Source of the DNA: Blasia pusilla | Lineage: Eukaryota | DNA: 64,000 nt | Assembly: GCA_050084515.1 (NCBI GenBank) | Contig: CM114271.1 | Span: 806,001-870,000, forward strand | Reading direction: 5' to 3' | Part shown: piece after piece, positions 1 to 64,000 of the stretch | Position numbering within the stretch: the first letter of the stretch is position 1 | How the letters are laid out: each line of letters begins with the position of its first letter | The notes under the pieces: generated by a model | The model's database searches: none | Seen by the model: the letters and a program-made list of their open reading frames with translations, nothing else | Told to the model about the DNA's origin: nothing | Position numbers and translations under genes: made by a program

Positions 1-960
1 CGAGCTATACTTTGCCTCTGTAGAGTTGTTCGAGCCACTAGCATAAGCCACCACAAACTCTCTACCATCATCTTCATGCTGGGTGAGCATGGCTTGAAGC
101 CCCAACATGCTCCAATCGGTATGCAACTAGAAAGGACGCCCCCTGATCCGTCTCCTCAATATGGGCGCAAACATCAATCTATCCTTGAGCATCTGAAATG
201 CTCTCTCTTGTTCATCCCCCCAGTGCCACCCTTGATCCACCTTGGTCAGCAAGGTCAGCGGCTTTGCAATCAAGCTAAAATCCTTGACGTACCGTCGATA
301 GAAGTTCGCCAATCCCGTGAATGCACGAACTCGACTCACATCTGTATGGCGTGGAATGCGTGGAATGCGTGAAATAGCCTCTGCCTTTATCTGTTGCACA
401 CCAAGGCCCCCTAGGTATATCGTATGACCCACGTACTCAATCTGGTTGTAGAAGAACTTGCACTTGCGTGGATGTAGCTTCAGCCCATGTAATTGCAATC
501 GTCAAAACATCTCCTCTAGATGTTTCTCATGCTCCTCAACCGTGGCGCTAAAGACTATGATATCATCAATATAATACCTAGCAAAATCCACACCTGCCAA
601 GATCCTATCCATGACCCTCTGAAACTCAGCCAGGGCGTTCTTTAACCTAAATGGTAAGAATCGCCATAGGTACAAGCAATCCTTCCCGTGAGGATCGATG
701 CCCCAAAATGCCGTCTTTTGCCTTTCCTCCAATTTGATAGGCAATTGATGGTATCCGGCTTGAAGATATAATGAAGTGAAGACCTTTGCATGCTTGTAGG
801 ATCGTCGGAAGAGCGGTGTATCACTCGACAACTCAATGCGGATCCCTGGACCCTTCAGTGTACCAAAATCATGCATACTTAATGCAAAACATCTCCTATA
901 ACTCCTAAGGAACTAGTGTATCCGGCGCCGCTCTCCTCTTGTCAACTTAGGGCCAATATC
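1..960 (-). pseudogene. pol: Ty3/Gypsy reverse transcriptase and RNase H (disrupted, with internal deletion)
   Basis: GYHQL, KTAF, LPFRLKNA, YIDDIIVFS, KCKF, GLANFYRRYVKDFSLIAKPLT, LHTDWS and VVAYAS motifs. The N-terminal RT segment is deleted near 790 relative to the copy at 62.2-62.45 kb. Confidence 0.95.
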
Positions 961-1289
961 TGGCTCCCAAGTCTCCATCGTGACTATGGTAGGACTCTCC
1001 GGTGCGGATGTCAATGGTTGTTATGGTGCAACCCCGTCTCGGATAATAGAACTCTTATCTCCACGCGCAGTACCCGAAACCATGCTTGATGCTGTGGCTA
1101 TCATCTCCTGGCGTATCTGCAAAACATCCGAAGAAGTCCAAGGGTACCTCTCCTGATCACCCCTGGTGTGTCGATCTCCTCGAGTCTTGCCCCCGGCCAT
1201 TGCCTCAACTATCTCGGTAGGCATGGGCTCACCAACGCAACAGTTGTGATCTATCTCATCCTCAAACGACCTTGCTCAACTACTCCTAA

Positions 1290-2240
1290 GTTGAGAATCC
1301 ATGTTAAGCAGTTCATGTCCATCGCCTGATCCAAGACATGATGTCATGATGCCTTTGATAGTGACGGTACTTCCATCACTCCTAGGGTAATTCCATCGCT
1401 TGCTCTCGCTCATCGGCGTTGGGCTCCACCAACCTCTGTACTTGGTCATCCCAAACTAAGCCAGGTCCGGCCTCCTTGTATGCAAAGGAAGCAAGAAAAC
1501 TCAAAAATGTGGGAATGGTTTCCCGTGGCATGCCAATCTTGTTGACCACAGTCAACGATGGTCGATCAACGTGCCTCATTGCCTGTGATCGACGACCTGG
1601 ATCCACAATAGAATCCACCAAAAAATCTAAGGGGCGCTCCACTCTTGCATATGCCCTCCGAAATACCTCGTGTGATACCAAGTTTGTCCACCAAAGACAC
1701 GGACGATATGCTCGTGAACCCATACTCGCCGCATCCAACAAAACTGCCGGGCCGATCCATGCGCGCACCTGATGTGCATTCGTCACCACACAGGACCTCG
1801 AATCATCCAAAATTGGTACATTCTCCAGAATGTATGCTCGAGGACGAGATTGATGCTCTTGCAAGTGTTGCAAGATCCACATCATCTCCCAAAACAACAT
1901 GGACCGAGAGTCAGCTAATCCGCTACCTCGTCCAGCACTTGACAGGCCCTAACATGGCCAACCAGCAATGACCACGACTATGGCCCCTACCAGTTCCAAG
2001 TCCTGCACCCCCAACAATGAAATGTCCCTTGGTAGGGAACTCCGGTAACCCTGAATGGCGGACGCAGACAAGAAGTTAGGAAAACGGAGGCGTAACTATG
2101 CCACATGGTGAAGTGAAACGCGCCTCATAACATCATCAATCTCAACGTATAGGTATTGTTGTACGCGCACTCATGCCTACAAAAAATAGCTAAACTAGTG
2201 TTGATCCCTCCAAAGAGATCCAGCACGCGAATGCCCTTCT
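1290..2240 (-). pseudogene. C5-cytosine DNA methyltransferase domain embedded in pol (disrupted)
   Basis: Motif I GIRVLDLFGGI (2203-2235); II YVEID; III RDI; IV GWPC*G (CAG>TAG at 1949-1951); VI YILENV (ENV 1817-1825); VIII DAASMGSRAYRPCLWWTNL; IX EPNADEREQAMELP; X-like HVLDQAMDMNCL. All occur in canonical order. Confidence 0.92.
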
Positions 2241-2639
2241 CTGGGATGTACCACACAATCGGGGTGGTGTCCAAAGGGGTCATAGCAGCACTCCTGGCTA
2301 CCTTGGGTTCCTCTGACCCATCGCGCTCTAGTGCAAACGCCTCACTCCACCCTGTCTGTACATGCTCATCGGATAAACGTCAAAGCTCTTCACTCAAGCC
2401 CCACAACGACATCTCTCCTCCACAGAATGATGCGGCTACCATAACACTCCTCTCCCTAGACATGTCAAGAATGGGAGTATCCTCTGCATGTCCCTCAATC
2501 AAATTACTAGGCCAAGTGATGGCATTGCTAAATGCTGCTAAGGTTGCCATCTCTCATGGCTGTCGCTCGATCACTGCACATGTGAATCAAACGGGTAATG
2601 AGCTAACTCGCTCATCACCTGACTGCCATCCTAGTCTCT

Positions 2640-3228
2640 AGGACGTTGACTTCTCCTAGTAATCCAAGGAAAACCCTATCGGATATAACATTGCTCCACC
2701 AACCAAGACATCCTAGGACTCTGCATCAATCACTATCGCCTTGGCTCGCACCACGGACTCATCTGTGGGATGTCCCGGGCGAATCCTCACCACGAGCTCA
2801 TGTTGGGTGATATAATGTGTGGTACTTGCTCCATCCAAGGATGTCTATCTCCGGAATGGACAACGCTCCACATCGGCTCTCGTCAAGCCCAATCCTCTGA
2901 ATGACGCTTTCCCCAACATCAGGGGTTGCGCTCCTGAATCCAACAAGACGCGCTGCGGACTAAAAACTCTACCTCCTGGACTCACCAACTGGAAGACCTC
3001 TCCCCGGTTATCCAGAAACACAACACCAGGAGAAGCCATGGTACGCTCTATCGCGGGTCTAGCCGGCATCTCCGCCATCCTAGCAACCGCAGCCTGCCAT
3101 GAATATGACGTGGACGGCCCGAGTATCCGCTCCAAGGGCAGGTCCATGACCTCCTTTGCAATCACCTCTAAATATGATGCAAGAGCTCCAACTCCATGCT
3201 CACATAGCGAAGCGGCCAACAGGACCAC
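2640..3228 (-). pseudogene. Retropepsin-type aspartic protease domain
   Basis: RVLLDSGAQPLMLG active-site motif, with a downstream DVLVG-like motif after a frameshift. Confidence 0.85.
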
Positions 3229-4336
3229 CTAGTGTACGATCTCTAGCCCACCCGGACCAGCTATTTGCTCTGGTGCCCTCTGTGGCCCTCGGTTCGGACG
3301 TAACTCAGGGTCTAAACTGAAACACCTGGCATGTGTATGACCATACCTCTGACAATAGTCACGCTGATAACCTTTTGGTGTAGCACCATCTCCTCCTCCA
3401 TGTTGAGGTACACGTCCTTGACCCTGACGAGCGCAATCACGCTGATGATGGGCTCCACCACATGACCAACAAGTAATCCTAGGCGGTTGCTGCTGAGCCA
3501 TATATAAAGGCGCAGATCTCTGTGATACGGTTTCCCCGTATCCTCCCTGAGCTCGTGGTGCCATAGTTGACCTATCTCGGAGTCCACGTTGTTGCACTAG
3601 TGGTGCAGACAATCGTGACTGCTCTCGCCCACAACCCATGGTGGCTACGCTCTCCTCCGTCATGTTGCGCTCAATGTTCTCGACGGTCCTAAAAACATCT
3701 CTCAACATAGGGGAGGTGTTCATAAGAAGCACCCCTCTCGCACCCATGTCCGCACGGTCCGGTCGAGCATTGTGTACATGACTAGATAGCCTGAGCCTCT
3801 ATCACCCCCTGAGTGACGTTGATCAACCAACGCAAGCGAGTGTAAGACTCACGCAAACTCTTGCCTGGGCGCCTCTGGAAGTCGTGGATGCTTTGTAACT
3901 TCTCCGTCCATATCCCCTGGTAGCTCGTCCTCAACTTAGGGAAGAACTCAACCACGGGTTTGAACCTAGGATGAGCCCGACTAGATGGTGCAAGTGCTCC
4001 AATGCAAGTGACCCCTCCTAAAACATCACTAGTGGAAGAGGAAGTAGTCTCTCTTGATTCCTCCTCCTCATCTAGGAACGGCTCCGTCCATGACACATAG
4101 TGTGGGTCATAGTAGAGTCACCATGCCTCAATCTCCTAGGCATATCTGTGGGAGAATTCATGGTAATCGTCCATGGGCGCCCCCTCTAAATGCTGGAACA
4201 TACCATTGCATGGTGTAAATGGATTTAACTCTCTAGAGTTTGTAGCCCGCTGTGAGTCACACCAACTCCTAAACTCCGCCATGAAGTAGAGTGTAAACTC
4301 TAGACATCCCACACAGTCTATGTCCCCTAAACCCAT
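3229..4336 (-). pseudogene. gag: Retrotransposon gag (disrupted)
   Basis: Gag-like FQRRPGKSLRESYTRLR motif and two degenerate Zn knuckles (CWSCGGAHHQRDC; xDYCQRYGHTHARC). Split by stops and a frameshift. Confidence 0.8.
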
Positions 4337-4414
4337 ACATCATTGATGCTCCTAGCATCTACACAAAACCCAATATCCCAAATAACTTCCTAATACCCAA
4401 AAATCCCTCACACG

Positions 4415-6176
4415 TGTAGGGCACGACACCATAATGGGTAACTTGACAATAATGTCGATGTCGCTCCTCGACAGTTGCAAATCTCGACCCCAACTCGGTC
4501 GTGAAGACAAATCCTCCTCGATGTGCGGTGCAAATCCAGTGGTCCAATGCGGCACTGGCACTCGGCACGGCACTCGAGAATGGGGTGCGGCACTCGGTGG
4601 CATACCCTCCTAAATCAGCAATTCACACGCTCTACTCCTTCACTAAGAATCCGCAATGGAGATGGTGCGGTGCAGCCATGAGCGGCACGGAGCGGCAATC
4701 GGAGGCGCGTTACGGCTATGGGCGTCACCGCACAGTACTTGATCGTCGTCGAGCGGCTACCAATCACAACATAGCAGCATGAAATGAAAACTCAAACCCC
4801 ATCACCTACCATTACTAGTTGATGACGAGATTGCAATTACGGTGGCGGCCAAAACAAAGTACTTGGTGGCGGCGCAAGTCAGAGAATCAACGGTCATCGT
4901 GGAATACCCTCCGCTTCGTAATAGTGGCAATGGCAACCAAGGGTGGACAACGGCCGAACGCGGCTCTAAGCAACGCTAGGCGGCGGCAACGGCCGACGGT
5001 GGACGGTGAAGGTTGACTGTTTAGGGTGACGGTTGACCATTTAGGCCGACCGGTGGACGGTGACGCAAACCGTTGACAATTGACGGTGACAGCCGGCGGC
5101 GGCGCGGCTGCTGGTTTAGGGTTTGAACAATTTAACCATTAAAATTGCCTAATAATGGCAATTTTGCAAGATTGACCATAACTTTTTGCTCACAACTCCA
5201 AATTATGCACTGTCTATTGCACAATGTGCACAACGTCATGATCTACGACTGCGTTAAAAATATTTTGAATCAAACATTCCAATAAAATTGACGGGATTGT
5301 CGTAAAGCCCAATGTCTCGTTCTCCTACACAAAATTTGGCAGCGCTTTCGTGCTGATTTCTCCCCCAAAAAAATATAAAACCTGTGAGAACACAAATCAA
5401 CAAACTAGATGGTGCTCCCAAGAGCACTGACATGGAGCAATCCGCCCCCATACTCAATTCCTATCAAAAATTGGTTAGCGCTTCCGCGTGCCACTCTCTC
5501 GTACAAAAAATCAGCAAAGAAAAACAGCAAACTCGCACGGCTCTTGCTCTGGTGAGCACTCCCATGAGCCATGAAGCGTTTAACACGGTCCCCCAACCTG
5601 CACCAAACATCGAGCAACCAGGGAGCTCCCCTATGAATCTCTCTCACTCACTCATTCTCTCTTTGTAAAATAAGACCTCTCGCAACACCATAGTTCTTAC
5701 ATGTGTACACTCTCACATGTCTCTCTCAATGTCAAACCAAACCCATTCTCCTAATGAGAGGCTTGGGTTATACACACAAGGCAAGCAAAACCATAACTCC
5801 ACAGCCTCATGCCAACAGGTTCAACAAAGAGAGAATGAGTTCTCAAGCTCTCTCTCCTTGAGATATACCTCTCCCCTCTCCCAAGCTCTCTCCATGGTAA
5901 CCTATGCTTCCAAGTCACCTCCTTGGCTCTTGACCTGATGTAGGAGGTCAAGGGAAACTTACCAAAAATAGAAAGTCGACCATATACTTAAAATGGTACT
6001 TACCTAAAATAGTAAGTTCCTCAATATGGCTCCAAATGAGCCGAAACCAAGGGGAAACCTACTCTCTCAGGTTTCCTAGGGCCTCAGCAGGTCATCCTCG
6101 ACCTCTTGAGCGTGTCCTCCACTACTCGTGAAGGCGCTCTACTAGATCTCACCGATCTATCCTAAAAGACGTGACA
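4415..6176 (-). repeat. 5' LTR (plus possibly 5' UTR) of the DNMT-Gypsy element; 3' boundary uncertain
   Basis: Begins with TG at 6176 and is colinear with the LTR segments of 61157-64000 down to about 4800. A candidate ...CCCTACA end lies at 4415, but no canonical tRNA PBS was recognised. Confidence 0.7.
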
Positions 6177-7976
6177 CCTATCTTGCTTATATCACATACA
6201 ACCCTACAATTTGGTGTAATAGTTGCCTCATGAATAATATAAATATTTTTGGGAACGAGATTTATCATGCCATACCGCCTCTATTATAAACAAGAATAAG
6301 CCTCCACCAAAAAAATTATCAGCCATATGACACCTCGAGTTTTTCTAGCAGCACTACTAATAGTTGTTGTAAACCCTTTCAGCGCACTGGCCCCATACTT
6401 GTTCATAAACTAATATATAAGATTGAACCCTTCATACTAATTATATTTTAATAGGAGAGAGTTAGAAAGAGTTGAATTAGGAAAATGTGTTGCAACAGGT
6501 ATATATTGAGCAATTCACAATCCAAAAATTGAGATTCTTGATTGACTTACTCAATCAACAATCGGTTGGAGATGTAGAAACCAAACCACGTAATATGTAG
6601 TGCTCAAAGATACCACTTCTTTGATCAAATAGAACTTTTATCTTATAATTAATTATTTTTCATCATCCACTAAATAACTTAAATAAAATGTTCATTGATT
6701 ACACAACATGCTTAAGCATGTCTTTAGACTTTTCTTTCTTTTATGGTTTTTCTATTAGACCCCACTCAATGAAGGTGAAGAATATTTTTCTTTTCAAACC
6801 TATCTTTGATAAGTGGAGCCTCACAACAACTATAAATGCATGGGTTGGATAAAGATTTGGTTCTTTTTTAATTGAATAATGGAGCTTTTGGTAGGTGGAT
6901 TATTTGATGTATCTACAACTATTCTACTCTCATCACATAATAGAGGAACAAGAAACGGTTGTGCCTTAAAATCAATAAACTCTTCTTCAATCAAATCAAA
7001 AAATTTGAAAGCAAGATAGGGTTGAGTAAGATCATGACCACCGTCACACGCCTTTGGGATTCCAATTGCTTTCGGTAATATACTTCTAATCTTGTATAGT
7101 TGAGCATAATACTCCCACTCATTTAACCTTCTTTTTTATTTTATTTTTTTAATCCATCCTATTTTGTTCCTTAATTTTTCTGGCTAATGATTTTATAATT
7201 AATTTGAATTTAAAGAAATCGCAATTGATTGTGACTCAGATTGTCTTGGTTGCAATCGTAAAAATAGAAATCTTCTTACAAATTTAAGAAAAGTTATCTC
7301 TACTATTTACTCCATTGAATTGTAAGACCTAAAAACAAGACAATCTTGATCACTAAGATCCAAATCACTATACTCTACATTTATGACAAATAAGTGAAAA
7401 AGCTTACCGGAAATTAGCTTATCGAATGTATATTTCAAACACTATTCCAACTTGTAGCTTCTTTAGGTCATGCCTTCTTCCTTGATAAATATAATTCGAT
7501 CTTCAAAAAATTACTAAGATTTGAAATGAACAAATATTCGTTACATTGGAAATAGTAAGAAACATGCAATAAAATCATTATATCCACATGTAATGACAAC
7601 ATTTGAAGAAAATGACATGAGAATGAAGGTTGTGTTAACTTTGTCATTTCTATATTAAATATCTCATAACTCTCGAATTTGTGGATCACTATCATAAATT
7701 AGGCTACAAGGTTGATATTTTGACTAACTCATTTGGATAATAACTCAAGATTAGAGGCTTTGGTAAAGGTTAATGGCACAAACTAGAGGCTTTTATACAA
7801 CCATGCACATCAATCGTGCTTTCTTTTGGAAAGGAACTTGTAATGATAAAAGATTGATCCCAACGAGGATCAGTTGGAAAGAATATGTTCTAAATTGGAA
7901 TAGTTAGATATAAATTATACTCAAAATTTTCTAGATGAAAAAAACTTGATGAAATGAAGGAAGAAATAAACAAATA

Positions 7977-8005
7977 CTAGTAAGGTGCGCCGTGTGATGC
8001 ACGGG
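7977..8005 (-). mobile_element. Helitron 3' terminus (hairpin plus CTAG|T)
   Basis: Minus strand reads CCCGTGCATCACACGGCGCACCTTACTAGT. Confidence 0.6.
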
Positions 8006-10899
8006 AAATAAAAAATTGTTTGAAGAGTTAGTGTATAGCCCGTGAAATAAAGAGATTAATGATGTTGCACATAAATTCAAAATTTTCTTGTTGAAATGAA
8101 AAAAATGGAAAAAATAATTATGGGAAGACGAAACAAAATTGGGAAGAAGGGGAAAAAATAAGGAGAAAAGGGGGTGTTAAATTTTATATATATATAGAAA
8201 TTTGCCACTTAATTTTTTTAGTATAGAGCCACTTAATTTTTTTTTAAAGGGCTAGGTTCAGGCAATTGAACCTAGCCCTACCCTAAACCTTTTACCCACC
8301 CAACCCTTCACGCCGTTGTCGCCGCCTCCGCAGATCCTACAGCTCACAACATTTTTGCGAGATCTGACGGCCCAGACAAACCAAATGTTAGATCTTTAAT
8401 CTAACGGAAACAGCCCAAGGTCTGAGTGACCTTGCGCTTTCTCCCTCCCCCCTTCGTCCTACCCCAATTGCCCCACCCTGCAATCCCTCATTTCTCGTAT
8501 CTCAGTGCCGTCCGCTCTCCTCAATCATGCACTCGATGCACTCTTGAGTGCACGAGGATCCACATCTCCCAACTCGATGTCATCCTGTCGTTCTACGCTC
8601 TTGAGAGCACATGGGGGTTCTCATAAGCGCTCGAGAGCGCGCGGATCTTGACTCCAACGTGCTCGAGTGCAACTTGGGTGATTGGGTTGGGCTCTCTTAG
8701 TTTCTCTCTCTTGTCTGCTCTCCCTCCCTCCCTCTCTCCCTCCCTTGACCTTATTGCCTTTGAACGTCCCCCGTACCCCCTCCACTCGAACCCAATTTCC
8801 CATCAACTGGCTCTCCTCGCTGCGGCTCATCCCGCTCTCCTCTCCTTGGTGCTGCCATCGAAATGCTTGACCTGTAGCTCCACCTATGCTTTGGCCAGGG
8901 CTGTGTACTCGTGAGTTTTGCATGTGTGGCTAATGCGTCCGTGCTAGATGTGGTCGTGGACATTTGACGGAGCTCTTGTTTCAAAAGCTCGTGCTTGAGG
9001 AGCTTGTGCTTGAGTGTTTAGCAACAAGCCCTGTGGCACTAAGGATTGTCACACTCCTGTTGGCAGTGAGGGCATTGCGAATTGTAGCTAGGAAAAAGCC
9101 CCGGACTTACTACCTTTCCTTTTTTTCTTTGTCTCGTTATTTCTTATTACAGTGAGCATAGGCCCGACCCTCTCTACTCACAGGCGCCGCTCACGCCGTG
9201 GTGACCAACGACTCTAATATTCTGCTCTCTCCCTGTGAATCCCAAACACCCATCATCACTTTGCATAGAACAAAGCATGGCATCCACTCCCGCCGCATTG
9301 ATAGCCCTATGCTCTTTTGCTCTTCCTCACTATGTTGTTCCTGTCCCCTAAGGTAGATCCGTGTTGGAACGTTGGGGCTCTAAGTGGAGTGCAGTTTTTG
9401 TGATCGAAGTCTCTCTATGGTCACGGTGCAAGCATGCACCGTGGACTCTTGATTGGTCTACTGATTTTATCTCAACTCAATATGAGATATAACCTGCATG
9501 AGAAAGATTCTCTTCCGAGATGGCTGCCCTCTGGCTAACTTTTTTGATTTCTTGTGGCAAATTGGTAAGATCTCTTCAGTACTCGAGCTGAGTACTTGGG
9601 TTTAGGGTGATAGGGTAGGGGAGACGTTGTAATCAGACATTCACACAGATCTATTCCCAACAAAGCTTCCGTTTGCAATAAGCTTTCAATTCAAAATAAG
9701 CTTTATATGGATGCTAATTTTGCTTTCTACTTTCACATGTAGACTCTGGCTCTCTAGATCTCAGAATAGTTATAACACCATATGAATATTTAAGACTACA
9801 CACCTTCACATCTTTTCCCATATATAGGGCTATATTTAGTCTCATGCGTATGTGGGGTGGACCTAATGGGCACTTTCAGGCTGACCGGGGACTCCCTCTA
9901 AGAAGGTGAGTGATCTTTTCATTTTTTTGCAGAGCCTTCGTCGAATGTGCTCTCTTTGTCATTGTTGGGCCTCGTTAGGTGATATTGAGGGCTCCCCTGG
10001 TTGTCATTTTGAAGTTGTAGTTCTCTTGCCTTGATCTATGCTGCACGATTGTTTGGAAGTGTTTGCAGATATGCGTGGTGACTTGGGAGCCTGGAGAAAC
10101 TTCAACTCGGGAGGCAAACCTAGAGTTACTTTCGACTTGGGAGTTGTTGGAGACGGAAGCCGACTTGGAAGCTGATGGAAGTCAATGTTTTTGGAGACGG
10201 GAGCTCCCCTACACTTGGGAGGTGAGCACAAAACTACCAACCGCACAACATGGACACTCGGAAGTTGAGCAATTGGAGACTAAGGCGACTTGTGAACTAA
10301 GCTATGGGATTGAAGATCGGAAAAATCTCCCATATGCACTATGCAATGGCTTCCTCATAGATTATCTAATTCCACATCCATGCCATTTTTATGCATGTGA
10401 CCTATACACTTTAGGCCAACCCCGAACCCATATAAACGTTTACATGACTCTTGCATATGAGATAGATACTTAATGTTCATCCCCTACATGTGCAATTACT
10501 ATCCATGGTAGACTCAAGGATAGGGGTAGAAATTCAATGGATTTCATAGAGGATTCTTTTCAGTTACATCACTTCTAGATTCCCCTTTAATTGGCTTCGA
10601 TCTTAGTAACACCATGTCTGGGGTCAATCCTCAATCCCAGAGGGAATTCAACATATTTTCAAGATCAATCTGGAAATTAATCCTTTGTATAAAGATGATA
10701 GGACACTTACAGAATTACCTAATCCTACCTCCGGCTTAGAGATCCTTCCGTCATCCTCTCTCCAAAGCATTATTAAGGCCTCCCAAGACAAAGGACAAGT
10801 TACACATAACATTAAGCATGATCCTTACCACAATGACTTGAACATACTCCAAGATATTTCATACTCCTTGCCTATCCAAAGACGAAGCTCTATTGATAT

Positions 10900-13800
10900 C
10901 TTTGATAATGGTAGCATATCTTTGCGGGCAGTTGTATCTTCTCGAGACAAACTTCTAACGGACATTTGAGGCATATCCCATTTTTATTCCCTTTCCACTG
11001 TGGGTACTTTACAAGCAGATCTACATTTTCTGACTATATTGAGCAGCGGACCCATAAGCTCTTCAACATATTTTCACTATTCAAAACGTATCCACTACTA
11101 CTGTACCAACTCCACCAATCTATTGCCTTATGTTATACTTCAAAAAACTTTGTTCTTAACAAAGAACTGGAGCGTCTCCGTAGAGATAAGCCTCATTTGG
11201 CAGATGAAGAACGGTATCAACATCTATCAAAATACTATGTTAGCCCCCAGATCCCTCGTAGTCCTGCTTGGCACTGAAGGCATCTTAAAGATCTGAAAGC
11301 TATGGTGCACAAGTGGGGAATGCCCCATTTATTCCTAACACTAACTTCAGATGAAGTCTCTACGACTCGATGGGTAGCATTTGATGATATTGATGTTATC
11401 CTTCAGCAATTAAATCCAAATTTCTCATGGCATGACGCTCCAATTGAATGTGCACAATTGTTTCATACTAGGCTTCATTCTTTTCTTTCCTTGTTCGTCT
11501 TCTCAAGACCCCGAATACTAGGTAGAGTGCACAACTATTTGCTGCGTTATGAGTTGCAGGGGAGAGGGAGTTTACATTGCCACATAATCCTGTGGATTCA
11601 CCTAGATGATGTTGACAAAGTAAACTCATAAATATATTCATACATTCCTTCTCTTGATCATGTCCTTGGTCATGAAAACCATAGCTCTACTAGAATAAAT
11701 CCAAGTGCAATTCTATTAGATCTAGTCCTCCATAAGTAGTTGCACAAGTGCAACTAGAGTATTTGCATTATCAAAAAATAGAAATAGAAACTCTATTGTC
11801 ATCTTGGGTTCCCAGCTGATGTAAATACGAACACAAGAGCTTTTATTGATCCACTTACGATCATATGGAAATATTACCGTCCCTTATCACAACATCGTAA
11901 TATCATCCCGTACCATCCTCTTTTGTTGTTGCTATGGGGGGCACGCATGAATGTTTAAAGAGTTACAAATGCTGAGTGGTCATTCTATTTGCTCAAATAT
12001 GCCTTGAAATATGAATCTACTCGCTCACTAGATATTGAGACAAAATCATCTAAATGCCTCGGTCTTGGTGGTTTGGAAGAAATAAAACTTCGTATGGTAT
12101 CAGGAGTTTTTCTCAAAAGATTTGTATTCAAATTTTGGTGATATGCATGTCACAAGTTGTCCATTACATTGACTGCAATCCACCATCAAGAAGAACTTAC
12201 CTTTACAAATGTGCTTCTATTCCATGTATTCATCCTACCACTCTCTATGCTAGTAGGCTAGCTACCCTCCATGCCCTTACATTCTTCCAATACTGGTCCA
12301 CACACGAGTTATTGAAAACTTATCCAAAGACAATTGGTGACAAAGTTATAGGATTAGATAAGTTAGGTAACATTTTCAGTACCACATTTAGACTTGTGAG
12401 ATTTACTGAATTTCATCCACTTCACCAATGGAACAAATTTTTCTTCTTGGTTCTTCTTGACAATTTCACTTTCACACCTGACGATTCAATCCTCTCATTT
12501 CATGCTGAAAAATGGACATATACATATCTGCATGAATGTTTATAGAAGGGTATAATCAAGGATATGAAAGATATTCAGAGTCTTATAAGAGTACATGCAC
12601 AAAAGAACTCGTGGAGTAATGTCCACAAAGTTTAGATGCTTGCCAATATAACTACTGTTCTTCAGCCTGAACTCACATTAGATATCCACTCAATATTTAA
12701 TCTCCACTCAGTTGAGGATCAGACTGGTCATGACCCTTGTGATGAACCATTTCTTGAACCACACATAGCTTGCTTAATCTTGAGCAGAATAATATATTCC
12801 TTCAGCTCGCTTATATCAACTCTGGTCTAGTCCTTCTTAAAGGTGCCTCGGGTTGTGGGAAGTCTTTTTTCATTTCATTTATGTACAAGTACTTGAAATC
12901 AAGGAAAATGTCACCCCTCCTCACTGCCACTATTGGTATAGCAGTTGTGAGTTTGCACCAGGATGCAAGTACAGTTCACTCAGCCTTTAGCATCCCAATT
13001 AGGGAAGACCTACCATCTATACACACAACTTTTGATTGTCATATCAACCTCAAAGCTTCCAAAGTTATTGTTATAGATGAATTTTGTATGTTAACAACCA
13101 AGATCCTGCAAATAATCATAATGCGTATTAATGAGGTAACAAGATCTACTAGCAAGGATATACTTGGTGACAAGTTGTTGATTCTTGTCGGATATTTGTG
13201 TCAACTACCACCTGTCTGTAGCCATAAAGTTTCTAGCTATTGTCATGGTTGCCACATTAGCTCATCTCCATTCCTTCTCAATGTCCTCTCATTTCAGGTA
13301 ACAATACTTGTCCGTCACTCTAATGATGAGTTTTTTTATAAGTTCCTTACATCCATTAGGTATAGAATGCCCACTCAGCCAGATTGACGAGTGCTTAAGT
13401 GACTACTTCGTGATTGAGGATGAGGCAACCAACTTCATTAGCTCAAATACAACCATCATTTGTACCCACTATGAAGATGTCGCTCTATTCAACCTCCTAA
13501 CCCTTGAGAGGGTTTTTGAGGATGCTTCCATCATCAAAGTCAATGTTTTACCATATGCTACTTCAAGACCAACATTTAGTGGATGGTTGAATGATGAATC
13601 TTTTCATCAAGTACCATTCATTGCGCTTCATTGCCGAGTTATGATTACATCAAATTAATGTCAATCTAAAATGTCAAGCAGCCAATGGGTCCTTGCCAAA
13701 AATTACTTTGATCCTTCTTGGCAACAATTACAATATTATCTATGATAATGATGAGCTATTACATATCATTTTCACTCTTGACTTTAATGCAAAGTCCATC

Positions 13801-14067
13801 GGAATTAGTAGAACCAACTTCTCTGCTCTCAAGTATGATTCAAATAAGAAATTTACCAAGAGGAGATTTCCACTTATGTTAGGATATGCTATGACTACTC
13901 ATAAGAGCAAGGGATCCACAATACATGGGCCTTGCCTCTTAGTTGTCAAATCAATCTTTGCTTTAGGTTTAGTTTATGTGATGCTATCTAGAGTTAAGAG
14001 AAGGAACCAAGTCAGAATTTTAGAATCACTGTCACCACCTGATTTTGTTGTTTTTGGTCAGGATTAG
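10900..14067 (+). pseudogene. Helitron-superfamily RepHel (HUH Rep plus PIF1 helicase), decayed; Helentron/Helitron2-like
   Basis: Rep: WGMPHLFLTLT, RYELQGRGSLHCHIILW, FYLLKYALK (about 11983-12009). Helicase: KGASGCGKS, IVIDEF, GYLCQLPPV, FPLMLGYAMTTHKSKGST, VYVMLSRV. Fragmented over several frames. Confidence 0.92.
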
Positions 14068-16090
14068 TCCTCCTTCCTTTGCAATTTTCCACTTTTAATA
14101 TGGTTATTCTTCTAGGTATGTCTTCACATGGAAACTCCAGCAAGGGTAGGAACATCAGACCAACACCTCATGCTTCCCAAAGTGAGAAATTACCCCTCTA
14201 TGAACATGAGACCAACCCCAAAAATATGCCCGATGGTCACTCTACACGTCAGCACCAGCAGTAGACTCAGTCATCCGTCCAGGTTTCTTCCTACACATTC
14301 ACTATGTTCATTCTTAACTTCTGTTGCTTTGCCATCACCTAACATTTCATGTGCACGTTCCCTCCAACTACTTGGACTTCACAAGCATGATATTATCAGA
14401 CATACATGCACAACCAGAGGAGTTCAAACCCCGGTTCATTTTCCCCACTGAAAATCAGGTTAAATATATGGACAATTTAGGCTTTGTACCTTCGTTCTAG
14501 GAACATGAAGTCAAAGGGAGGCAGATTCAGTCACTTATTAGACAAGGGCAACAATGGGATTCAAAGTTTCGACGCATTATCAAAGATGCCCTTGCATGAA
14601 GTAAGAGCCTATTTGTCTTCTTATCACTTTGCCTTAGTAGTGTTACCAATATTTATTTTCTAATATTGATACCTAACTTGCTTTCTTCAAACTCTGCAAG
14701 GATCAAAAAAGAAGTTCTCAAATTAAAAAAGTTGACTTCAAAGAAACTTCTTTGACAAGAAAGGATGCAGCCAAGACTATTCAACATCGTGTCTGGTGGT
14801 ATCAAGCTCGATCAGTTGCGCGTCCTGAGGCATCAGATGCACTCGCCTCTCAGTATGTTAATAGACTTAACATTTGCTAAAGCCTCACACCTTATCAAGT
14901 GCATGAAATATGCCCAGGATAATTGATAGTTACCAGAGTTTGAGCCTATTTCGATTGATGTAGACAACCCTTCTCAATTTCCCGGTCTTCCAGAACTTGA
15001 TGATGTCAATATCTTGCCATCTGCTCGTGCACTAAACTCTGTCACGGCTTCCCAAAGAGATGTCATTGACGTGGTTGACATTTCTACTACTGCCCAGAGC
15101 AGTGATTTTAACACTATGTTGCAATCCCCGAGCAAAAGGAAATGCACATAAAACATCCGTTTTCTTTTGGTAAGTTATTGTTGTTTAGACTTTTCTTTAA
15201 CATTTTCACTTCTTCTGAAACTATTTCATGTGCACTTAGCTAACTTGCATGTACATTGTCATTTGCAGGTTCCTGAGTTTCTAGCTAGTCTATCTCTTTC
15301 ACACAAGTGACTAGCCTTTGCTGGATTTTACCTGTTACATATGCTGCTATAACTTACTCTATACCATAGGCATAACGTTTGATATCATTTTGCCCATGTG
15401 AAACTCTGTATCTTATGTAACAAATTTTTCAAACCGAATTTCTTTGATTCTCATCTTGTCCGTCTAAAAAATGCAGTGCAATTCCAATATATTTGTTTGA
15501 AGCCACATTAAGCTTCTCCCTCTTGTTGTATTATTGATGGTCATCGATTTCCATCTTCTTTTATATCATACATCTTTCTTTCCTTTATTTAGCATTTATA
15601 TCTATTTTTGGACATTCAACACTCCATTACATTTATTCATTTGTACTAATATTTTGACTTCCATTTGATTTTAAGCTCATGAAATATGTTTGGGACCCTA
15701 CAATAGTCACATCAATGTTTCCATGTACTTATGCCATTTCTGTTATTTCACTTGCCTGGAATTACAACTTGTGTCCTCTTACTTTCACTTGGTTTTATTC
15801 TCAGGTCTTTGTAGATTTTGTACCAACTCAACAATATTTATGTCTTTTAGTATCTATTTAGTAAATGTTCCTTTGGCTTTGCTAACTAGTTGGCCGATTA
15901 GAGTGTATGTGTTGAATACTTCTAACGAGAGCAACTTTTCCACATCTAGCCCCTCAGCTTTATGTCAGTGCTATCATATTCCACTATGCATGGTACTGTA
16001 GCTATGAGAGTTTCATTCTATTTTGTTACCATTTTAAGCACATGTAATTGATCCCATCTCTTCTCTATTTCATTAAGATGTCTCTTGCAG

Positions 16091-16453
16091 GCCTGGAGTG
16101 GCTTTGATGAGTGCACTCATTTCTAACATGGTTGTACGGGTGATGCTGCAAATTGGGACGTCCACGAAGTTACAATGTCTGATGCAACATATGCTTCTAT
16201 CCGTGCTACACTCGATGAGGCTCACGAGCGCTCAGTCCATCTTAACACTGAGATAACAGTTCTAGTGGATGTCTTGCAACTTGAGCAAGACGCATGTGTA
16301 AATCTAGCTGCTAAATTAAATAGTGCAAAGCAGCAGTTGAAGTAGGCCAAAGATCACTTCAAGGATTTTGTAGCAAATGTTAGTGGTTATATTAAAGGGC
16401 ATCCAAAGCTTGCTCTACAAGCTTTTGTGATAGAGTCCCTGCCGAGGGATTGA
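16091..16453 (+). pseudogene. Exon-like coiled-coil ORF remnant downstream of RepHel (possible Helitron cargo)
   Basis: TTGCAG acceptor ends at 16090, followed by about 120 codons interrupted only by TAA and TAG (probable CAA/CAG C>T changes), with a heptad-like LAAKLNSAKQQLK segment. Confidence 0.4.
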
Positions 16454-17129
16454 TGTTCTATCAACGATGTATTTTCCAATTTTTATCCACATATGCTAGC
16501 TACAGCTCTGCTCATAATTCTACTACTGCTTTCATAGGCAATCTAAGAACATCATACAATCCATAAGTATGCTTTTTGCAGTTATCTATGCACATATTTA
16601 AATCAATCAAGTGCTTTTAGCATATTATCCATTCACTTCAATAAGGCTCAAATTCTCCTTAAGCTGGTGTGAATCAGATAAACTATCATAATTTATTTTT
16701 TCTCATAATCTAGTCCCGACAATAATTTCATGATTCTGACTTGGTACAACAAAATCATTTCCCGCTTTTCCTACTATTGGCTTCGATTCATTAACCATAT
16801 ACTGGACAAAAACTTTCATTTTCAGCTCTATGCATTCAAAATGGGTTGTTTCTCAACTTTAATCGAATCTGCGCACCTCGCACAGCAGATCAGAGCGCAT
16901 GAATCTTTCTTCCCCAATGATTTGACTGAATAATTCAAAATCATCTCCATCATGTATGCAAATTTAACTATGGGTTTGGTTGCCCAATTATTTAGGAACA
17001 TCTACTCAATATAACCTACTTACTCACATTAAATTCAGCCTCCTACCCACTTATTGGGATAAGCTTAAACCTAACCGCCTACCGCTATCTTCAACAATGA
17101 TCCTTGACAAACATATATTTACCTCTTAC

Positions 17130-17343
17130 TCTAATCATCGATAGACCCTTCTCTTGATCTATCTATTCCAAGACGCACGCTAGTTTCTCCTTCCCCCCTA
17201 CCTCCATTCCATCCCCCCTTGTTGCCTCGCCCATCCATACCATGCTTTACACCATGAACCATAAGTATGGGCCATGCCTCTTGCAATCCATGTCTATGGA
17301 CATGTCCAAACTTGTCCATCCATGTCTGTTTTTGTGCAACAAT
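17130..17343 (+). mobile_element. Partial copy of the TGCAACCATG-TIR MITE family
   Basis: Shares AAGTATGGGCC...TTGCAATCCATGTC...TTGTCC...TTTTGTGCAAC with the copies at 32310, 36760 and 46311. Confidence 0.65.
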
Positions 17344-18623
17344 GTTTTAGACCCTCTTAGTTACTTACTATTATATAGCAAAATTGCCCAACCAATATGA
17401 AGTTTAATAAGTATTTTGCTTATAAACAAATAGACAAGTGTTGTAGTTATAAATATTAATCATAAATTCCATCAAGAGGCCAAAATTCTAAAAGACTTAA
17501 ATTTAATGTCCAAAGAATGAAGCAAACGTCCTCAATTTGATCTCAAAGTGTAAATCTTTTTTTCAAATTTTCTCTCATATCCAAAAGATCTTTGAAATTA
17601 CTTAGAAAATTTTAAAATATTCATCCAAAAGTTTTTGTATGCCAAAAAAACATGCATCTTAACTTTTCCTAATGCAAAAAAACTGAAACACATATCCTCT
17701 ATAATCCCTATTATTTCGACATGGATGTTCATATGAGAGCAAAGATGAGATCTTCTTGAGTTAAATTCTTTTATAATTGAGTAGAACTTAGTTTCTCGTT
17801 TCTTTATTTGTACTTTTAAAATTATTTGGTAGTTTTTAAAAATTTTGCATCATACAATAATATAGAAATCTATTGAGATTTTCTTTCCTTAAGAAACACT
17901 AGAAAGTGTATGCAACCAAGTTTCTATTCTTTTTTTAAAATAAAAAGTGTATATAACCATCTTAATTTACTTAAAATTTTAGATAGGGATATTTCTAATA
18001 ATTTGCATCTTGTCACTACAAGGATCTCTCTTTTGAACTAAAGTAATTTCAATTCCCTTCCTTTGTTTGACTCTTTGAATCATCTTTATTGTACTTTCAA
18101 AGTATCCTATAATATTCCTTGTTTATTCACACTTTGCATTTCTTTAGAAACGAGGTGGAAGTTTGAAATTTAATGGTAAAATATAAAGAATAAGATTTTT
18201 GTGCATGTACATCACCCATGCTATCCATACATGGTGTAAAAATTCACGCTTGCAGATAATATTAATCCATGATTTTCAAAAGATATGGAGTTGCGGCTTT
18301 GCCATTCTCCAACTCTTTCTATATTTTTTTATGGATACTTGTTGCATTTGGGAATCACATCACAAATTTGAGATCTTTAAATAGAATTCGCTCTTTGATT
18401 GATCTCTTCCTCACAAGTATCTCATCGATAAAATCGAGAGTCATGCAAGTTGAGATTGAGTAACAATGATCTCGTACATACGTGAAGCAAAATTGAATTG
18501 GGGATTTTCCTCATCTACACTATTATTATAATAATATAGGATAACTTACACCCTTATGATTGGGCCAAGACAAGGATGCCATCTCCACATATCTTATATT
18601 TATGTTAAACCCCAAACAATATC

Positions 18624-18625
<2 letters not shown>

Positions 18626-18665
<40 letters not shown>

Positions 18666-18679
18666 TATATATATATATA
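18626..18679. repeat. (AG)n(AT)n microsatellite just past the RLK stop codon
   Basis: Direct inspection. Confidence 0.95.
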
Positions 18680-18693
18680 TTCTTACACTTATC

Positions 18694-21600
18694 CTATACA
18701 GTTTTGGAAGAAGTGGAAGATGAGCTCCAAGAAGAATCATCTAAGAGATCTATAAAAGCTGGAGGGGAGAAGGGGGCGGGAAAGTGGGGAGAATCATCGA
18801 TGCTTATGGATTGGAGGATGGTTTTGGTGGTCTTGCTTTTACTTTCATCTATCTTAGAATGAAGTGGAACTTGTGAAGTGGCCTTGACATCAACAAGCAT
18901 GCGGACCACTTCTCGCATGCAAGGTCGTTCATCGGGCCTCACATTGGTGCAAAAGAGGCCTATTCTCAAGACCATCATCATCTCCTCTTGCACGTCTAAT
19001 GGGAGCTCACCCATTCGTTTGTCCAATGCTGATGTCAATACTCCATGCTTCTCACGGAGTCTAAATTGTGTCCATGAGCGAAGATGCTCATCTTCTCCGT
19101 TTTCCTCCTCCACCGGCCTCTTCCCAGTCACGAGCTCTAGAAGAACCACTCCATAGCTATACACATCGCTCTTCTCACTGGCTTTCATTGAGAAAGCGCA
19201 CTCTGCAAGCCAAGCAACCACATAAATTAAGAACCGATCGTCATCAACTCTTCTCATTCTCTCCAATCCAATAATTGTATCAACCTAAAAGCTAGTGTTT
19301 AGACCCACTTCCAAAGTGTGTCGGAATATTAAGAATTCTCTTTTAAGAATATAGACACGAAACCATAGAACAGCATAGGGCCTAGCAAGTGAATATGCTT
19401 AGGAGAGGTATGTAGTTGCACATCCTTCTCCTAACGTTAATTCATGTCCACCAAAATTTGTGTGTGATTTTTCATACCAAAAAAATGGTCTCCAAAAAAT
19501 AATTGCCCATCATTAACTTCACCTACCCTAAATGTATAACTAAATATATATTCTTGTTAATATACATTAGTGTATACCAATCTTGTTAATATATATAATA
19601 CATTAATATACCATGTTTAGTCGGGTGAAGGGACCAACCATGAATCAAATGAAGAATAATATAATATAATAATCTAAATTACTAATAATTAATAGCACTT
19701 TTTTAGAAGGAATTGCTTTGAGAAGCGAACGATTCGCGAAGAGAAGTGTCCGGAGAATGGAGAAGTGAAGAGAGCGATTTGCGAAGAGAAGTCTTCCGAG
19801 AAGAGAAGAGAAGAGAGCGATTTGCGAAGAGAAGTCTTCCGAGAAGAGAAGAGAAGAGAGCGATTTGCGAAGAGAAGTCTCCGGAGAAGAGAAGAGAAGA
19901 GAGCGATTTGCGAGCAGATGCGACAGAATGGGGCAGAGGAGAGAGAATCGAAATCTTACCCGGGGCGATGTAGCCATGGGATCCCACCACGTTGGACATG
20001 GTGTGCATCTGCTGAATGCCCTGCAGGAGCTTGGCCAGTCCGAAGTCCGCGAGTCGCGCTTCGAAGTCGTCGTCCAGCAGAATGTTGTTGCTCTTGATGT
20101 CTCGGTGCAGGATGGGAGGCACGCAATCGTGATGGAGGTACGTGAGGCCCTGCGCCGCGCCCAGCGCGATCTTGTACCTCGTATCCCAATCCAGCATCCC
20201 TCCCTTGGATCCGTGCAGCTGGTCCGCCAGGGACCCGTTGGGCAGGAATTCGTAGACCAGGAGTTTGGTGTCGTCGTTCGCGCAGCACGCCAGAAGCTTG
20301 ATCACATTGTTGTGGCGGATGTTGCCCAGAGTCTCGATCTCCGCTCGGAATCCGTAGTCGTAGGATCCCGCACCGAGCTCCACGCCTCCCTTCAATTTCT
20401 TCACCACGAACGCCTGCTCCTCCGTCCTCGTCCTCCCGCGGTGCATTTTCCCGGCTCGGATCTCGCCCCTGTACACTTTCCCGGATCCGCCACTGCCCAC
20501 CACATTGTCGTCGTCCAGAGTGCTGAGCACATCTTCCAGCGTGAGATCCGGGAGCGTGTGGAACATGATGATGCTCCACCGATTCTTGCAGCACTTCTTG
20601 CCTCTCAATTTCCTGAATCGGTCGGAGTAGCAGCACAGGCAGAGGCACGAAGTGCAAGTGAAGGGCACCAGGACTCCGGCCAGAACCAGCAGGATGAGAG
20701 TGAGGCCCGAGCTCCTGGACCTCTCTTGCGATCTGCTCAGGGGGAATCCGCAGGGCTTCAGGAGCTTCTCCAGCTCCGCATCCGCTGCACAGAGATTCGG
20801 ATTGCCCTCGACATCGCTGGCATTCAGCAGTGCGAAGAAGCCGAGGGCGCTCACTGGCCCTTGCAGGTTGTTGTAGGAAATGTCCAGCACTTTCAGGTTC
20901 TCGGCGCTGGACAGCTCCAGCGGAACCAGACCCCCTAAACGATTGTGCGACAGGGTCAGCTCGTTCAGATTGGGCATGTAGGCGAAAGACGGAGGGATGA
21001 CGCCGCAGAACTGATTGTAATCCAAGTAAAGCAACAGGAGTTTTCTGCAATAATTGATGTTCATGGAAATCTGCCCCGACAGAGAGTTGTGAGAGAGATC
21101 CACACGTTCCAGATTGGGAGCCGAGCACAGGTCGATGGGGAAACTTCCGTTCAGAAGATTGTCCGAAGCTTCGAAATCGATCAAGCCGCCGAGCTTGCCG
21201 AGCTCGGCTGGCACGGTCCCCGTCAACCGATTACCCGAAACTATCAAGCTCTCGAGCGCGGAGCAATTTCCAAGCTCCGCAGGGATGGCACCGGTGAGAT
21301 TGTTGTACCCTACCTCAAAGAAATTCAAACTCTGAAGAGCTCCTAAACTCTTGGGTATACTACCCGTCAAGCGATTGTTCTGGATGCGGACACGCTCCAG
21401 GGTCTGGCAGATACCTAGAGATTCCGGGATTGGTCCCGAGAATTTATTGTCGAACAGAAGCAACCTCTGCAGTTTGCCCATGTTGCAGAAGCCGGGCGGG
21501 ATGGGACCCGAAAGAGAGTTGTTGATTGCATCGAACTTCAGGAGCGGATTGTTCTGTCCCAAAGTCGGAGGCAGTGGTCCCGTCAGAAAATTGTCGTACA

Positions 21601-22726
21601 GGAAAACGTCTTCCAGAAGACTCATTCTTTCGAACAGCCCCGCGGGAACCTCCCCCGAGAGATTGTTGTCGCTGACATGGAATAGTGTCAACAGTGTCAG
21701 ATTCCCCAGCTCCTCCGGAATGGAGCCAGACAATCGGTTGCTTGCCAAATCCAGATTCCCCAATGTCGATGCCAGCTTCCCAAGCTCCCGCGGCATGGAG
21801 CCACTGATTTGATTAGAATACAGACGCAAAACTTCAATACTGCGAAGGTTTCCGATCTCTGGGGGCATCGGGCCTTCCAGCATGTTATAGGAAATGTCCA
21901 ACATGCGCAAGCCGTCCATGCCGCCCAGCGATGCAGGAATTGTTCCGTCGAGGCTGTTCACCTGCAAGTACAAGGTCTGCAGCTTCTTCAAATTCCCCAA
22001 CGACTCAGGGAGCCGCCCCACCAAGCCATTGGTATTCAGGTCAAGATACTGGAGATTGGTCAAGGTTCCAATGCCCGAAGGAAACCCCGAGCCAGTGAAG
22101 AAATTGCCGCACAGATCCAGGTACCATATCACTTCTTGATTGGCAATATCCTCCGGGATGTTACCCGACAGCAGATTGTTGTGCAAATCCAGAACTTCTA
22201 AGCTGATGAGATTCTGGAAGCCTGTGGGGATGGTCCCGCTGAGGTTATTGGTGCTGAGGTCGAGGTGGCGGAGCGATGTCAGATTGAAGTACGCAGGCGG
22301 AATTGGACCCGTGAAATTATTGAACCTCAGGGAAACGTTGAGAAGAGTATCGATGTCTCCTAAACTCGCCGGAATCGGACCCGACAAGAAGTTCGATCCC
22401 AGACTCACATTCTGCAGAGATTTGATGCCTCCGATACTCTCTGGGAGCGTACCCGAAATGTTCAACGAATTGAGGATGATTCCCGTTACCCGCCCCTCAC
22501 TGCAAATGATGCCGTTCCAATTACATGGAGTTGCATCCGATTCGTTCCAATTGTCGAGAAAACCCCGGGGGTCATCCACCACCGCCTTTTTGAACGCCAT
22601 CAGAGCTTCGCCGTCGGAAGACAACGCCGCTACACACGCAACGCTCAGCATGAGACAGCAGCAGCGAGCCCACGCCCGCAGGCGGCCCTCCTGCCCAGGA
22701 AGACATGCCCTCCAAAATCCCGACAT
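18694..22726 (-). CDS. Leucine-rich-repeat receptor-like Ser/Thr kinase (LRR-XI-like); exons 22726-19960 and 19202-18694, about 1091 aa
   Basis: Signal peptide, LRRNT (WNESDATPCNWNGIIC), about 20+ LxGxIP LRRs, GNPNLC cap, TM helix, and kinase motifs GSGGSGKVY, HRDIKSNNILL, DFG. A GT-AG intron at the conserved GYIAP|E position restores the frame (3276 nt total). The ORF-track start at 22813 is a GTG; the first ATG is at 22726. Confidence 0.95.
19720..19915. repeat. Intronic minisatellite, 38-43 bp unit (GAGAAGAGAAGAGAGCGATTTGCGAAGAGAAGTCTTCC), about 4-5 copies
   Basis: Direct tandem repeats inside the RLK intron. Confidence 0.9.
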
Positions 22727-24265
22727 TGTCCTCTCCTTCTCGATTCCACAGAACCCGTTCACGCTATTGTTTCCTCCTCCGACCAACGTGCGTTCCCTTC
22801 GCCGCCGCTTCACTCTGTTGTTCCCACTGTGCTCTTCCCTTCCCCTTCTCCCGCACCCCTCCCATCATTTTCGCCCCCTAGAGTTCCCATCATTCCTTCT
22901 TGAACATCTCTCTCTCTCTCACACACACACAAGAGGAGGTGCAGCTGAAGGAGGGGACCTGGATCAAATTGTGTAATCAGACGGTGCATTGATCAGCTCA
23001 ACACGGACAACCTCAACAAAGGACCATCAATACTGTGATAATAATGCATCGCTGCAATTTGGGAGAGAGAAGAAGAATGATTTTTAGTCCACGGGAAGCC
23101 TAACTGGACTATGGAACCCCTTCCACATGTGTGATATTGACATCCGACAGAGAGATCAAGAAAGGACGCTCAAGAATTCTGACCGAAGCAGTGCGTGCCA
23201 TCGGGAGCCCGGACAGAAACGTTGATAGCGGAAAAGAGCGAATTGAGACAAGAAGGAAGCAACAGAATCACAGCGTCGCCACCGAAGAGTGGAAGAGCCG
23301 AGAGGAAGGGAAAACAGGATCAAAATGCACTCCCAGAAAGCACGAGCGCTCTGGCAAAAAAGAGGCCCCTGAAGAACCACCGCAGCGCAAATCCTCCCTG
23401 AGCGATGAGCCCAACGTCCTTCGGGTTCAAATCGCATGCACACGGGACTCTGGAGCGAACGAATGAGTGAGACACAGTGAGTGACAACAGTCTCTGAGCG
23501 AGTCACGATGTGCACAGTGGGAGCTCTTCTGTGCGTGCGCATAGTGTGTGTCAGCGTATGCGCCAACTCATCGCGACAGCTCCGAGTCACGCCGTATTAT
23601 TATTGCGACCGCAGGACCACCGTATCCACGAGGACCAGAATCTGTGCCGGGGTCGTGCGGAGAGTCGGAGTCTGCGTGGACGGGACCCGGCATCATTCCG
23701 TCGGACGCCGTCCGTCTGTCTCGCGGTCACCCGCTCACACTTCTGGCCCACCCACTCACCGCCCGTCATTCACAGGAGCTTCGGGAGTAGCTCCGGATAG
23801 TTGAAGGTAGGTTGAGATCCTCGTCCAATTGGCCGCGAACACTACGCGACATAAAGACGGGTATTTATGTTTTCCTCCGAGAAAATAATAAAAATGTGGC
23901 AATCAACGGTGCACGAAAATCAATAATCTTTTTTTTATTTTATTCAATTTCTGAGACCTCGGTTGTTCCGGGTCTTCATTTCAAGGTTATCAGTACGTCC
24001 CATAATTTATTACGGGTCGACTTTCACTATATTATTCAGAAAAGACTATAGTTCAAAATAAACTTCTTTTAATTGAAAATAACTAAATTCATTCAATATA
24101 TATATATACGTGCGTTTCTCCACGTGCGTTCATGCCGTGGGTCGTTTGTTCTCCGCACCATATTCACACCAATAAAACTCTTTGGAGTGAGTGCTAATCT
24201 CATTTTTATCACTATGGATTGGTGCCATGCAAGGATGGGGTCCTCCTTAATAATTGAGGTTTAGA

Positions 24266-24446
24266 TCTATGTTGTTGTAGGAGGAGCGTTTTTCAAATGG
24301 TGATAGTCAAATGTTCATCACTCGTCATTTTAAGTCCACAAATGTATGACGCGTGGCATAACCGAACGCCTAGGATGGCATAACCGCACGCTTAGGGTCC
24401 CGGTGACGGTGCATCGCACCACCCCGGGGGCATGGGTCCTAACTAG
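24266..24446 (+). mobile_element. Short non-autonomous Helitron (181 bp)
   Basis: A|TC start, GGTGCATCGCACC hairpin, CTAG|T end. Homologous to 34070-34252. Confidence 0.8.
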
Positions 24447-24734
24447 TTTATATATGACCAAATTAAGGGAGGTCTCAAATTAAGGAGACCAAATTTATTT
24501 TTTAGAGGAGTAGTGACAAATGTCGAACATGGGAGTGAAGTTAGTCTTGTGAGTTTTGTAAGTCTATTCTGAAATTTATTGATATTACAAATTAACTTGT
24601 GGAGTTTTCTTTGTTAATTGGAGTCCCTTTTTAATCTATATACTATCGAGAGGATGCTCTTAGTGTTTTACTTTTGTCACCTTAACACAATTATTTAGAG
24701 ACATTGAAACATGAATTAAAGTAATACAAGGGCA

Positions 24735-25143
24735 TGTGAGAAAAAAAAGAATGTGACGAAATCACTTAAATTTGTTACAAATCTTGAAGATACAAGCTGG
24801 CCTAGTCCGTCCATGGGCTCACAAAAGAGCTTCGATGGAACTTGAACATATAGATAACCCGACATATAAGAATGCGTTGTCCGTGCAACTCCCGACTATT
24901 TGACTACTTGAGAAACTAGGGTTTTCAACCTGTTTTCTTTATTTTTATTAATTAAAAAATTTTGTACCCGATGCAATATAGGGTTAGATAATCCTAGTAA
25001 TCCTATTCCACAAACCATATACGTCATATTATTATAACTCATTCGACGTCTAAGTCAGAACCATCAATGTAGGCTTCTCCTCAAATAAGGGGGTCGATCA
25101 AATTAATTGTGTACAAGTAGAAGTGGATGTTGAGAATCCAATA
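24735..25143 (+). repeat. Unclassified repeat of about 410-440 bp, copy A
   Basis: Colinear and roughly 80% similar by eye to 26180-26623. Confidence 0.85.
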
Positions 25144-26179
25144 GGGAATGTCCTCCCATCAAAGTATGCAAATAGGGATAAGGTCATGGATCATGTATAT
25201 ACTAATAATAGAGTATTATGAGGTTTTTGTTTTTATAAATGAATAATTATTCGATCACAACTTTTTTTTGGGTCTTTTCAAATATTACATTTGAATCTAA
25301 TTTTGACCTAGCTTATCTCAAGTTTTATAATATATCTAGAGTGCAAAGTTAGAATACCATGAAAAAAGAACAAAGGAGAATTTATTTTAATGGATATTTC
25401 ATTGTCACATTGGTATTCAAAGGACCTTCATACCAAGAAAATAGTAATGTTAAAAGCATGGCATGAACACATGCTCAATCTAAAAATTAAAATTTTCAAC
25501 ATATGTTAAGCATGATATGTCATAACGCCTATGCAACCACATCAATCATGTGATGTATTATTCAAGAAAATGAAAAATCAAACCCTTTGCATGGAACCAT
25601 ACAAACAAATTTTCACACCTTAATATTTTGTGGATTTTGTGAATAAATTTCCCACAAGAATCTATATTATTAATTTAGGAAGTGCTATGAGGATGCTAGC
25701 ATGTGAGGAGAGATTCTTATAAAAGAAGTGAAGTGTTTTTCAAAGAGGAAACACGAATTGTCATATTAACTACTTTGGCAAAAATTAATCCTAAGGAAAG
25801 AGCCCTTGGGATAAATATTTATAGTAAAAATATTAAGGTGGTCCAAGTGGTTCATTGTAGAATCTTCCAATATGTAATTTTCCCACACATATTGCAATTT
25901 CATAAAATATCCGTATCCACAAATATGGGTAGATATAGAAGGCAAAGAATTTTAAAAAAGGACCTATACAAGGCTCTAATTTATCTAGAGTGATAAGATC
26001 ATTGGGAGGGATTATATTATGATCCTTTTTTTTTAATCTTGTGGGAGAGTTTATGGTAGTGATAGATGTGGATAGAATGATTACGTGGTCCCATAGTGGG
26101 ATATAACATACCCCATCATATTATTTCTCGTACAATATTGTTATCCATAGGCTTCCATGAAAAGAAAGATGCAAGAAGT

Positions 26180-26623
26180 GTGAGAAAACAGAAAGTGACT
26201 AAATCACTGAAATCTTTACAAAAACTTAGAGATACAAAGTGGCCTAGTCCGTCCGTGCGCTCACAGAAGAGCTTCGATGGAACCTGAACTGGGAGATAAC
26301 TCGACATACGAGAATGCGCTACCGCTGCGGCTCCCGACTATTTGACTACTCGGGAAAACTAGGGTTTTTACCTATTTTTCTTCGTTTCTATTAATAGAAA
26401 AATTTTGCCGGGGCCTGCGCCCTGGACCCTACTTGACGCGCATCAGAAACACCGATGCAATATAGGTTAGATAAACCTAGTAACGCTACTCCGTAAACCA
26501 CCTACGTCATATTACTATGACTCTTTCGACGTCTAAGTCGGAACCATCGATCTAGGCTTCTCCTCATACAAGGGGGCCGATCAAATCAATGGTGCTCAGA
26601 GGAGTGGATGTTGAGAATCCAAT
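26180..26623 (+). repeat. Unclassified repeat of about 410-440 bp, copy B
   Basis: Direct repeat of 24735-25143 with an extra GC-rich segment at about 26408-26450. Confidence 0.85.
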
Positions 26624-28318
26624 AAGAAGTTAAAGAAGTACCTTCATGATTTTTTTATTATATCTTGTCTTATATCATTAGGAGGTTGACACTCTTCTTT
26701 CGTTTAAATTTAAATTTATGGAAGGCCTTTTGGGAGGGATAGGGGCAAAGTCTTCGTAAAAGATTACTTGGTGGTCCCATGGTAGGATATGACCACCCCT
26801 CATGGAATTATTTTCCATAGGAATATGATTTTCATAAAATATTGGTACAACTTGGATACGTGAAAACATAAGCACCACTCAATGCAATTGTAACATGACA
26901 AATATCTCTCTTATGTGTGATTCACTAATAAATAAATTAAAGATTTTGACCATAAATCTTCTTAGATCTAAATAAGTAAAAAATGGAAAAGAAAATCTAT
27001 AAAAAATTGAATTGGTTTATGGTCAAAATATTTCAAAATATTAAACAAAAATAAAAAATCATTTAGGGTCTACTACTAAGTTCCGTGTACAGACCAAGAA
27101 GAAAGAGAGTTGGAAATGAATGGTCAATCACTCCACTCCAAAATAAATATACTCAAAGTAACAAATGCAACCCCTTGTAGGATTTAGAAAAAAATTGTGT
27201 CTAGATGAGGAAGGAGTCTTCATTCACCCTTGAGAGGATCACTTAGAATAATCTACTCAATTTTGTGAAAAAAAAATGAGAGAAAGATGAGAATAGTATA
27301 TGATGAAAAAAGTTCCTATGTAAATTCCATGGTATCTCATAAAGTAGGTGAGCATCTTTCTCACCCTTTCTCATTCGTGTATTGCAAGCAATCACTCCCA
27401 TATTAGATATTTGATTTGATTTGATTCCAGTTTTTTCATCCACATGAAACCTGGTTAGGATAAGGAGAGTTTTAAATGTGAGTTTTGTCACTTAGCAAGA
27501 ATATTTGCACAAGTTTAGGAGAGGTCACTTTTCTTTTCTTTTCTTTTGTTTCATTGTCAATTTCCTAATATAGAGAGGAAGACTCTTCAATGTGTGTATT
27601 AGTCAACCAGCATAGATGCATCATACATGCCTATTTTGAGATAGGGAGTGGTTACTTTTTGGGGTTCTTTTATCTTAATTTCATGATAGGGGTATTTGGA
27701 ATAATAAATGCTCTAAGCAAGCTCCCATTTCTATTCCAATTTTAGCTGAAGAAGCACTAGAACACTTTCCCTAACCTTTCTTATTCATGCTTCCAAGAAA
27801 TTGCCCTCGCTCTCATTTTCGTAATTTTAGTCCACACTAAACCTAATTTGGATTACTAGACCCCTTCAATGTATGTGTTAGTGACCTATACAAGATCCTA
27901 TGTTTTCCTATGATGTCCTTATGTTTCATTTATTTTTCTAAATTTGATTAAAGGATGTTTAATCTTTTATACTAAAATTTTAAAATACAAATAAAAAACC
28001 AAAAATTGACCCAAATGGCTTCCACCCAAAACAGAAATCCCAAACCCCAGTAAATTACGAAAGAATTAGTAAAGTATTATGCATAGTGAATTTTTTCCCA
28101 CAATAAAATAAAATAATTTAAATTAAAATAAAATCAATAAACCAAAAACTAATCCAAATGGCTTCCACCCTATAACTTCCTAGCCTCATCCAATAAAGAA
28201 GGAATTAGAAACATGTTGTCTACACTCAATTTCTTTTCGACACTAGAATGAATTGTAATATGATAATAAATATCTGGCAAAGTGAGGAGAGACCAACAAA
28301 GCAATCCTCCCGGTAGTA

Positions 28319-29101
28319 TCTATATAATAATGGGCGACCCCTTATGGACAATAAGATAAAATAGTGGGACAAGAAGACGAAAGAGCAACATGGCATACTC
28401 TTGTTCATTCCATATTAGATGGGTTAAGAAGTAAGATAGGTAAGCAAAATGAATTTGAGTGGAATAGGAAAAAAATTTAATTAATTAATTAATACTATAA
28501 TGAGTAATCCTAAGTGTGTAATAAGAAAAAATAGTGGATAATTTTTAAAATTTATCCCTTAATTAATATTTGATGGGAAGGGAAAGGGAATTTTAATGGA
28601 GGTGAGTAGATATTGTTTAAATTTTATGGAATGATGGAATTATTTAGGGGAAAGGGATATTTTTAAAATTTTAATTGAAGAGTGGAATTAGTTAGAAGAG
28701 TGAAATGTTGTTACTCTTCTAGTAAAATGGAAAAAAATTTTATTTTTAAATGAAAAATATGTTTATTTTTTAAAATAATCATGTTAATTCACATTTGATA
28801 TTTGGGAAAGGAAAACGAATATGAATGGAAAAGGGAAATTATTTCATTAATTAAAATTAACTAATAATTTAGTTAGTGGATGTTATCTTGGTGGGAAGAG
28901 TGGCAAGGGAAGAGTAGATATTATTCAAAATTTTATGGAGGAATGGCATTATTTAGGAGAGTTGAATATTATTTAAAAGTGAAATGTTATTAATCTTCTA
29001 AGATTTTAAAAACTGAAAATTATACCTAAATTTTGAAATGAAAAAAAATTCTAAATTATGAAAGAATCTTTTTTGTGCACAAGCACAGGCATGATAACTA
29101 G
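28319..29101 (+). mobile_element. AT-rich non-autonomous Helitron
   Basis: A|TCTATATAATAATGGG start; TGTGCACAAGCACA hairpin followed by CTAG|T. Confidence 0.6.
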
Positions 29102-30770
29102 TATAGATTAAGACGAAAGTACAAGAGGGCCTACGAATTTGAGCAATACTTTGATTCCATCCGATGGAGTTTGTATCATGTCAATCGCTTGTGAGAGAGA
29201 GAGGGTTTGCGATGAGTGGGTTGGTGAGGGGCTAGGTGAGGGGTACTTATTTACAATACCACTTCTACCAAATATTACTCCACCGTACGTAATCTTTAGG
29301 TGTTGGGCTTTGTCTAGAGTGCAAGACTGCGAACAACAAGAAAATAAAAAAACAAACCGATAAATTTAGAACCCTACTAGAATGGGAATCTTAAGATTGG
29401 GTTTTTGGGATGAAAATGTTTCTTTTCTTTTCTTAAGAAGGGGAGTCCCAAGTAAGAAGAACCGGGGTTACCGATTGACATGGCTCGTTGAAATCGAGAA
29501 TTTATGTTTTTCTTTCTATATTTCTGAAATTCTAGAAAGAGAAAGTTATATTGTTTTATTTTATGTTACGTAAACAACTGAAACTAGAAAATTTATAAAA
29601 TTATCATACGACAATATAAATATTGGAAAAGTACCAATTCCCTAAAATAACTTCGTTACGTTTGTCTCAAGTTATTGGAAGTGAGAGTTATGTGGGGAAG
29701 GCTCTTCATGAGTTGTATATTTAGAAAGAAAAATAAATTAGCATTTCTTGAAACTTTTGCATGTTCTCAAAAGCATTTTTTAGATTCTCATGTTGTTACA
29801 AGAATGTTGGTTTAGGTTGAAAGCAAAGTTGTTATGATTTCATGACTATGTCAAATATATGGTTGGGTTTCTTTATTTGCAAGAGGGGAATTCCTACAAG
29901 ATGCTCAAAAGTACGTGAGTACCAAATTTTATTTCGAGTGTCTTAAGGAATCCTCCCAACAAGTTCCATCATGGAGTTTCAATAAAGCAATAGTAGAGCT
30001 CATGTTGCACTTTTTTTGTTTAAAAACTTTCCGACATCAAATTCTAGTTTAATTTCCCCATTAAGATAAATGAGAATCATTTCCTATGAAAAAGACATGC
30101 TTCGAAAGACTATGTTCAAGGTTGAAGGATATCATATGTATCTAATATATGCTTGGAAAGCCTATGTTTAGAGTTTAGGGATGTCGAACATATCAAGCAT
30201 GTGCCTACATATGTTATGTTTTCAAAACATGAGGGTTTTATTGGAAAAGGCCCTCTCTTAGATACCTTGCACTTCTTACTTTACGAGTAGATTTAAATTT
30301 TGACTTGCAAAATTTTTAATGTGGTCATGGAAATACACATGAATCACTCAAAGTGTTGAAAATCAAGAAGGTGTCCTCTACTGATTGCGTGGATATTCAT
30401 CAAATGTCAATGAAATTCATTTTCTATGTAAAGGTTATTTTTTTGCACAATCATATCATATTGTTGTTCCCACACCACCATTTTTCGAATAACATGGAAT
30501 GAATAACTTTGGGTTTCTCTTAGTCTCCATATAAACTATTAGTAAAGAATCCTAAAAATGTTTTGCAAAAGTAGTGGAAAAAGATTGGATGATTTTGGAT
30601 CCTTCTTATATCTTTTTATTAAATTAAATATCGAGATTCCGTTGCTATGAAATTGAAAAAATGACATCTAAAGTTTTCTTTCATGCTTATAGTGAAAAAT
30701 AAATTAAAGGAATCAACTAGATTTTTTTAGATGAAAATTTGTGATTTATCATAGAAACTTGATAAATGGA

Positions 30771-30771
30771 G

Positions 30772-30843
<72 letters not shown>
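30771..30843. repeat. (AG)n microsatellite
   Basis: Direct inspection. Confidence 0.95.
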
Positions 30844-30847
<4 letters not shown>

Positions 30848-32309
30848 GAAAAGAAGACATGTCAGACCTTTGTCAACTTTGATCAAAGTTGGATACATGA
30901 AAACTTTTTCCAAAAGAAATTAGAGGTACAAAAGAGTACAGTAAACAATTTGGTCAACTAATCACTAGTAATATTGTTGAATACAAATGAGCTAAAAAAA
31001 ACCTCAAATGAGTGATGTTGAATATTTTTCTAGGACTCTTATAGAGCATTTGGTTGTAAAATAGAGTCTAGTTTTTTATGGATCTAATCATGAATTTCTT
31101 CCATGCCATAAGATTATACTTTCTCATATACCTCATGATCACAGCAACAAGTGTTTTATGAATCCTATTTTCTTCTCACCTCCTCTTGGACTTTAGTTAG
31201 GGACTTGGTGTAGTTTATATGACTTTTATCTCTTCTATGTTACAAACATGATGCATATGCAAAGACATGGAATATTAGAATTCTATATGAGCATGTTGTT
31301 ATGCTCTTTATTGCATTGGATCAAATATATTGAAAAGAAAAAAACACTTCTTTCTCATGCATCAACCATTTTCTATTGGAAATTAATATTATGTCATTTT
31401 ATGTGACTTAATACAAAGCTATTTGTGTGAATGCCTAGTGATATCCCAAAACCTAGAGTCCATATTCTCTAGTAAGTATGTACACATAATATTTCATTAT
31501 TATTTTCATAAAATATTATACATAGAAAATTTTAATATTTCATCATGATCCTTCAATAGGATTAAAATCATATGGTATGATTTTTGAAAAAAATGTGAAG
31601 CTTTATTCCATATTTTTATTTTAAAATATTTTAAAAATAATATTTATGTATTATTTTGGATAAATTAATCTAGAGTTGAATTGTACACGATTTTATAGTA
31701 AGAATAAATTATCAATTTTAGAGGAAAAATTAGAAGTAGTCAAAGAAATGGAAGAAGGCAATATGGAAAGCAAACGAGTCAGTTGGATAATTGTAAATGT
31801 AACATAATTATAAATGTAACATGATGTATCATAATAACACATGTATTTTTCTGGATATCTGGAGACATGCATTTTGTAGAATTTGACTATCGAGTTTTAC
31901 ATCCTTGATTACCTAATTTTGCAACATATCATACATTTTTTATATCTTTATAGAGTGATTGAGCAATAGAAGCTAATGGTCATATGTAAGACATAAGGAA
32001 TATCACAAGTGTCAATCAATTTTGAATTCAATTCATATTTTAAATTTTGAGCTGAAATCATAAAGAGGGGCTTTAGAGATAGGTTTTTAGAGTACGTGAC
32101 CACACTAGTTTTGACATGTGTAAACAAAAGGTTTAGCTTTAATTTTCTTATACATGAGCTTTTCAAATTAATCTTTACTCAAGAGCGTATTTCTTGTATG
32201 CTTAGAATTTTAGCCTCCCATGATCGGATCCTCTCCATTAATGGTCAATTCATGACCTAGTTTTACTATAGCTTAGAGCATCTTGGGGACTAGTTTTTAA
32301 AATTTGTAT

Positions 32310-32623
32310 CATGGTTGCACATAAACAGACAAGTCCGTCCCTAAGACGGACATGGACGGACAATTTGGGATACGTCCACGTACATGGATTGAAAAAGATG
32401 GGGCTCACACTTATAGTTCATGGTGAAAGGCATGGCAAGGAAGGGTGGGGAAAATAGTGGGAGGGAGAAAAAATTTGAGAAAGTGCGGATAATGAAGGCA
32501 AATGGGGGGATGAGAAAGAAGGGGGAGATGGGGCCCACATTGACAAGTCCTTCTATAGGACGGACGTAAGTCCACAGATATGGACATGTACTTGGACACA
32601 AAATTGTTCCATATGCAACTGTA
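32310..32623 (-). mobile_element. hAT-type MITE (about 314 bp)
   Basis: Termini CATGGTTGCA...TGCAACTGTA; 8-bp TSD ATTTGTAT/AATTGTAT (7/8). Inverted relative to the 46311 copy. Confidence 0.8.
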
Positions 32624-33883
32624 AATTGTATGCTCAAAGACATGGTGAACTTGATTGAACTTCATAAATAAATTATTTAAAAATTAATACTTTATTGGTT
32701 TTGTTCCCAAAAATTGAGTTTAAATCGGTCTTGTGTTCATAAATCCAATCTTTGCTAGATTTATTTTGAAAAATTGGATAGACCTTAATAAGTGGCAATA
32801 GGTTGAATGCTCAATCAAAAAATTTCTTTCAAAGAGAATACAAATTGAGTCTCTAATGTTCATATTTTCTTATGCCCTAAAATTGATCCTTTATTGATTG
32901 CTAAATACAATGGGCAGTAGAATTTCATAGATTGATTTTTAAAGGCAATTCCACATGAAAATTTATCATCAAGTAATGTTGAATGTTGAGCGACAATACA
33001 TATATGGCATTTCAACGTTACATTTCAATATTGTTACAAATATATTGAAATGTTGAGCGACAATACATATATGGCCTTTCAATTTTCTTATATCTTTGAT
33101 AAAAAAGAATTAAAGAGAATTTTTGACATCTCAAGTAATCCCTTGGATGTCCTCAATGCATGATAATGTAGAAAGTCATATTTTTATTTTCTTAAAATAA
33201 ATTACTAAAAGAAATCATGGTTTGAAAGGAATTTTTCCAACTAGATAAGTTCTACTATCAAAACCTTGAATGAGGCACTTAGAGAGGTATCTCGTGGGGT
33301 CATGCTTGTGCATTATGTCCTTGAAAGTAAGGAGTTATTGAAATCCCCTAATGTATATCCACCTCATAAGGTACCCCATTCTTCCAAGATAATCCCTATG
33401 ATCTAAACCTTGAACGAGTTTACACTAAGTTAACTCCCTCTCAATCCATATTAGACAACCTAAAATCAATGATAAAAGATTGAGACCGGATTAGATCTAT
33501 GGCATAATGAACCAATACGAAAAATTTCAAACATTTCAATATTGTTACAAAAACAAATTTTCATGAGACCCGACTATAAAAGGTGAATTTGGACTGCTTA
33601 AGGATGAATTTACCGAGATAAAATCATTTACCAACAGATAATCGAATAATTTCTAATGGAGAGATTTCTTTTCTAAATATCAAAGACCCCCATGACATTT
33701 TCTATACCATAATTTTTTGATGAAAAAAAATAGACAAACCCCACGGTCACAACGAAAATGCGAGTTGCCCATGGGATCATTCTAAAAAAGAGGCCTAGGG
33801 TTTGGGGAGTTTTTTTGTGGGACACGATAGATTTTTGAGAATTTTCAATTGGAAATAGCAATTCGAGATCCTATTTAGAGATA

Positions 33884-34069
33884 CTAATTGGTGCCCATGC
33901 GATGCACGAATTTAAAATAATACATAATTTTGAATCGTCCATCCAAAGTGTACAATTGAATTTGAACAATCCTATTAATTTAGAAAGCTAGCGATTCTAT
34001 TTGCTAGAAAGGACATGTGTCAAGAGGAGAGATGATCTCAAAATGAAGAGGCACTCTCCTATAATAATA
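33884..34069 (-). mobile_element. Non-autonomous Helitron remnant whose 5' end is interrupted by the 34070 Helitron
   Basis: Minus-strand 3' end CGTGCATCGCATGGGCACCAATTAGT; the 5' end TATTATTATAGGAGAG resembles the terminus near 45437. Confidence 0.5.
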
Positions 34070-34252
34070 TCTATACTATTATCAGAGGAGTGATTTTCAA
34101 ATGGCGACACCGGAGAATTCACTTCGTGTCTTTTGAATCCAGAATGTACAATGCGTGGCGTGAGCATTCATGCAAGGGGGAATTCAAATAGCGAAACGGG
34201 CGTTCACAGTTAGGGATCGTGTATCGCACGGTTCCTCACAAGGCCTAACTAG
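34070..34252 (+). mobile_element. Short non-autonomous Helitron (183 bp)
   Basis: A|TC start, CGTGTATCGCACG hairpin, CTAG|T end. Homologous to 24266-24446. Confidence 0.8.
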
Positions 34253-34416
34253 TAAATGATATACAAAGAAGCAAATCGTACAAATTTTTGGTAGGCAACT
34301 TTAAACCAAACCCGAAATTCTCAATTTTAATATGCTAGTTTTTACTCCTAAACCCGGATTTCCCCTAACATTGATGGCCTTAAGATAAACAGAAGTCCTA
34401 CAAGTGAAAAAGGCAT

Positions 34417-35253
34417 CGCACCACTTACCTACACTACAGCGATGCGGTTCCAACTGGGCCTGCCCCAACCAATGGTGGTTGGTTCGACACATTACGAGTG
34501 TCGCTGGAGTCTGGATCCACTTGGTGTGCATTTGGTCCAGTTGGGGGTAAGAGGATAGCCACTCACGATGCAGTACGGGATATTATGTTCTCTATTGCTC
34601 GGGAGAGTGGATTCCATGTACAGAGAGAGAGGCACTACTTCAAGCGTGATTCCCTTATTCGTGCTGATCTGTACATGACGAGGGAGTCTGAGGTGGTGGT
34701 AGCGGATGTTGTAGTGACGGATCCTACGCGGGAGTCGGTGCGAGCCCAAGTGGTGGCACAAGGGAGATTGCTACAAGGAGCGGCGGTGGCGGTCAAGAAG
34801 ACCCACATTTATAGTCGGCTTCATGACGGACATCGATTTATTCCCCTAGCCATTGAGATGTACGGGGCTATGGAGGAGAGGTTTGACTCGTTCCTTACGG
34901 ATTGCGCCCATCATCTCCAGTCGAGAAATGGGTTGTCCTTAGCCACTACGATAATTTATTGTAGGCAACGGGTCTCCATAGCTTTGCAACATGCCTAAGA
35001 AAATGGGCTTTTGCGGCGGACCTAGGCGGTTGGAGACGCCAATACTAGAGGCCCACTTAGTAGTAATCATAATTCTCTAGGTGTTGCTGATATTATCTCT
35101 GCTGTTGGTGATTTTGGTCGTTAGGAGAGAAGATCCCCTTCTTTCTCCTCGGGGCTGGTTTTGGCCCCTTGAGATTTTTTTTCTCAATATATCCCCCTCA
35201 TTTGTATAATGATGGGTTTCCCATCCTTTTTCTATTTATTATATATATTTATC
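34417..35253 (+). mobile_element. 5'-truncated RLE-type non-LTR retrotransposon (CRE-like) retaining the Zn-knuckle and restriction-like endonuclease region
   Basis: AMRFQLGLP..LDPLGVHL, GGKRIATHDAVRD, RADL, VVADVVV, FIPLAIEMYG and RQRVSIALQ motifs. 17-bp TSD ACAAGTGAAAAAG(G/T)CAT at 34400-34416 and 35254-35270. Confidence 0.88.
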
Positions 35254-35924
35254 ACAAGTGAAAAAGTCATTCAGATGGTGCGTTTAATGAGGAGAACACT
35301 TTGGTACAAGGACTAACTTGAGGATTTTCTCAGCAACATCTCCTTCAGTGTCTAGCGAGGCCTTCGCAAAACAAGAACACGTGGCGCCGCCATTTCTGGA
35401 GCTACTGAAGCACTCACTGTATGGCAGCCGTTTTAGCCGTAACTAGATAAGCGTGGAAAGAGAGCGAAAGACATGTCAGGGATAGAGATGTCGTCTGGCA
35501 AGAACCCCGGAAAGGCGGAAAGTGTCAGCTTTTTCTGTCTCCAGAGTTGCCGGCACCTCCTTCGGGAAAGAAGGCAAGTAACAGTTTCGGACACTCTCTA
35601 CTGAGTCTACTCTTTACTAAGTCCGGACGGAAAAGCGCGGACGGACTGCAGTCACTGCACAGGTGGAGCTGATAAAAGTTGAACAGAGCGAGGTCAACGG
35701 AGTGATAGAGACCATTTAGCAGTGCATTAAAGTTTTCTTTTCCTCCCCATGGTCAGGTTTAACCTGAGACCAACACAGCGTTAGAACCGCAGGTACTGGC
35801 CTGAGGTTAAGTCTTAAAAAGTATTGGTCAATGGTTACTCGCTCTCCTCGCTCCTTGTCCCATCGGCTTAACTGAGCTTAACCAGCTAACTAACGGACTA
35901 ACTCAATCACCCTCCTTATAGCCA

Positions 35925-36069
35925 CTCTGATTAATTATATTTTATTGAAAAATGTAAAATAAAATCTCATCAAAGTAGAAAACCTCTTGTCCACTTAATG
36001 AGGACAAGAGGTTTTCTACTTTGATGAGATTTTATTTCACATTTTTCAATAAAACATAATTAATCAGAG
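35925..36069. repeat. Long inverted repeat (68-bp arms, 2 mismatches, 9-nt loop)
   Basis: Arms 35925-35992 and 36002-36069 are reverse complements. Confidence 0.92.
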
Positions 36070-36106
36070 ATTTATTTTGGATAAAAGGGATTTATTTTAA
36101 ATGTAC

Positions 36107-36190
36107 CATTTAAAATAAAATCTCCAGCAAAGTAGAAAATCTCTTGTCATCTATGAGGTTTTCTACTTTGATGGAGATTTATTTTAAATG
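36107..36190. repeat. Second, related fold-back hairpin flanked by 25-bp direct repeats
   Basis: Shares the CAAAGTAGAAAA/TTTTCTACTTTG core with the first hairpin. GAGATTTATTTTGGATAAAAGGGAT occurs at 36067 and 36202. Confidence 0.8.
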
Positions 36191-36759
36191 TACCATTTAC
36201 TGAGATTTATTTTGGATAAAAGGGATGGAAGTGAAAAATAAGAGGGGCTCACTTGGGGGGTTTTTCATGATTCTAACCCATTCAAATCTTCTATGAGTTC
36301 TACCTTGACCAAGTAAACTCATAGTGGGGACAAAAGAAATTAGTGTTAGCTCTTGGGTTGAATTTTCTTACTCGACATTCACACACTAATCCATTTCTAC
36401 AAAGTGTTTAGCGAACATAACTTTGGGGACATTGATCTAAATGTCATAAAATACAAACTTATGATTAAATTTTCTTGGGTAAATCATTCCGGATTGTATC
36501 CCTATTGCACCTTACCCCTTCAAAAGAACTAAAACATGTTGATTTCAATGTAAGATGCATGAAAATGGGGAGTAAGAGGTTCTTTTATTTTATTTTAAAT
36601 TGTCTTTATGGAATGCTCCACGAACTTAGTGGATAAACAAGTTTTCTATTTCCTTATGTCTTGTTAAAAAAATCCCTCTTTTCTTAATAGAAAATACAAA
36701 TCTTATACATACTACCTAGTAAACATGATGATGATGATAAGATATGTATACACACATAA

Positions 36760-37022
36760 ACATGCATATTGTGCCAATTTTTCTCTTGGACATTCATATT
36801 TCATGAGTTTGAATCCTTTCACCCCCCTTCTCTCTCATCCCCCCACTTGCCTTCGAGATAAAAAATTTCTTGTTTCTTCCTCCTCTCACCTCCACTCCAT
36901 CCCGAATTATGGCCTTTCCTTGCTTTCCACCATTAACTATAAGTGTGGGCCCCACCTTTTGCAATTCATGTCCATGAACATGTCCAAACTTGTCCGTCCA
37001 TCTCCATTTTTGTGCAACCATG
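36760..37022 (+). mobile_element. MITE family copy with degraded left end
   Basis: Right TIR TGCAACCATG ends at 37022; internal similarity to 46311-46628. Confidence 0.7.
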
Positions 37023-37029
37023 TAGATGT

Positions 37030-37410
37030 GTTGTCTCATGCTCAAGAGGTTCAGCAAAGAGAGAATAAGCTCTCCAAGCTCAATCTCCTTGAGGTATACC
37101 CTCTCTCCCCAAGTCTTCACTTTCGTGACCTACGCATGCATGTTGTCAACTTGTCACTTGATCTTGAGTATACAATAGTGGTTCAAGAGCCATTTTTCAC
37201 AAATAGAAAGTCAAAGCTTACATAATTAGGCTACTTACCTAGAATAATAAGTTCCTCATATGATCTCCAAATGGGTCTACATGAAGGGTAAACCTATTTA
37301 GCAAGTTACTGTACTTCCCTATAGATCATCCACTAGAGTTTTTGTGCGACGCCATGGTCATTACCATGGCATCGCACAAAAACTCAATTTTCCACTATAA
37401 AAGATGTGAC
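37030..37410 (-). repeat. Diverged LTR fragment of the DNMT-Gypsy family
   Basis: Similar to 5805-6176 (AAAGAGAGAAT..CAAGCTC..CCTTGAG..TACTTACCTA..AAGTTCCTCA..TAAAAGATGTGAC). Confidence 0.75.
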
Positions 37411-37614
37411 TAGGATATTTATCTCAACTTTCTCCTCTTTCGTTATCTCTCGTCAATTTTAGCTTCAATCTTCTTTGATGGATGCCCATTGTGAGGCTTC
37501 TTTTTAGAGAAACTATATTTGAAGTGGGTATGTCCATGGAGGTTTAAGCCCATATTCACTCCTACTTTGGGAAGAGGGTTGGCTCATGGGTGAGTGATCT
37601 CCAGGTCTCCCCCT

Positions 37615-38000
37615 CATTGTAGAATTTTATTTGAGTAGACTTATCTATGACGCAAGAGACTAAGTGGTAGTGGAAAACACGAAGTCATGTATCTTATACA
37701 ATAGTCACTTTCGGAACATGTGGTAGCACAAGGGAGATTCCTACACTGAATAATGGTAGGGAAAAACACTTAACTTTACAGTTGTCTTCGTGAAAGACAC
37801 TACTCAGTCCCATGCGCTAAAGAAAGGTCTGGTTAGCTATTGCGCCCCCATAATATAGACAAGGAGTCTCCATTGCTTTGAAGTATGCCCAACCCAATGT
37901 GCTTATGTAGTCGGCTTAGGTGGACTATAAGTCCTATTGTTGGTAGTCATGTTCATTTAATTTTTGTCGATAATGTTTATGATGTTGGGGAAATGAGATT
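37615..38000 (+). pseudogene. Highly decayed second copy of the RLE non-LTR element
   Basis: GTAGCACAAGGGAGATTCCTACA and GTCTCCATTGCTTTGAAGTATGCC match sequence at about 34753 and 34972. Confidence 0.6.
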
Positions 38001-38124
38001 TTAATGGGTTGCCCCATTCCGTCTCCCCCCTCCAATTGTGACATGGGAGACTCTTTCAATTCCCCCATTCTATTTTATTCATGTCCTCCATATACTTTCC
38101 TTTCCTCTTCTCAATCCATCCATC

Positions 38125-38891
38125 CAAGGCTCGGACAGTACCGGCATCCTTTGTAAAGGCTGCCGGCAGAAATGAAGATTTTCCGACAACCAGCTTTTAG
38201 GCCCGGGGACAAAACCGGAGAGGGAAGAGGTAGCGCCGGCAGTGAGAGTGCTGAAGTCTTGAACGCCGGCCAGATTTGACGGCCGGTTGGACTTTCCGCG
38301 CAGTGTAACGGGATGTATTCAAACCGCCAAGCATTTTTCCGACCGGAGGAAGGAGGTGCGGGCCGGCAGTGTCAAGAGGGTAGTGGACAAGGGGGAGTGT
38401 GCGAGTTCATCCGGCCGTCCCTTCTAGGGTGCGGATGATCGGAATCATCGGACGGCAAAGTGGGAACTTCGGGACTTGCGAGTCGGGGAGAGAGGGAGGG
38501 GGAGTAGGGTCGAGCCCGGTCGACCGTGTTCGTCTCATTTGCAAATGAGACCGTGTTCGACTTTTTTGCAGAAAATTCTCTCGAGCCTGCTCTCTCCTCC
38601 TGGTTGCTTTCTTTCTGCGGGCCGCGTGACTTGCGTCAGTGCTTTTTCGTGCAACCGCTGCAAATGGCTCGTTGTCGCTTTGGGCGCCATACCGCAAATG
38701 TCGCTCGCCGCCGTCTTGGGCGCCTAGGGATCGGACTCATCGGAGCTTCAGCCTTCTCGTTAATCTCTCAGCATTGCGGCAAAGACAGACAAGCACCCTC
38801 ATCGGCTCATCCTCATCGTGCTCTCTGTCTCAGACGCTGCCACAGTTCGGTGACCTTCGGAAGTTCGGATGCTGGTACTGTCCGAGCCTTG
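38125..38891. mobile_element. Non-autonomous TIR element (hAT-related) with 25-bp TIRs
   Basis: CAAGGCTCGGACAGTACCGGCATCC ... GGATGCTGGTACTGTCCGAGCCTTG (1 mismatch); no TSD seen. Confidence 0.8.
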
Positions 38892-40042
38892 GTCGTGAGA
38901 GAGGGAGGCAGGGGAGTAGGGGTCGAGCCCGGTCGACCGTGCTCAAGGCATTTGCCGCATTTGCAACCTTATGATGTTTTGCAGCAAATTCTGCTCTCTC
39001 CTCCCTGGCTACTCTCTCCCCGTGGCCGCATGACCCGCGTCTGGGCTTTCTCTTGCAGTCTGTGCTTTCTCTTGCAGCCCTGCTCGTCTGCTCGTCGTCG
39101 CCTTGGGCGCCTAGGGATCAAACTCATCGGAGCTTCAGCCTTCTCGTTAATCTCTCGGCATTGCGGCAAAGACAGACAAGCACCCTCATCGGCTCATCCT
39201 CATCGCGCTCTCTGTCTCAGACGCTGCCACAGTTCGGTGACCTTCAGTCCAGTCTGGTCCGGAAGCACAACTCACCCGACGCGAAAAGAGAATAAAGGCC
39301 TCACCGTACCTCTTCGGCATCCTCATCAGGGCTCGGACAGTAATTTTTAGAAGATTAGTTTTTTACATTTAGATCAAGGGAGTAGGGGTCGATTGTGCTA
39401 GAGGCATTTTATGAGTTGCAACTCATTTCGCTCTCTCTCCTCCTCGAATCTGAATGGTCGTGGCGCGATATTTGCTTACTCTCGCTTGTCTTGGGCGCCT
39501 TGTTGCTTGATTGCTCGTTCTTATTATGTTCGCTCAATCTTTGATTGCTCTCGCTGCTTTCGATCGCTAATTCACGCTGCTCCATGTTTGCAGATTGTAA
39601 AGCTTGCGACCACCGCACCGTGAGGTGTGAAAAAGTGGAAGAAATCGGACGAAATCGGCTGTCTCATCGACTTCGGGAGTTGGACAGCGAGTGTAACTCA
39701 CTCGAGTCTCGACGCTCATCCAAGCCTCATCCCTGCTATTAGGACTCAGGTTTTGGGACTCGGGGGAGAGAGTTGGGGAGACCCAAGACACACCTTGCAT
39801 TCTCCTCCTAATCGCCACTCGCTTATTTTCCTGTATTCTCTCAGGAGTTAGGGAGTTGGGGCCCGAGGGAGTAGGGGTCAGGGACTTGGGTTTTCGTTGC
39901 ACTCTTGTATCTCTCTCTCTCTCGCTCTTTGTTGAAGTTTTGGGAGCCTTTCATTGGTTTCAGAATTTCAGAAACCCTTGAAACCGTTTGAGCCTAAACC
40001 CTTTACAAAGGGTTTCAAAGTAGTGAACTCTCAAAGTTCCTT

Positions 40043-42305
40043 ATGGAGGATATTTCAGCCAACAATGCATGTAGGGGTAAGATACAAAAATCCCTTACTG
40101 ATATGGGGTTTATGAAGAGGACTGTTAGTGAACCAGCAGTAGAGACCAACTCATGTGAGGAGATAGATTCTCCTTCAGATCTTGCCTCTTCAAAGATAGA
40201 AGAGAACAACAGGCTTTGGAAAGACTCTTGGTATCAAGCTTTTGAATGGATTCAATTTGAGCCTCACACGGGGAGGGTATTCTATAAAGTGTGCAAGGAC
40301 TCAGGAGGGAAATCTGCATTTGCCACATCCGGAGCCATCAATGTGAAGATTTCTGCCTTCACAGACCATGGTAAATCCAAGGAACATAAAAAACTGGCTT
40401 GGGCTCAGTATAGTGGTAGAAAAACTCTCTGTAAAGCTATTGCAAGCACCAATAGAAAGCGTGATTTAGCGGTGCTTAATCTTTTTCGAGGAGCATACTT
40501 CATGGCTAAGTATAATATTGCATTTTCCTCATTCCCTGGTCTCTGTACATTACTCAAATCTGGATATATGATGCTCACAAAATCGATGTATCAGGATGAC
40601 AAGACATGTGCACATATGATAACATGTATTAGTTTGGTAATTCAAAGATTGCTTCTAGCTAGGGTTAGACTTAGTCCCTTTTACGGAATAATGGTAGATT
40701 AATCCACTGACATATCAGTAACAGGACACCTCGTTGCCTTTGTCACTTACCTTGATGAAGGTCAAGTGTGCACCTCCTTCTTAGGATTGATCAAGGTTGA
40801 GAACAAGGATGCCGAGTCCATTTCAGATTGTTTAGTATGCTTACTTAGGGAATGGGAATTGAATTTTGAGAAGATGGTTGGTTTTGGGTCTGATGGGGCC
40901 AACACTATGGTAGGTAGTAGGAATGGGGTAAGTGCGCGTTTGAAGAGGAATGTTAACCCTTACATGACAAGCGTCCATTGTGTGGCACACCGGACAAACT
41001 TAGCTGCTCTTGCAAAGCACAAGAAAGAGCCCAGGTGCAAGGAACTTAGTGATGAGGTTGATAACATTTTGAATTCTGTTGCATTTTATTTCAAGAAGAG
41101 TTCTAAGAGGAAGTCTGGTCTCTCTTCTCTACAAGAGGAGCTACACGATTCTAGGAAAGTCATGAAACGGTATCGGAAGGTCGATGGCTTAGCGGTGGCA
41201 AGCCGTTACCTCTTTATGTGATAGTTTAGAATCGGTCATGGTCTACTTCTCTCTTTGTGAATCGAGGGAAGATGATGGGGTAGCTTCACATCTTCTAAAG
41301 AGGTTAAAGTCCTTCAAAATGATTTACATTTTATACTTTCTCGGCCGACATCCTTAATTCTATGGCAATGTTGAGCAAGTTATTCGGATGAAGTTTGTTG
41401 ATATATCTAGCGTTGCTTCTATTGTTGATGAGATAGCACATGTTAGAATGAATTATGTACATGAAAGTGTAGATATGAATGCCTATCTCATTTCTCAATC
41501 TAGGTTTTCATCTCCTTCCGAACTATGGTCCTAGTGATGGATATCTCAGCGCTTGCAATCAGAGATAAGGGTTCTTTCTTTCATTCAATCCAAATGGATA
41601 GGGATGTGACAGAAAGGATTTAGAAGAAGCTTTTTTTTTTCCGGAGGAATTTTCTTTGAGGCCATATGTGTAGCTTTGCAAGAAAGGTTTGAAGACAATA
41701 ACATCATTGGAGGTTTTAAGATCCTCAATCCATCCCAAATGCCTTCTACCATATCTAGTTTAAGAGATTGGGGTGTGAGAGACTTGGAAATGTTGAGCTC
41801 TTTCTATGGGAGGAAAAAACCTTGCATGGCGGGGTGAAAAAGCCTATTCTAGATGGTGCACCCTCAAGAATGAATTCTTGGCCTTCAAGATTCAAAGCCA
41901 TGATGAGAATGGAAGGAGAAGTCCTTCAAGGACTTATGGTGTATGGTAAGTGGTAGTCCGATCGTGAAGGCTAAGTATGCTAATCTCTGTATTTTAGGTG
42001 ATATAGCTAGAGTCCAATGTGTATCAACAACATCATGTGAGAGAGCTTTTAGCATTCAGAATGTCATTAAGAATAGGTTAAGAAATAGCTTAACCTCTTA
42101 TCACTTGGAAGCTTTGCTGAGGGTTAACATGGAGGGTCCAAAGGAGAATTTTGATGTGGATAAGGTCCTCATTTCTGCTATGGACACATGGAAACAATCA
42201 AAGGAATACAGATTTGTATATGCTAATCCAGAGTTGTACATTGTTCCTCCCGTTGAACTTGAAGCTGCTGAGGAAGGTGAGCTTAATCCTGACCTTTCAT
42301 CCTAG
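40043..42305 (+). pseudogene. hAT transposase (ZNF862/DUF4371-like), disrupted
   Basis: N-terminal Zn-finger-like region (WYQAFEWI..CK..H..SKEH), IMVD*STDIS, FGSDGANTMVG, HCVAHRTNLA and C-terminal dimerisation motif STTSCERAFS..KNRLRNSL. Stops and frameshifts present. Confidence 0.92.
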
Positions 42306-42413
42306 TTTCTCTATGACTTCATTTCATTTTGCAAATGCTTTTACTAGTTATTTATTTTCTGTAGTCAAACCCCTCCTACAAAGAAAGTTCATTTTATGAA
42401 TACTCCTTGTAGG

Positions 42414-42604
42414 AAGGGTTCTTAGCACCTCTGGCCCCCAACTGGTAGGGGGAATTCTGGTTCAACTCCAGCCAGAGGTAATGAGGAGGTGAGCTGGAAG
42501 GCTAAGAAGGGTTCTTAGCACCTCTGGCCCCCAATTGGGAGGGGGAATTCTGGTTCAACTCCAGCCAGAGGTAAAAAAATGAGGAGGTGAGCTGAGAAGG
42601 CTAA
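42414..42604 (+). repeat. Tandem duplication of about 92 bp in the hAT 3' subterminal region
   Basis: AAGGGTTCTTAGCACCTCTGGCCCCCAA...GGTGAGCTG occurs twice. Confidence 0.9.
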
Positions 42605-43920
42605 TAACCAGAACTAGACTGAAAGGTAGAAAATCTGACAGCAAAAAACTGGCATGCCATTTCCAAGCCCATAGAAAAACTGGTGATTCAAATTACATGC
42701 AAGAAATAGCCTGAGAAGGGAAAAAATCTTGGGCAAAAACCTGACAAGGTAAAAACTTTTAGGGGGTTGGCTGGGGCATATTTCAGAAAACCTAAATGAT
42801 TCAAATAGTCCCGGTAAAAAACTGACATACTAAAAATAACTGTCCTCATGACCTTGGAACTCAAGAACTTCTTAAATCTCCCTTCTATGATTTATTTTAT
42901 TCTTATTCTATTCACCTCCTCAATAAAGATTCAAAGATTGTACTTTAATCTTATTCCCTTATTCCAATTCTATTAACCCTCCCATTAAGATTCAAAGAAA
43001 CGGATCTCAAGACAATACCGTACGATCAACACTGTGAGAACTCAAAGTGTGTTACAGTTACACTGTGGAACCGAACCGAAGCCGAACGCAAAGATATGGA
43101 CGGACAAACTGGAGGTGACTGAACTTGACAGAGTGAGAAAATACTCTGACAGTACTCACTATTTAAGAGTACAGTACGAAACAGTACAGTTCTGAACTGG
43201 ACTGAATTGAAGTGAACTGCGAAGTTCAAACTGCAGTTTTCCGGTTGAACGACTGACAGACAAACGAAATAACTGCAGCTCTAGTTTGTCTCCTAAGAAG
43301 CGATCGCAAAAGCAAAAGCGAAAATCGCGTTCTCCTTTTGAATGGCGATCACCGACCAAGTGGTTCCCGGAAGGTGATAGCCGTGATCTTCAGGTGGAGA
43401 AGAGGGTCCGAGTTAGACTTAACCACATGCCATGGTCACAAACAAACTCTCCATCCCCGTTATCAAACTTCACTCTCTCACTCTTCCCACACTCTTTTAA
43501 GGGTGTATTAGGGCGTTTCAAATTTGTGTCCGCAGGTTTGGACGTCTTGTCCTTATTTTTACTTATGGTTTTACGGCTGGTCAGGTGCGGGGTGCCGAAA
43601 GAGGTAGACGTTTGCCTCTTACGGCCATACGTAGAGACATGTTCCCCCACTTTTTACTTCATATCATGAGAAAAATATGGAACGTGATAAAATGAGATAC
43701 CCTATGGCGTAAAGGAGTACCGCCCTTCTTTTACAGTCAATATCCTAAGATTAATTAAAGTCAATTAATGCATCATGTGTACATTAATTGGAGGATACAA
43801 TTTTTTGAAGTTGCTCTTGTGTTGATGCAGTTTGACACGTTTCACTAAACTTCCCTCAAAATTATTTTTGTCACTTAGCAGGGTATGAAAATTGGTGAAG
43901 AGAGTGAAGTTATTAATGAG

Positions 43921-43959
43921 GGGCCGTGCATCACAGGGTCCTTTGCGGGTCCTAACTAG
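43921..43959 (+). mobile_element. Helitron 3' terminus
   Basis: CCGTGCATCACAGG hairpin followed by GGGTCCTAACTAG|T, the same end as at 24446. Confidence 0.65.
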
Positions 43960-46019
43960 TACAACATATGCCTACAGAAAATAGATGCAATACTTTTAAG
44001 TTGTCTTGGTTGATAGCAAGAACTAATTGACCTTTCCAATTTCTTGGGAACCATGGGGGTTGGGACCTTCATGAGACTTTCAAAGCCTTAAGGATATGGT
44101 CACCTTGAATGTAATGACGTAATGCTACTAGCTTTAGGTTGGAAAAGATGCTTTCTCAAATCGACAAAAAAGGGTTTTTTATTCCAACTTTTTTCTCTCA
44201 AGAGTTTGCAAAAAATTTCCACCCATAAAGAAAATACGAGGTCTCAATAAAAAGTGGGTGATGGAAAACCAATCTGGAATACAAAAAAAGGGGGGAGGGA
44301 CTTAAAGAGTCTAGTCCGTGAAGGCCAAAACCGGCCCAGAATTAGCAAAAGGGGGCATCCCCTTATCAGATAAACTCACCAACTCTTGCATCCCTATAAA
44401 AGGGATGCATGAGTTTTAAGTTATCCTTGCACTTGGCTAATAATGGGAATAAGGGCGGGAACCACTCTAACTTGCTATTTTCTTGGGAACCCTAAGGGTT
44501 GTGATCTCCACAAAGCCTTGAGGACATAGTCACTTTGAATGTGAAGGCACGACACTCCTAATGTTAACTTGGAAAAGAAACTTTCTAAATCTGCAAGCCT
44601 ACATATTTTTATTTCGAACTTTCTTTATCAAGAGTTTGTGAGTAGGAGAATGTTGTGGCAATTGAGATGAAAATTAATAAATTATGCCCATGTCAATGGG
44701 ATAGTAAATTTTGTAACTTTTACACACTCACCTCTACGAGCATGGAGAATTCCTTCACTCCTACGCAAAAGGCTATCCCTCAATTATCACTTTCTACTAT
44801 TTAATGGAACATATTGATAGCATTAATGTAGATTTCCCATATTTTCTTATTCTAATAGCATGCAAATAATACAACTATAATCTTCTATTATATAGTGTAA
44901 TTTTATATTTATATTATTATTGTAGAGATTTTCTTTGATTCTCAAACATTCTTCTTCTTGACACTTGGCCCTTCCAATCAATAGGATCGTTTGATCTCTC
45001 GACTAATAAAATCATTCAAATTGGAATTAAGAAGAGAATAAAAATTTTTGAGGGTTAATTAAATTATTAGTCATAGGGTACTTTAAATTATCCCAGGCAT
45101 CATATGGGCATCCACTAATATTATTGATAAGGATACATGATTTTTTTATTTGAAATTTGTAAATGGACAATAAGAAGATGCTCAAAATATGCACCAATTT
45201 CTTTCATAAGTGGTTTAACTATTAATTAATAATTGACATCTATGCGATGCCCATGTTAATTATGGGTAGTTAAATTATCCATCATTATTGTAAAAGTGTG
45301 ACTAATGACGTAATCAACCCCTAAAATTGTTAACCGACCTCTTAAATCCAACTTGATTTTTTACCACCTCTTTATTTGACACTTGGGATGAAGAGGTGGT
45401 CAAAAGGCAAGAGGGAATTCTCCCATAATAATATAGATAGTACATACACTCCCATTTTCATTATTAACAATACATCATTTTTTGATATGTAAAATCTCTT
45501 TTTCTTGATATATATAACAATGAGGCAATAAGAAAATATTTTCACAACACAAGAAATAGGAAAATATTTTTATGAGTAATATGATTATTAACTTTGTGCA
45601 TAGTCTAGACTCTACACTAGTAATTTTAGGAGGGAGAAGCCTCATTTCTTCTCTCCAGTAATTTAAGATACGTGGTCCTATACATTGCCCATTCGAAAAT
45701 CATTCTTAAAATGAAAATAAAATTTATTTTCCAATGACAAAGAAAGACTGATTTTGCATCAATGTAATGTAATTTTTCTGTGATGAAATATCTCTATCAA
45801 TAATATGGATAATTCAACCAACAATTAATCAAACTAGCCACAAGTTCATATAACTCGTCCAATAATGATGCACATGGAAGATCCTTGACAGTGAGTGTTT
45901 CACAACATACACATTGTCATCAACTATAAGCACAAATGCAAAAGATATCATACTCACTCATGGCATTTGAACATTGAAACCATAGTGTACCAAAATATCT
46001 CCAATAAATCAAGATTACT

Positions 46020-46841
46020 CGAAATTCTCTCACAAACTCTATCTCTCTCTCATGTCAATTTTCAAACTAAACCCACACTCTTAATGAGAGGCTTGGATTA
46101 CTCATAAGGCAAGGAGGACCATAGCTCCAGCGCCTCATACTAACATATTCAACAAAGAGAGAAAGAGCCTCAAAGCTCCCTCTCTTTGGGTATACTCCCT
46201 TCCCTCTAAGCCTCTCCCAAGCTCTCTCCATGGTAACACTCGCGGATTACCTCCTTTGCTCTTGACATATTATAGAGGTTCAAGGGCCACTTCCCAAAGT
46301 AGAAAATCAACAAGGTTGCATGTGGACAAAGTTTGTGTCTACGGACACATCCACGTCCGTGGACTTATGTCCATCCTATGGAAGGACTTGTCCATATGGG
46401 CAACATCTTTCCCTTCTTTATCATCCCCCCTATTTGCCTCTATGTTCCGTACTTTCTCATTTCTTCCTTCCTCCACCTCCATTACCTCCCCTTTTATTGT
46501 CGCGCCCGCCCCTACCTTGCCTTCCACCACGTACTATAAGTATGGGCCCCATCCCTTGCAATGCATGTCCACACTTTTGCGTCCATATCTGCCCAAGGGA
46601 CGGAGTTGTCATTTTTTGTGCAACCATGAAAGTCAACTCTACTTAAAATATAAACTTACGTGAAGTAATAAGTTTCTCTATATAGCTTCAAATGAGCCAC
46701 GACGAAGGGAAAACTGGCTCTTTGAGGTTACCCAAAGCCTTAGCATGTCATCCTTGAATCCTCAACCTCCTAAGGCTGTGCGCCAATCTCCTTGAAAATG
46801 CTCTACCAAAACTCGTTGATCTATCCTAAAAGGAGGGACAA
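46020..46841 (-). repeat. Diverged LTR fragment of the DNMT-Gypsy family, interrupted by a MITE
   Basis: Colinear with about 5710-6176 and ends in GATCTATCCTAAAAGGAGGGACA. Confidence 0.85.
46311..46628 (+). mobile_element. hAT-type MITE (318 bp) inserted in the LTR fragment
   Basis: TIR CAAGGTTGCA...TGCAACCATG; 8-bp TSD AAAATCAA/AAAGTCAA. The LTR at about 5972 shows the empty-site equivalent. Confidence 0.85.
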
Positions 46842-49800
46842 CATTGATCCGAAAGTTTATTCTAAACTAACTCATAAACTCAAGGGTGTGTATACATTCC
46901 GAGACTCAAAAACTAGGCATTTAATATGACTTCAACCGTACTTGAAATGTTGATTCTAGGAAATTTGTATCCACCTCATAGTGGACTTGCACTATATGCA
47001 ACCCAATTAGTACTTGCAATTAGCTCATAAAATGCAGTTCCATTTTCAAATTAGTTAAGGGTCCAAAATTTTTCAATTTCCAACCGAATGCATAATACAC
47101 TCAAGGCCTTTCAATCCTCTTCTTTGGGTGGGGGAAGGGGATATTTTCTTGCAAGAATCTAAAAAATTGATGAGAAAATTTTAATGTAAAAATCATATAC
47201 AAAAAATGGATGTATATGATATTTACCTTGTGTTAATGTACGCATCAACATGTGTGTATCTAAGGGACCTAGCAAGTTATTCTGCTTATATCTCATTCTC
47301 CATTCACTCCATGAAGATGTCATCTATCCACCACTTCAAGAAAATGCATGACTTGAGAAGGAAGGATTGAATCCATGACTAACTAATATGAGCATAAAGG
47401 AATAGCATGAGCCATTGTAGAGTCTTGAATAGGTTGGATGGGAGCACTTGATGGAGAATTAGATATACATAGCCATGGTCGATGAAGGCAATTGATCCAT
47501 TGTATCTTTGCAAGTTCCTTGTGGTTGCGACCATCAATTTGACCCTTAGAGTGATCATATTGGTAGTATTAGCCACCAGTAACATGTCATGTCACAACTA
47601 CTCTTCTCGTGGGAGTGCTATCTCACACAATTGTTCATCTTATCATCCTCAAAAGATGTCGTGCACGTACTTTCTTGAATTTCGATTTTTTGTGTCACAG
47701 AAGCTTGCGTTCATAAAGTCACAATCTCCTTGCTGGTCTATACCCATACATACTCATGTTAGCCACAATTTGGATCAATAAGCCTTATGTCTCTTGAGTC
47801 TGGGTTTCAGATCACCCTTCAAGCTCTAGGATCTTAATCATGATCAAATATCGACTTAACCCCTAACTCCCCAATATAGGCAAGTTATTCAAAACTTGGG
47901 ATACACTTTCTTTACATCCTAGGAAATGACATTGGTGAGTTTAGGAATCCCAATAGCCCCATAGAACTTGAACAGGTCTCTAACCGATGCTCAAAAGATC
48001 TACCCTCAATCAAAATCCAAGATTAGGATCCAAAATGGGGCTACCTAGATTTGACTTGGTGTCGAATTCCCAAAATGAACCTCATATTCCGTTTCGTGTT
48101 TTTGGTTCAACCCCACGTATTGCCCACAAATTTTAGGCATGTTTCCAGATTTTTTATTTGTTCATTTGTTAGGATATTTTGTGCATTGGAAGCAAATCAT
48201 GACAGACTTTTTTTTCTAACTCTACCTTAACCAATTTATCACGAATGCATCTTAGAACTAGTTGCCATCACCTTAACTTTAAGCATGGGGAATCACATAT
48301 AAAGATGTGGTTGATAACACCAAGTTAGATTCCTCTCTCCTTAGAATCCAGCTATTGTACGACTTGAAGGCTTCTCAAATTAAACCCAGTATTGGATTAT
48401 ATTTCTTTTCAGGTCTAGAGCCCATTAAGGCTTGCGTCTCAATTCATCCTTCAAATATTATTGACTTTAGAAACATTATACCACTATTTTGCACAACTTA
48501 TAACAATGGATATCATGATATATCATAAAGAAATGTTCAAAGTACGAAAGAAAATAGATTGCAATGCACACAATAGATAGGCAAGAACCCCATTCCTGTA
48601 TATACTATGCCATCATCATGGGTTACTACAACAAACAACAGTTGTTTAGCTTAGATTTGGATTAGTGTGCCAATTCAGTTTGGAAATAGTTGAGACTTTT
48701 CTTTCTTATTGAGTTTTTTCTCACTTTTTGAGTGATGGGCTTTTCAATTTCATGCTGGAAGCTCCGCATGCCACTTGGGGAACCCATGAGGAAGTGACGA
48801 GCATATGAGGGCCAGATTCTTTGCCATTTTTTTTTCTGTATTTGGTTTCATAGTTTGAGGCTGATTTTGCTTTGATGATATCAAGATCCCACAACTAAAA
48901 GGACTTTTTTTTTCCAGCGACTTGCAATAGAAATAGTTACAATCAAGTGCAGAACAAAGTTTCAATTGATGGACCATTCTCTTAAGAGCCCCATTTGTTA
49001 GTTTAACTTCTCAATTACAATCTCAAATATGGAGCTTCATCCATGCAATCCAAAATTTCACATATGGAGCTTCATTCGTGCAATCCAAATGTGGAGTGGA
49101 CCTTGCATTGGAGAACTTGTGTCATCTTCGCTGGGTGGGCAGCATTCAGTGATCACTGCTCATTGGCCCCATAGCATTTCAGAACCAATTGTGTAGTCTT
49201 GTGCACCTGGAGTACCAGGTACGTCACTGAAAATAAGTTGGGAAGAGAGCAAGATGAGTATGATCATGTTCAAAGAAATCCTCTTCGTTCACTTTCTAAA
49301 GTACAACATCTGGGCCCAACAACTCTGGCTGTTACATTGGTGTTTGAAACACCAGATCATACTCTTTGAGCTCTGCATTGAACATGCCTTCTGGAGATGA
49401 TGGTTGCAGTTACTTGCAATATTGCCATCTGCAAAAACCAGACAGAGTGGCTCACTTTTCCATATCACAGCACTACAATCCTATAAGAACAGTACATATA
49501 TGTGCTTCTTTGAATCCAGCATGAGAAGAATGAACCTACTCTTTTAGGCTGTACGTAGTAATCGTCGCACTCGCCAGTAGGGGGTGTTGTCTTTCTGGCC
49601 GAGAAAGTTTGAACTTCCTATGATGTCTTAGGGCCCACTGTGTTGCCAGGACAGTAAGGGGTTGTGAGATAATACAAGCCCAACAGTAATGGGTTTGGCG
49701 ATGAGAAACCATCCTCGTGCCACAAAATAACAGGGAAATTGAGTTATCCAGCGGAAAACTCGCCAGTTTAATAACGACTGCTGACATCAACTGCAGAGCT

Positions 49801-50061
49801 CAAAAAGGCTGAGCCACATGCACTCCCAAGCAGGAATCCATATAGATATCAGCTTCCTTACGAAGCATGTTCCCCAGTGTGGTTCTCCATAATCGAATCG
49901 AGCAGTTGCACTGATCAAGAGAAAAGAGACAGCTACAGAGCAGAAAATATAAGGGGTCCAGGTGTTAAATGTCGCTTATACGAACACGATAACAGCAATT
50001 AGTCTTGTTGAGGCTCCATGATTTTCCTACCATGTTGTGATAATTCAACTGCAGTGTATTA

Positions 50062-53000
50062 TCAGACCGTTGATGTTGGTGTACATGGTAGACCTAGATT
50101 AATCATCTGCTTCTTGGCCCTGTCCTTAGCTATCTTCTCTGCCCTGCCTTTGATGTCAGCTGCTATCACATCTGCACGTTTCTCGTCATGCATGTTGACC
50201 AATCGCATAAATTTTTTGGGTCTCAAGCTGCTTCCCATGCTCTCCTCTATCTGCTTCAAGACTGGTACCATGTCCACACGCATCCAAGCCCCTTCATAAA
50301 GCACCATAGAATTCAGCTCTGGTAAACTTGATCTGTCTTCCAGCTCTAAGTCCAAACACTTGGGTGAATCTTTCAGCCACATGCCAAGAGAATGTCCTTT
50401 CGCAATTAATACTCCCGCACGAGTCTTTGATACCAGAAATGGAGAGCCCATTTCCCATAAGTGCGACTTCAATGTCTTACTCAAGGAAAGATCATTACTC
50501 CGTTTACTGCTCCCAACTATCAGAAGGACAGATTTTGACGATAGCGGTGAGCCTTGCAAGGCTGCTTCCTGGCACATCGCAAGAATCAAGCAGAATTGAG
50601 AGTTCTAACAACTATCATGCTTCAAAGATCAACAGTTAGCAACCTTTCGAATGTATGTAGTTCCCAGCATGTTCATTGGATAACTGGAGATATCATCGAG
50701 CGTGGTTTCAGCAAGAATTAAATTATCCATCTTACATTGAGGCTTGGTTAGTTGTGCCAACCTTACGTAAAACTCTGACATTAATCAAAACGTGTTTGGT
50801 ACAAGATGATTTACAGTCATAAGCACATGATTGGCAAGTAATGGTGAGCGTTCATGAATTAAGAGTTCAAATTCAAGACCTTGACCAGAGAAAAGGGGGT
50901 GAGATCACAATGTCAAGTCCGGACCTGCATTTGTATGAGCCATAGAGTCAGTGCCACAAGAGCAGCTCCTGGAGAAAGCTTGCAAAGATCAGCCTCCCAA
51001 TCACCTTCTTGCACCCTGCGACATTCATGAAGCTAGTTATTTACGCCTCAATCAAGTACTTCTTCAGAGCTTTGATTGTGGGCGAAGTGGACAACATAGG
51101 CCCACAGTTCGAAAAGAAACATCCATGTGACCTTGGAGATGAGCCCTGAGACTATAAAACTCCTGAATAAATGGGAATTTGTCTTGCTCATCCTACTTCC
51201 TCCAGTGTGGAACGGTCAGATATCTCACTGTAACCATCAGGCCAGAGTTTGGGGTGTACAGCCGTGTCAGACGGTTAGAGATTGTCATCATAGGCAGTCT
51301 AGACTTTTATACCCTGTAGAGGAATATAGCCTATCCTTTTTCTTAATGTTTGTCAGAAGTGCCAAATGGAGACCAGGCCTGTGCATATTCTAAGATCTTG
51401 CCAGCAGCGCACTTATATTTCTTTCTGTGCAGTAGCCGCTTGAAGGCATTCTTCATCAACTAGGTGTGTATAGAACTTGGTCTGCCCAGCAATTTGGTGC
51501 TTTTATAAGCAGGGTTGTGAGATGTTAGAGCAACATATTTGTCCTAGATACTGAGAACGGATGGAAATTTCTGCAGTAAACATGTATGAAATGTCACTCA
51601 GTTGCCTATTTAGATCTCCTGATTTCCCTAGCAGGGATGTGTAGAGCCAATTCACTCAAGGATTGTTTTCTCTTCCACTAGGAGGAACATATTTTTGAGT
51701 ATACTGGGTCGTCATCAGATTGATGGACTGGTGTGACTCACATCGAAGACCAGGCTTGTGAGCCTATGGGCTTCACTGGTGAAGTAGTCCAGCCCTGATT
51801 CGGAAGTTACCTTGTTGGATTTGGAATATCCCTTGCCTAAAGCCAAGCAGGATGAGATATCCTCTAGTCAAGGAATACAAGATTGAACTAGACTTCTCCG
51901 AGTCAGGAAGGGGGAGTTTAAGAGTTTTAGTGTGAAATAAAAAATTCTGAAGTGACCAGTATGGATATGCTTGGTGACAGTTGTGTGAAACTGATTTGTT
52001 GATATTAGCTTCAATTAGGACATCATTCAATGTGGTGACTCCTGAGGAATCATCTCCTGCAACTGAGACTGCGTGGATTGTTGGGTGAGATAAGTGCCAA
52101 AGCCTCAGTCCCTGGCACAGAAAGTGCACTTACATAGAGTGAAAGCACACCTATTCTTGGTGTACAGGTGTATGCAATGAAAGCTTGAGTATGATTGCTG
52201 ATGGTCCTCATCACCAGGTATGTGCCCAACCCATGTAACTCTTTTTATCACTTCGAATGAATATTCCTGAGTTCCCATGTGTGACTCCTATGTACTTGGC
52301 CTGAACTGCTAATCGGTTTAATTTACAGACTAATCTTTTTTTTGAAGAGCACCAATCAACCAAGAACTGAATGGCCACTAGTGTGTGACAATGATCTGGC
52401 CAACTCACCTTTCCAGATATGGAATCAGTAGGCGTACCTGGTAAATTCCCGGCCATAACTGTTCTTCTCAACCGCCAGTTGAAATATACGTGCTGCTGTA
52501 GCTCGTTTCTCAAATGCCCATAGAAGATCCTGAAGAACATTCAAAAGGCCAGATCCTGCTCCAGAACCGTACGCTTGTAAGCTCTCAAGTAGGCGATCCA
52601 CTTCCACCAGTAGAGAACTACTCCTCTCTGTCAACAGTCTGAGTATTTCAAGTTCGATGCACATGGTCAGGATTACTGAGAGGTTTGTTGTACCTAATGC
52701 ATTGTAAATATGATGATTGTAAATGCTTCAGACACCTAAACTATTATATAAGGAAAGAGGGGTTTGCCAAAACCCCTCCTTGGTATACTAAAACATTATA
52801 TGCTTGGTTGAACTTCTCTTTCTAATAATCACAGTTGCACTGTTCGGAGTTGAATTATGAACCACTTTAATCAGATGACAAGTCTCACAATCTCACTAGT
52901 GAGGTTGAACAACCAGAATTCACCAGAATTTACTCATCAATGATGAACTCATTTTCCGTCAGACTATCTTCAATTGAATCCTTGTTTTACCCATTTCAAA

Positions 53001-56000
53001 CTGATTGTCATAAATTGCTCAAATGAATCTAAGGAAAAAGAGAGAAGGTTGAAGTGAACCTCAGAGGAAGTGAGAATCCAGTCTCATGCAGAGCTCTAAG
53101 GAGTGCTAGAGTCTCCTTCCTTGTTCTGCATTTGCTTGCAGCTCCAACAATACAAGTCCAGGTTACATAATTGGGTGCAATTCCCTCCACATGCATTTTT
53201 TTCAACTTTGAGACTGCTGCTTCGTGGTCACCTCCTTTCAGATATCCATCGATCAAAGATGTGTACTGTATCACGTCAACATCAACCCCTGCTTCAACCA
53301 TTTCCTTAAATACAGCTTCTGCCTCCTTTGGATTCCCACCCTTTCCATAAGAATCCATCAGCATATTTAGTGCGGTCGTGGTTGGTTCAAGTCCTACCTC
53401 TTTCATGTGTGTCACCAAATCATGACTCAGCTCAGATTTTCCAGCTCTTCGATAGACATCCAACATAATGTTGTAAATTGCCTCATTTGGTCGTATCCCA
53501 AGTTCTTGCATTTCCTCAAAACAGGCTGTAGCTGCTTCCCACATTTGGAGCTGTCCATATGCAGAGAGCAACATGGAGTAGGAAGCAAGATCAGGTGCTA
53601 AGCCGACATGTTTCATTTGTTGAAGCAGAGCGCGTGCTTCTTGAACAAGCAAACGCCGACTGTACACATGAATCAGAATATTGTATGTGACTTTGTCCGG
53701 AGAGAATCCAACAGCTTGCATACCCTGAAATACCTGAACTGCCTTTTTGAAACTTCCCACTTTACTATACAAACTAATCATGGCATTAAACACAAAAGTG
53801 TCTGGCTGAAATCCTGATTCCTGCATCTCCTTCAGCGTGCATTCTGCATCTTCTACACATCCTGTCTTGGAGAATAGTCCGATGAGGCTGGTGAATGCCC
53901 AAGCTGGTAATTCATAGCCCTTATTTCGGAGTTCCTGGTACATACATTTAGCCTTCACAATGCTACCATTCTTTACATAAAAATCAAGCATAATAAGACT
54001 GGTTTGCATATCCGTTGGTATTCCCAATTCTACAAGTAATTCATAGACTTCCTCAACTTCTGTGACTCTTTTTGCCATAAGAAGAGCTTTCAGCAAATCA
54101 TTGCCAGAGTTTGAACTAGGAGTCAATCCGTCTCTGATCATCTTCTTCAAAAGATCCTCAACTTGATGGCATTGACCATACCGGGCATACGCAAGCAGAA
54201 CCATATTGTAGTCTTTAAGGGTCACAGGGATACTGGACTCACTCAAATCTCTGAAAGTATTCTCTGATTTCTCCCACTGATATTGCTTTATATATGCTTT
54301 GATAAGAGAAATATGAAGAGTGGAATCTTTCAATGTACCATGATCATCCTTGATTCGTTGGAGTAGAATGTAACCTTCATCAGGATTTCCTAATCTACAG
54401 CAAGCCAAAATGGCACTTCTATAGCAAACAAAATCAGGTACAACACCTGCATCCTGCATCTCTCTCATTGTCTGCAAAGCTTCCTCCAACATTTCTGCCA
54501 GTTCATATGCCACAATCAAAGCTCTGAAAACGTTCAAACCAATGATGTGACCCGCATCTTTCATGGTACCCAATTCTTGCTTCACCTCCTCAAATTTCTC
54601 TGCCTTGGCAAGAATAATAATCAGTTGCTCACGGATTGGTTGTTTTCCTGGAGAGGATAGTGATGCAACTAGCAGTCTTGCATCTTCGAACCTGCGAAGT
54701 TTTGCGTAGGTAGTAAGCAGCAAGTTGATTGTTGGAGCATCTACACCGATACCTTGTGAAAGTGCTTCCCTGAGAGCCCTCTCAGCTGCATCACAAAGTC
54801 CGACCTTGGCAAATGTGGTGCATAAAGCTGCCGGATCAAATCCAAGGTGCTGCATATCTTGACTCAATTGCTCCATTTCGGCATTCAAACCTGCTCTTTT
54901 ATATACCGAGAGCATCAGGCCACACTGAGTTAGGCCAGGTTTATGACCTTTCATTACCATACTCTGATAAGTGGACAGGACTTTTCCTGCCTGACCAGTG
55001 TTCAAAAACACATCTAGCATAACTGAATAAGCAAGTTTGTCGGGTTGAATTCCTGCCTGGAGCATGATTTCAATTATATTTTCAGCCTTCTTGAACATCC
55101 TTGCTTTGACATACGCACAAATCATGGCACTAAATGTATTCAAAGAGGTTTTCAAGTTGGCTTCTGTCAGCTCTCTAAAAACCCTCTCTGCATCTTTCAC
55201 TAGCCCTGCCTTGCCAAGACAATCAATCAACACTGTGAAGGTGACTGTGTCTGGACAACATCTACTGTGTTTCATCTGCTCATACGTGTCAAGAGCCTTT
55301 TCGATGAGATTTTTCTTCCCGTACATGTGGATCATAGTATTGTACGTTATCTCATCGGCATTACGCCCAGCAACTGTCATTTGTTTGCGAATCGCTTCCA
55401 CGTCTTCCACCCGTCCCTTTTTTGCATATGCATAGAGCATGGAATTGTACGTGATCGCATCAGGAGAGAACCCTTTAGCCTTCATGCTCAAGTACACCTC
55501 CTCTGCAAATTCGTCCAATCCACACCTCCCATAGACAGAAATCATGGAATTGTAAGTCCAGATGTCTGCTTGACATTTCTGCTCTTTCATCTCCTCGTAC
55601 ACCTTCACGGCATCTTCATAGCAGAAACTCGAACTGCAAGCACCGATCAAAGTATTATAGGTTACTGTATCTGGGCGTAAACCAGCCTTCCATATCTCCC
55701 CCAACAACTCCATGGCCATTCCAGGCTTTAAACCCGCCCTAGCTCGGCCACTTATGAGTGTGTTGTAAGTAACCAAATCTCTCTCACACCCCCTTTCTAG
55801 CATAAGCTTCAGGACTACCTGCATTCTTTCCCAATTTCCGTGTCGAGCATACACACTCATCATGGCGTTGAATACCTGGACACAATCACCCAACTCAGGT
55901 TCAGCCCTCTGGAATATTTCCTCAGCCAGCTTCACTTGGTTTACTCTGCCCAGAACCCCCAAGATGGTCGAGAGCATCCGGTTGTTTGGTGTGTACCAGT

Positions 56001-56628
56001 GTTTCATATTCAACCATTCGAAAAGCTCCAATGCTCTTCTCCAGTGCGTATAGCCCACCTGCTTCACGAGAAAACAGTAATCTGTGGGAGCCATCTGCTC
56101 TGGCCATTTGTTCAAGAGATCAGCCACCGTCTGGTCCTGCTCCAACTCTAGCACTGCTTCAGAAAGTCTCTGCACTCTCTCTCTCCAATCCTTGGCCTTG
56201 AGAAGTGCCAACTTTGACACCTTCCTCCGCCTCTCCTTTCCAACCAGTAGCTGGTAATCTGAGCGTTTGGGAAGAGTGGAGCCCTCCCTGGCAACAGCCA
56301 CTGATGAATCTGCGGTTCTCGTGGGCGTAAACTGGAGTTGGGTTACACCTCTCTCTTCCTCGTCTCCTGTCCAGGGCCCAGTGAATTGCACGTGGGGTGC
56401 GGGTTCCACAGCTTCGAGTTTCGCACTCCCTGAGGATTTGAATGACACATCTGTGAGTTTCTGTTGCAAGTGAGGCCAGCGCACAGAGGGTGAGGCCCGG
56501 TCATAGATGAAAGCCTTTCTAGAATCAGCAGGAGAGGAAGGTGCAGTGGAGGTGATAGCATTGTCAATTGGTGGGTTTCCTAGGCTTGGTGTGGCGCAGG
56601 CGGAGGCTGTTCCGATACCCAGAATCAT
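50062..56628 (-). CDS. EMB1270-like: P-class pentatricopeptide repeat protein with C-terminal SMR-like region, EMB1270/At3g18110-like; exons 56628-53060, 52638-52438, 51015-50925, 50568-50062 (about 1455 aa)
   Basis: More than 20 PPR motifs; N-terminal AKDWRERV..MAPTDYCFLVKQVG..WRRALELFEWLN; C-terminal DWEADLCKLSPGAALVALTLWL..HLWEMGSPF..HSLGMWLKDSP. All three introns are GT-AG and frame-preserving (4368 nt total). Orthology is recalled from family knowledge, not searched. Confidence 0.9.
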
Positions 56629-57241
56629 GGCGCCGCTCTATCCCAGAACTTCACAACACTAACTCTCGAATTGCCTCCCCAGTAAATCCCTCCTGAGCCT
56701 GGCACCTCTAGGAAACGAGCTCCTTCTTCTCTGGACTTCAGAGACGAGCTCTCAAATACTTCATTTACGCTGCCATTCCCAGTGGCTACCCTCAAACTTC
56801 GTCAGTTTGCTCAAGAAATCGCCATCACAGACTCTCCTGTTGTGCAGCCCACCTCCTTCACCATGTGGTCCACCTCCAGCATGTTCTTCCTGTTTTTCCA
56901 TCGCCCGTCTGCGACATGAATCAGATCAATCTGCCCCCATCCGACGGAACTGAATTTGTAGCTTCCAGCCTGAAATGTGAGTTCATGACGTCGGTTCTCT
57001 CTCTCTCTCTTTCTCTCTCAATTCTTTTACAATTGTGTGAAAGCTGGAGAAGATCACCGACACCACCACAACCTGATTGGTCCTTATTTATCTCTGTCTG
57101 ATCTGAACTGCTGAACGCTTCATAAATCAAAGTCGCATGGCCCTTTTATAGGATTTAACTTAGGACAGCTATTTGGGTTAGCTTTCTTTGAAAACCTCGG
57201 AATTTTTTTTGTGATAGAGTCCTCATAGGCAATAAATCATT

Positions 57242-57243
<2 letters not shown>

Positions 57244-57278
<35 letters not shown>
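57244..57278. repeat. (TC)n microsatellite upstream of the PPR gene
   Basis: Direct inspection. Confidence 0.9.
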
Positions 57279-57281
<3 letters not shown>

Positions 57282-60200
57282 CTGTGTGTGCGCGAAGACT
57301 ACATGCGCAGATTGAAGAATCGAGAATTGCGAATCAAGAATTGAGATTAAAATAATTGACTTCTGGAAAGAGATCTCTCCATACTTCTCCGTCTCCATGT
57401 GCTCTCTCTTTCTCTCTCTCTCTTTCTCAGTCTCTCTCACTCAATATTTCAAGCTTGTCAGCGTCAGCGCACGACTCTCTCCATCTCTCTCTCGGTGAGT
57501 ATTCTCGTAGCGGATTTACAGCCGCAATACCATCCACTCATTCAATTGGGTGCCTCGATTCCGGTGGACGAATCCAATCCACAGGTTGCGATGGGAAGAA
57601 GGGGCCGTTTTGCGTCGTGGAAGTCGGGGATCCGCGATGGAATTGTTTAGGGGTTACAGCTATCCCGTCCGTTCAAATTTCGAGTTCCCGTAGTGAGAGA
57701 GTAGAGCGGGGGGCGGACGGGGTCCGCTTTACTCTCGCAGGAGGCGTCTCACACATACCTACAGGCCCTCCAATCCCGTGTCTGCTTTACGGAATTCATC
57801 CGTGGAGGGTCCGGAAGTACCTACCCGCTCCCATAGAAAGGGGTCGCGGGCCAATCCCATGTCCCGATCGGACCGAATCGGACGGCCTAAAAGCACCGAC
57901 GAGAATTTGCGATGAGTTTGAATTCGCGCCGTAGTGGATCAGAATTTCTAGATAAAACACTATTTTGAGTTTATTTTGAGTGCTAAAGCAAAATTAAAGG
58001 AAGAAAAAATAAATTACCAAATTAAAAAAAGAAGATATTAAAAAAATGCAAGTTTACTACATTGAGAATATAATATTAATAGGGAGGGAGTGGAGAGAGT
58101 AAAAAATAAATATTAACAAGTGTGCGCCCTGAACCATAAACCCTCCATCCCTCAACTATGGAATAGTTTTTTATCCTAAAAATATTGAAAAAATACTAAA
58201 AATATAAAAAGTGGATAATTTTAGGATCAAATGTGGTGTTGGCTATACAAGAACTCGTTCCTTCTTAAGAGGTGATGTGGCACAACTGAAAAATATTATT
58301 TAAAAAATCATACTATATTTGAGGTCGTAACAAGTAAACCATAAAAAATGGATAGGAGAATAAATGGATAAAATTGATAAATAGTATAATAAATCTTCAT
58401 CTTAAATCTTAATACCAAGGGAGAATTCGGAGGGTTAGCATACAAGTACTAAGAGGGAGTGGAGTAAATCCAAACGTAATCATTAAAGTGGCTCACATCT
58501 CCATTCATCTATGGTTGAGAAGTTCTTACAAAATAACTTGCATTGTGGAGCCTCTCTACAAATCAACTTAGCACCCATATACCGGCAAAATCATATGTGG
58601 CAATAGGAGAGAGAAAATTGATTAATATGTCCGAGTGGTAGGGGCCATAATTACAAAGGATTTCAAGATATTCGAGACAACAAACTTTGATGGGATGGGG
58701 TCACAAATATGTGACTTCCTTCCATAAGGTGTAGGACATGTACTAGTGAATATGTTGCTGGTAAATTCAAAAAATAAATACTATTATGAAAAACAATAGT
58801 TTGTTGCTAACTATCATGTGCCAAACATATGGATGTTTGGAAATTTTTAAAAATCACTCACCGATAATAGTATAGATATCCATGGATGTCGCTTGCAACG
58901 TTTTAGGTACCAAAGAAGGAGAGAGATGTAATTTCAATGATCTATACAAATTTGAAATCAATGACCAAAGCTCTTTGGATATAAAAGAGCCTTGAAAATT
59001 AGGGCACATGTATCTAATGATTATTTGCAATCAAAACCACTAGCAATGTGCACACGTGATGCGTATTTGATATGTTTTACAATATTTCAATTTAATAAGA
59101 TTTTAAAAGACATATTTTTCCATATAAAATTGGGTCTCTATGTTGAAAAAATATTTTTGGCGAAGATGCGAGTTATGATCAAAAGAAATTTACTAGGAAA
59201 AAACCATCCTCCAATATAGATTTGGTTATGAAGGTACAAGAGAGTGAAAATGGCTTGCCAGCATAAAATCTTAGTAAATTTGTGACAAAAACGGTATATG
59301 ACAACATAAGCATTGAGTGACCCTAGCCACATTACCATAGGAATACATATGAAATGTGAGGTAAATGGGAAGGTGGTCACATACCCACTTACGTCCCCTC
59401 TCATCTTGGACATAGTGCTAATGTTTGCACTAGTAAGATCCCATGCAAAGCATTGGGAAAATTGGATGTATTCCCTATGTGATGGCAGACATGATAAAAC
59501 ATAGTGCCTCGTGATAAATTCAAATTTTTAATTGTTAATCATCATTATAGATACAAACCCTCACGTAAACAAGGAGGTTTTTCCTTGCTTTGAAGAGGCA
59601 GTTATAATTCATATGGATTACTCATTGGATGCATCTACTCTTTGATATCATTATTCTATTTAACATACATTTTCTTCCTACTATGGTATGAGAATTTTTT
59701 TTAGTTCCACTAATACAAGATCTTTTACATCAAAGGCGAGAGGTAATATGCCCATGTCTTGCGTTAGTTTCTTACTTTTCTTATTTATTTTTAATATTCA
59801 CCTTCTTTGATTTATTATTTATTATATAGAACATGAATTCCAAATGTTTTATTAGACATCCATAAAATTTATCTTGCAATATTGAACATTCATTATTATC
59901 TTCAAGATCATGGAAAAAGTATTGCACACTTCCTTGACATACATCAACCAAACTTTAAAACTCACAATTCATCCATTTCACGTTTAGTGGGAGAAGCGCT
60001 CTTATACGATTGAGATATGCTTTTAGAATGCATTCAAGTAGGGAAGCTATCTTTCAAGATAGAAAAAAAGCTATTTGGAATGTTGTCTCCAATATTTTGA
60101 GGATGTTTAATATGATGCAACATCTTTCCTACGTGTATACCAATTATGCTATCTTAGTTCATATTTTTTATACTCAAGTTGAAGTACTTGTTGGTAATAG

Positions 60201-61398
60201 TACTTCTCATATTTCTTTGGCAACATTATTCTTCATTGATAGTCTAGGTGGAACAAACAAAACCATCTAGTATAACCTTTTTTTGATAAGGATTCGAAGT
60301 GAGGGTCGCGCAGTTCTTGTTGTTACTTACATCTTTGGGGATTTTTGTTTTACTATTTGATGGAGGTTGTATTGTATATTTGCGATTCAAGATCTCTATC
60401 TTAGCACACAAGGGTTCCGTTTGCCTGAAAATATAGATTCATGACTTATATCACATATGTTATTAATCTTCAATTATATTTATCATGAAAATATTCTTCT
60501 CACATACCAATTTTTTGTATATTCTTTAGCCTATGAATAAATAGTCATATGGTGGAACTTATACAAGAGGAAATATGATTATACATGATGGAACATCTAT
60601 GATCTATTGTAACATGTTTGGAGCTTGTCAATCATAGTTTCCAAGATATCATGGATCTGCAAGATTCTCACATATAACACTTGCCATTTAGGAAAAAGAT
60701 ATTTATAGCCTTATATGCATGCTTTTTTCCCCCTGGCTAGACAACTAGCCAATACATCACCCTAGTTTGTGTGTTTATGCACACCGTTCATTCACACATT
60801 TATTTTTTAAATGCACATTTTTCCTTCATGTGAACTGATATCGATGAAGTTATTCCTTCTCCTTCATACGAACTGATATAATACTAGTTCACTATTCTCT
60901 CTTTGTGTGACTACAAATTGGTTTGTGTTATTCTATATTTGAGATCCGAGATCCTAAATCTTGTTGTTGCCCATTCTTTCATATTTAGATGTGCCTTCTT
61001 TTTTATGTTTGTATTAGTAATACAAACCCTTTGTTGGGATGCTTATCACTTAAGATCTCCAAAGGAGCCACACATTTTGGGTATATTTGGTGATGACTTT
61101 GAATAACTATTTCCAAATGTTCATCATGGAGATTGTCTCACTATAGTGCTTGCCACTGTCACGTCTTTTAGGATAGATCGGTGAGATCTAATAGAGTGCC
61201 TTCGTGAGTAGTGGAGGACACGCTTAGTAGGTCACGGATGACCTGCTGAGACCCCAAGAAACCTGAGAGAGCAGGCGCCCGAGGCCCAGAAAAAGCATCA
61301 GGATTATGCCATTATTACGTAATGGCATAATGAAAAACTAAAAACCACGTGGAATGATTGCCAAAATATGCTTCCCCTTCGTTTCGGCTCATTTGGAG

Positions 61399-62498
61399 TC
61401 TGGCTCGTTGTAGGATCCGATCCCGCTCTCTAGCAGCCCCTGTGCTTGCGACGCTGCCAGTACGTAAATACTCCAAGACCACTCCATCGTCGTGAATGTC
61501 TCGGCCACTTTTTGTCTCCTCACCGGCCTCTGGATGTAAGGACTCTCCATCAGTCCTCGCCATCGAAGTCTCAACAATCTGGCTCTCCATAGCCAACAAG
61601 CCCAAAGAGGTTGACGCATGCCATCCTGGCACCAACTCCTCATTACTCTCATCATGCCAACGAGCTCCATTCGCATCTCGCTGACTCGGGCATGGGTTAC
61701 GGCTCAAACTATCTGCATCCTAGTTGAGCGTCCTAGGTCTATGCACCACCTGGAAGTCATACTCCTGCAACAAAAGAGCCCACCTCGCAAGCTTCACTGT
61801 AAGCTTGTCGAACTCCATCAACCACTTAAGTGGCTGATGATTAGTAATGATGGTAAAGAGATTTCCAAATAGATAACATCTGAAATGTGCGATAGCCCAC
61901 ACTGCAGCCAAGCACTCACCCTCATACAAGCTATACTTCGCCTCTAAAGCGTTGTTCGAGCGACTAGAGTAAGCCACCACCAACTCTCTACCATCATCGT
62001 CATGTTGGGTGAGCACGGCTCCAAACCCCAACATGCTCCAATCGGTATGCAACTAGAAAGGACGCCACTAGTACAAAAACTCCTTCCCGTGAGGATGAAT
62101 GCCCCAAAATGTCATCTTCTGCCTGTCCTCCAATCTGATAGGCAGCTGATGGTATGCGGCTTGCCAATCCAACGAACTGAAGACCATTGCATACCCAATC
62201 GCATCAAAGATCTCCTCAAGGGTGGGCATGGCATACCTATCGGACTTCATCTGCCAATTGATAGGTCGGTAATCTCCACACATCCGTCTATCCGTCTAGT
62301 TGCCATGCACATCCTTCTTGGCGGGCATGGCAGTGGCAGATGCATACTCTCCATGCGACATCTCCACTAGTCTTGCTCCAACCAAGTCATGGCTCCTATT
62401 GTGAATCAGAGCCCTCTCCATGTCACTATACCTGTAGGGTTGTCGGAAGATTGGCGTGTCACTCGATAACTCAATGCAGATCCCTACACCCTTCAGTG
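61399..62498 (-). pseudogene. pol: Inverted pol fragment (RT N-terminus, RNase H, linker towards integrase) inside the LTR
   Basis: PIFRQPYRYS, MCGDYRPIN..YAMPTLEEIFD, YHQLP, HTDWS, YEGECLAAVWAIAHFRCYL and ARWALLLQEYDF motifs. Confidence 0.9.
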
Positions 62499-62791
62499 GC
62501 CATATTGAGGAACTTACTACTTTAGGTAAGTACCATTTTGAGTATATGATCGACTTACTATTTTTGGTAAGTGGCCCTTGACCTCCTACATCAGGTCAAG
62601 AGCCAAGGAGGTGACGTGGGAGAATAGGTTACCATGGAGAGAGCTTGGGAGAGGGGAGGGGTATACCTCAAGGAGAGAGAGCTTGAGAGCTCATTCTCTC
62701 TTTGTTGAACCTCTTGGCATGAGGCGGCGGAGTTATGGTCCCTTGCCTTGTGAGTGTAACCCGAGCCTCTCATTAGGAGAGTGGGTTCGGT

Positions 62792-63290
62792 GCGCGTCTC
62801 ACTACGACATGTGGCGCAATTACGCCTATGTTTTCTTGACTTATTGCCTGTGTCCGCAGTACAGGGGTACCAAAGTTCCCTACCGAGGGATATTTTGTTG
62901 TTGGGGGCGCTGGACTTAGAGCGGGTAGGGACCATTGATTTGGTCATTGTCGGTTGGCCATGTCAGGGCCAATCGAGTGTTGGACGAGGCAGCGGGTTGG
63001 CTGACACTCGGTCTTGGTTGTTTTGGGAGATGTTGAGGGTCTTACGGCAGTTGCAGGAGCACCAGTCTCGTTCTCCATCCTACATTCTGGAGAATGTGCC
63101 GATCTTAGGAGACTCCAGGTCACGGGTCGTGACGAGTGCTCATCAGGTGCTCGCATGGATCGGCCCAGCAGTGTTCTTGGATGCGGCGAGTGTAGGTTCT
63201 AGAGCCCATTGCCCGCGTCTATGATGGACCAACTTGGTGCCCCATGCGGTGTTATGGAGGGCGTATGCGAGAGTGGAACGCCCCTCCCCT
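62792..63290 (+). pseudogene. DNMT catalytic-core fragment (motifs III-VIII) inserted inside the LTR
   Basis: RDI..IDLVIVGWPCQG (Cys codon 62961-62963)..YILENV (63090-63098)..DAASVGSRAHCPRL*WTNL. Homologous to about 1630-2125. Confidence 0.92.
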
Positions 63291-64000
63291 TTGTTGACAT
63301 GAGAGAGAGTGCACACCTTTGAGAGCTATGGTGTGAGATGGTGTAGAGAGAGATTGGATCTTACTTTACAAAGAGAGAATGAGCTCTCAAGCTCTCTCTC
63401 CCCATACCCCATGCTGATGCTCTCGGGAGCACCATGTAGCTTGCTGATTTGTATTTTTACAGATGTTACATTTTCGTTGGGAGAAATCAGCGCGGGAGCG
63501 CTGCCGAATTTTGTGTAGGAGAAAGAGACATTGGGCTTTACGACATTCCCTCTCAGTTTTTACTGAAATGTCTGATATTTTTTTGTGCTGGCGTAGATCG
63601 TGAAACTGTGCACGTTGTGCAACAAATAGTGCGCAATTTGGAGTTGCGAGCAAAAAGTTATGGTCAATCTTGTAAAGCTGCCATTGCTAGGTGATTTTTA
63701 GGGTTAAATTGTGCAAACCCTAAATCAGCCGCCACACCGGCGGCGGCCGTCGCCATCATAGTCACCGTCAACGGTCAACCGTCACCGTCGACGGTCAACT
63801 GTCACCGTCACCATCAGCGGTCAACCGTCACTGTCAACGGTCCACCGTCCATTGTCCACCCTTTGGGTGCCATTGCCGCCATTACGGAGTGGAGGGTCTT
63901 CCACGACGTTCGTTGATTCCTTGACTTGCGTCGCCACCACGTACTTTGTTTTGGCCGTCACTGTCATCGCAGTTTCTTCATCAACCAGTGATGGCAGATG

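Follow-up and report, generated by a model that had tools for sequence, protein, structure and literature searches.

Does a land plant harbor a Ty3/Gypsy retrotransposon that encodes its own C5 cytosine methyltransferase (MTase)? This question is raised by positions 1 to 6176 of the window, the whole 64,000-nucleotide stretch of Blasia pusilla DNA that was analyzed. A preliminary description had proposed such an element, with the MTase lying between the aspartic protease (PR) and the reverse transcriptase (RT), and tblastn matches, Pfam searches, and motifs all agree with this assignment. We consider it very likely that 1 to 6176 is the 5' two-thirds of a degenerate Ty3/Gypsy long terminal repeat (LTR) retrotransposon copy, truncated at the window edge. 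The second LTR, target-site duplication, integrase (INT), and PHD finger of its 3' half would fall outside the window.

Organization of the window copy

Every coding part of 1 to 6176 was found on the minus strand in the ORF listing. The order is LTR, leader, gag with CCHC knuckles, protease, C5-MTase, in-frame stop, RT, and start of RNase H (RH), and all coordinates in this and the next paragraph refer to that strand. The 5' LTR (5700 to 6176) begins with TGTCAC at its outer end, 6176, where blastn likeness to a second copy elsewhere in the window also ends and genomic read depth falls from about 2,800 inside the element to less than 1. Its inner end is approximate: reads lay about 2.2 times as deep over 5701 to 6000 as over the coding region, and the drop in read depth places the boundary near 5700. 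A long noncoding leader follows (4340 to 5699), which lacks a long ORF and shows a lower DNA depth of 713 to 1,216; in relatives, too, about 1.2 kb separates the LTR from gag. No primer-binding site was established in the leader of the window copy.

The gag region (3301 to 4315) and the protease with its linker (2380 to 3228) were recognized from their collinear alignment with Marchantia proteins in tblastn, corresponding to residues 17 to 354 (38 to 45% identity) and 545 to 895, respectively, of P0010. Pfam at an E value of 0.01 gave no match to either region of the window copy. Two CCHC zinc knuckles, CWSCGGAHHQRDC and CQRYGHTHARC, lie at about 3322 to 3474 in the ORF spanning 3229 to 3798, and gag is disrupted by a frame change near 3735 to 3785 as well as by stops. 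The protease motif LLDSGAQ was found near 2926 to 2946. The protease-matching stretch (2188 to 3228) contains seven in-frame stops, and its equivalent in relatives matches Asp_protease_2 (PF13650). Between the tail of the DNMT3-type C5 cytosine MTase domain (1227 to 2290) and RT lies an in-frame TAA (1021 to 1023); the ORFs at 1021 to 1275 and 502 to 912 share one common frame. RT and the start of RH occupy 1 to 1020 (PF00078, 43.8 bits; RT_RNaseH_2, a weak 16.4 bits; tblastn to residues 696 to 1042 of P0018). A gap in the blastn alignment with the second copy revealed a deletion of about 240 nt in RT at 791/795, beside which loose read ends were seen at 789 and 795. In total, tblastn detected at least four frame changes and 16 stops inside the matching stretches. 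Owing to these and to the RT deletion, the window copy is dead and encodes nothing itself.

The second copy (61157 to 64000), recognized by blastn, ORFs, translation, and a PF00145 match, is scrambled. It consists of an LTR start (61157 to 61275, plus strand), RT-RNase H (61315 to 62498, minus strand), an LTR (62499 to 62791, plus strand), a DNMT fragment of 494 nt with one TGA (62792 to 63285, plus strand), a short inverted LTR piece (63368 to 63401), and leader (63418 to 64000, plus strand). The preliminary description had used this copy to argue that the MTase is a property of the family. Its translation does keep PCQ, along with ENV, but the argument is weak because the copy is a scrambled fragment. 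The DNMT piece is flanked by LTR-like and leader-like pieces and adjoins antisense RT-RNase H pieces, and alone it does not show a PR-DNMT-RT context. On the plus strand, blastn also found an LTR-like fragment, from this family or one related to it, at 37035 to 37296 (72% identity to 5806 to 6061), and two LTR-like fragments lie on the same strand at 46046 to 46311 and 46628 to 46840 (70 to 75% identity to 5720 to 6176).

Identity of the MTase domain

The MTase domain was delimited by PF00145, translations, tblastn, and a profile search against the PDB. Motif I (VLDLFGGINTSLA) lies within 2125 to 2379, and motif II (YLYVEID) is in another frame, past a frame break near 2175. These are followed by motifs IV (IAGWPC, with a stop codon directly after it), VI (YILENVP), VIII (SRAYRPCLWWTNL), IX (EPNADEREQAM), and, in a third frame within 1227 to 1394, X (VLDQAMDMNCLTWIL); the numbering I to X follows the C5-MTase literature. 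The motifs thus stand in canonical, unpermuted order, spread over three frames with changes near 2175 and 1394. Since a stop comes straight after PC and the domain is split in this way, the MTase of the window copy is nonfunctional.

The longest uninterrupted ORF (188 aa) scored 21.8 bits against PF00145, just below the curated cut-off of 22 bits. The preliminary description had recommended a PF00145 search with a frame-corrected translation. Read through its two TAG stops as X, the frame of this ORF (1385 to 2170, minus strand) scored 39.6 bits (E = 5.7e-10), and 40.7 bits were reached by the second copy (62760 to 63290, plus strand; one TGA read as X). Relatives scored 27 to 51 bits. A profile built on six family sequences returned 45 PDB matches at E ≤ 0.001, the top 29 of which were DNMT3A, DNMT3B, or DNMT3C (best, 5e-14), followed by DRM (2e-7 to 1e-5) and then HhaI (1.5e-4); DNMT1 was absent among matches at this threshold. 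The alignment was collinear over motifs I, IV to VIII, and IX to X. The relative P0005 was modeled with AlphaFold (pLDDT, 85; pTM, 0.84) and the model compared with the PDB by Foldseek; among the matches listed, all were DNMT3A, -3B, or -3C (E of about 1e-18; target TM of about 0.8). With DRM only second best, profile, predicted fold, and collinear motifs uphold the earlier reading of the MTase as DNMT3-like and free of the DRM circular permutation.

In nine aligned relatives, AGWPCQGH, ENV, and the R..W.TNL and EPNA.E.ERAM blocks were invariant, and P0017, a distant relative, has ECQ in place of PCQ. The MTase tree comprises retroelement-type sequences only; the protein searches returned neither named host DNMT3 or DRM sequences nor Klebsormidium ones.

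Relatives and family architecture

The MTase matched at least 10 Marchantia proteins, one Calypogeia protein, and two Sphagnum proteins. Six relatives examined by tblastn (four Marchantia, one Calypogeia, and one Sphagnum) were all collinear with the window; all four of the Marchantia proteins begin at gag, and two extend to the RT start. Collinear relatives are also present on many metagenome contigs. According to Pfam, P0018 and P0021 have the order DNMT-RT-RH, P0025 has CCHC-PR-DNMT, and P0029 and P0033 have PR-DNMT. In the locus L001, ORF1 with PR and DNMT and ORF2 with RT, RH, INT, and PHD lie in one frame across a single stop, and the full order of gag, PR, RT, RNase H, and INT was seen in L001, L004, and others. 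The loci L048, L058, and L006 have paired direct LTRs of about 342 bp (91 to 94% identity; ends TG..CA), and the LTRs of relatives begin with TGTCAT. Neither a target-site duplication nor a primer-binding site was established for the family. Another relative, L047, contains inverted internal repeats.

As read from intact relatives, the family layout is LTR, long leader, ORF1 (gag-CCHC, PR, and DNMT3-type MTase), stop, ORF2 (RT-RH-INT-PHD), and LTR. The MTase, which had been described as part of pol, does lie between PR and RT, but intact relatives carry it in the gag-PR frame before the stop. At E ≤ 1e-30, 453 representative clusters match the MTase. Probe typing of 243 fetched proteins found retroelement domains beside the MTase in 191 and none in 52.

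The in-frame stop between ORF1 and ORF2

In relatives, gag-PR-DNMT is the first reading frame, and RT-RH-INT-PHD follows a conserved in-frame stop. Among 40 loci spanning the DNMT end to the RT start, which are related rather than independent (11 sequence clusters by context, with 24 loci in one cluster), 35 had a stop in the RT frame followed by CAR-YY, and in 15 of the 35 it was the sole stop of that interval. CAR-YYA is a rule for leaky stops that comes from plant-virus work. Only 5 of the 40 loci fit it strictly, CAA CCC being found in most. The window copy has TAA CAA CCA at the homologous place, which makes its TAA a candidate readthrough site. The conserved stop and its CAR-YY context suggest readthrough. 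It should be noted that the stop is not universal, since some database relatives are uninterrupted. The continuous PR-DNMT-RT ORF for which the preliminary description had suggested a test is realized in P0140, a single protein with PR-DNMT-RT-RH-INT, but not in the 35 loci with the stop.

Selection, abundance, and transcription

The window copy and the second copy gave a dN/dS of 0.197 over 161 MTase codons, and three locus pairs gave 0.12, 0.168, and 0.212 over the MTase; for RT-RH, the value was 0.036 in the L001-L003 pair. The dN/dS check proposed earlier therefore yielded 0.12 to 0.21, not values near 1, and these codon comparisons indicate that the MTase is under purifying selection.

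At 80% likeness or more, 106,493 of 12,434,590 genomic records (0.86%) under the same organism label matched the family. Depth of genomic reads was about 1,300 to 2,700 over the element versus 0.3 to 1.0 over the flank; the single-copy baseline is roughly seven reads, and absolute copy number is accordingly rough. Mean depth was 1,623 for the DNMT bins, 2,378 for RT, and 2,162 for gag/PR, so that DNMT reached 68 to 75% of the flanking coding regions. This shortfall of 25 to 32% could stem from absence of the domain in some copies or only from its faster divergence. Read depth, relatives, and dN/dS together confirm the claim that the MTase domain belongs to the family.

In all three RNA runs, first-mate-plus depth over DNMT was 22 to 54, versus 0.15 to 5.7 for the opposite strand; the libraries are stranded, as bins 7801 to 8700 show the reverse bias. 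Nearly all RNA reads were less than 95% alike to the window copy; what they document is expression of the family, from other copies. The family is abundant and sense-transcribed from copies other than the window copy.

Alternative explanations

The junction of DNMT and Gypsy sequence could be a local accident of the window, either a nested insertion or an assembly chimera. The second copy (61157 to 64000) is truly mosaic, with pieces of the family facing both ways, and the inverted repeats of L047 would suit the same explanation. However, the gag-PR-DNMT-RT order recurs in independent records from other species, the PR-DNMT and DNMT-RT stretches are covered by thousands of genomic reads, and, among the loose ends listed, those with high counts in these stretches, at 789, 795, and 1385, are explained by small differences private to the window copy. 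The probability of such an accident is close to nil. It is barely higher, and still very low, for a fragment of host DNMT3 that was captured once and has been carried passively with no role for the element. Both copies in the window are broken and DNMT depth is somewhat under that of the neighboring domains, as a passive passenger would have it. Against this stand a domain that is complete and collinear in liverwort, Sphagnum, and many metagenome relatives, catalytic motifs that are invariant in 9 of 9 aligned relatives, the low MTase dN/dS (0.12 to 0.21), and the 453 clusters together with the retroelement domains in 191 of 243 domain-bearing proteins.

Selection might also act on the MTase for something other than element DNA, such as methylation of RNA, methylation of host chromatin in trans, or a noncatalytic part as partner or decoy. 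We regard this as unlikely, albeit less so than the two preceding explanations. The ECQ of P0017 is compatible with it, and an enzyme encoded in the abundant first frame would also fit work outside the particle. A purely noncatalytic role is countered by the conservation of the catalytic Cys, the ENV Glu, and the AdoMet motif in close relatives. Also against this alternative, the predicted fold best matches DNA-bound DNMT3 structures, and de novo CG methylation by algal retrotransposon DNMTs was reported from a heterologous host (de Mendoza et al., PMC5890265).

Proposed role of the MTase

It is rather likely that most ribosomes would halt after the MTase, giving Gag-PR-DNMT, with occasional readthrough of the leaky stop giving the full polyprotein. 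The protease would then free the MTase, made in Gag-like amounts, in the particle or the cytoplasm. The MTase is probably enzymatically active in intact copies. By analogy with the algal retrotransposon DNMTs, it may methylate new cDNA or integrated copies of the element itself, a possibility to which we give somewhat less than even weight. The C-terminal PHD finger probably guides integration by reading histone tails, for which the chromodomains of chromoviruses offer an analogy.

On a broader and more doubtful view, one old Viridiplantae-wide Gypsy lineage would carry a two-part epigenetic kit of DNMT3-type MTase and integrase-linked PHD finger. The bryophyte MTase would have shifted into the Gag-protease frame before a leaky stop, to be made in structural-protein amounts from thousands of transcribed copies in large bryophyte genomes. 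If this were true, de novo methylation in land plants would come in real measure from transposon-encoded DNMT3, at the element itself and perhaps elsewhere in the host genome.

Comparison with known systems

No land-plant report of such an element was found in the searched literature, in which the printed descriptions concern algae. The earlier statement that these elements were not known from land plants fits that literature, but homologues from Marchantia, Calypogeia, and Sphagnum are already in public protein sets, unnamed.

Compared with host enzymes, the family MTase resembles DNMT3 in motif order and has its best sequence and fold matches in DNMT3A, -B, and -C. It differs in residing inside a retroelement polyprotein and in lacking PWWP, ADD, or the plant DNMT3 companion domain; unlike DRM, it is not permuted. 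In an alignment read by eye, the motif VIII-IX stretch appears longer than that of DNMT3A.

SymbioDIRS-Dnmt3 and SymbioLINE-Dnmt of Symbiodinium are likewise retrotransposon C5-MTases under purifying selection, but they belong to the DIRS (tyrosine recombinase) and LINE classes and have dinoflagellate hosts. The acquisitions are described as independent, and cDNA self-methylation is the role proposed for them (PMC5890265).

Green-algal Gypsy elements with the order RT-RH-DNMT-INT-PHD, e.g., the Scenedesmus sp. PABB004 "pol" (KAF8056149.1), carry a homologous MTase (35 to 42% identity to that of Marchantia; E down to 1e-65) and share RT, RNase H, integrase, and the C-terminal PHD finger with the family described here. 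Their MTase lies between RNase H and integrase, whereas in this family it lies between protease and RT. No printed description of these elements was found, and their names are those of database records. Other examples of the green-algal type include a Monoraphidium neglectum pol fragment and many unnamed metagenome proteins.

The closest known system is KnitGypsy-Dnmt3 of the charophyte Klebsormidium nitens, a Gypsy-type element whose polyprotein includes a Dnmt3-like MTase that is not rearranged (de Mendoza et al. 2018, PMC5890265). According to that paper, the K. nitens copies are few, whereas the family here accounts for about 0.86% of genomic reads, and the repeats of the K. nitens element have a DIRS-like arrangement, whereas relatives here have ordinary direct LTRs (PMC5890265). 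The host also differs, being a land plant here, with relatives in liverworts and Sphagnum; plant-type genes in the window and the names of the closest homologues suggest this group, probably a bryophyte whose genome measures a few Gb. Common to both are the retention of key residues, a streptophyte host, and low substitution ratios, with a Ka/Ks of less than 0.2 between the KnitGypsy-Dnmt3 copies (PMC5890265).

A Ty3/Gypsy element with a methyltransferase domain

The preliminary description had placed a C5 cytosine methyltransferase (MTase) domain between the aspartic protease and the reverse transcriptase (RT) of a Ty3/Gypsy LTR retrotransposon at window positions 1-6176. This observation proved to be real, and its interpretation was right in substance. 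Every sensible long frame within 1-6176 is on the minus strand. Read in that direction, this copy (copy 1) begins with an LTR at 6176 (TGTCAC), where similarity to a second copy in the window (copy 2) stops and genomic read depth falls from thousands to less than 1. A long noncoding leader separates the LTR from a gag frame with two CCHC knuckles (3229-3798), which is followed by an aspartic protease frame containing LLDSGAQ (2845-3228), the MTase domain (approximately 2290-1227), an in-frame TAA (1023-1021), and an RT (PF00078, 43.8 bits) running up to the window edge. In the host, reads extending just past 6176 have a consensus similar to the sequence that directly precedes the 3' LTR in relatives, which fits 6176 as a true LTR terminus. 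An LTR spanning 4800-6176 was considered and rejected; read depth and relatives favored an LTR of about 475 nt plus a long leader. The gag and protease frames yielded no Pfam match at an E value of 0.01, and their identity came through relatives. Marchantia polymorpha proteins of 1,150 to 1,330 residues are collinear with gag, protease, and MTase, and two of them reach the first part of RT.

Copy 1 is dead, a fossil. Relative to the Marchantia proteins, it contains at least four frame changes and 16 stops within the matching stretches, one of them directly after the Pro-Cys of motif IV. Compared with copy 2, its RT lacks approximately 240 nt at 791/795. The majority of the family's genomic reads depart from copy 1 at many sites, C-to-T (377 places) and G-to-A (393 places) differences outnumbering T-to-C (250) and A-to-G (229) ones. 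Many reads also differ from it in length at or near 349, 1224, 1383-1384, 2486, 3731, 3776, and 4315. Since several of these places are at or near its frame breaks, those defects look private to copy 1. With observed-to-expected ratios of 0.74 (element), 0.34 (LTR), and 0.66 (flank), CpG content is uninformative on methylation history.

The domain is DNMT3-like

Against PF00145, the longest intact MTase piece of copy 1 alone scored 21.8 bits, just below the cut-off of 22. Reading the same frame through its two TAG stops, entered as X, raised the score to 39.6 bits, and copy 2 reached 40.7 bits. Motifs I, II, IV, VI, VIII, IX, and X are all present in copy 1 in canonical order, spread over three frames.

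At an E value of ≤0.001, a profile built from six family members found 45 matches in the PDB. The best 29 were DNMT3A, 3B, or 3C (best, 5e-14), followed by plant DRM (2e-7 to 1e-5) and then M.HhaI (1.5e-4). The alignment to DNMT3A is collinear over motifs I, IV to VIII, and IX to X. The AlphaFold model of a natural relative (P0005), obtained from a 53-row alignment, had a pLDDT of 85 and a pTM of 0.84, and the PDB matches that Foldseek listed for it were all DNMT3 catalytic domains (E value of approximately 1e-18, target TM of approximately 0.8). Taken together, the profile ranking, the collinearity, and the fold uphold what had been called by eye, namely, a DNMT3-like domain without the permutation of DRM. 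The ESM Atlas returned only "C5 methylase, Streptophyta" and phage clusters, which we disregarded. P0017, a distant alanine-rich relative, has ECQ instead of PCQ in motif IV and may be a nonstandard or inactive variant.

The second copy and selection on the domain

Copy 2 (61157-64000) is scrambled. Along the window it comprises an LTR start (plus strand), RT-RNase H (minus), an LTR (plus), a 494-nt MTase fragment (plus), a short inverted LTR piece, and leader sequence (plus). The MTase fragment retains PCQ, contains one TGA, and is diverged (79% identical). As evidence that the domain belongs to the family, this copy is weak: it shows that a diverged MTase sequence exists in the family, but it sits in a mosaic without the protease-MTase-RT context. 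A 468-nt inverted internal duplication in the metagenome locus L047 (7858-8325 and 11923-12390) is reminiscent of copy 2, and the family may contain many copies rearranged in this way.

Over 161 aligned codons, the MTase sequences of copies 1 and 2 gave a dS of 0.69 and a dN of 0.14. The resulting dN/dS of 0.197 indicates that most of their divergence arose under coding constraint. Among metagenome relatives with open frames, the MTase ratio was 0.12 between L001 and L003, 0.168 between L004 and L006, and 0.212, near saturation, between L003 and L006; three further pairs were saturated. None of these values is near 1, as the preliminary description would have expected of a passively captured fragment. 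For RT-RNase H, the comparison of L001 with L003 yielded 0.036. The MTase is thus constrained, but less so than RT.

Relatives fall into two architectures

Searching with the window MTase identified 15 longer proteins, from Calypogeia fissa (59% identity), Marchantia (nine), Sphagnum (one), and unnamed metagenome sources, and searching with a Marchantia domain identified 73 proteins of 702 to 2,237 residues. HMMER, run over 1.84 billion representatives, produced 7,442 matches at an E value of ≤0.001, 1,480 at 1e-10, and 453 at 1e-30. Most of the top 150 were long polyproteins.

Two layouts were defined by Pfam scans and our own probe mapping. In type A, gag, protease, and DNMT precede RT, RNase H, integrase, and a PHD finger. 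This order is shared by the window element, Marchantia, Calypogeia, Sphagnum, and many metagenome contigs, so that the MTase belongs to the family and is not a one-off insertion, as had been proposed. In type B, the homologous MTase lies between RNase H and integrase (RT, RH, DNMT, INT, and a C-terminal PHD finger). Examples are the metagenome loci L043 and L059 and the proteins P0038, P0046, P0064, and P0107; the type includes a Scenedesmus sp. PABB004 protein recorded as "pol," a Monoraphidium pol fragment, and many unnamed proteins. We found no printed description of type B elements, which are linked to the green algae Scenedesmus and Monoraphidium by database names. Automatic typing of 243 domain-bearing proteins assigned 111 to type B, 31 to probable B, and 49 to type A and left 52 untyped, proportions that mean little since type A queries and a mixed profile were used to gather the sets. 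P0245, a protein of 2,112 aa with a Copia-type RT (RVT_2, PF07727), matched the MTase profile weakly (E value of 1.4e-20), and Copia elements may carry the domain as well.

A FastTree tree was built from 209 MTase domains, leaving out the two window fragments (<60% of the profile covered). Several of its rows have long branches or odd composition. The protease-DNMT architecture changes 10 times on this tree, which gives no clean answer between one and several relocations.

Both architectures end with a PHD finger after the integrase (L001, 8053-8187; ORF2 C termini of many loci). In chromoviruses a chromodomain is found at this place, and by analogy the PHD finger is a candidate chromatin-targeting module. 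LTR pairs were recovered from L048 (342 nt, 92% identical, 8.7 kb apart), L058 (344 nt, 91% identical), and L006 (at least 307 nt, 94% identical). All three are ordinary direct repeats that begin with TGTCAT and end with CA.

A conserved stop codon separates ORF1 and ORF2

A scan of metagenome contigs provided 71 loci. In L001, two long frames in phase are split by a single TAG: ORF1 (976-5082, 1,369 aa) contains the protease and a PF00145 domain at 51 bits, and ORF2 (5086-8226, 1,047 aa) contains RT, RNase H, the integrase zinc and core domains, and the PHD finger. The same single in-phase stop is present in L003, L004, and L006. Among 40 loci spanning the MTase end to the RT start, 35 have, in the RT frame, a TAG or TAA with CAA or CAG and then two pyrimidines behind it; the interval contains no other stop in 15 of the 35, and 5 loci fit CAR-YYA strictly. 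The stop contexts form 11 clusters at 90% identity, one of which accounts for 24 loci, and the alignment of 125 nt around the stop is poorly registered between subfamilies. At the corresponding position, and in frame with RT, copy 1 reads TAA CAA CCA. The Marchantia protein P0010 ends at the same stop position; the Marchantia models P0015, P0018, and P0021 probably reach RT by means of a predicted intron that skips it. In at least one database protein (P0140), the type A order is uninterrupted.

In tobamovirus-type readthrough, the classic leaky context is a stop with CAR-YYA after it. Given this type of context after a conserved in-phase stop, we think, by analogy, that ORF2 would be produced by stop codon readthrough.

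Abundance and transcription in the host

One genomic run and three RNA runs with the same organism label were aligned to window positions 1-9000 at 80% likeness. The family accounted for 106,493 of 12.43 million genomic records (0.86%). Summed genomic depth was 2,055 to 2,695 over RT, 1,953 to 2,627 over protease and gag, 713 to 1,216 over the leader, and 4,733 over the outer LTR, compared with 0.32 to 0.99 over the flank (6301-7800), a rough value from about seven reads. Read depth suggests a host genome of a few Gb. The four MTase bins had depths of 1,613, 1,844, 1,760, and 1,276, that is, 68 to 75% of those of the neighboring coding regions. Most family copies therefore carry the MTase; a minority may lack it.

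In all three RNA libraries, depth over the MTase bins was 22 to 54 on one strand versus 0.15 to 5.7 on the other. By the read-strand convention, the transcribed direction is the minus strand, the sense strand of the element. The bins at 7801-8700 had the opposite bias, with plus-strand transcription of 7801-8100 and 8401-8700, which indicates stranded libraries. The RNA reads were almost all less than 95% alike to copy 1, so the transcripts come from other copies, and the family looks alive or recently alive.

Across the three runs, 13 RNA reads showed a joint skipping 439 nt within the MTase (1555-1995), with 21 other letters between; the 1% genomic sample contained none. On the sense strand the joint lacks GT-AG ends, and it probably represents one transcribed deleted copy.

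Other features of the window

Reads have sharp and very consistent loose ends at 7974, 8027, and 8697 that resemble splice sites. A genomic depth of approximately 118 indicates that 7801-8100 is itself repeated. A plant-type LRR receptor-like kinase gene (LRRNT_2, many LRRs, and a kinase domain split by an intron) occupies 18694-22864 on the minus strand, a GC-rich stretch (about 55%) amid AT-rich surroundings. Also on the minus strand, an uninterrupted frame of 1,202 aa from stop to stop (53029-56637) encodes a P-type pentatricopeptide repeat protein. The plus strand bears a Helitron remnant in several frames (10610-14067; Helitron_like_N, 69 bits; PIF1-like helicase, 71 bits) and a hAT-type transposase remnant (39998-42305) with a zinc finger, a weak DUF4371, and a hAT dimerization domain. 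These two genes and two transposon remnants, taken with the liverwort and moss origin of the nearest homologues, suggest that the host is a land plant and probably a bryophyte. A pair of 156-nt direct repeats at 38703-39245 (96% identical, 387 nt apart) lies within a GC-rich, ORF-like stretch.

Comparison with known systems

Retrotransposons carrying the hosts' own class of silencing enzyme are in print only from dinoflagellates and one charophyte alga. In openly accessible full texts, we found no account of a Gypsy element with its own DNMT from liverworts, mosses, or other land plants, in agreement with the preliminary description; subscription journals and supplements may contain one. The same absence applies to the available passages of PMC5890265, PMC12344493, PMC11982613, PMC6453930, PMC9033089, PMC12885004, and bioRxiv 10.64898/2026.05.21.726589. 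Excerpts of two of these mention "streptophytes (Gypsy-DNMT3)" or DNMT3s inside retrotransposons "in streptophytes," citing de Mendoza et al. 2018 and naming no land plant (bioRxiv 10.64898/2026.05.21.726589; PMC12344493). No protein named Klebsormidium appeared among our protein-search matches, which is no evidence of absence given the word prefilters and length windows used. The land-plant homologue sequences are public but unnamed.

Elements of this kind are now seen, sense-transcribed, in a land plant; Calypogeia, Sphagnum, and Marchantia, a model liverwort, have conserved relatives, and green-algal elements have a related enzyme module. How a transposon benefits from its own DNMT is thereby testable in tractable plants with good methylome tools, and part of the de novo methylation capacity of bryophytes could possibly be transposon encoded. 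That the MTase shares one frame with Gag and protease, ahead of a conserved stop, offers a concrete and testable clue to its dosage.

The closest known system is KnitGypsy-Dnmt3 of Klebsormidium nitens. According to de Mendoza et al. 2018 (PMC5890265), this Gypsy element has an unrearranged Dnmt3 in its Pol, a Ka/Ks of <0.2, few copies, and repeats arranged as in DIRS, and it is treated as a capture specific to the K. nitens lineage. By comparison, the family described here resides in a land plant and makes up about 0.9% of genomic reads rather than a few copies, and its relatives have ordinary direct LTRs instead of DIRS-like repeats. What is known is thus extended in land-plant host range, in abundance, in a frame organization with a conserved stop, and in a link to green-algal elements that carry the domain elsewhere.
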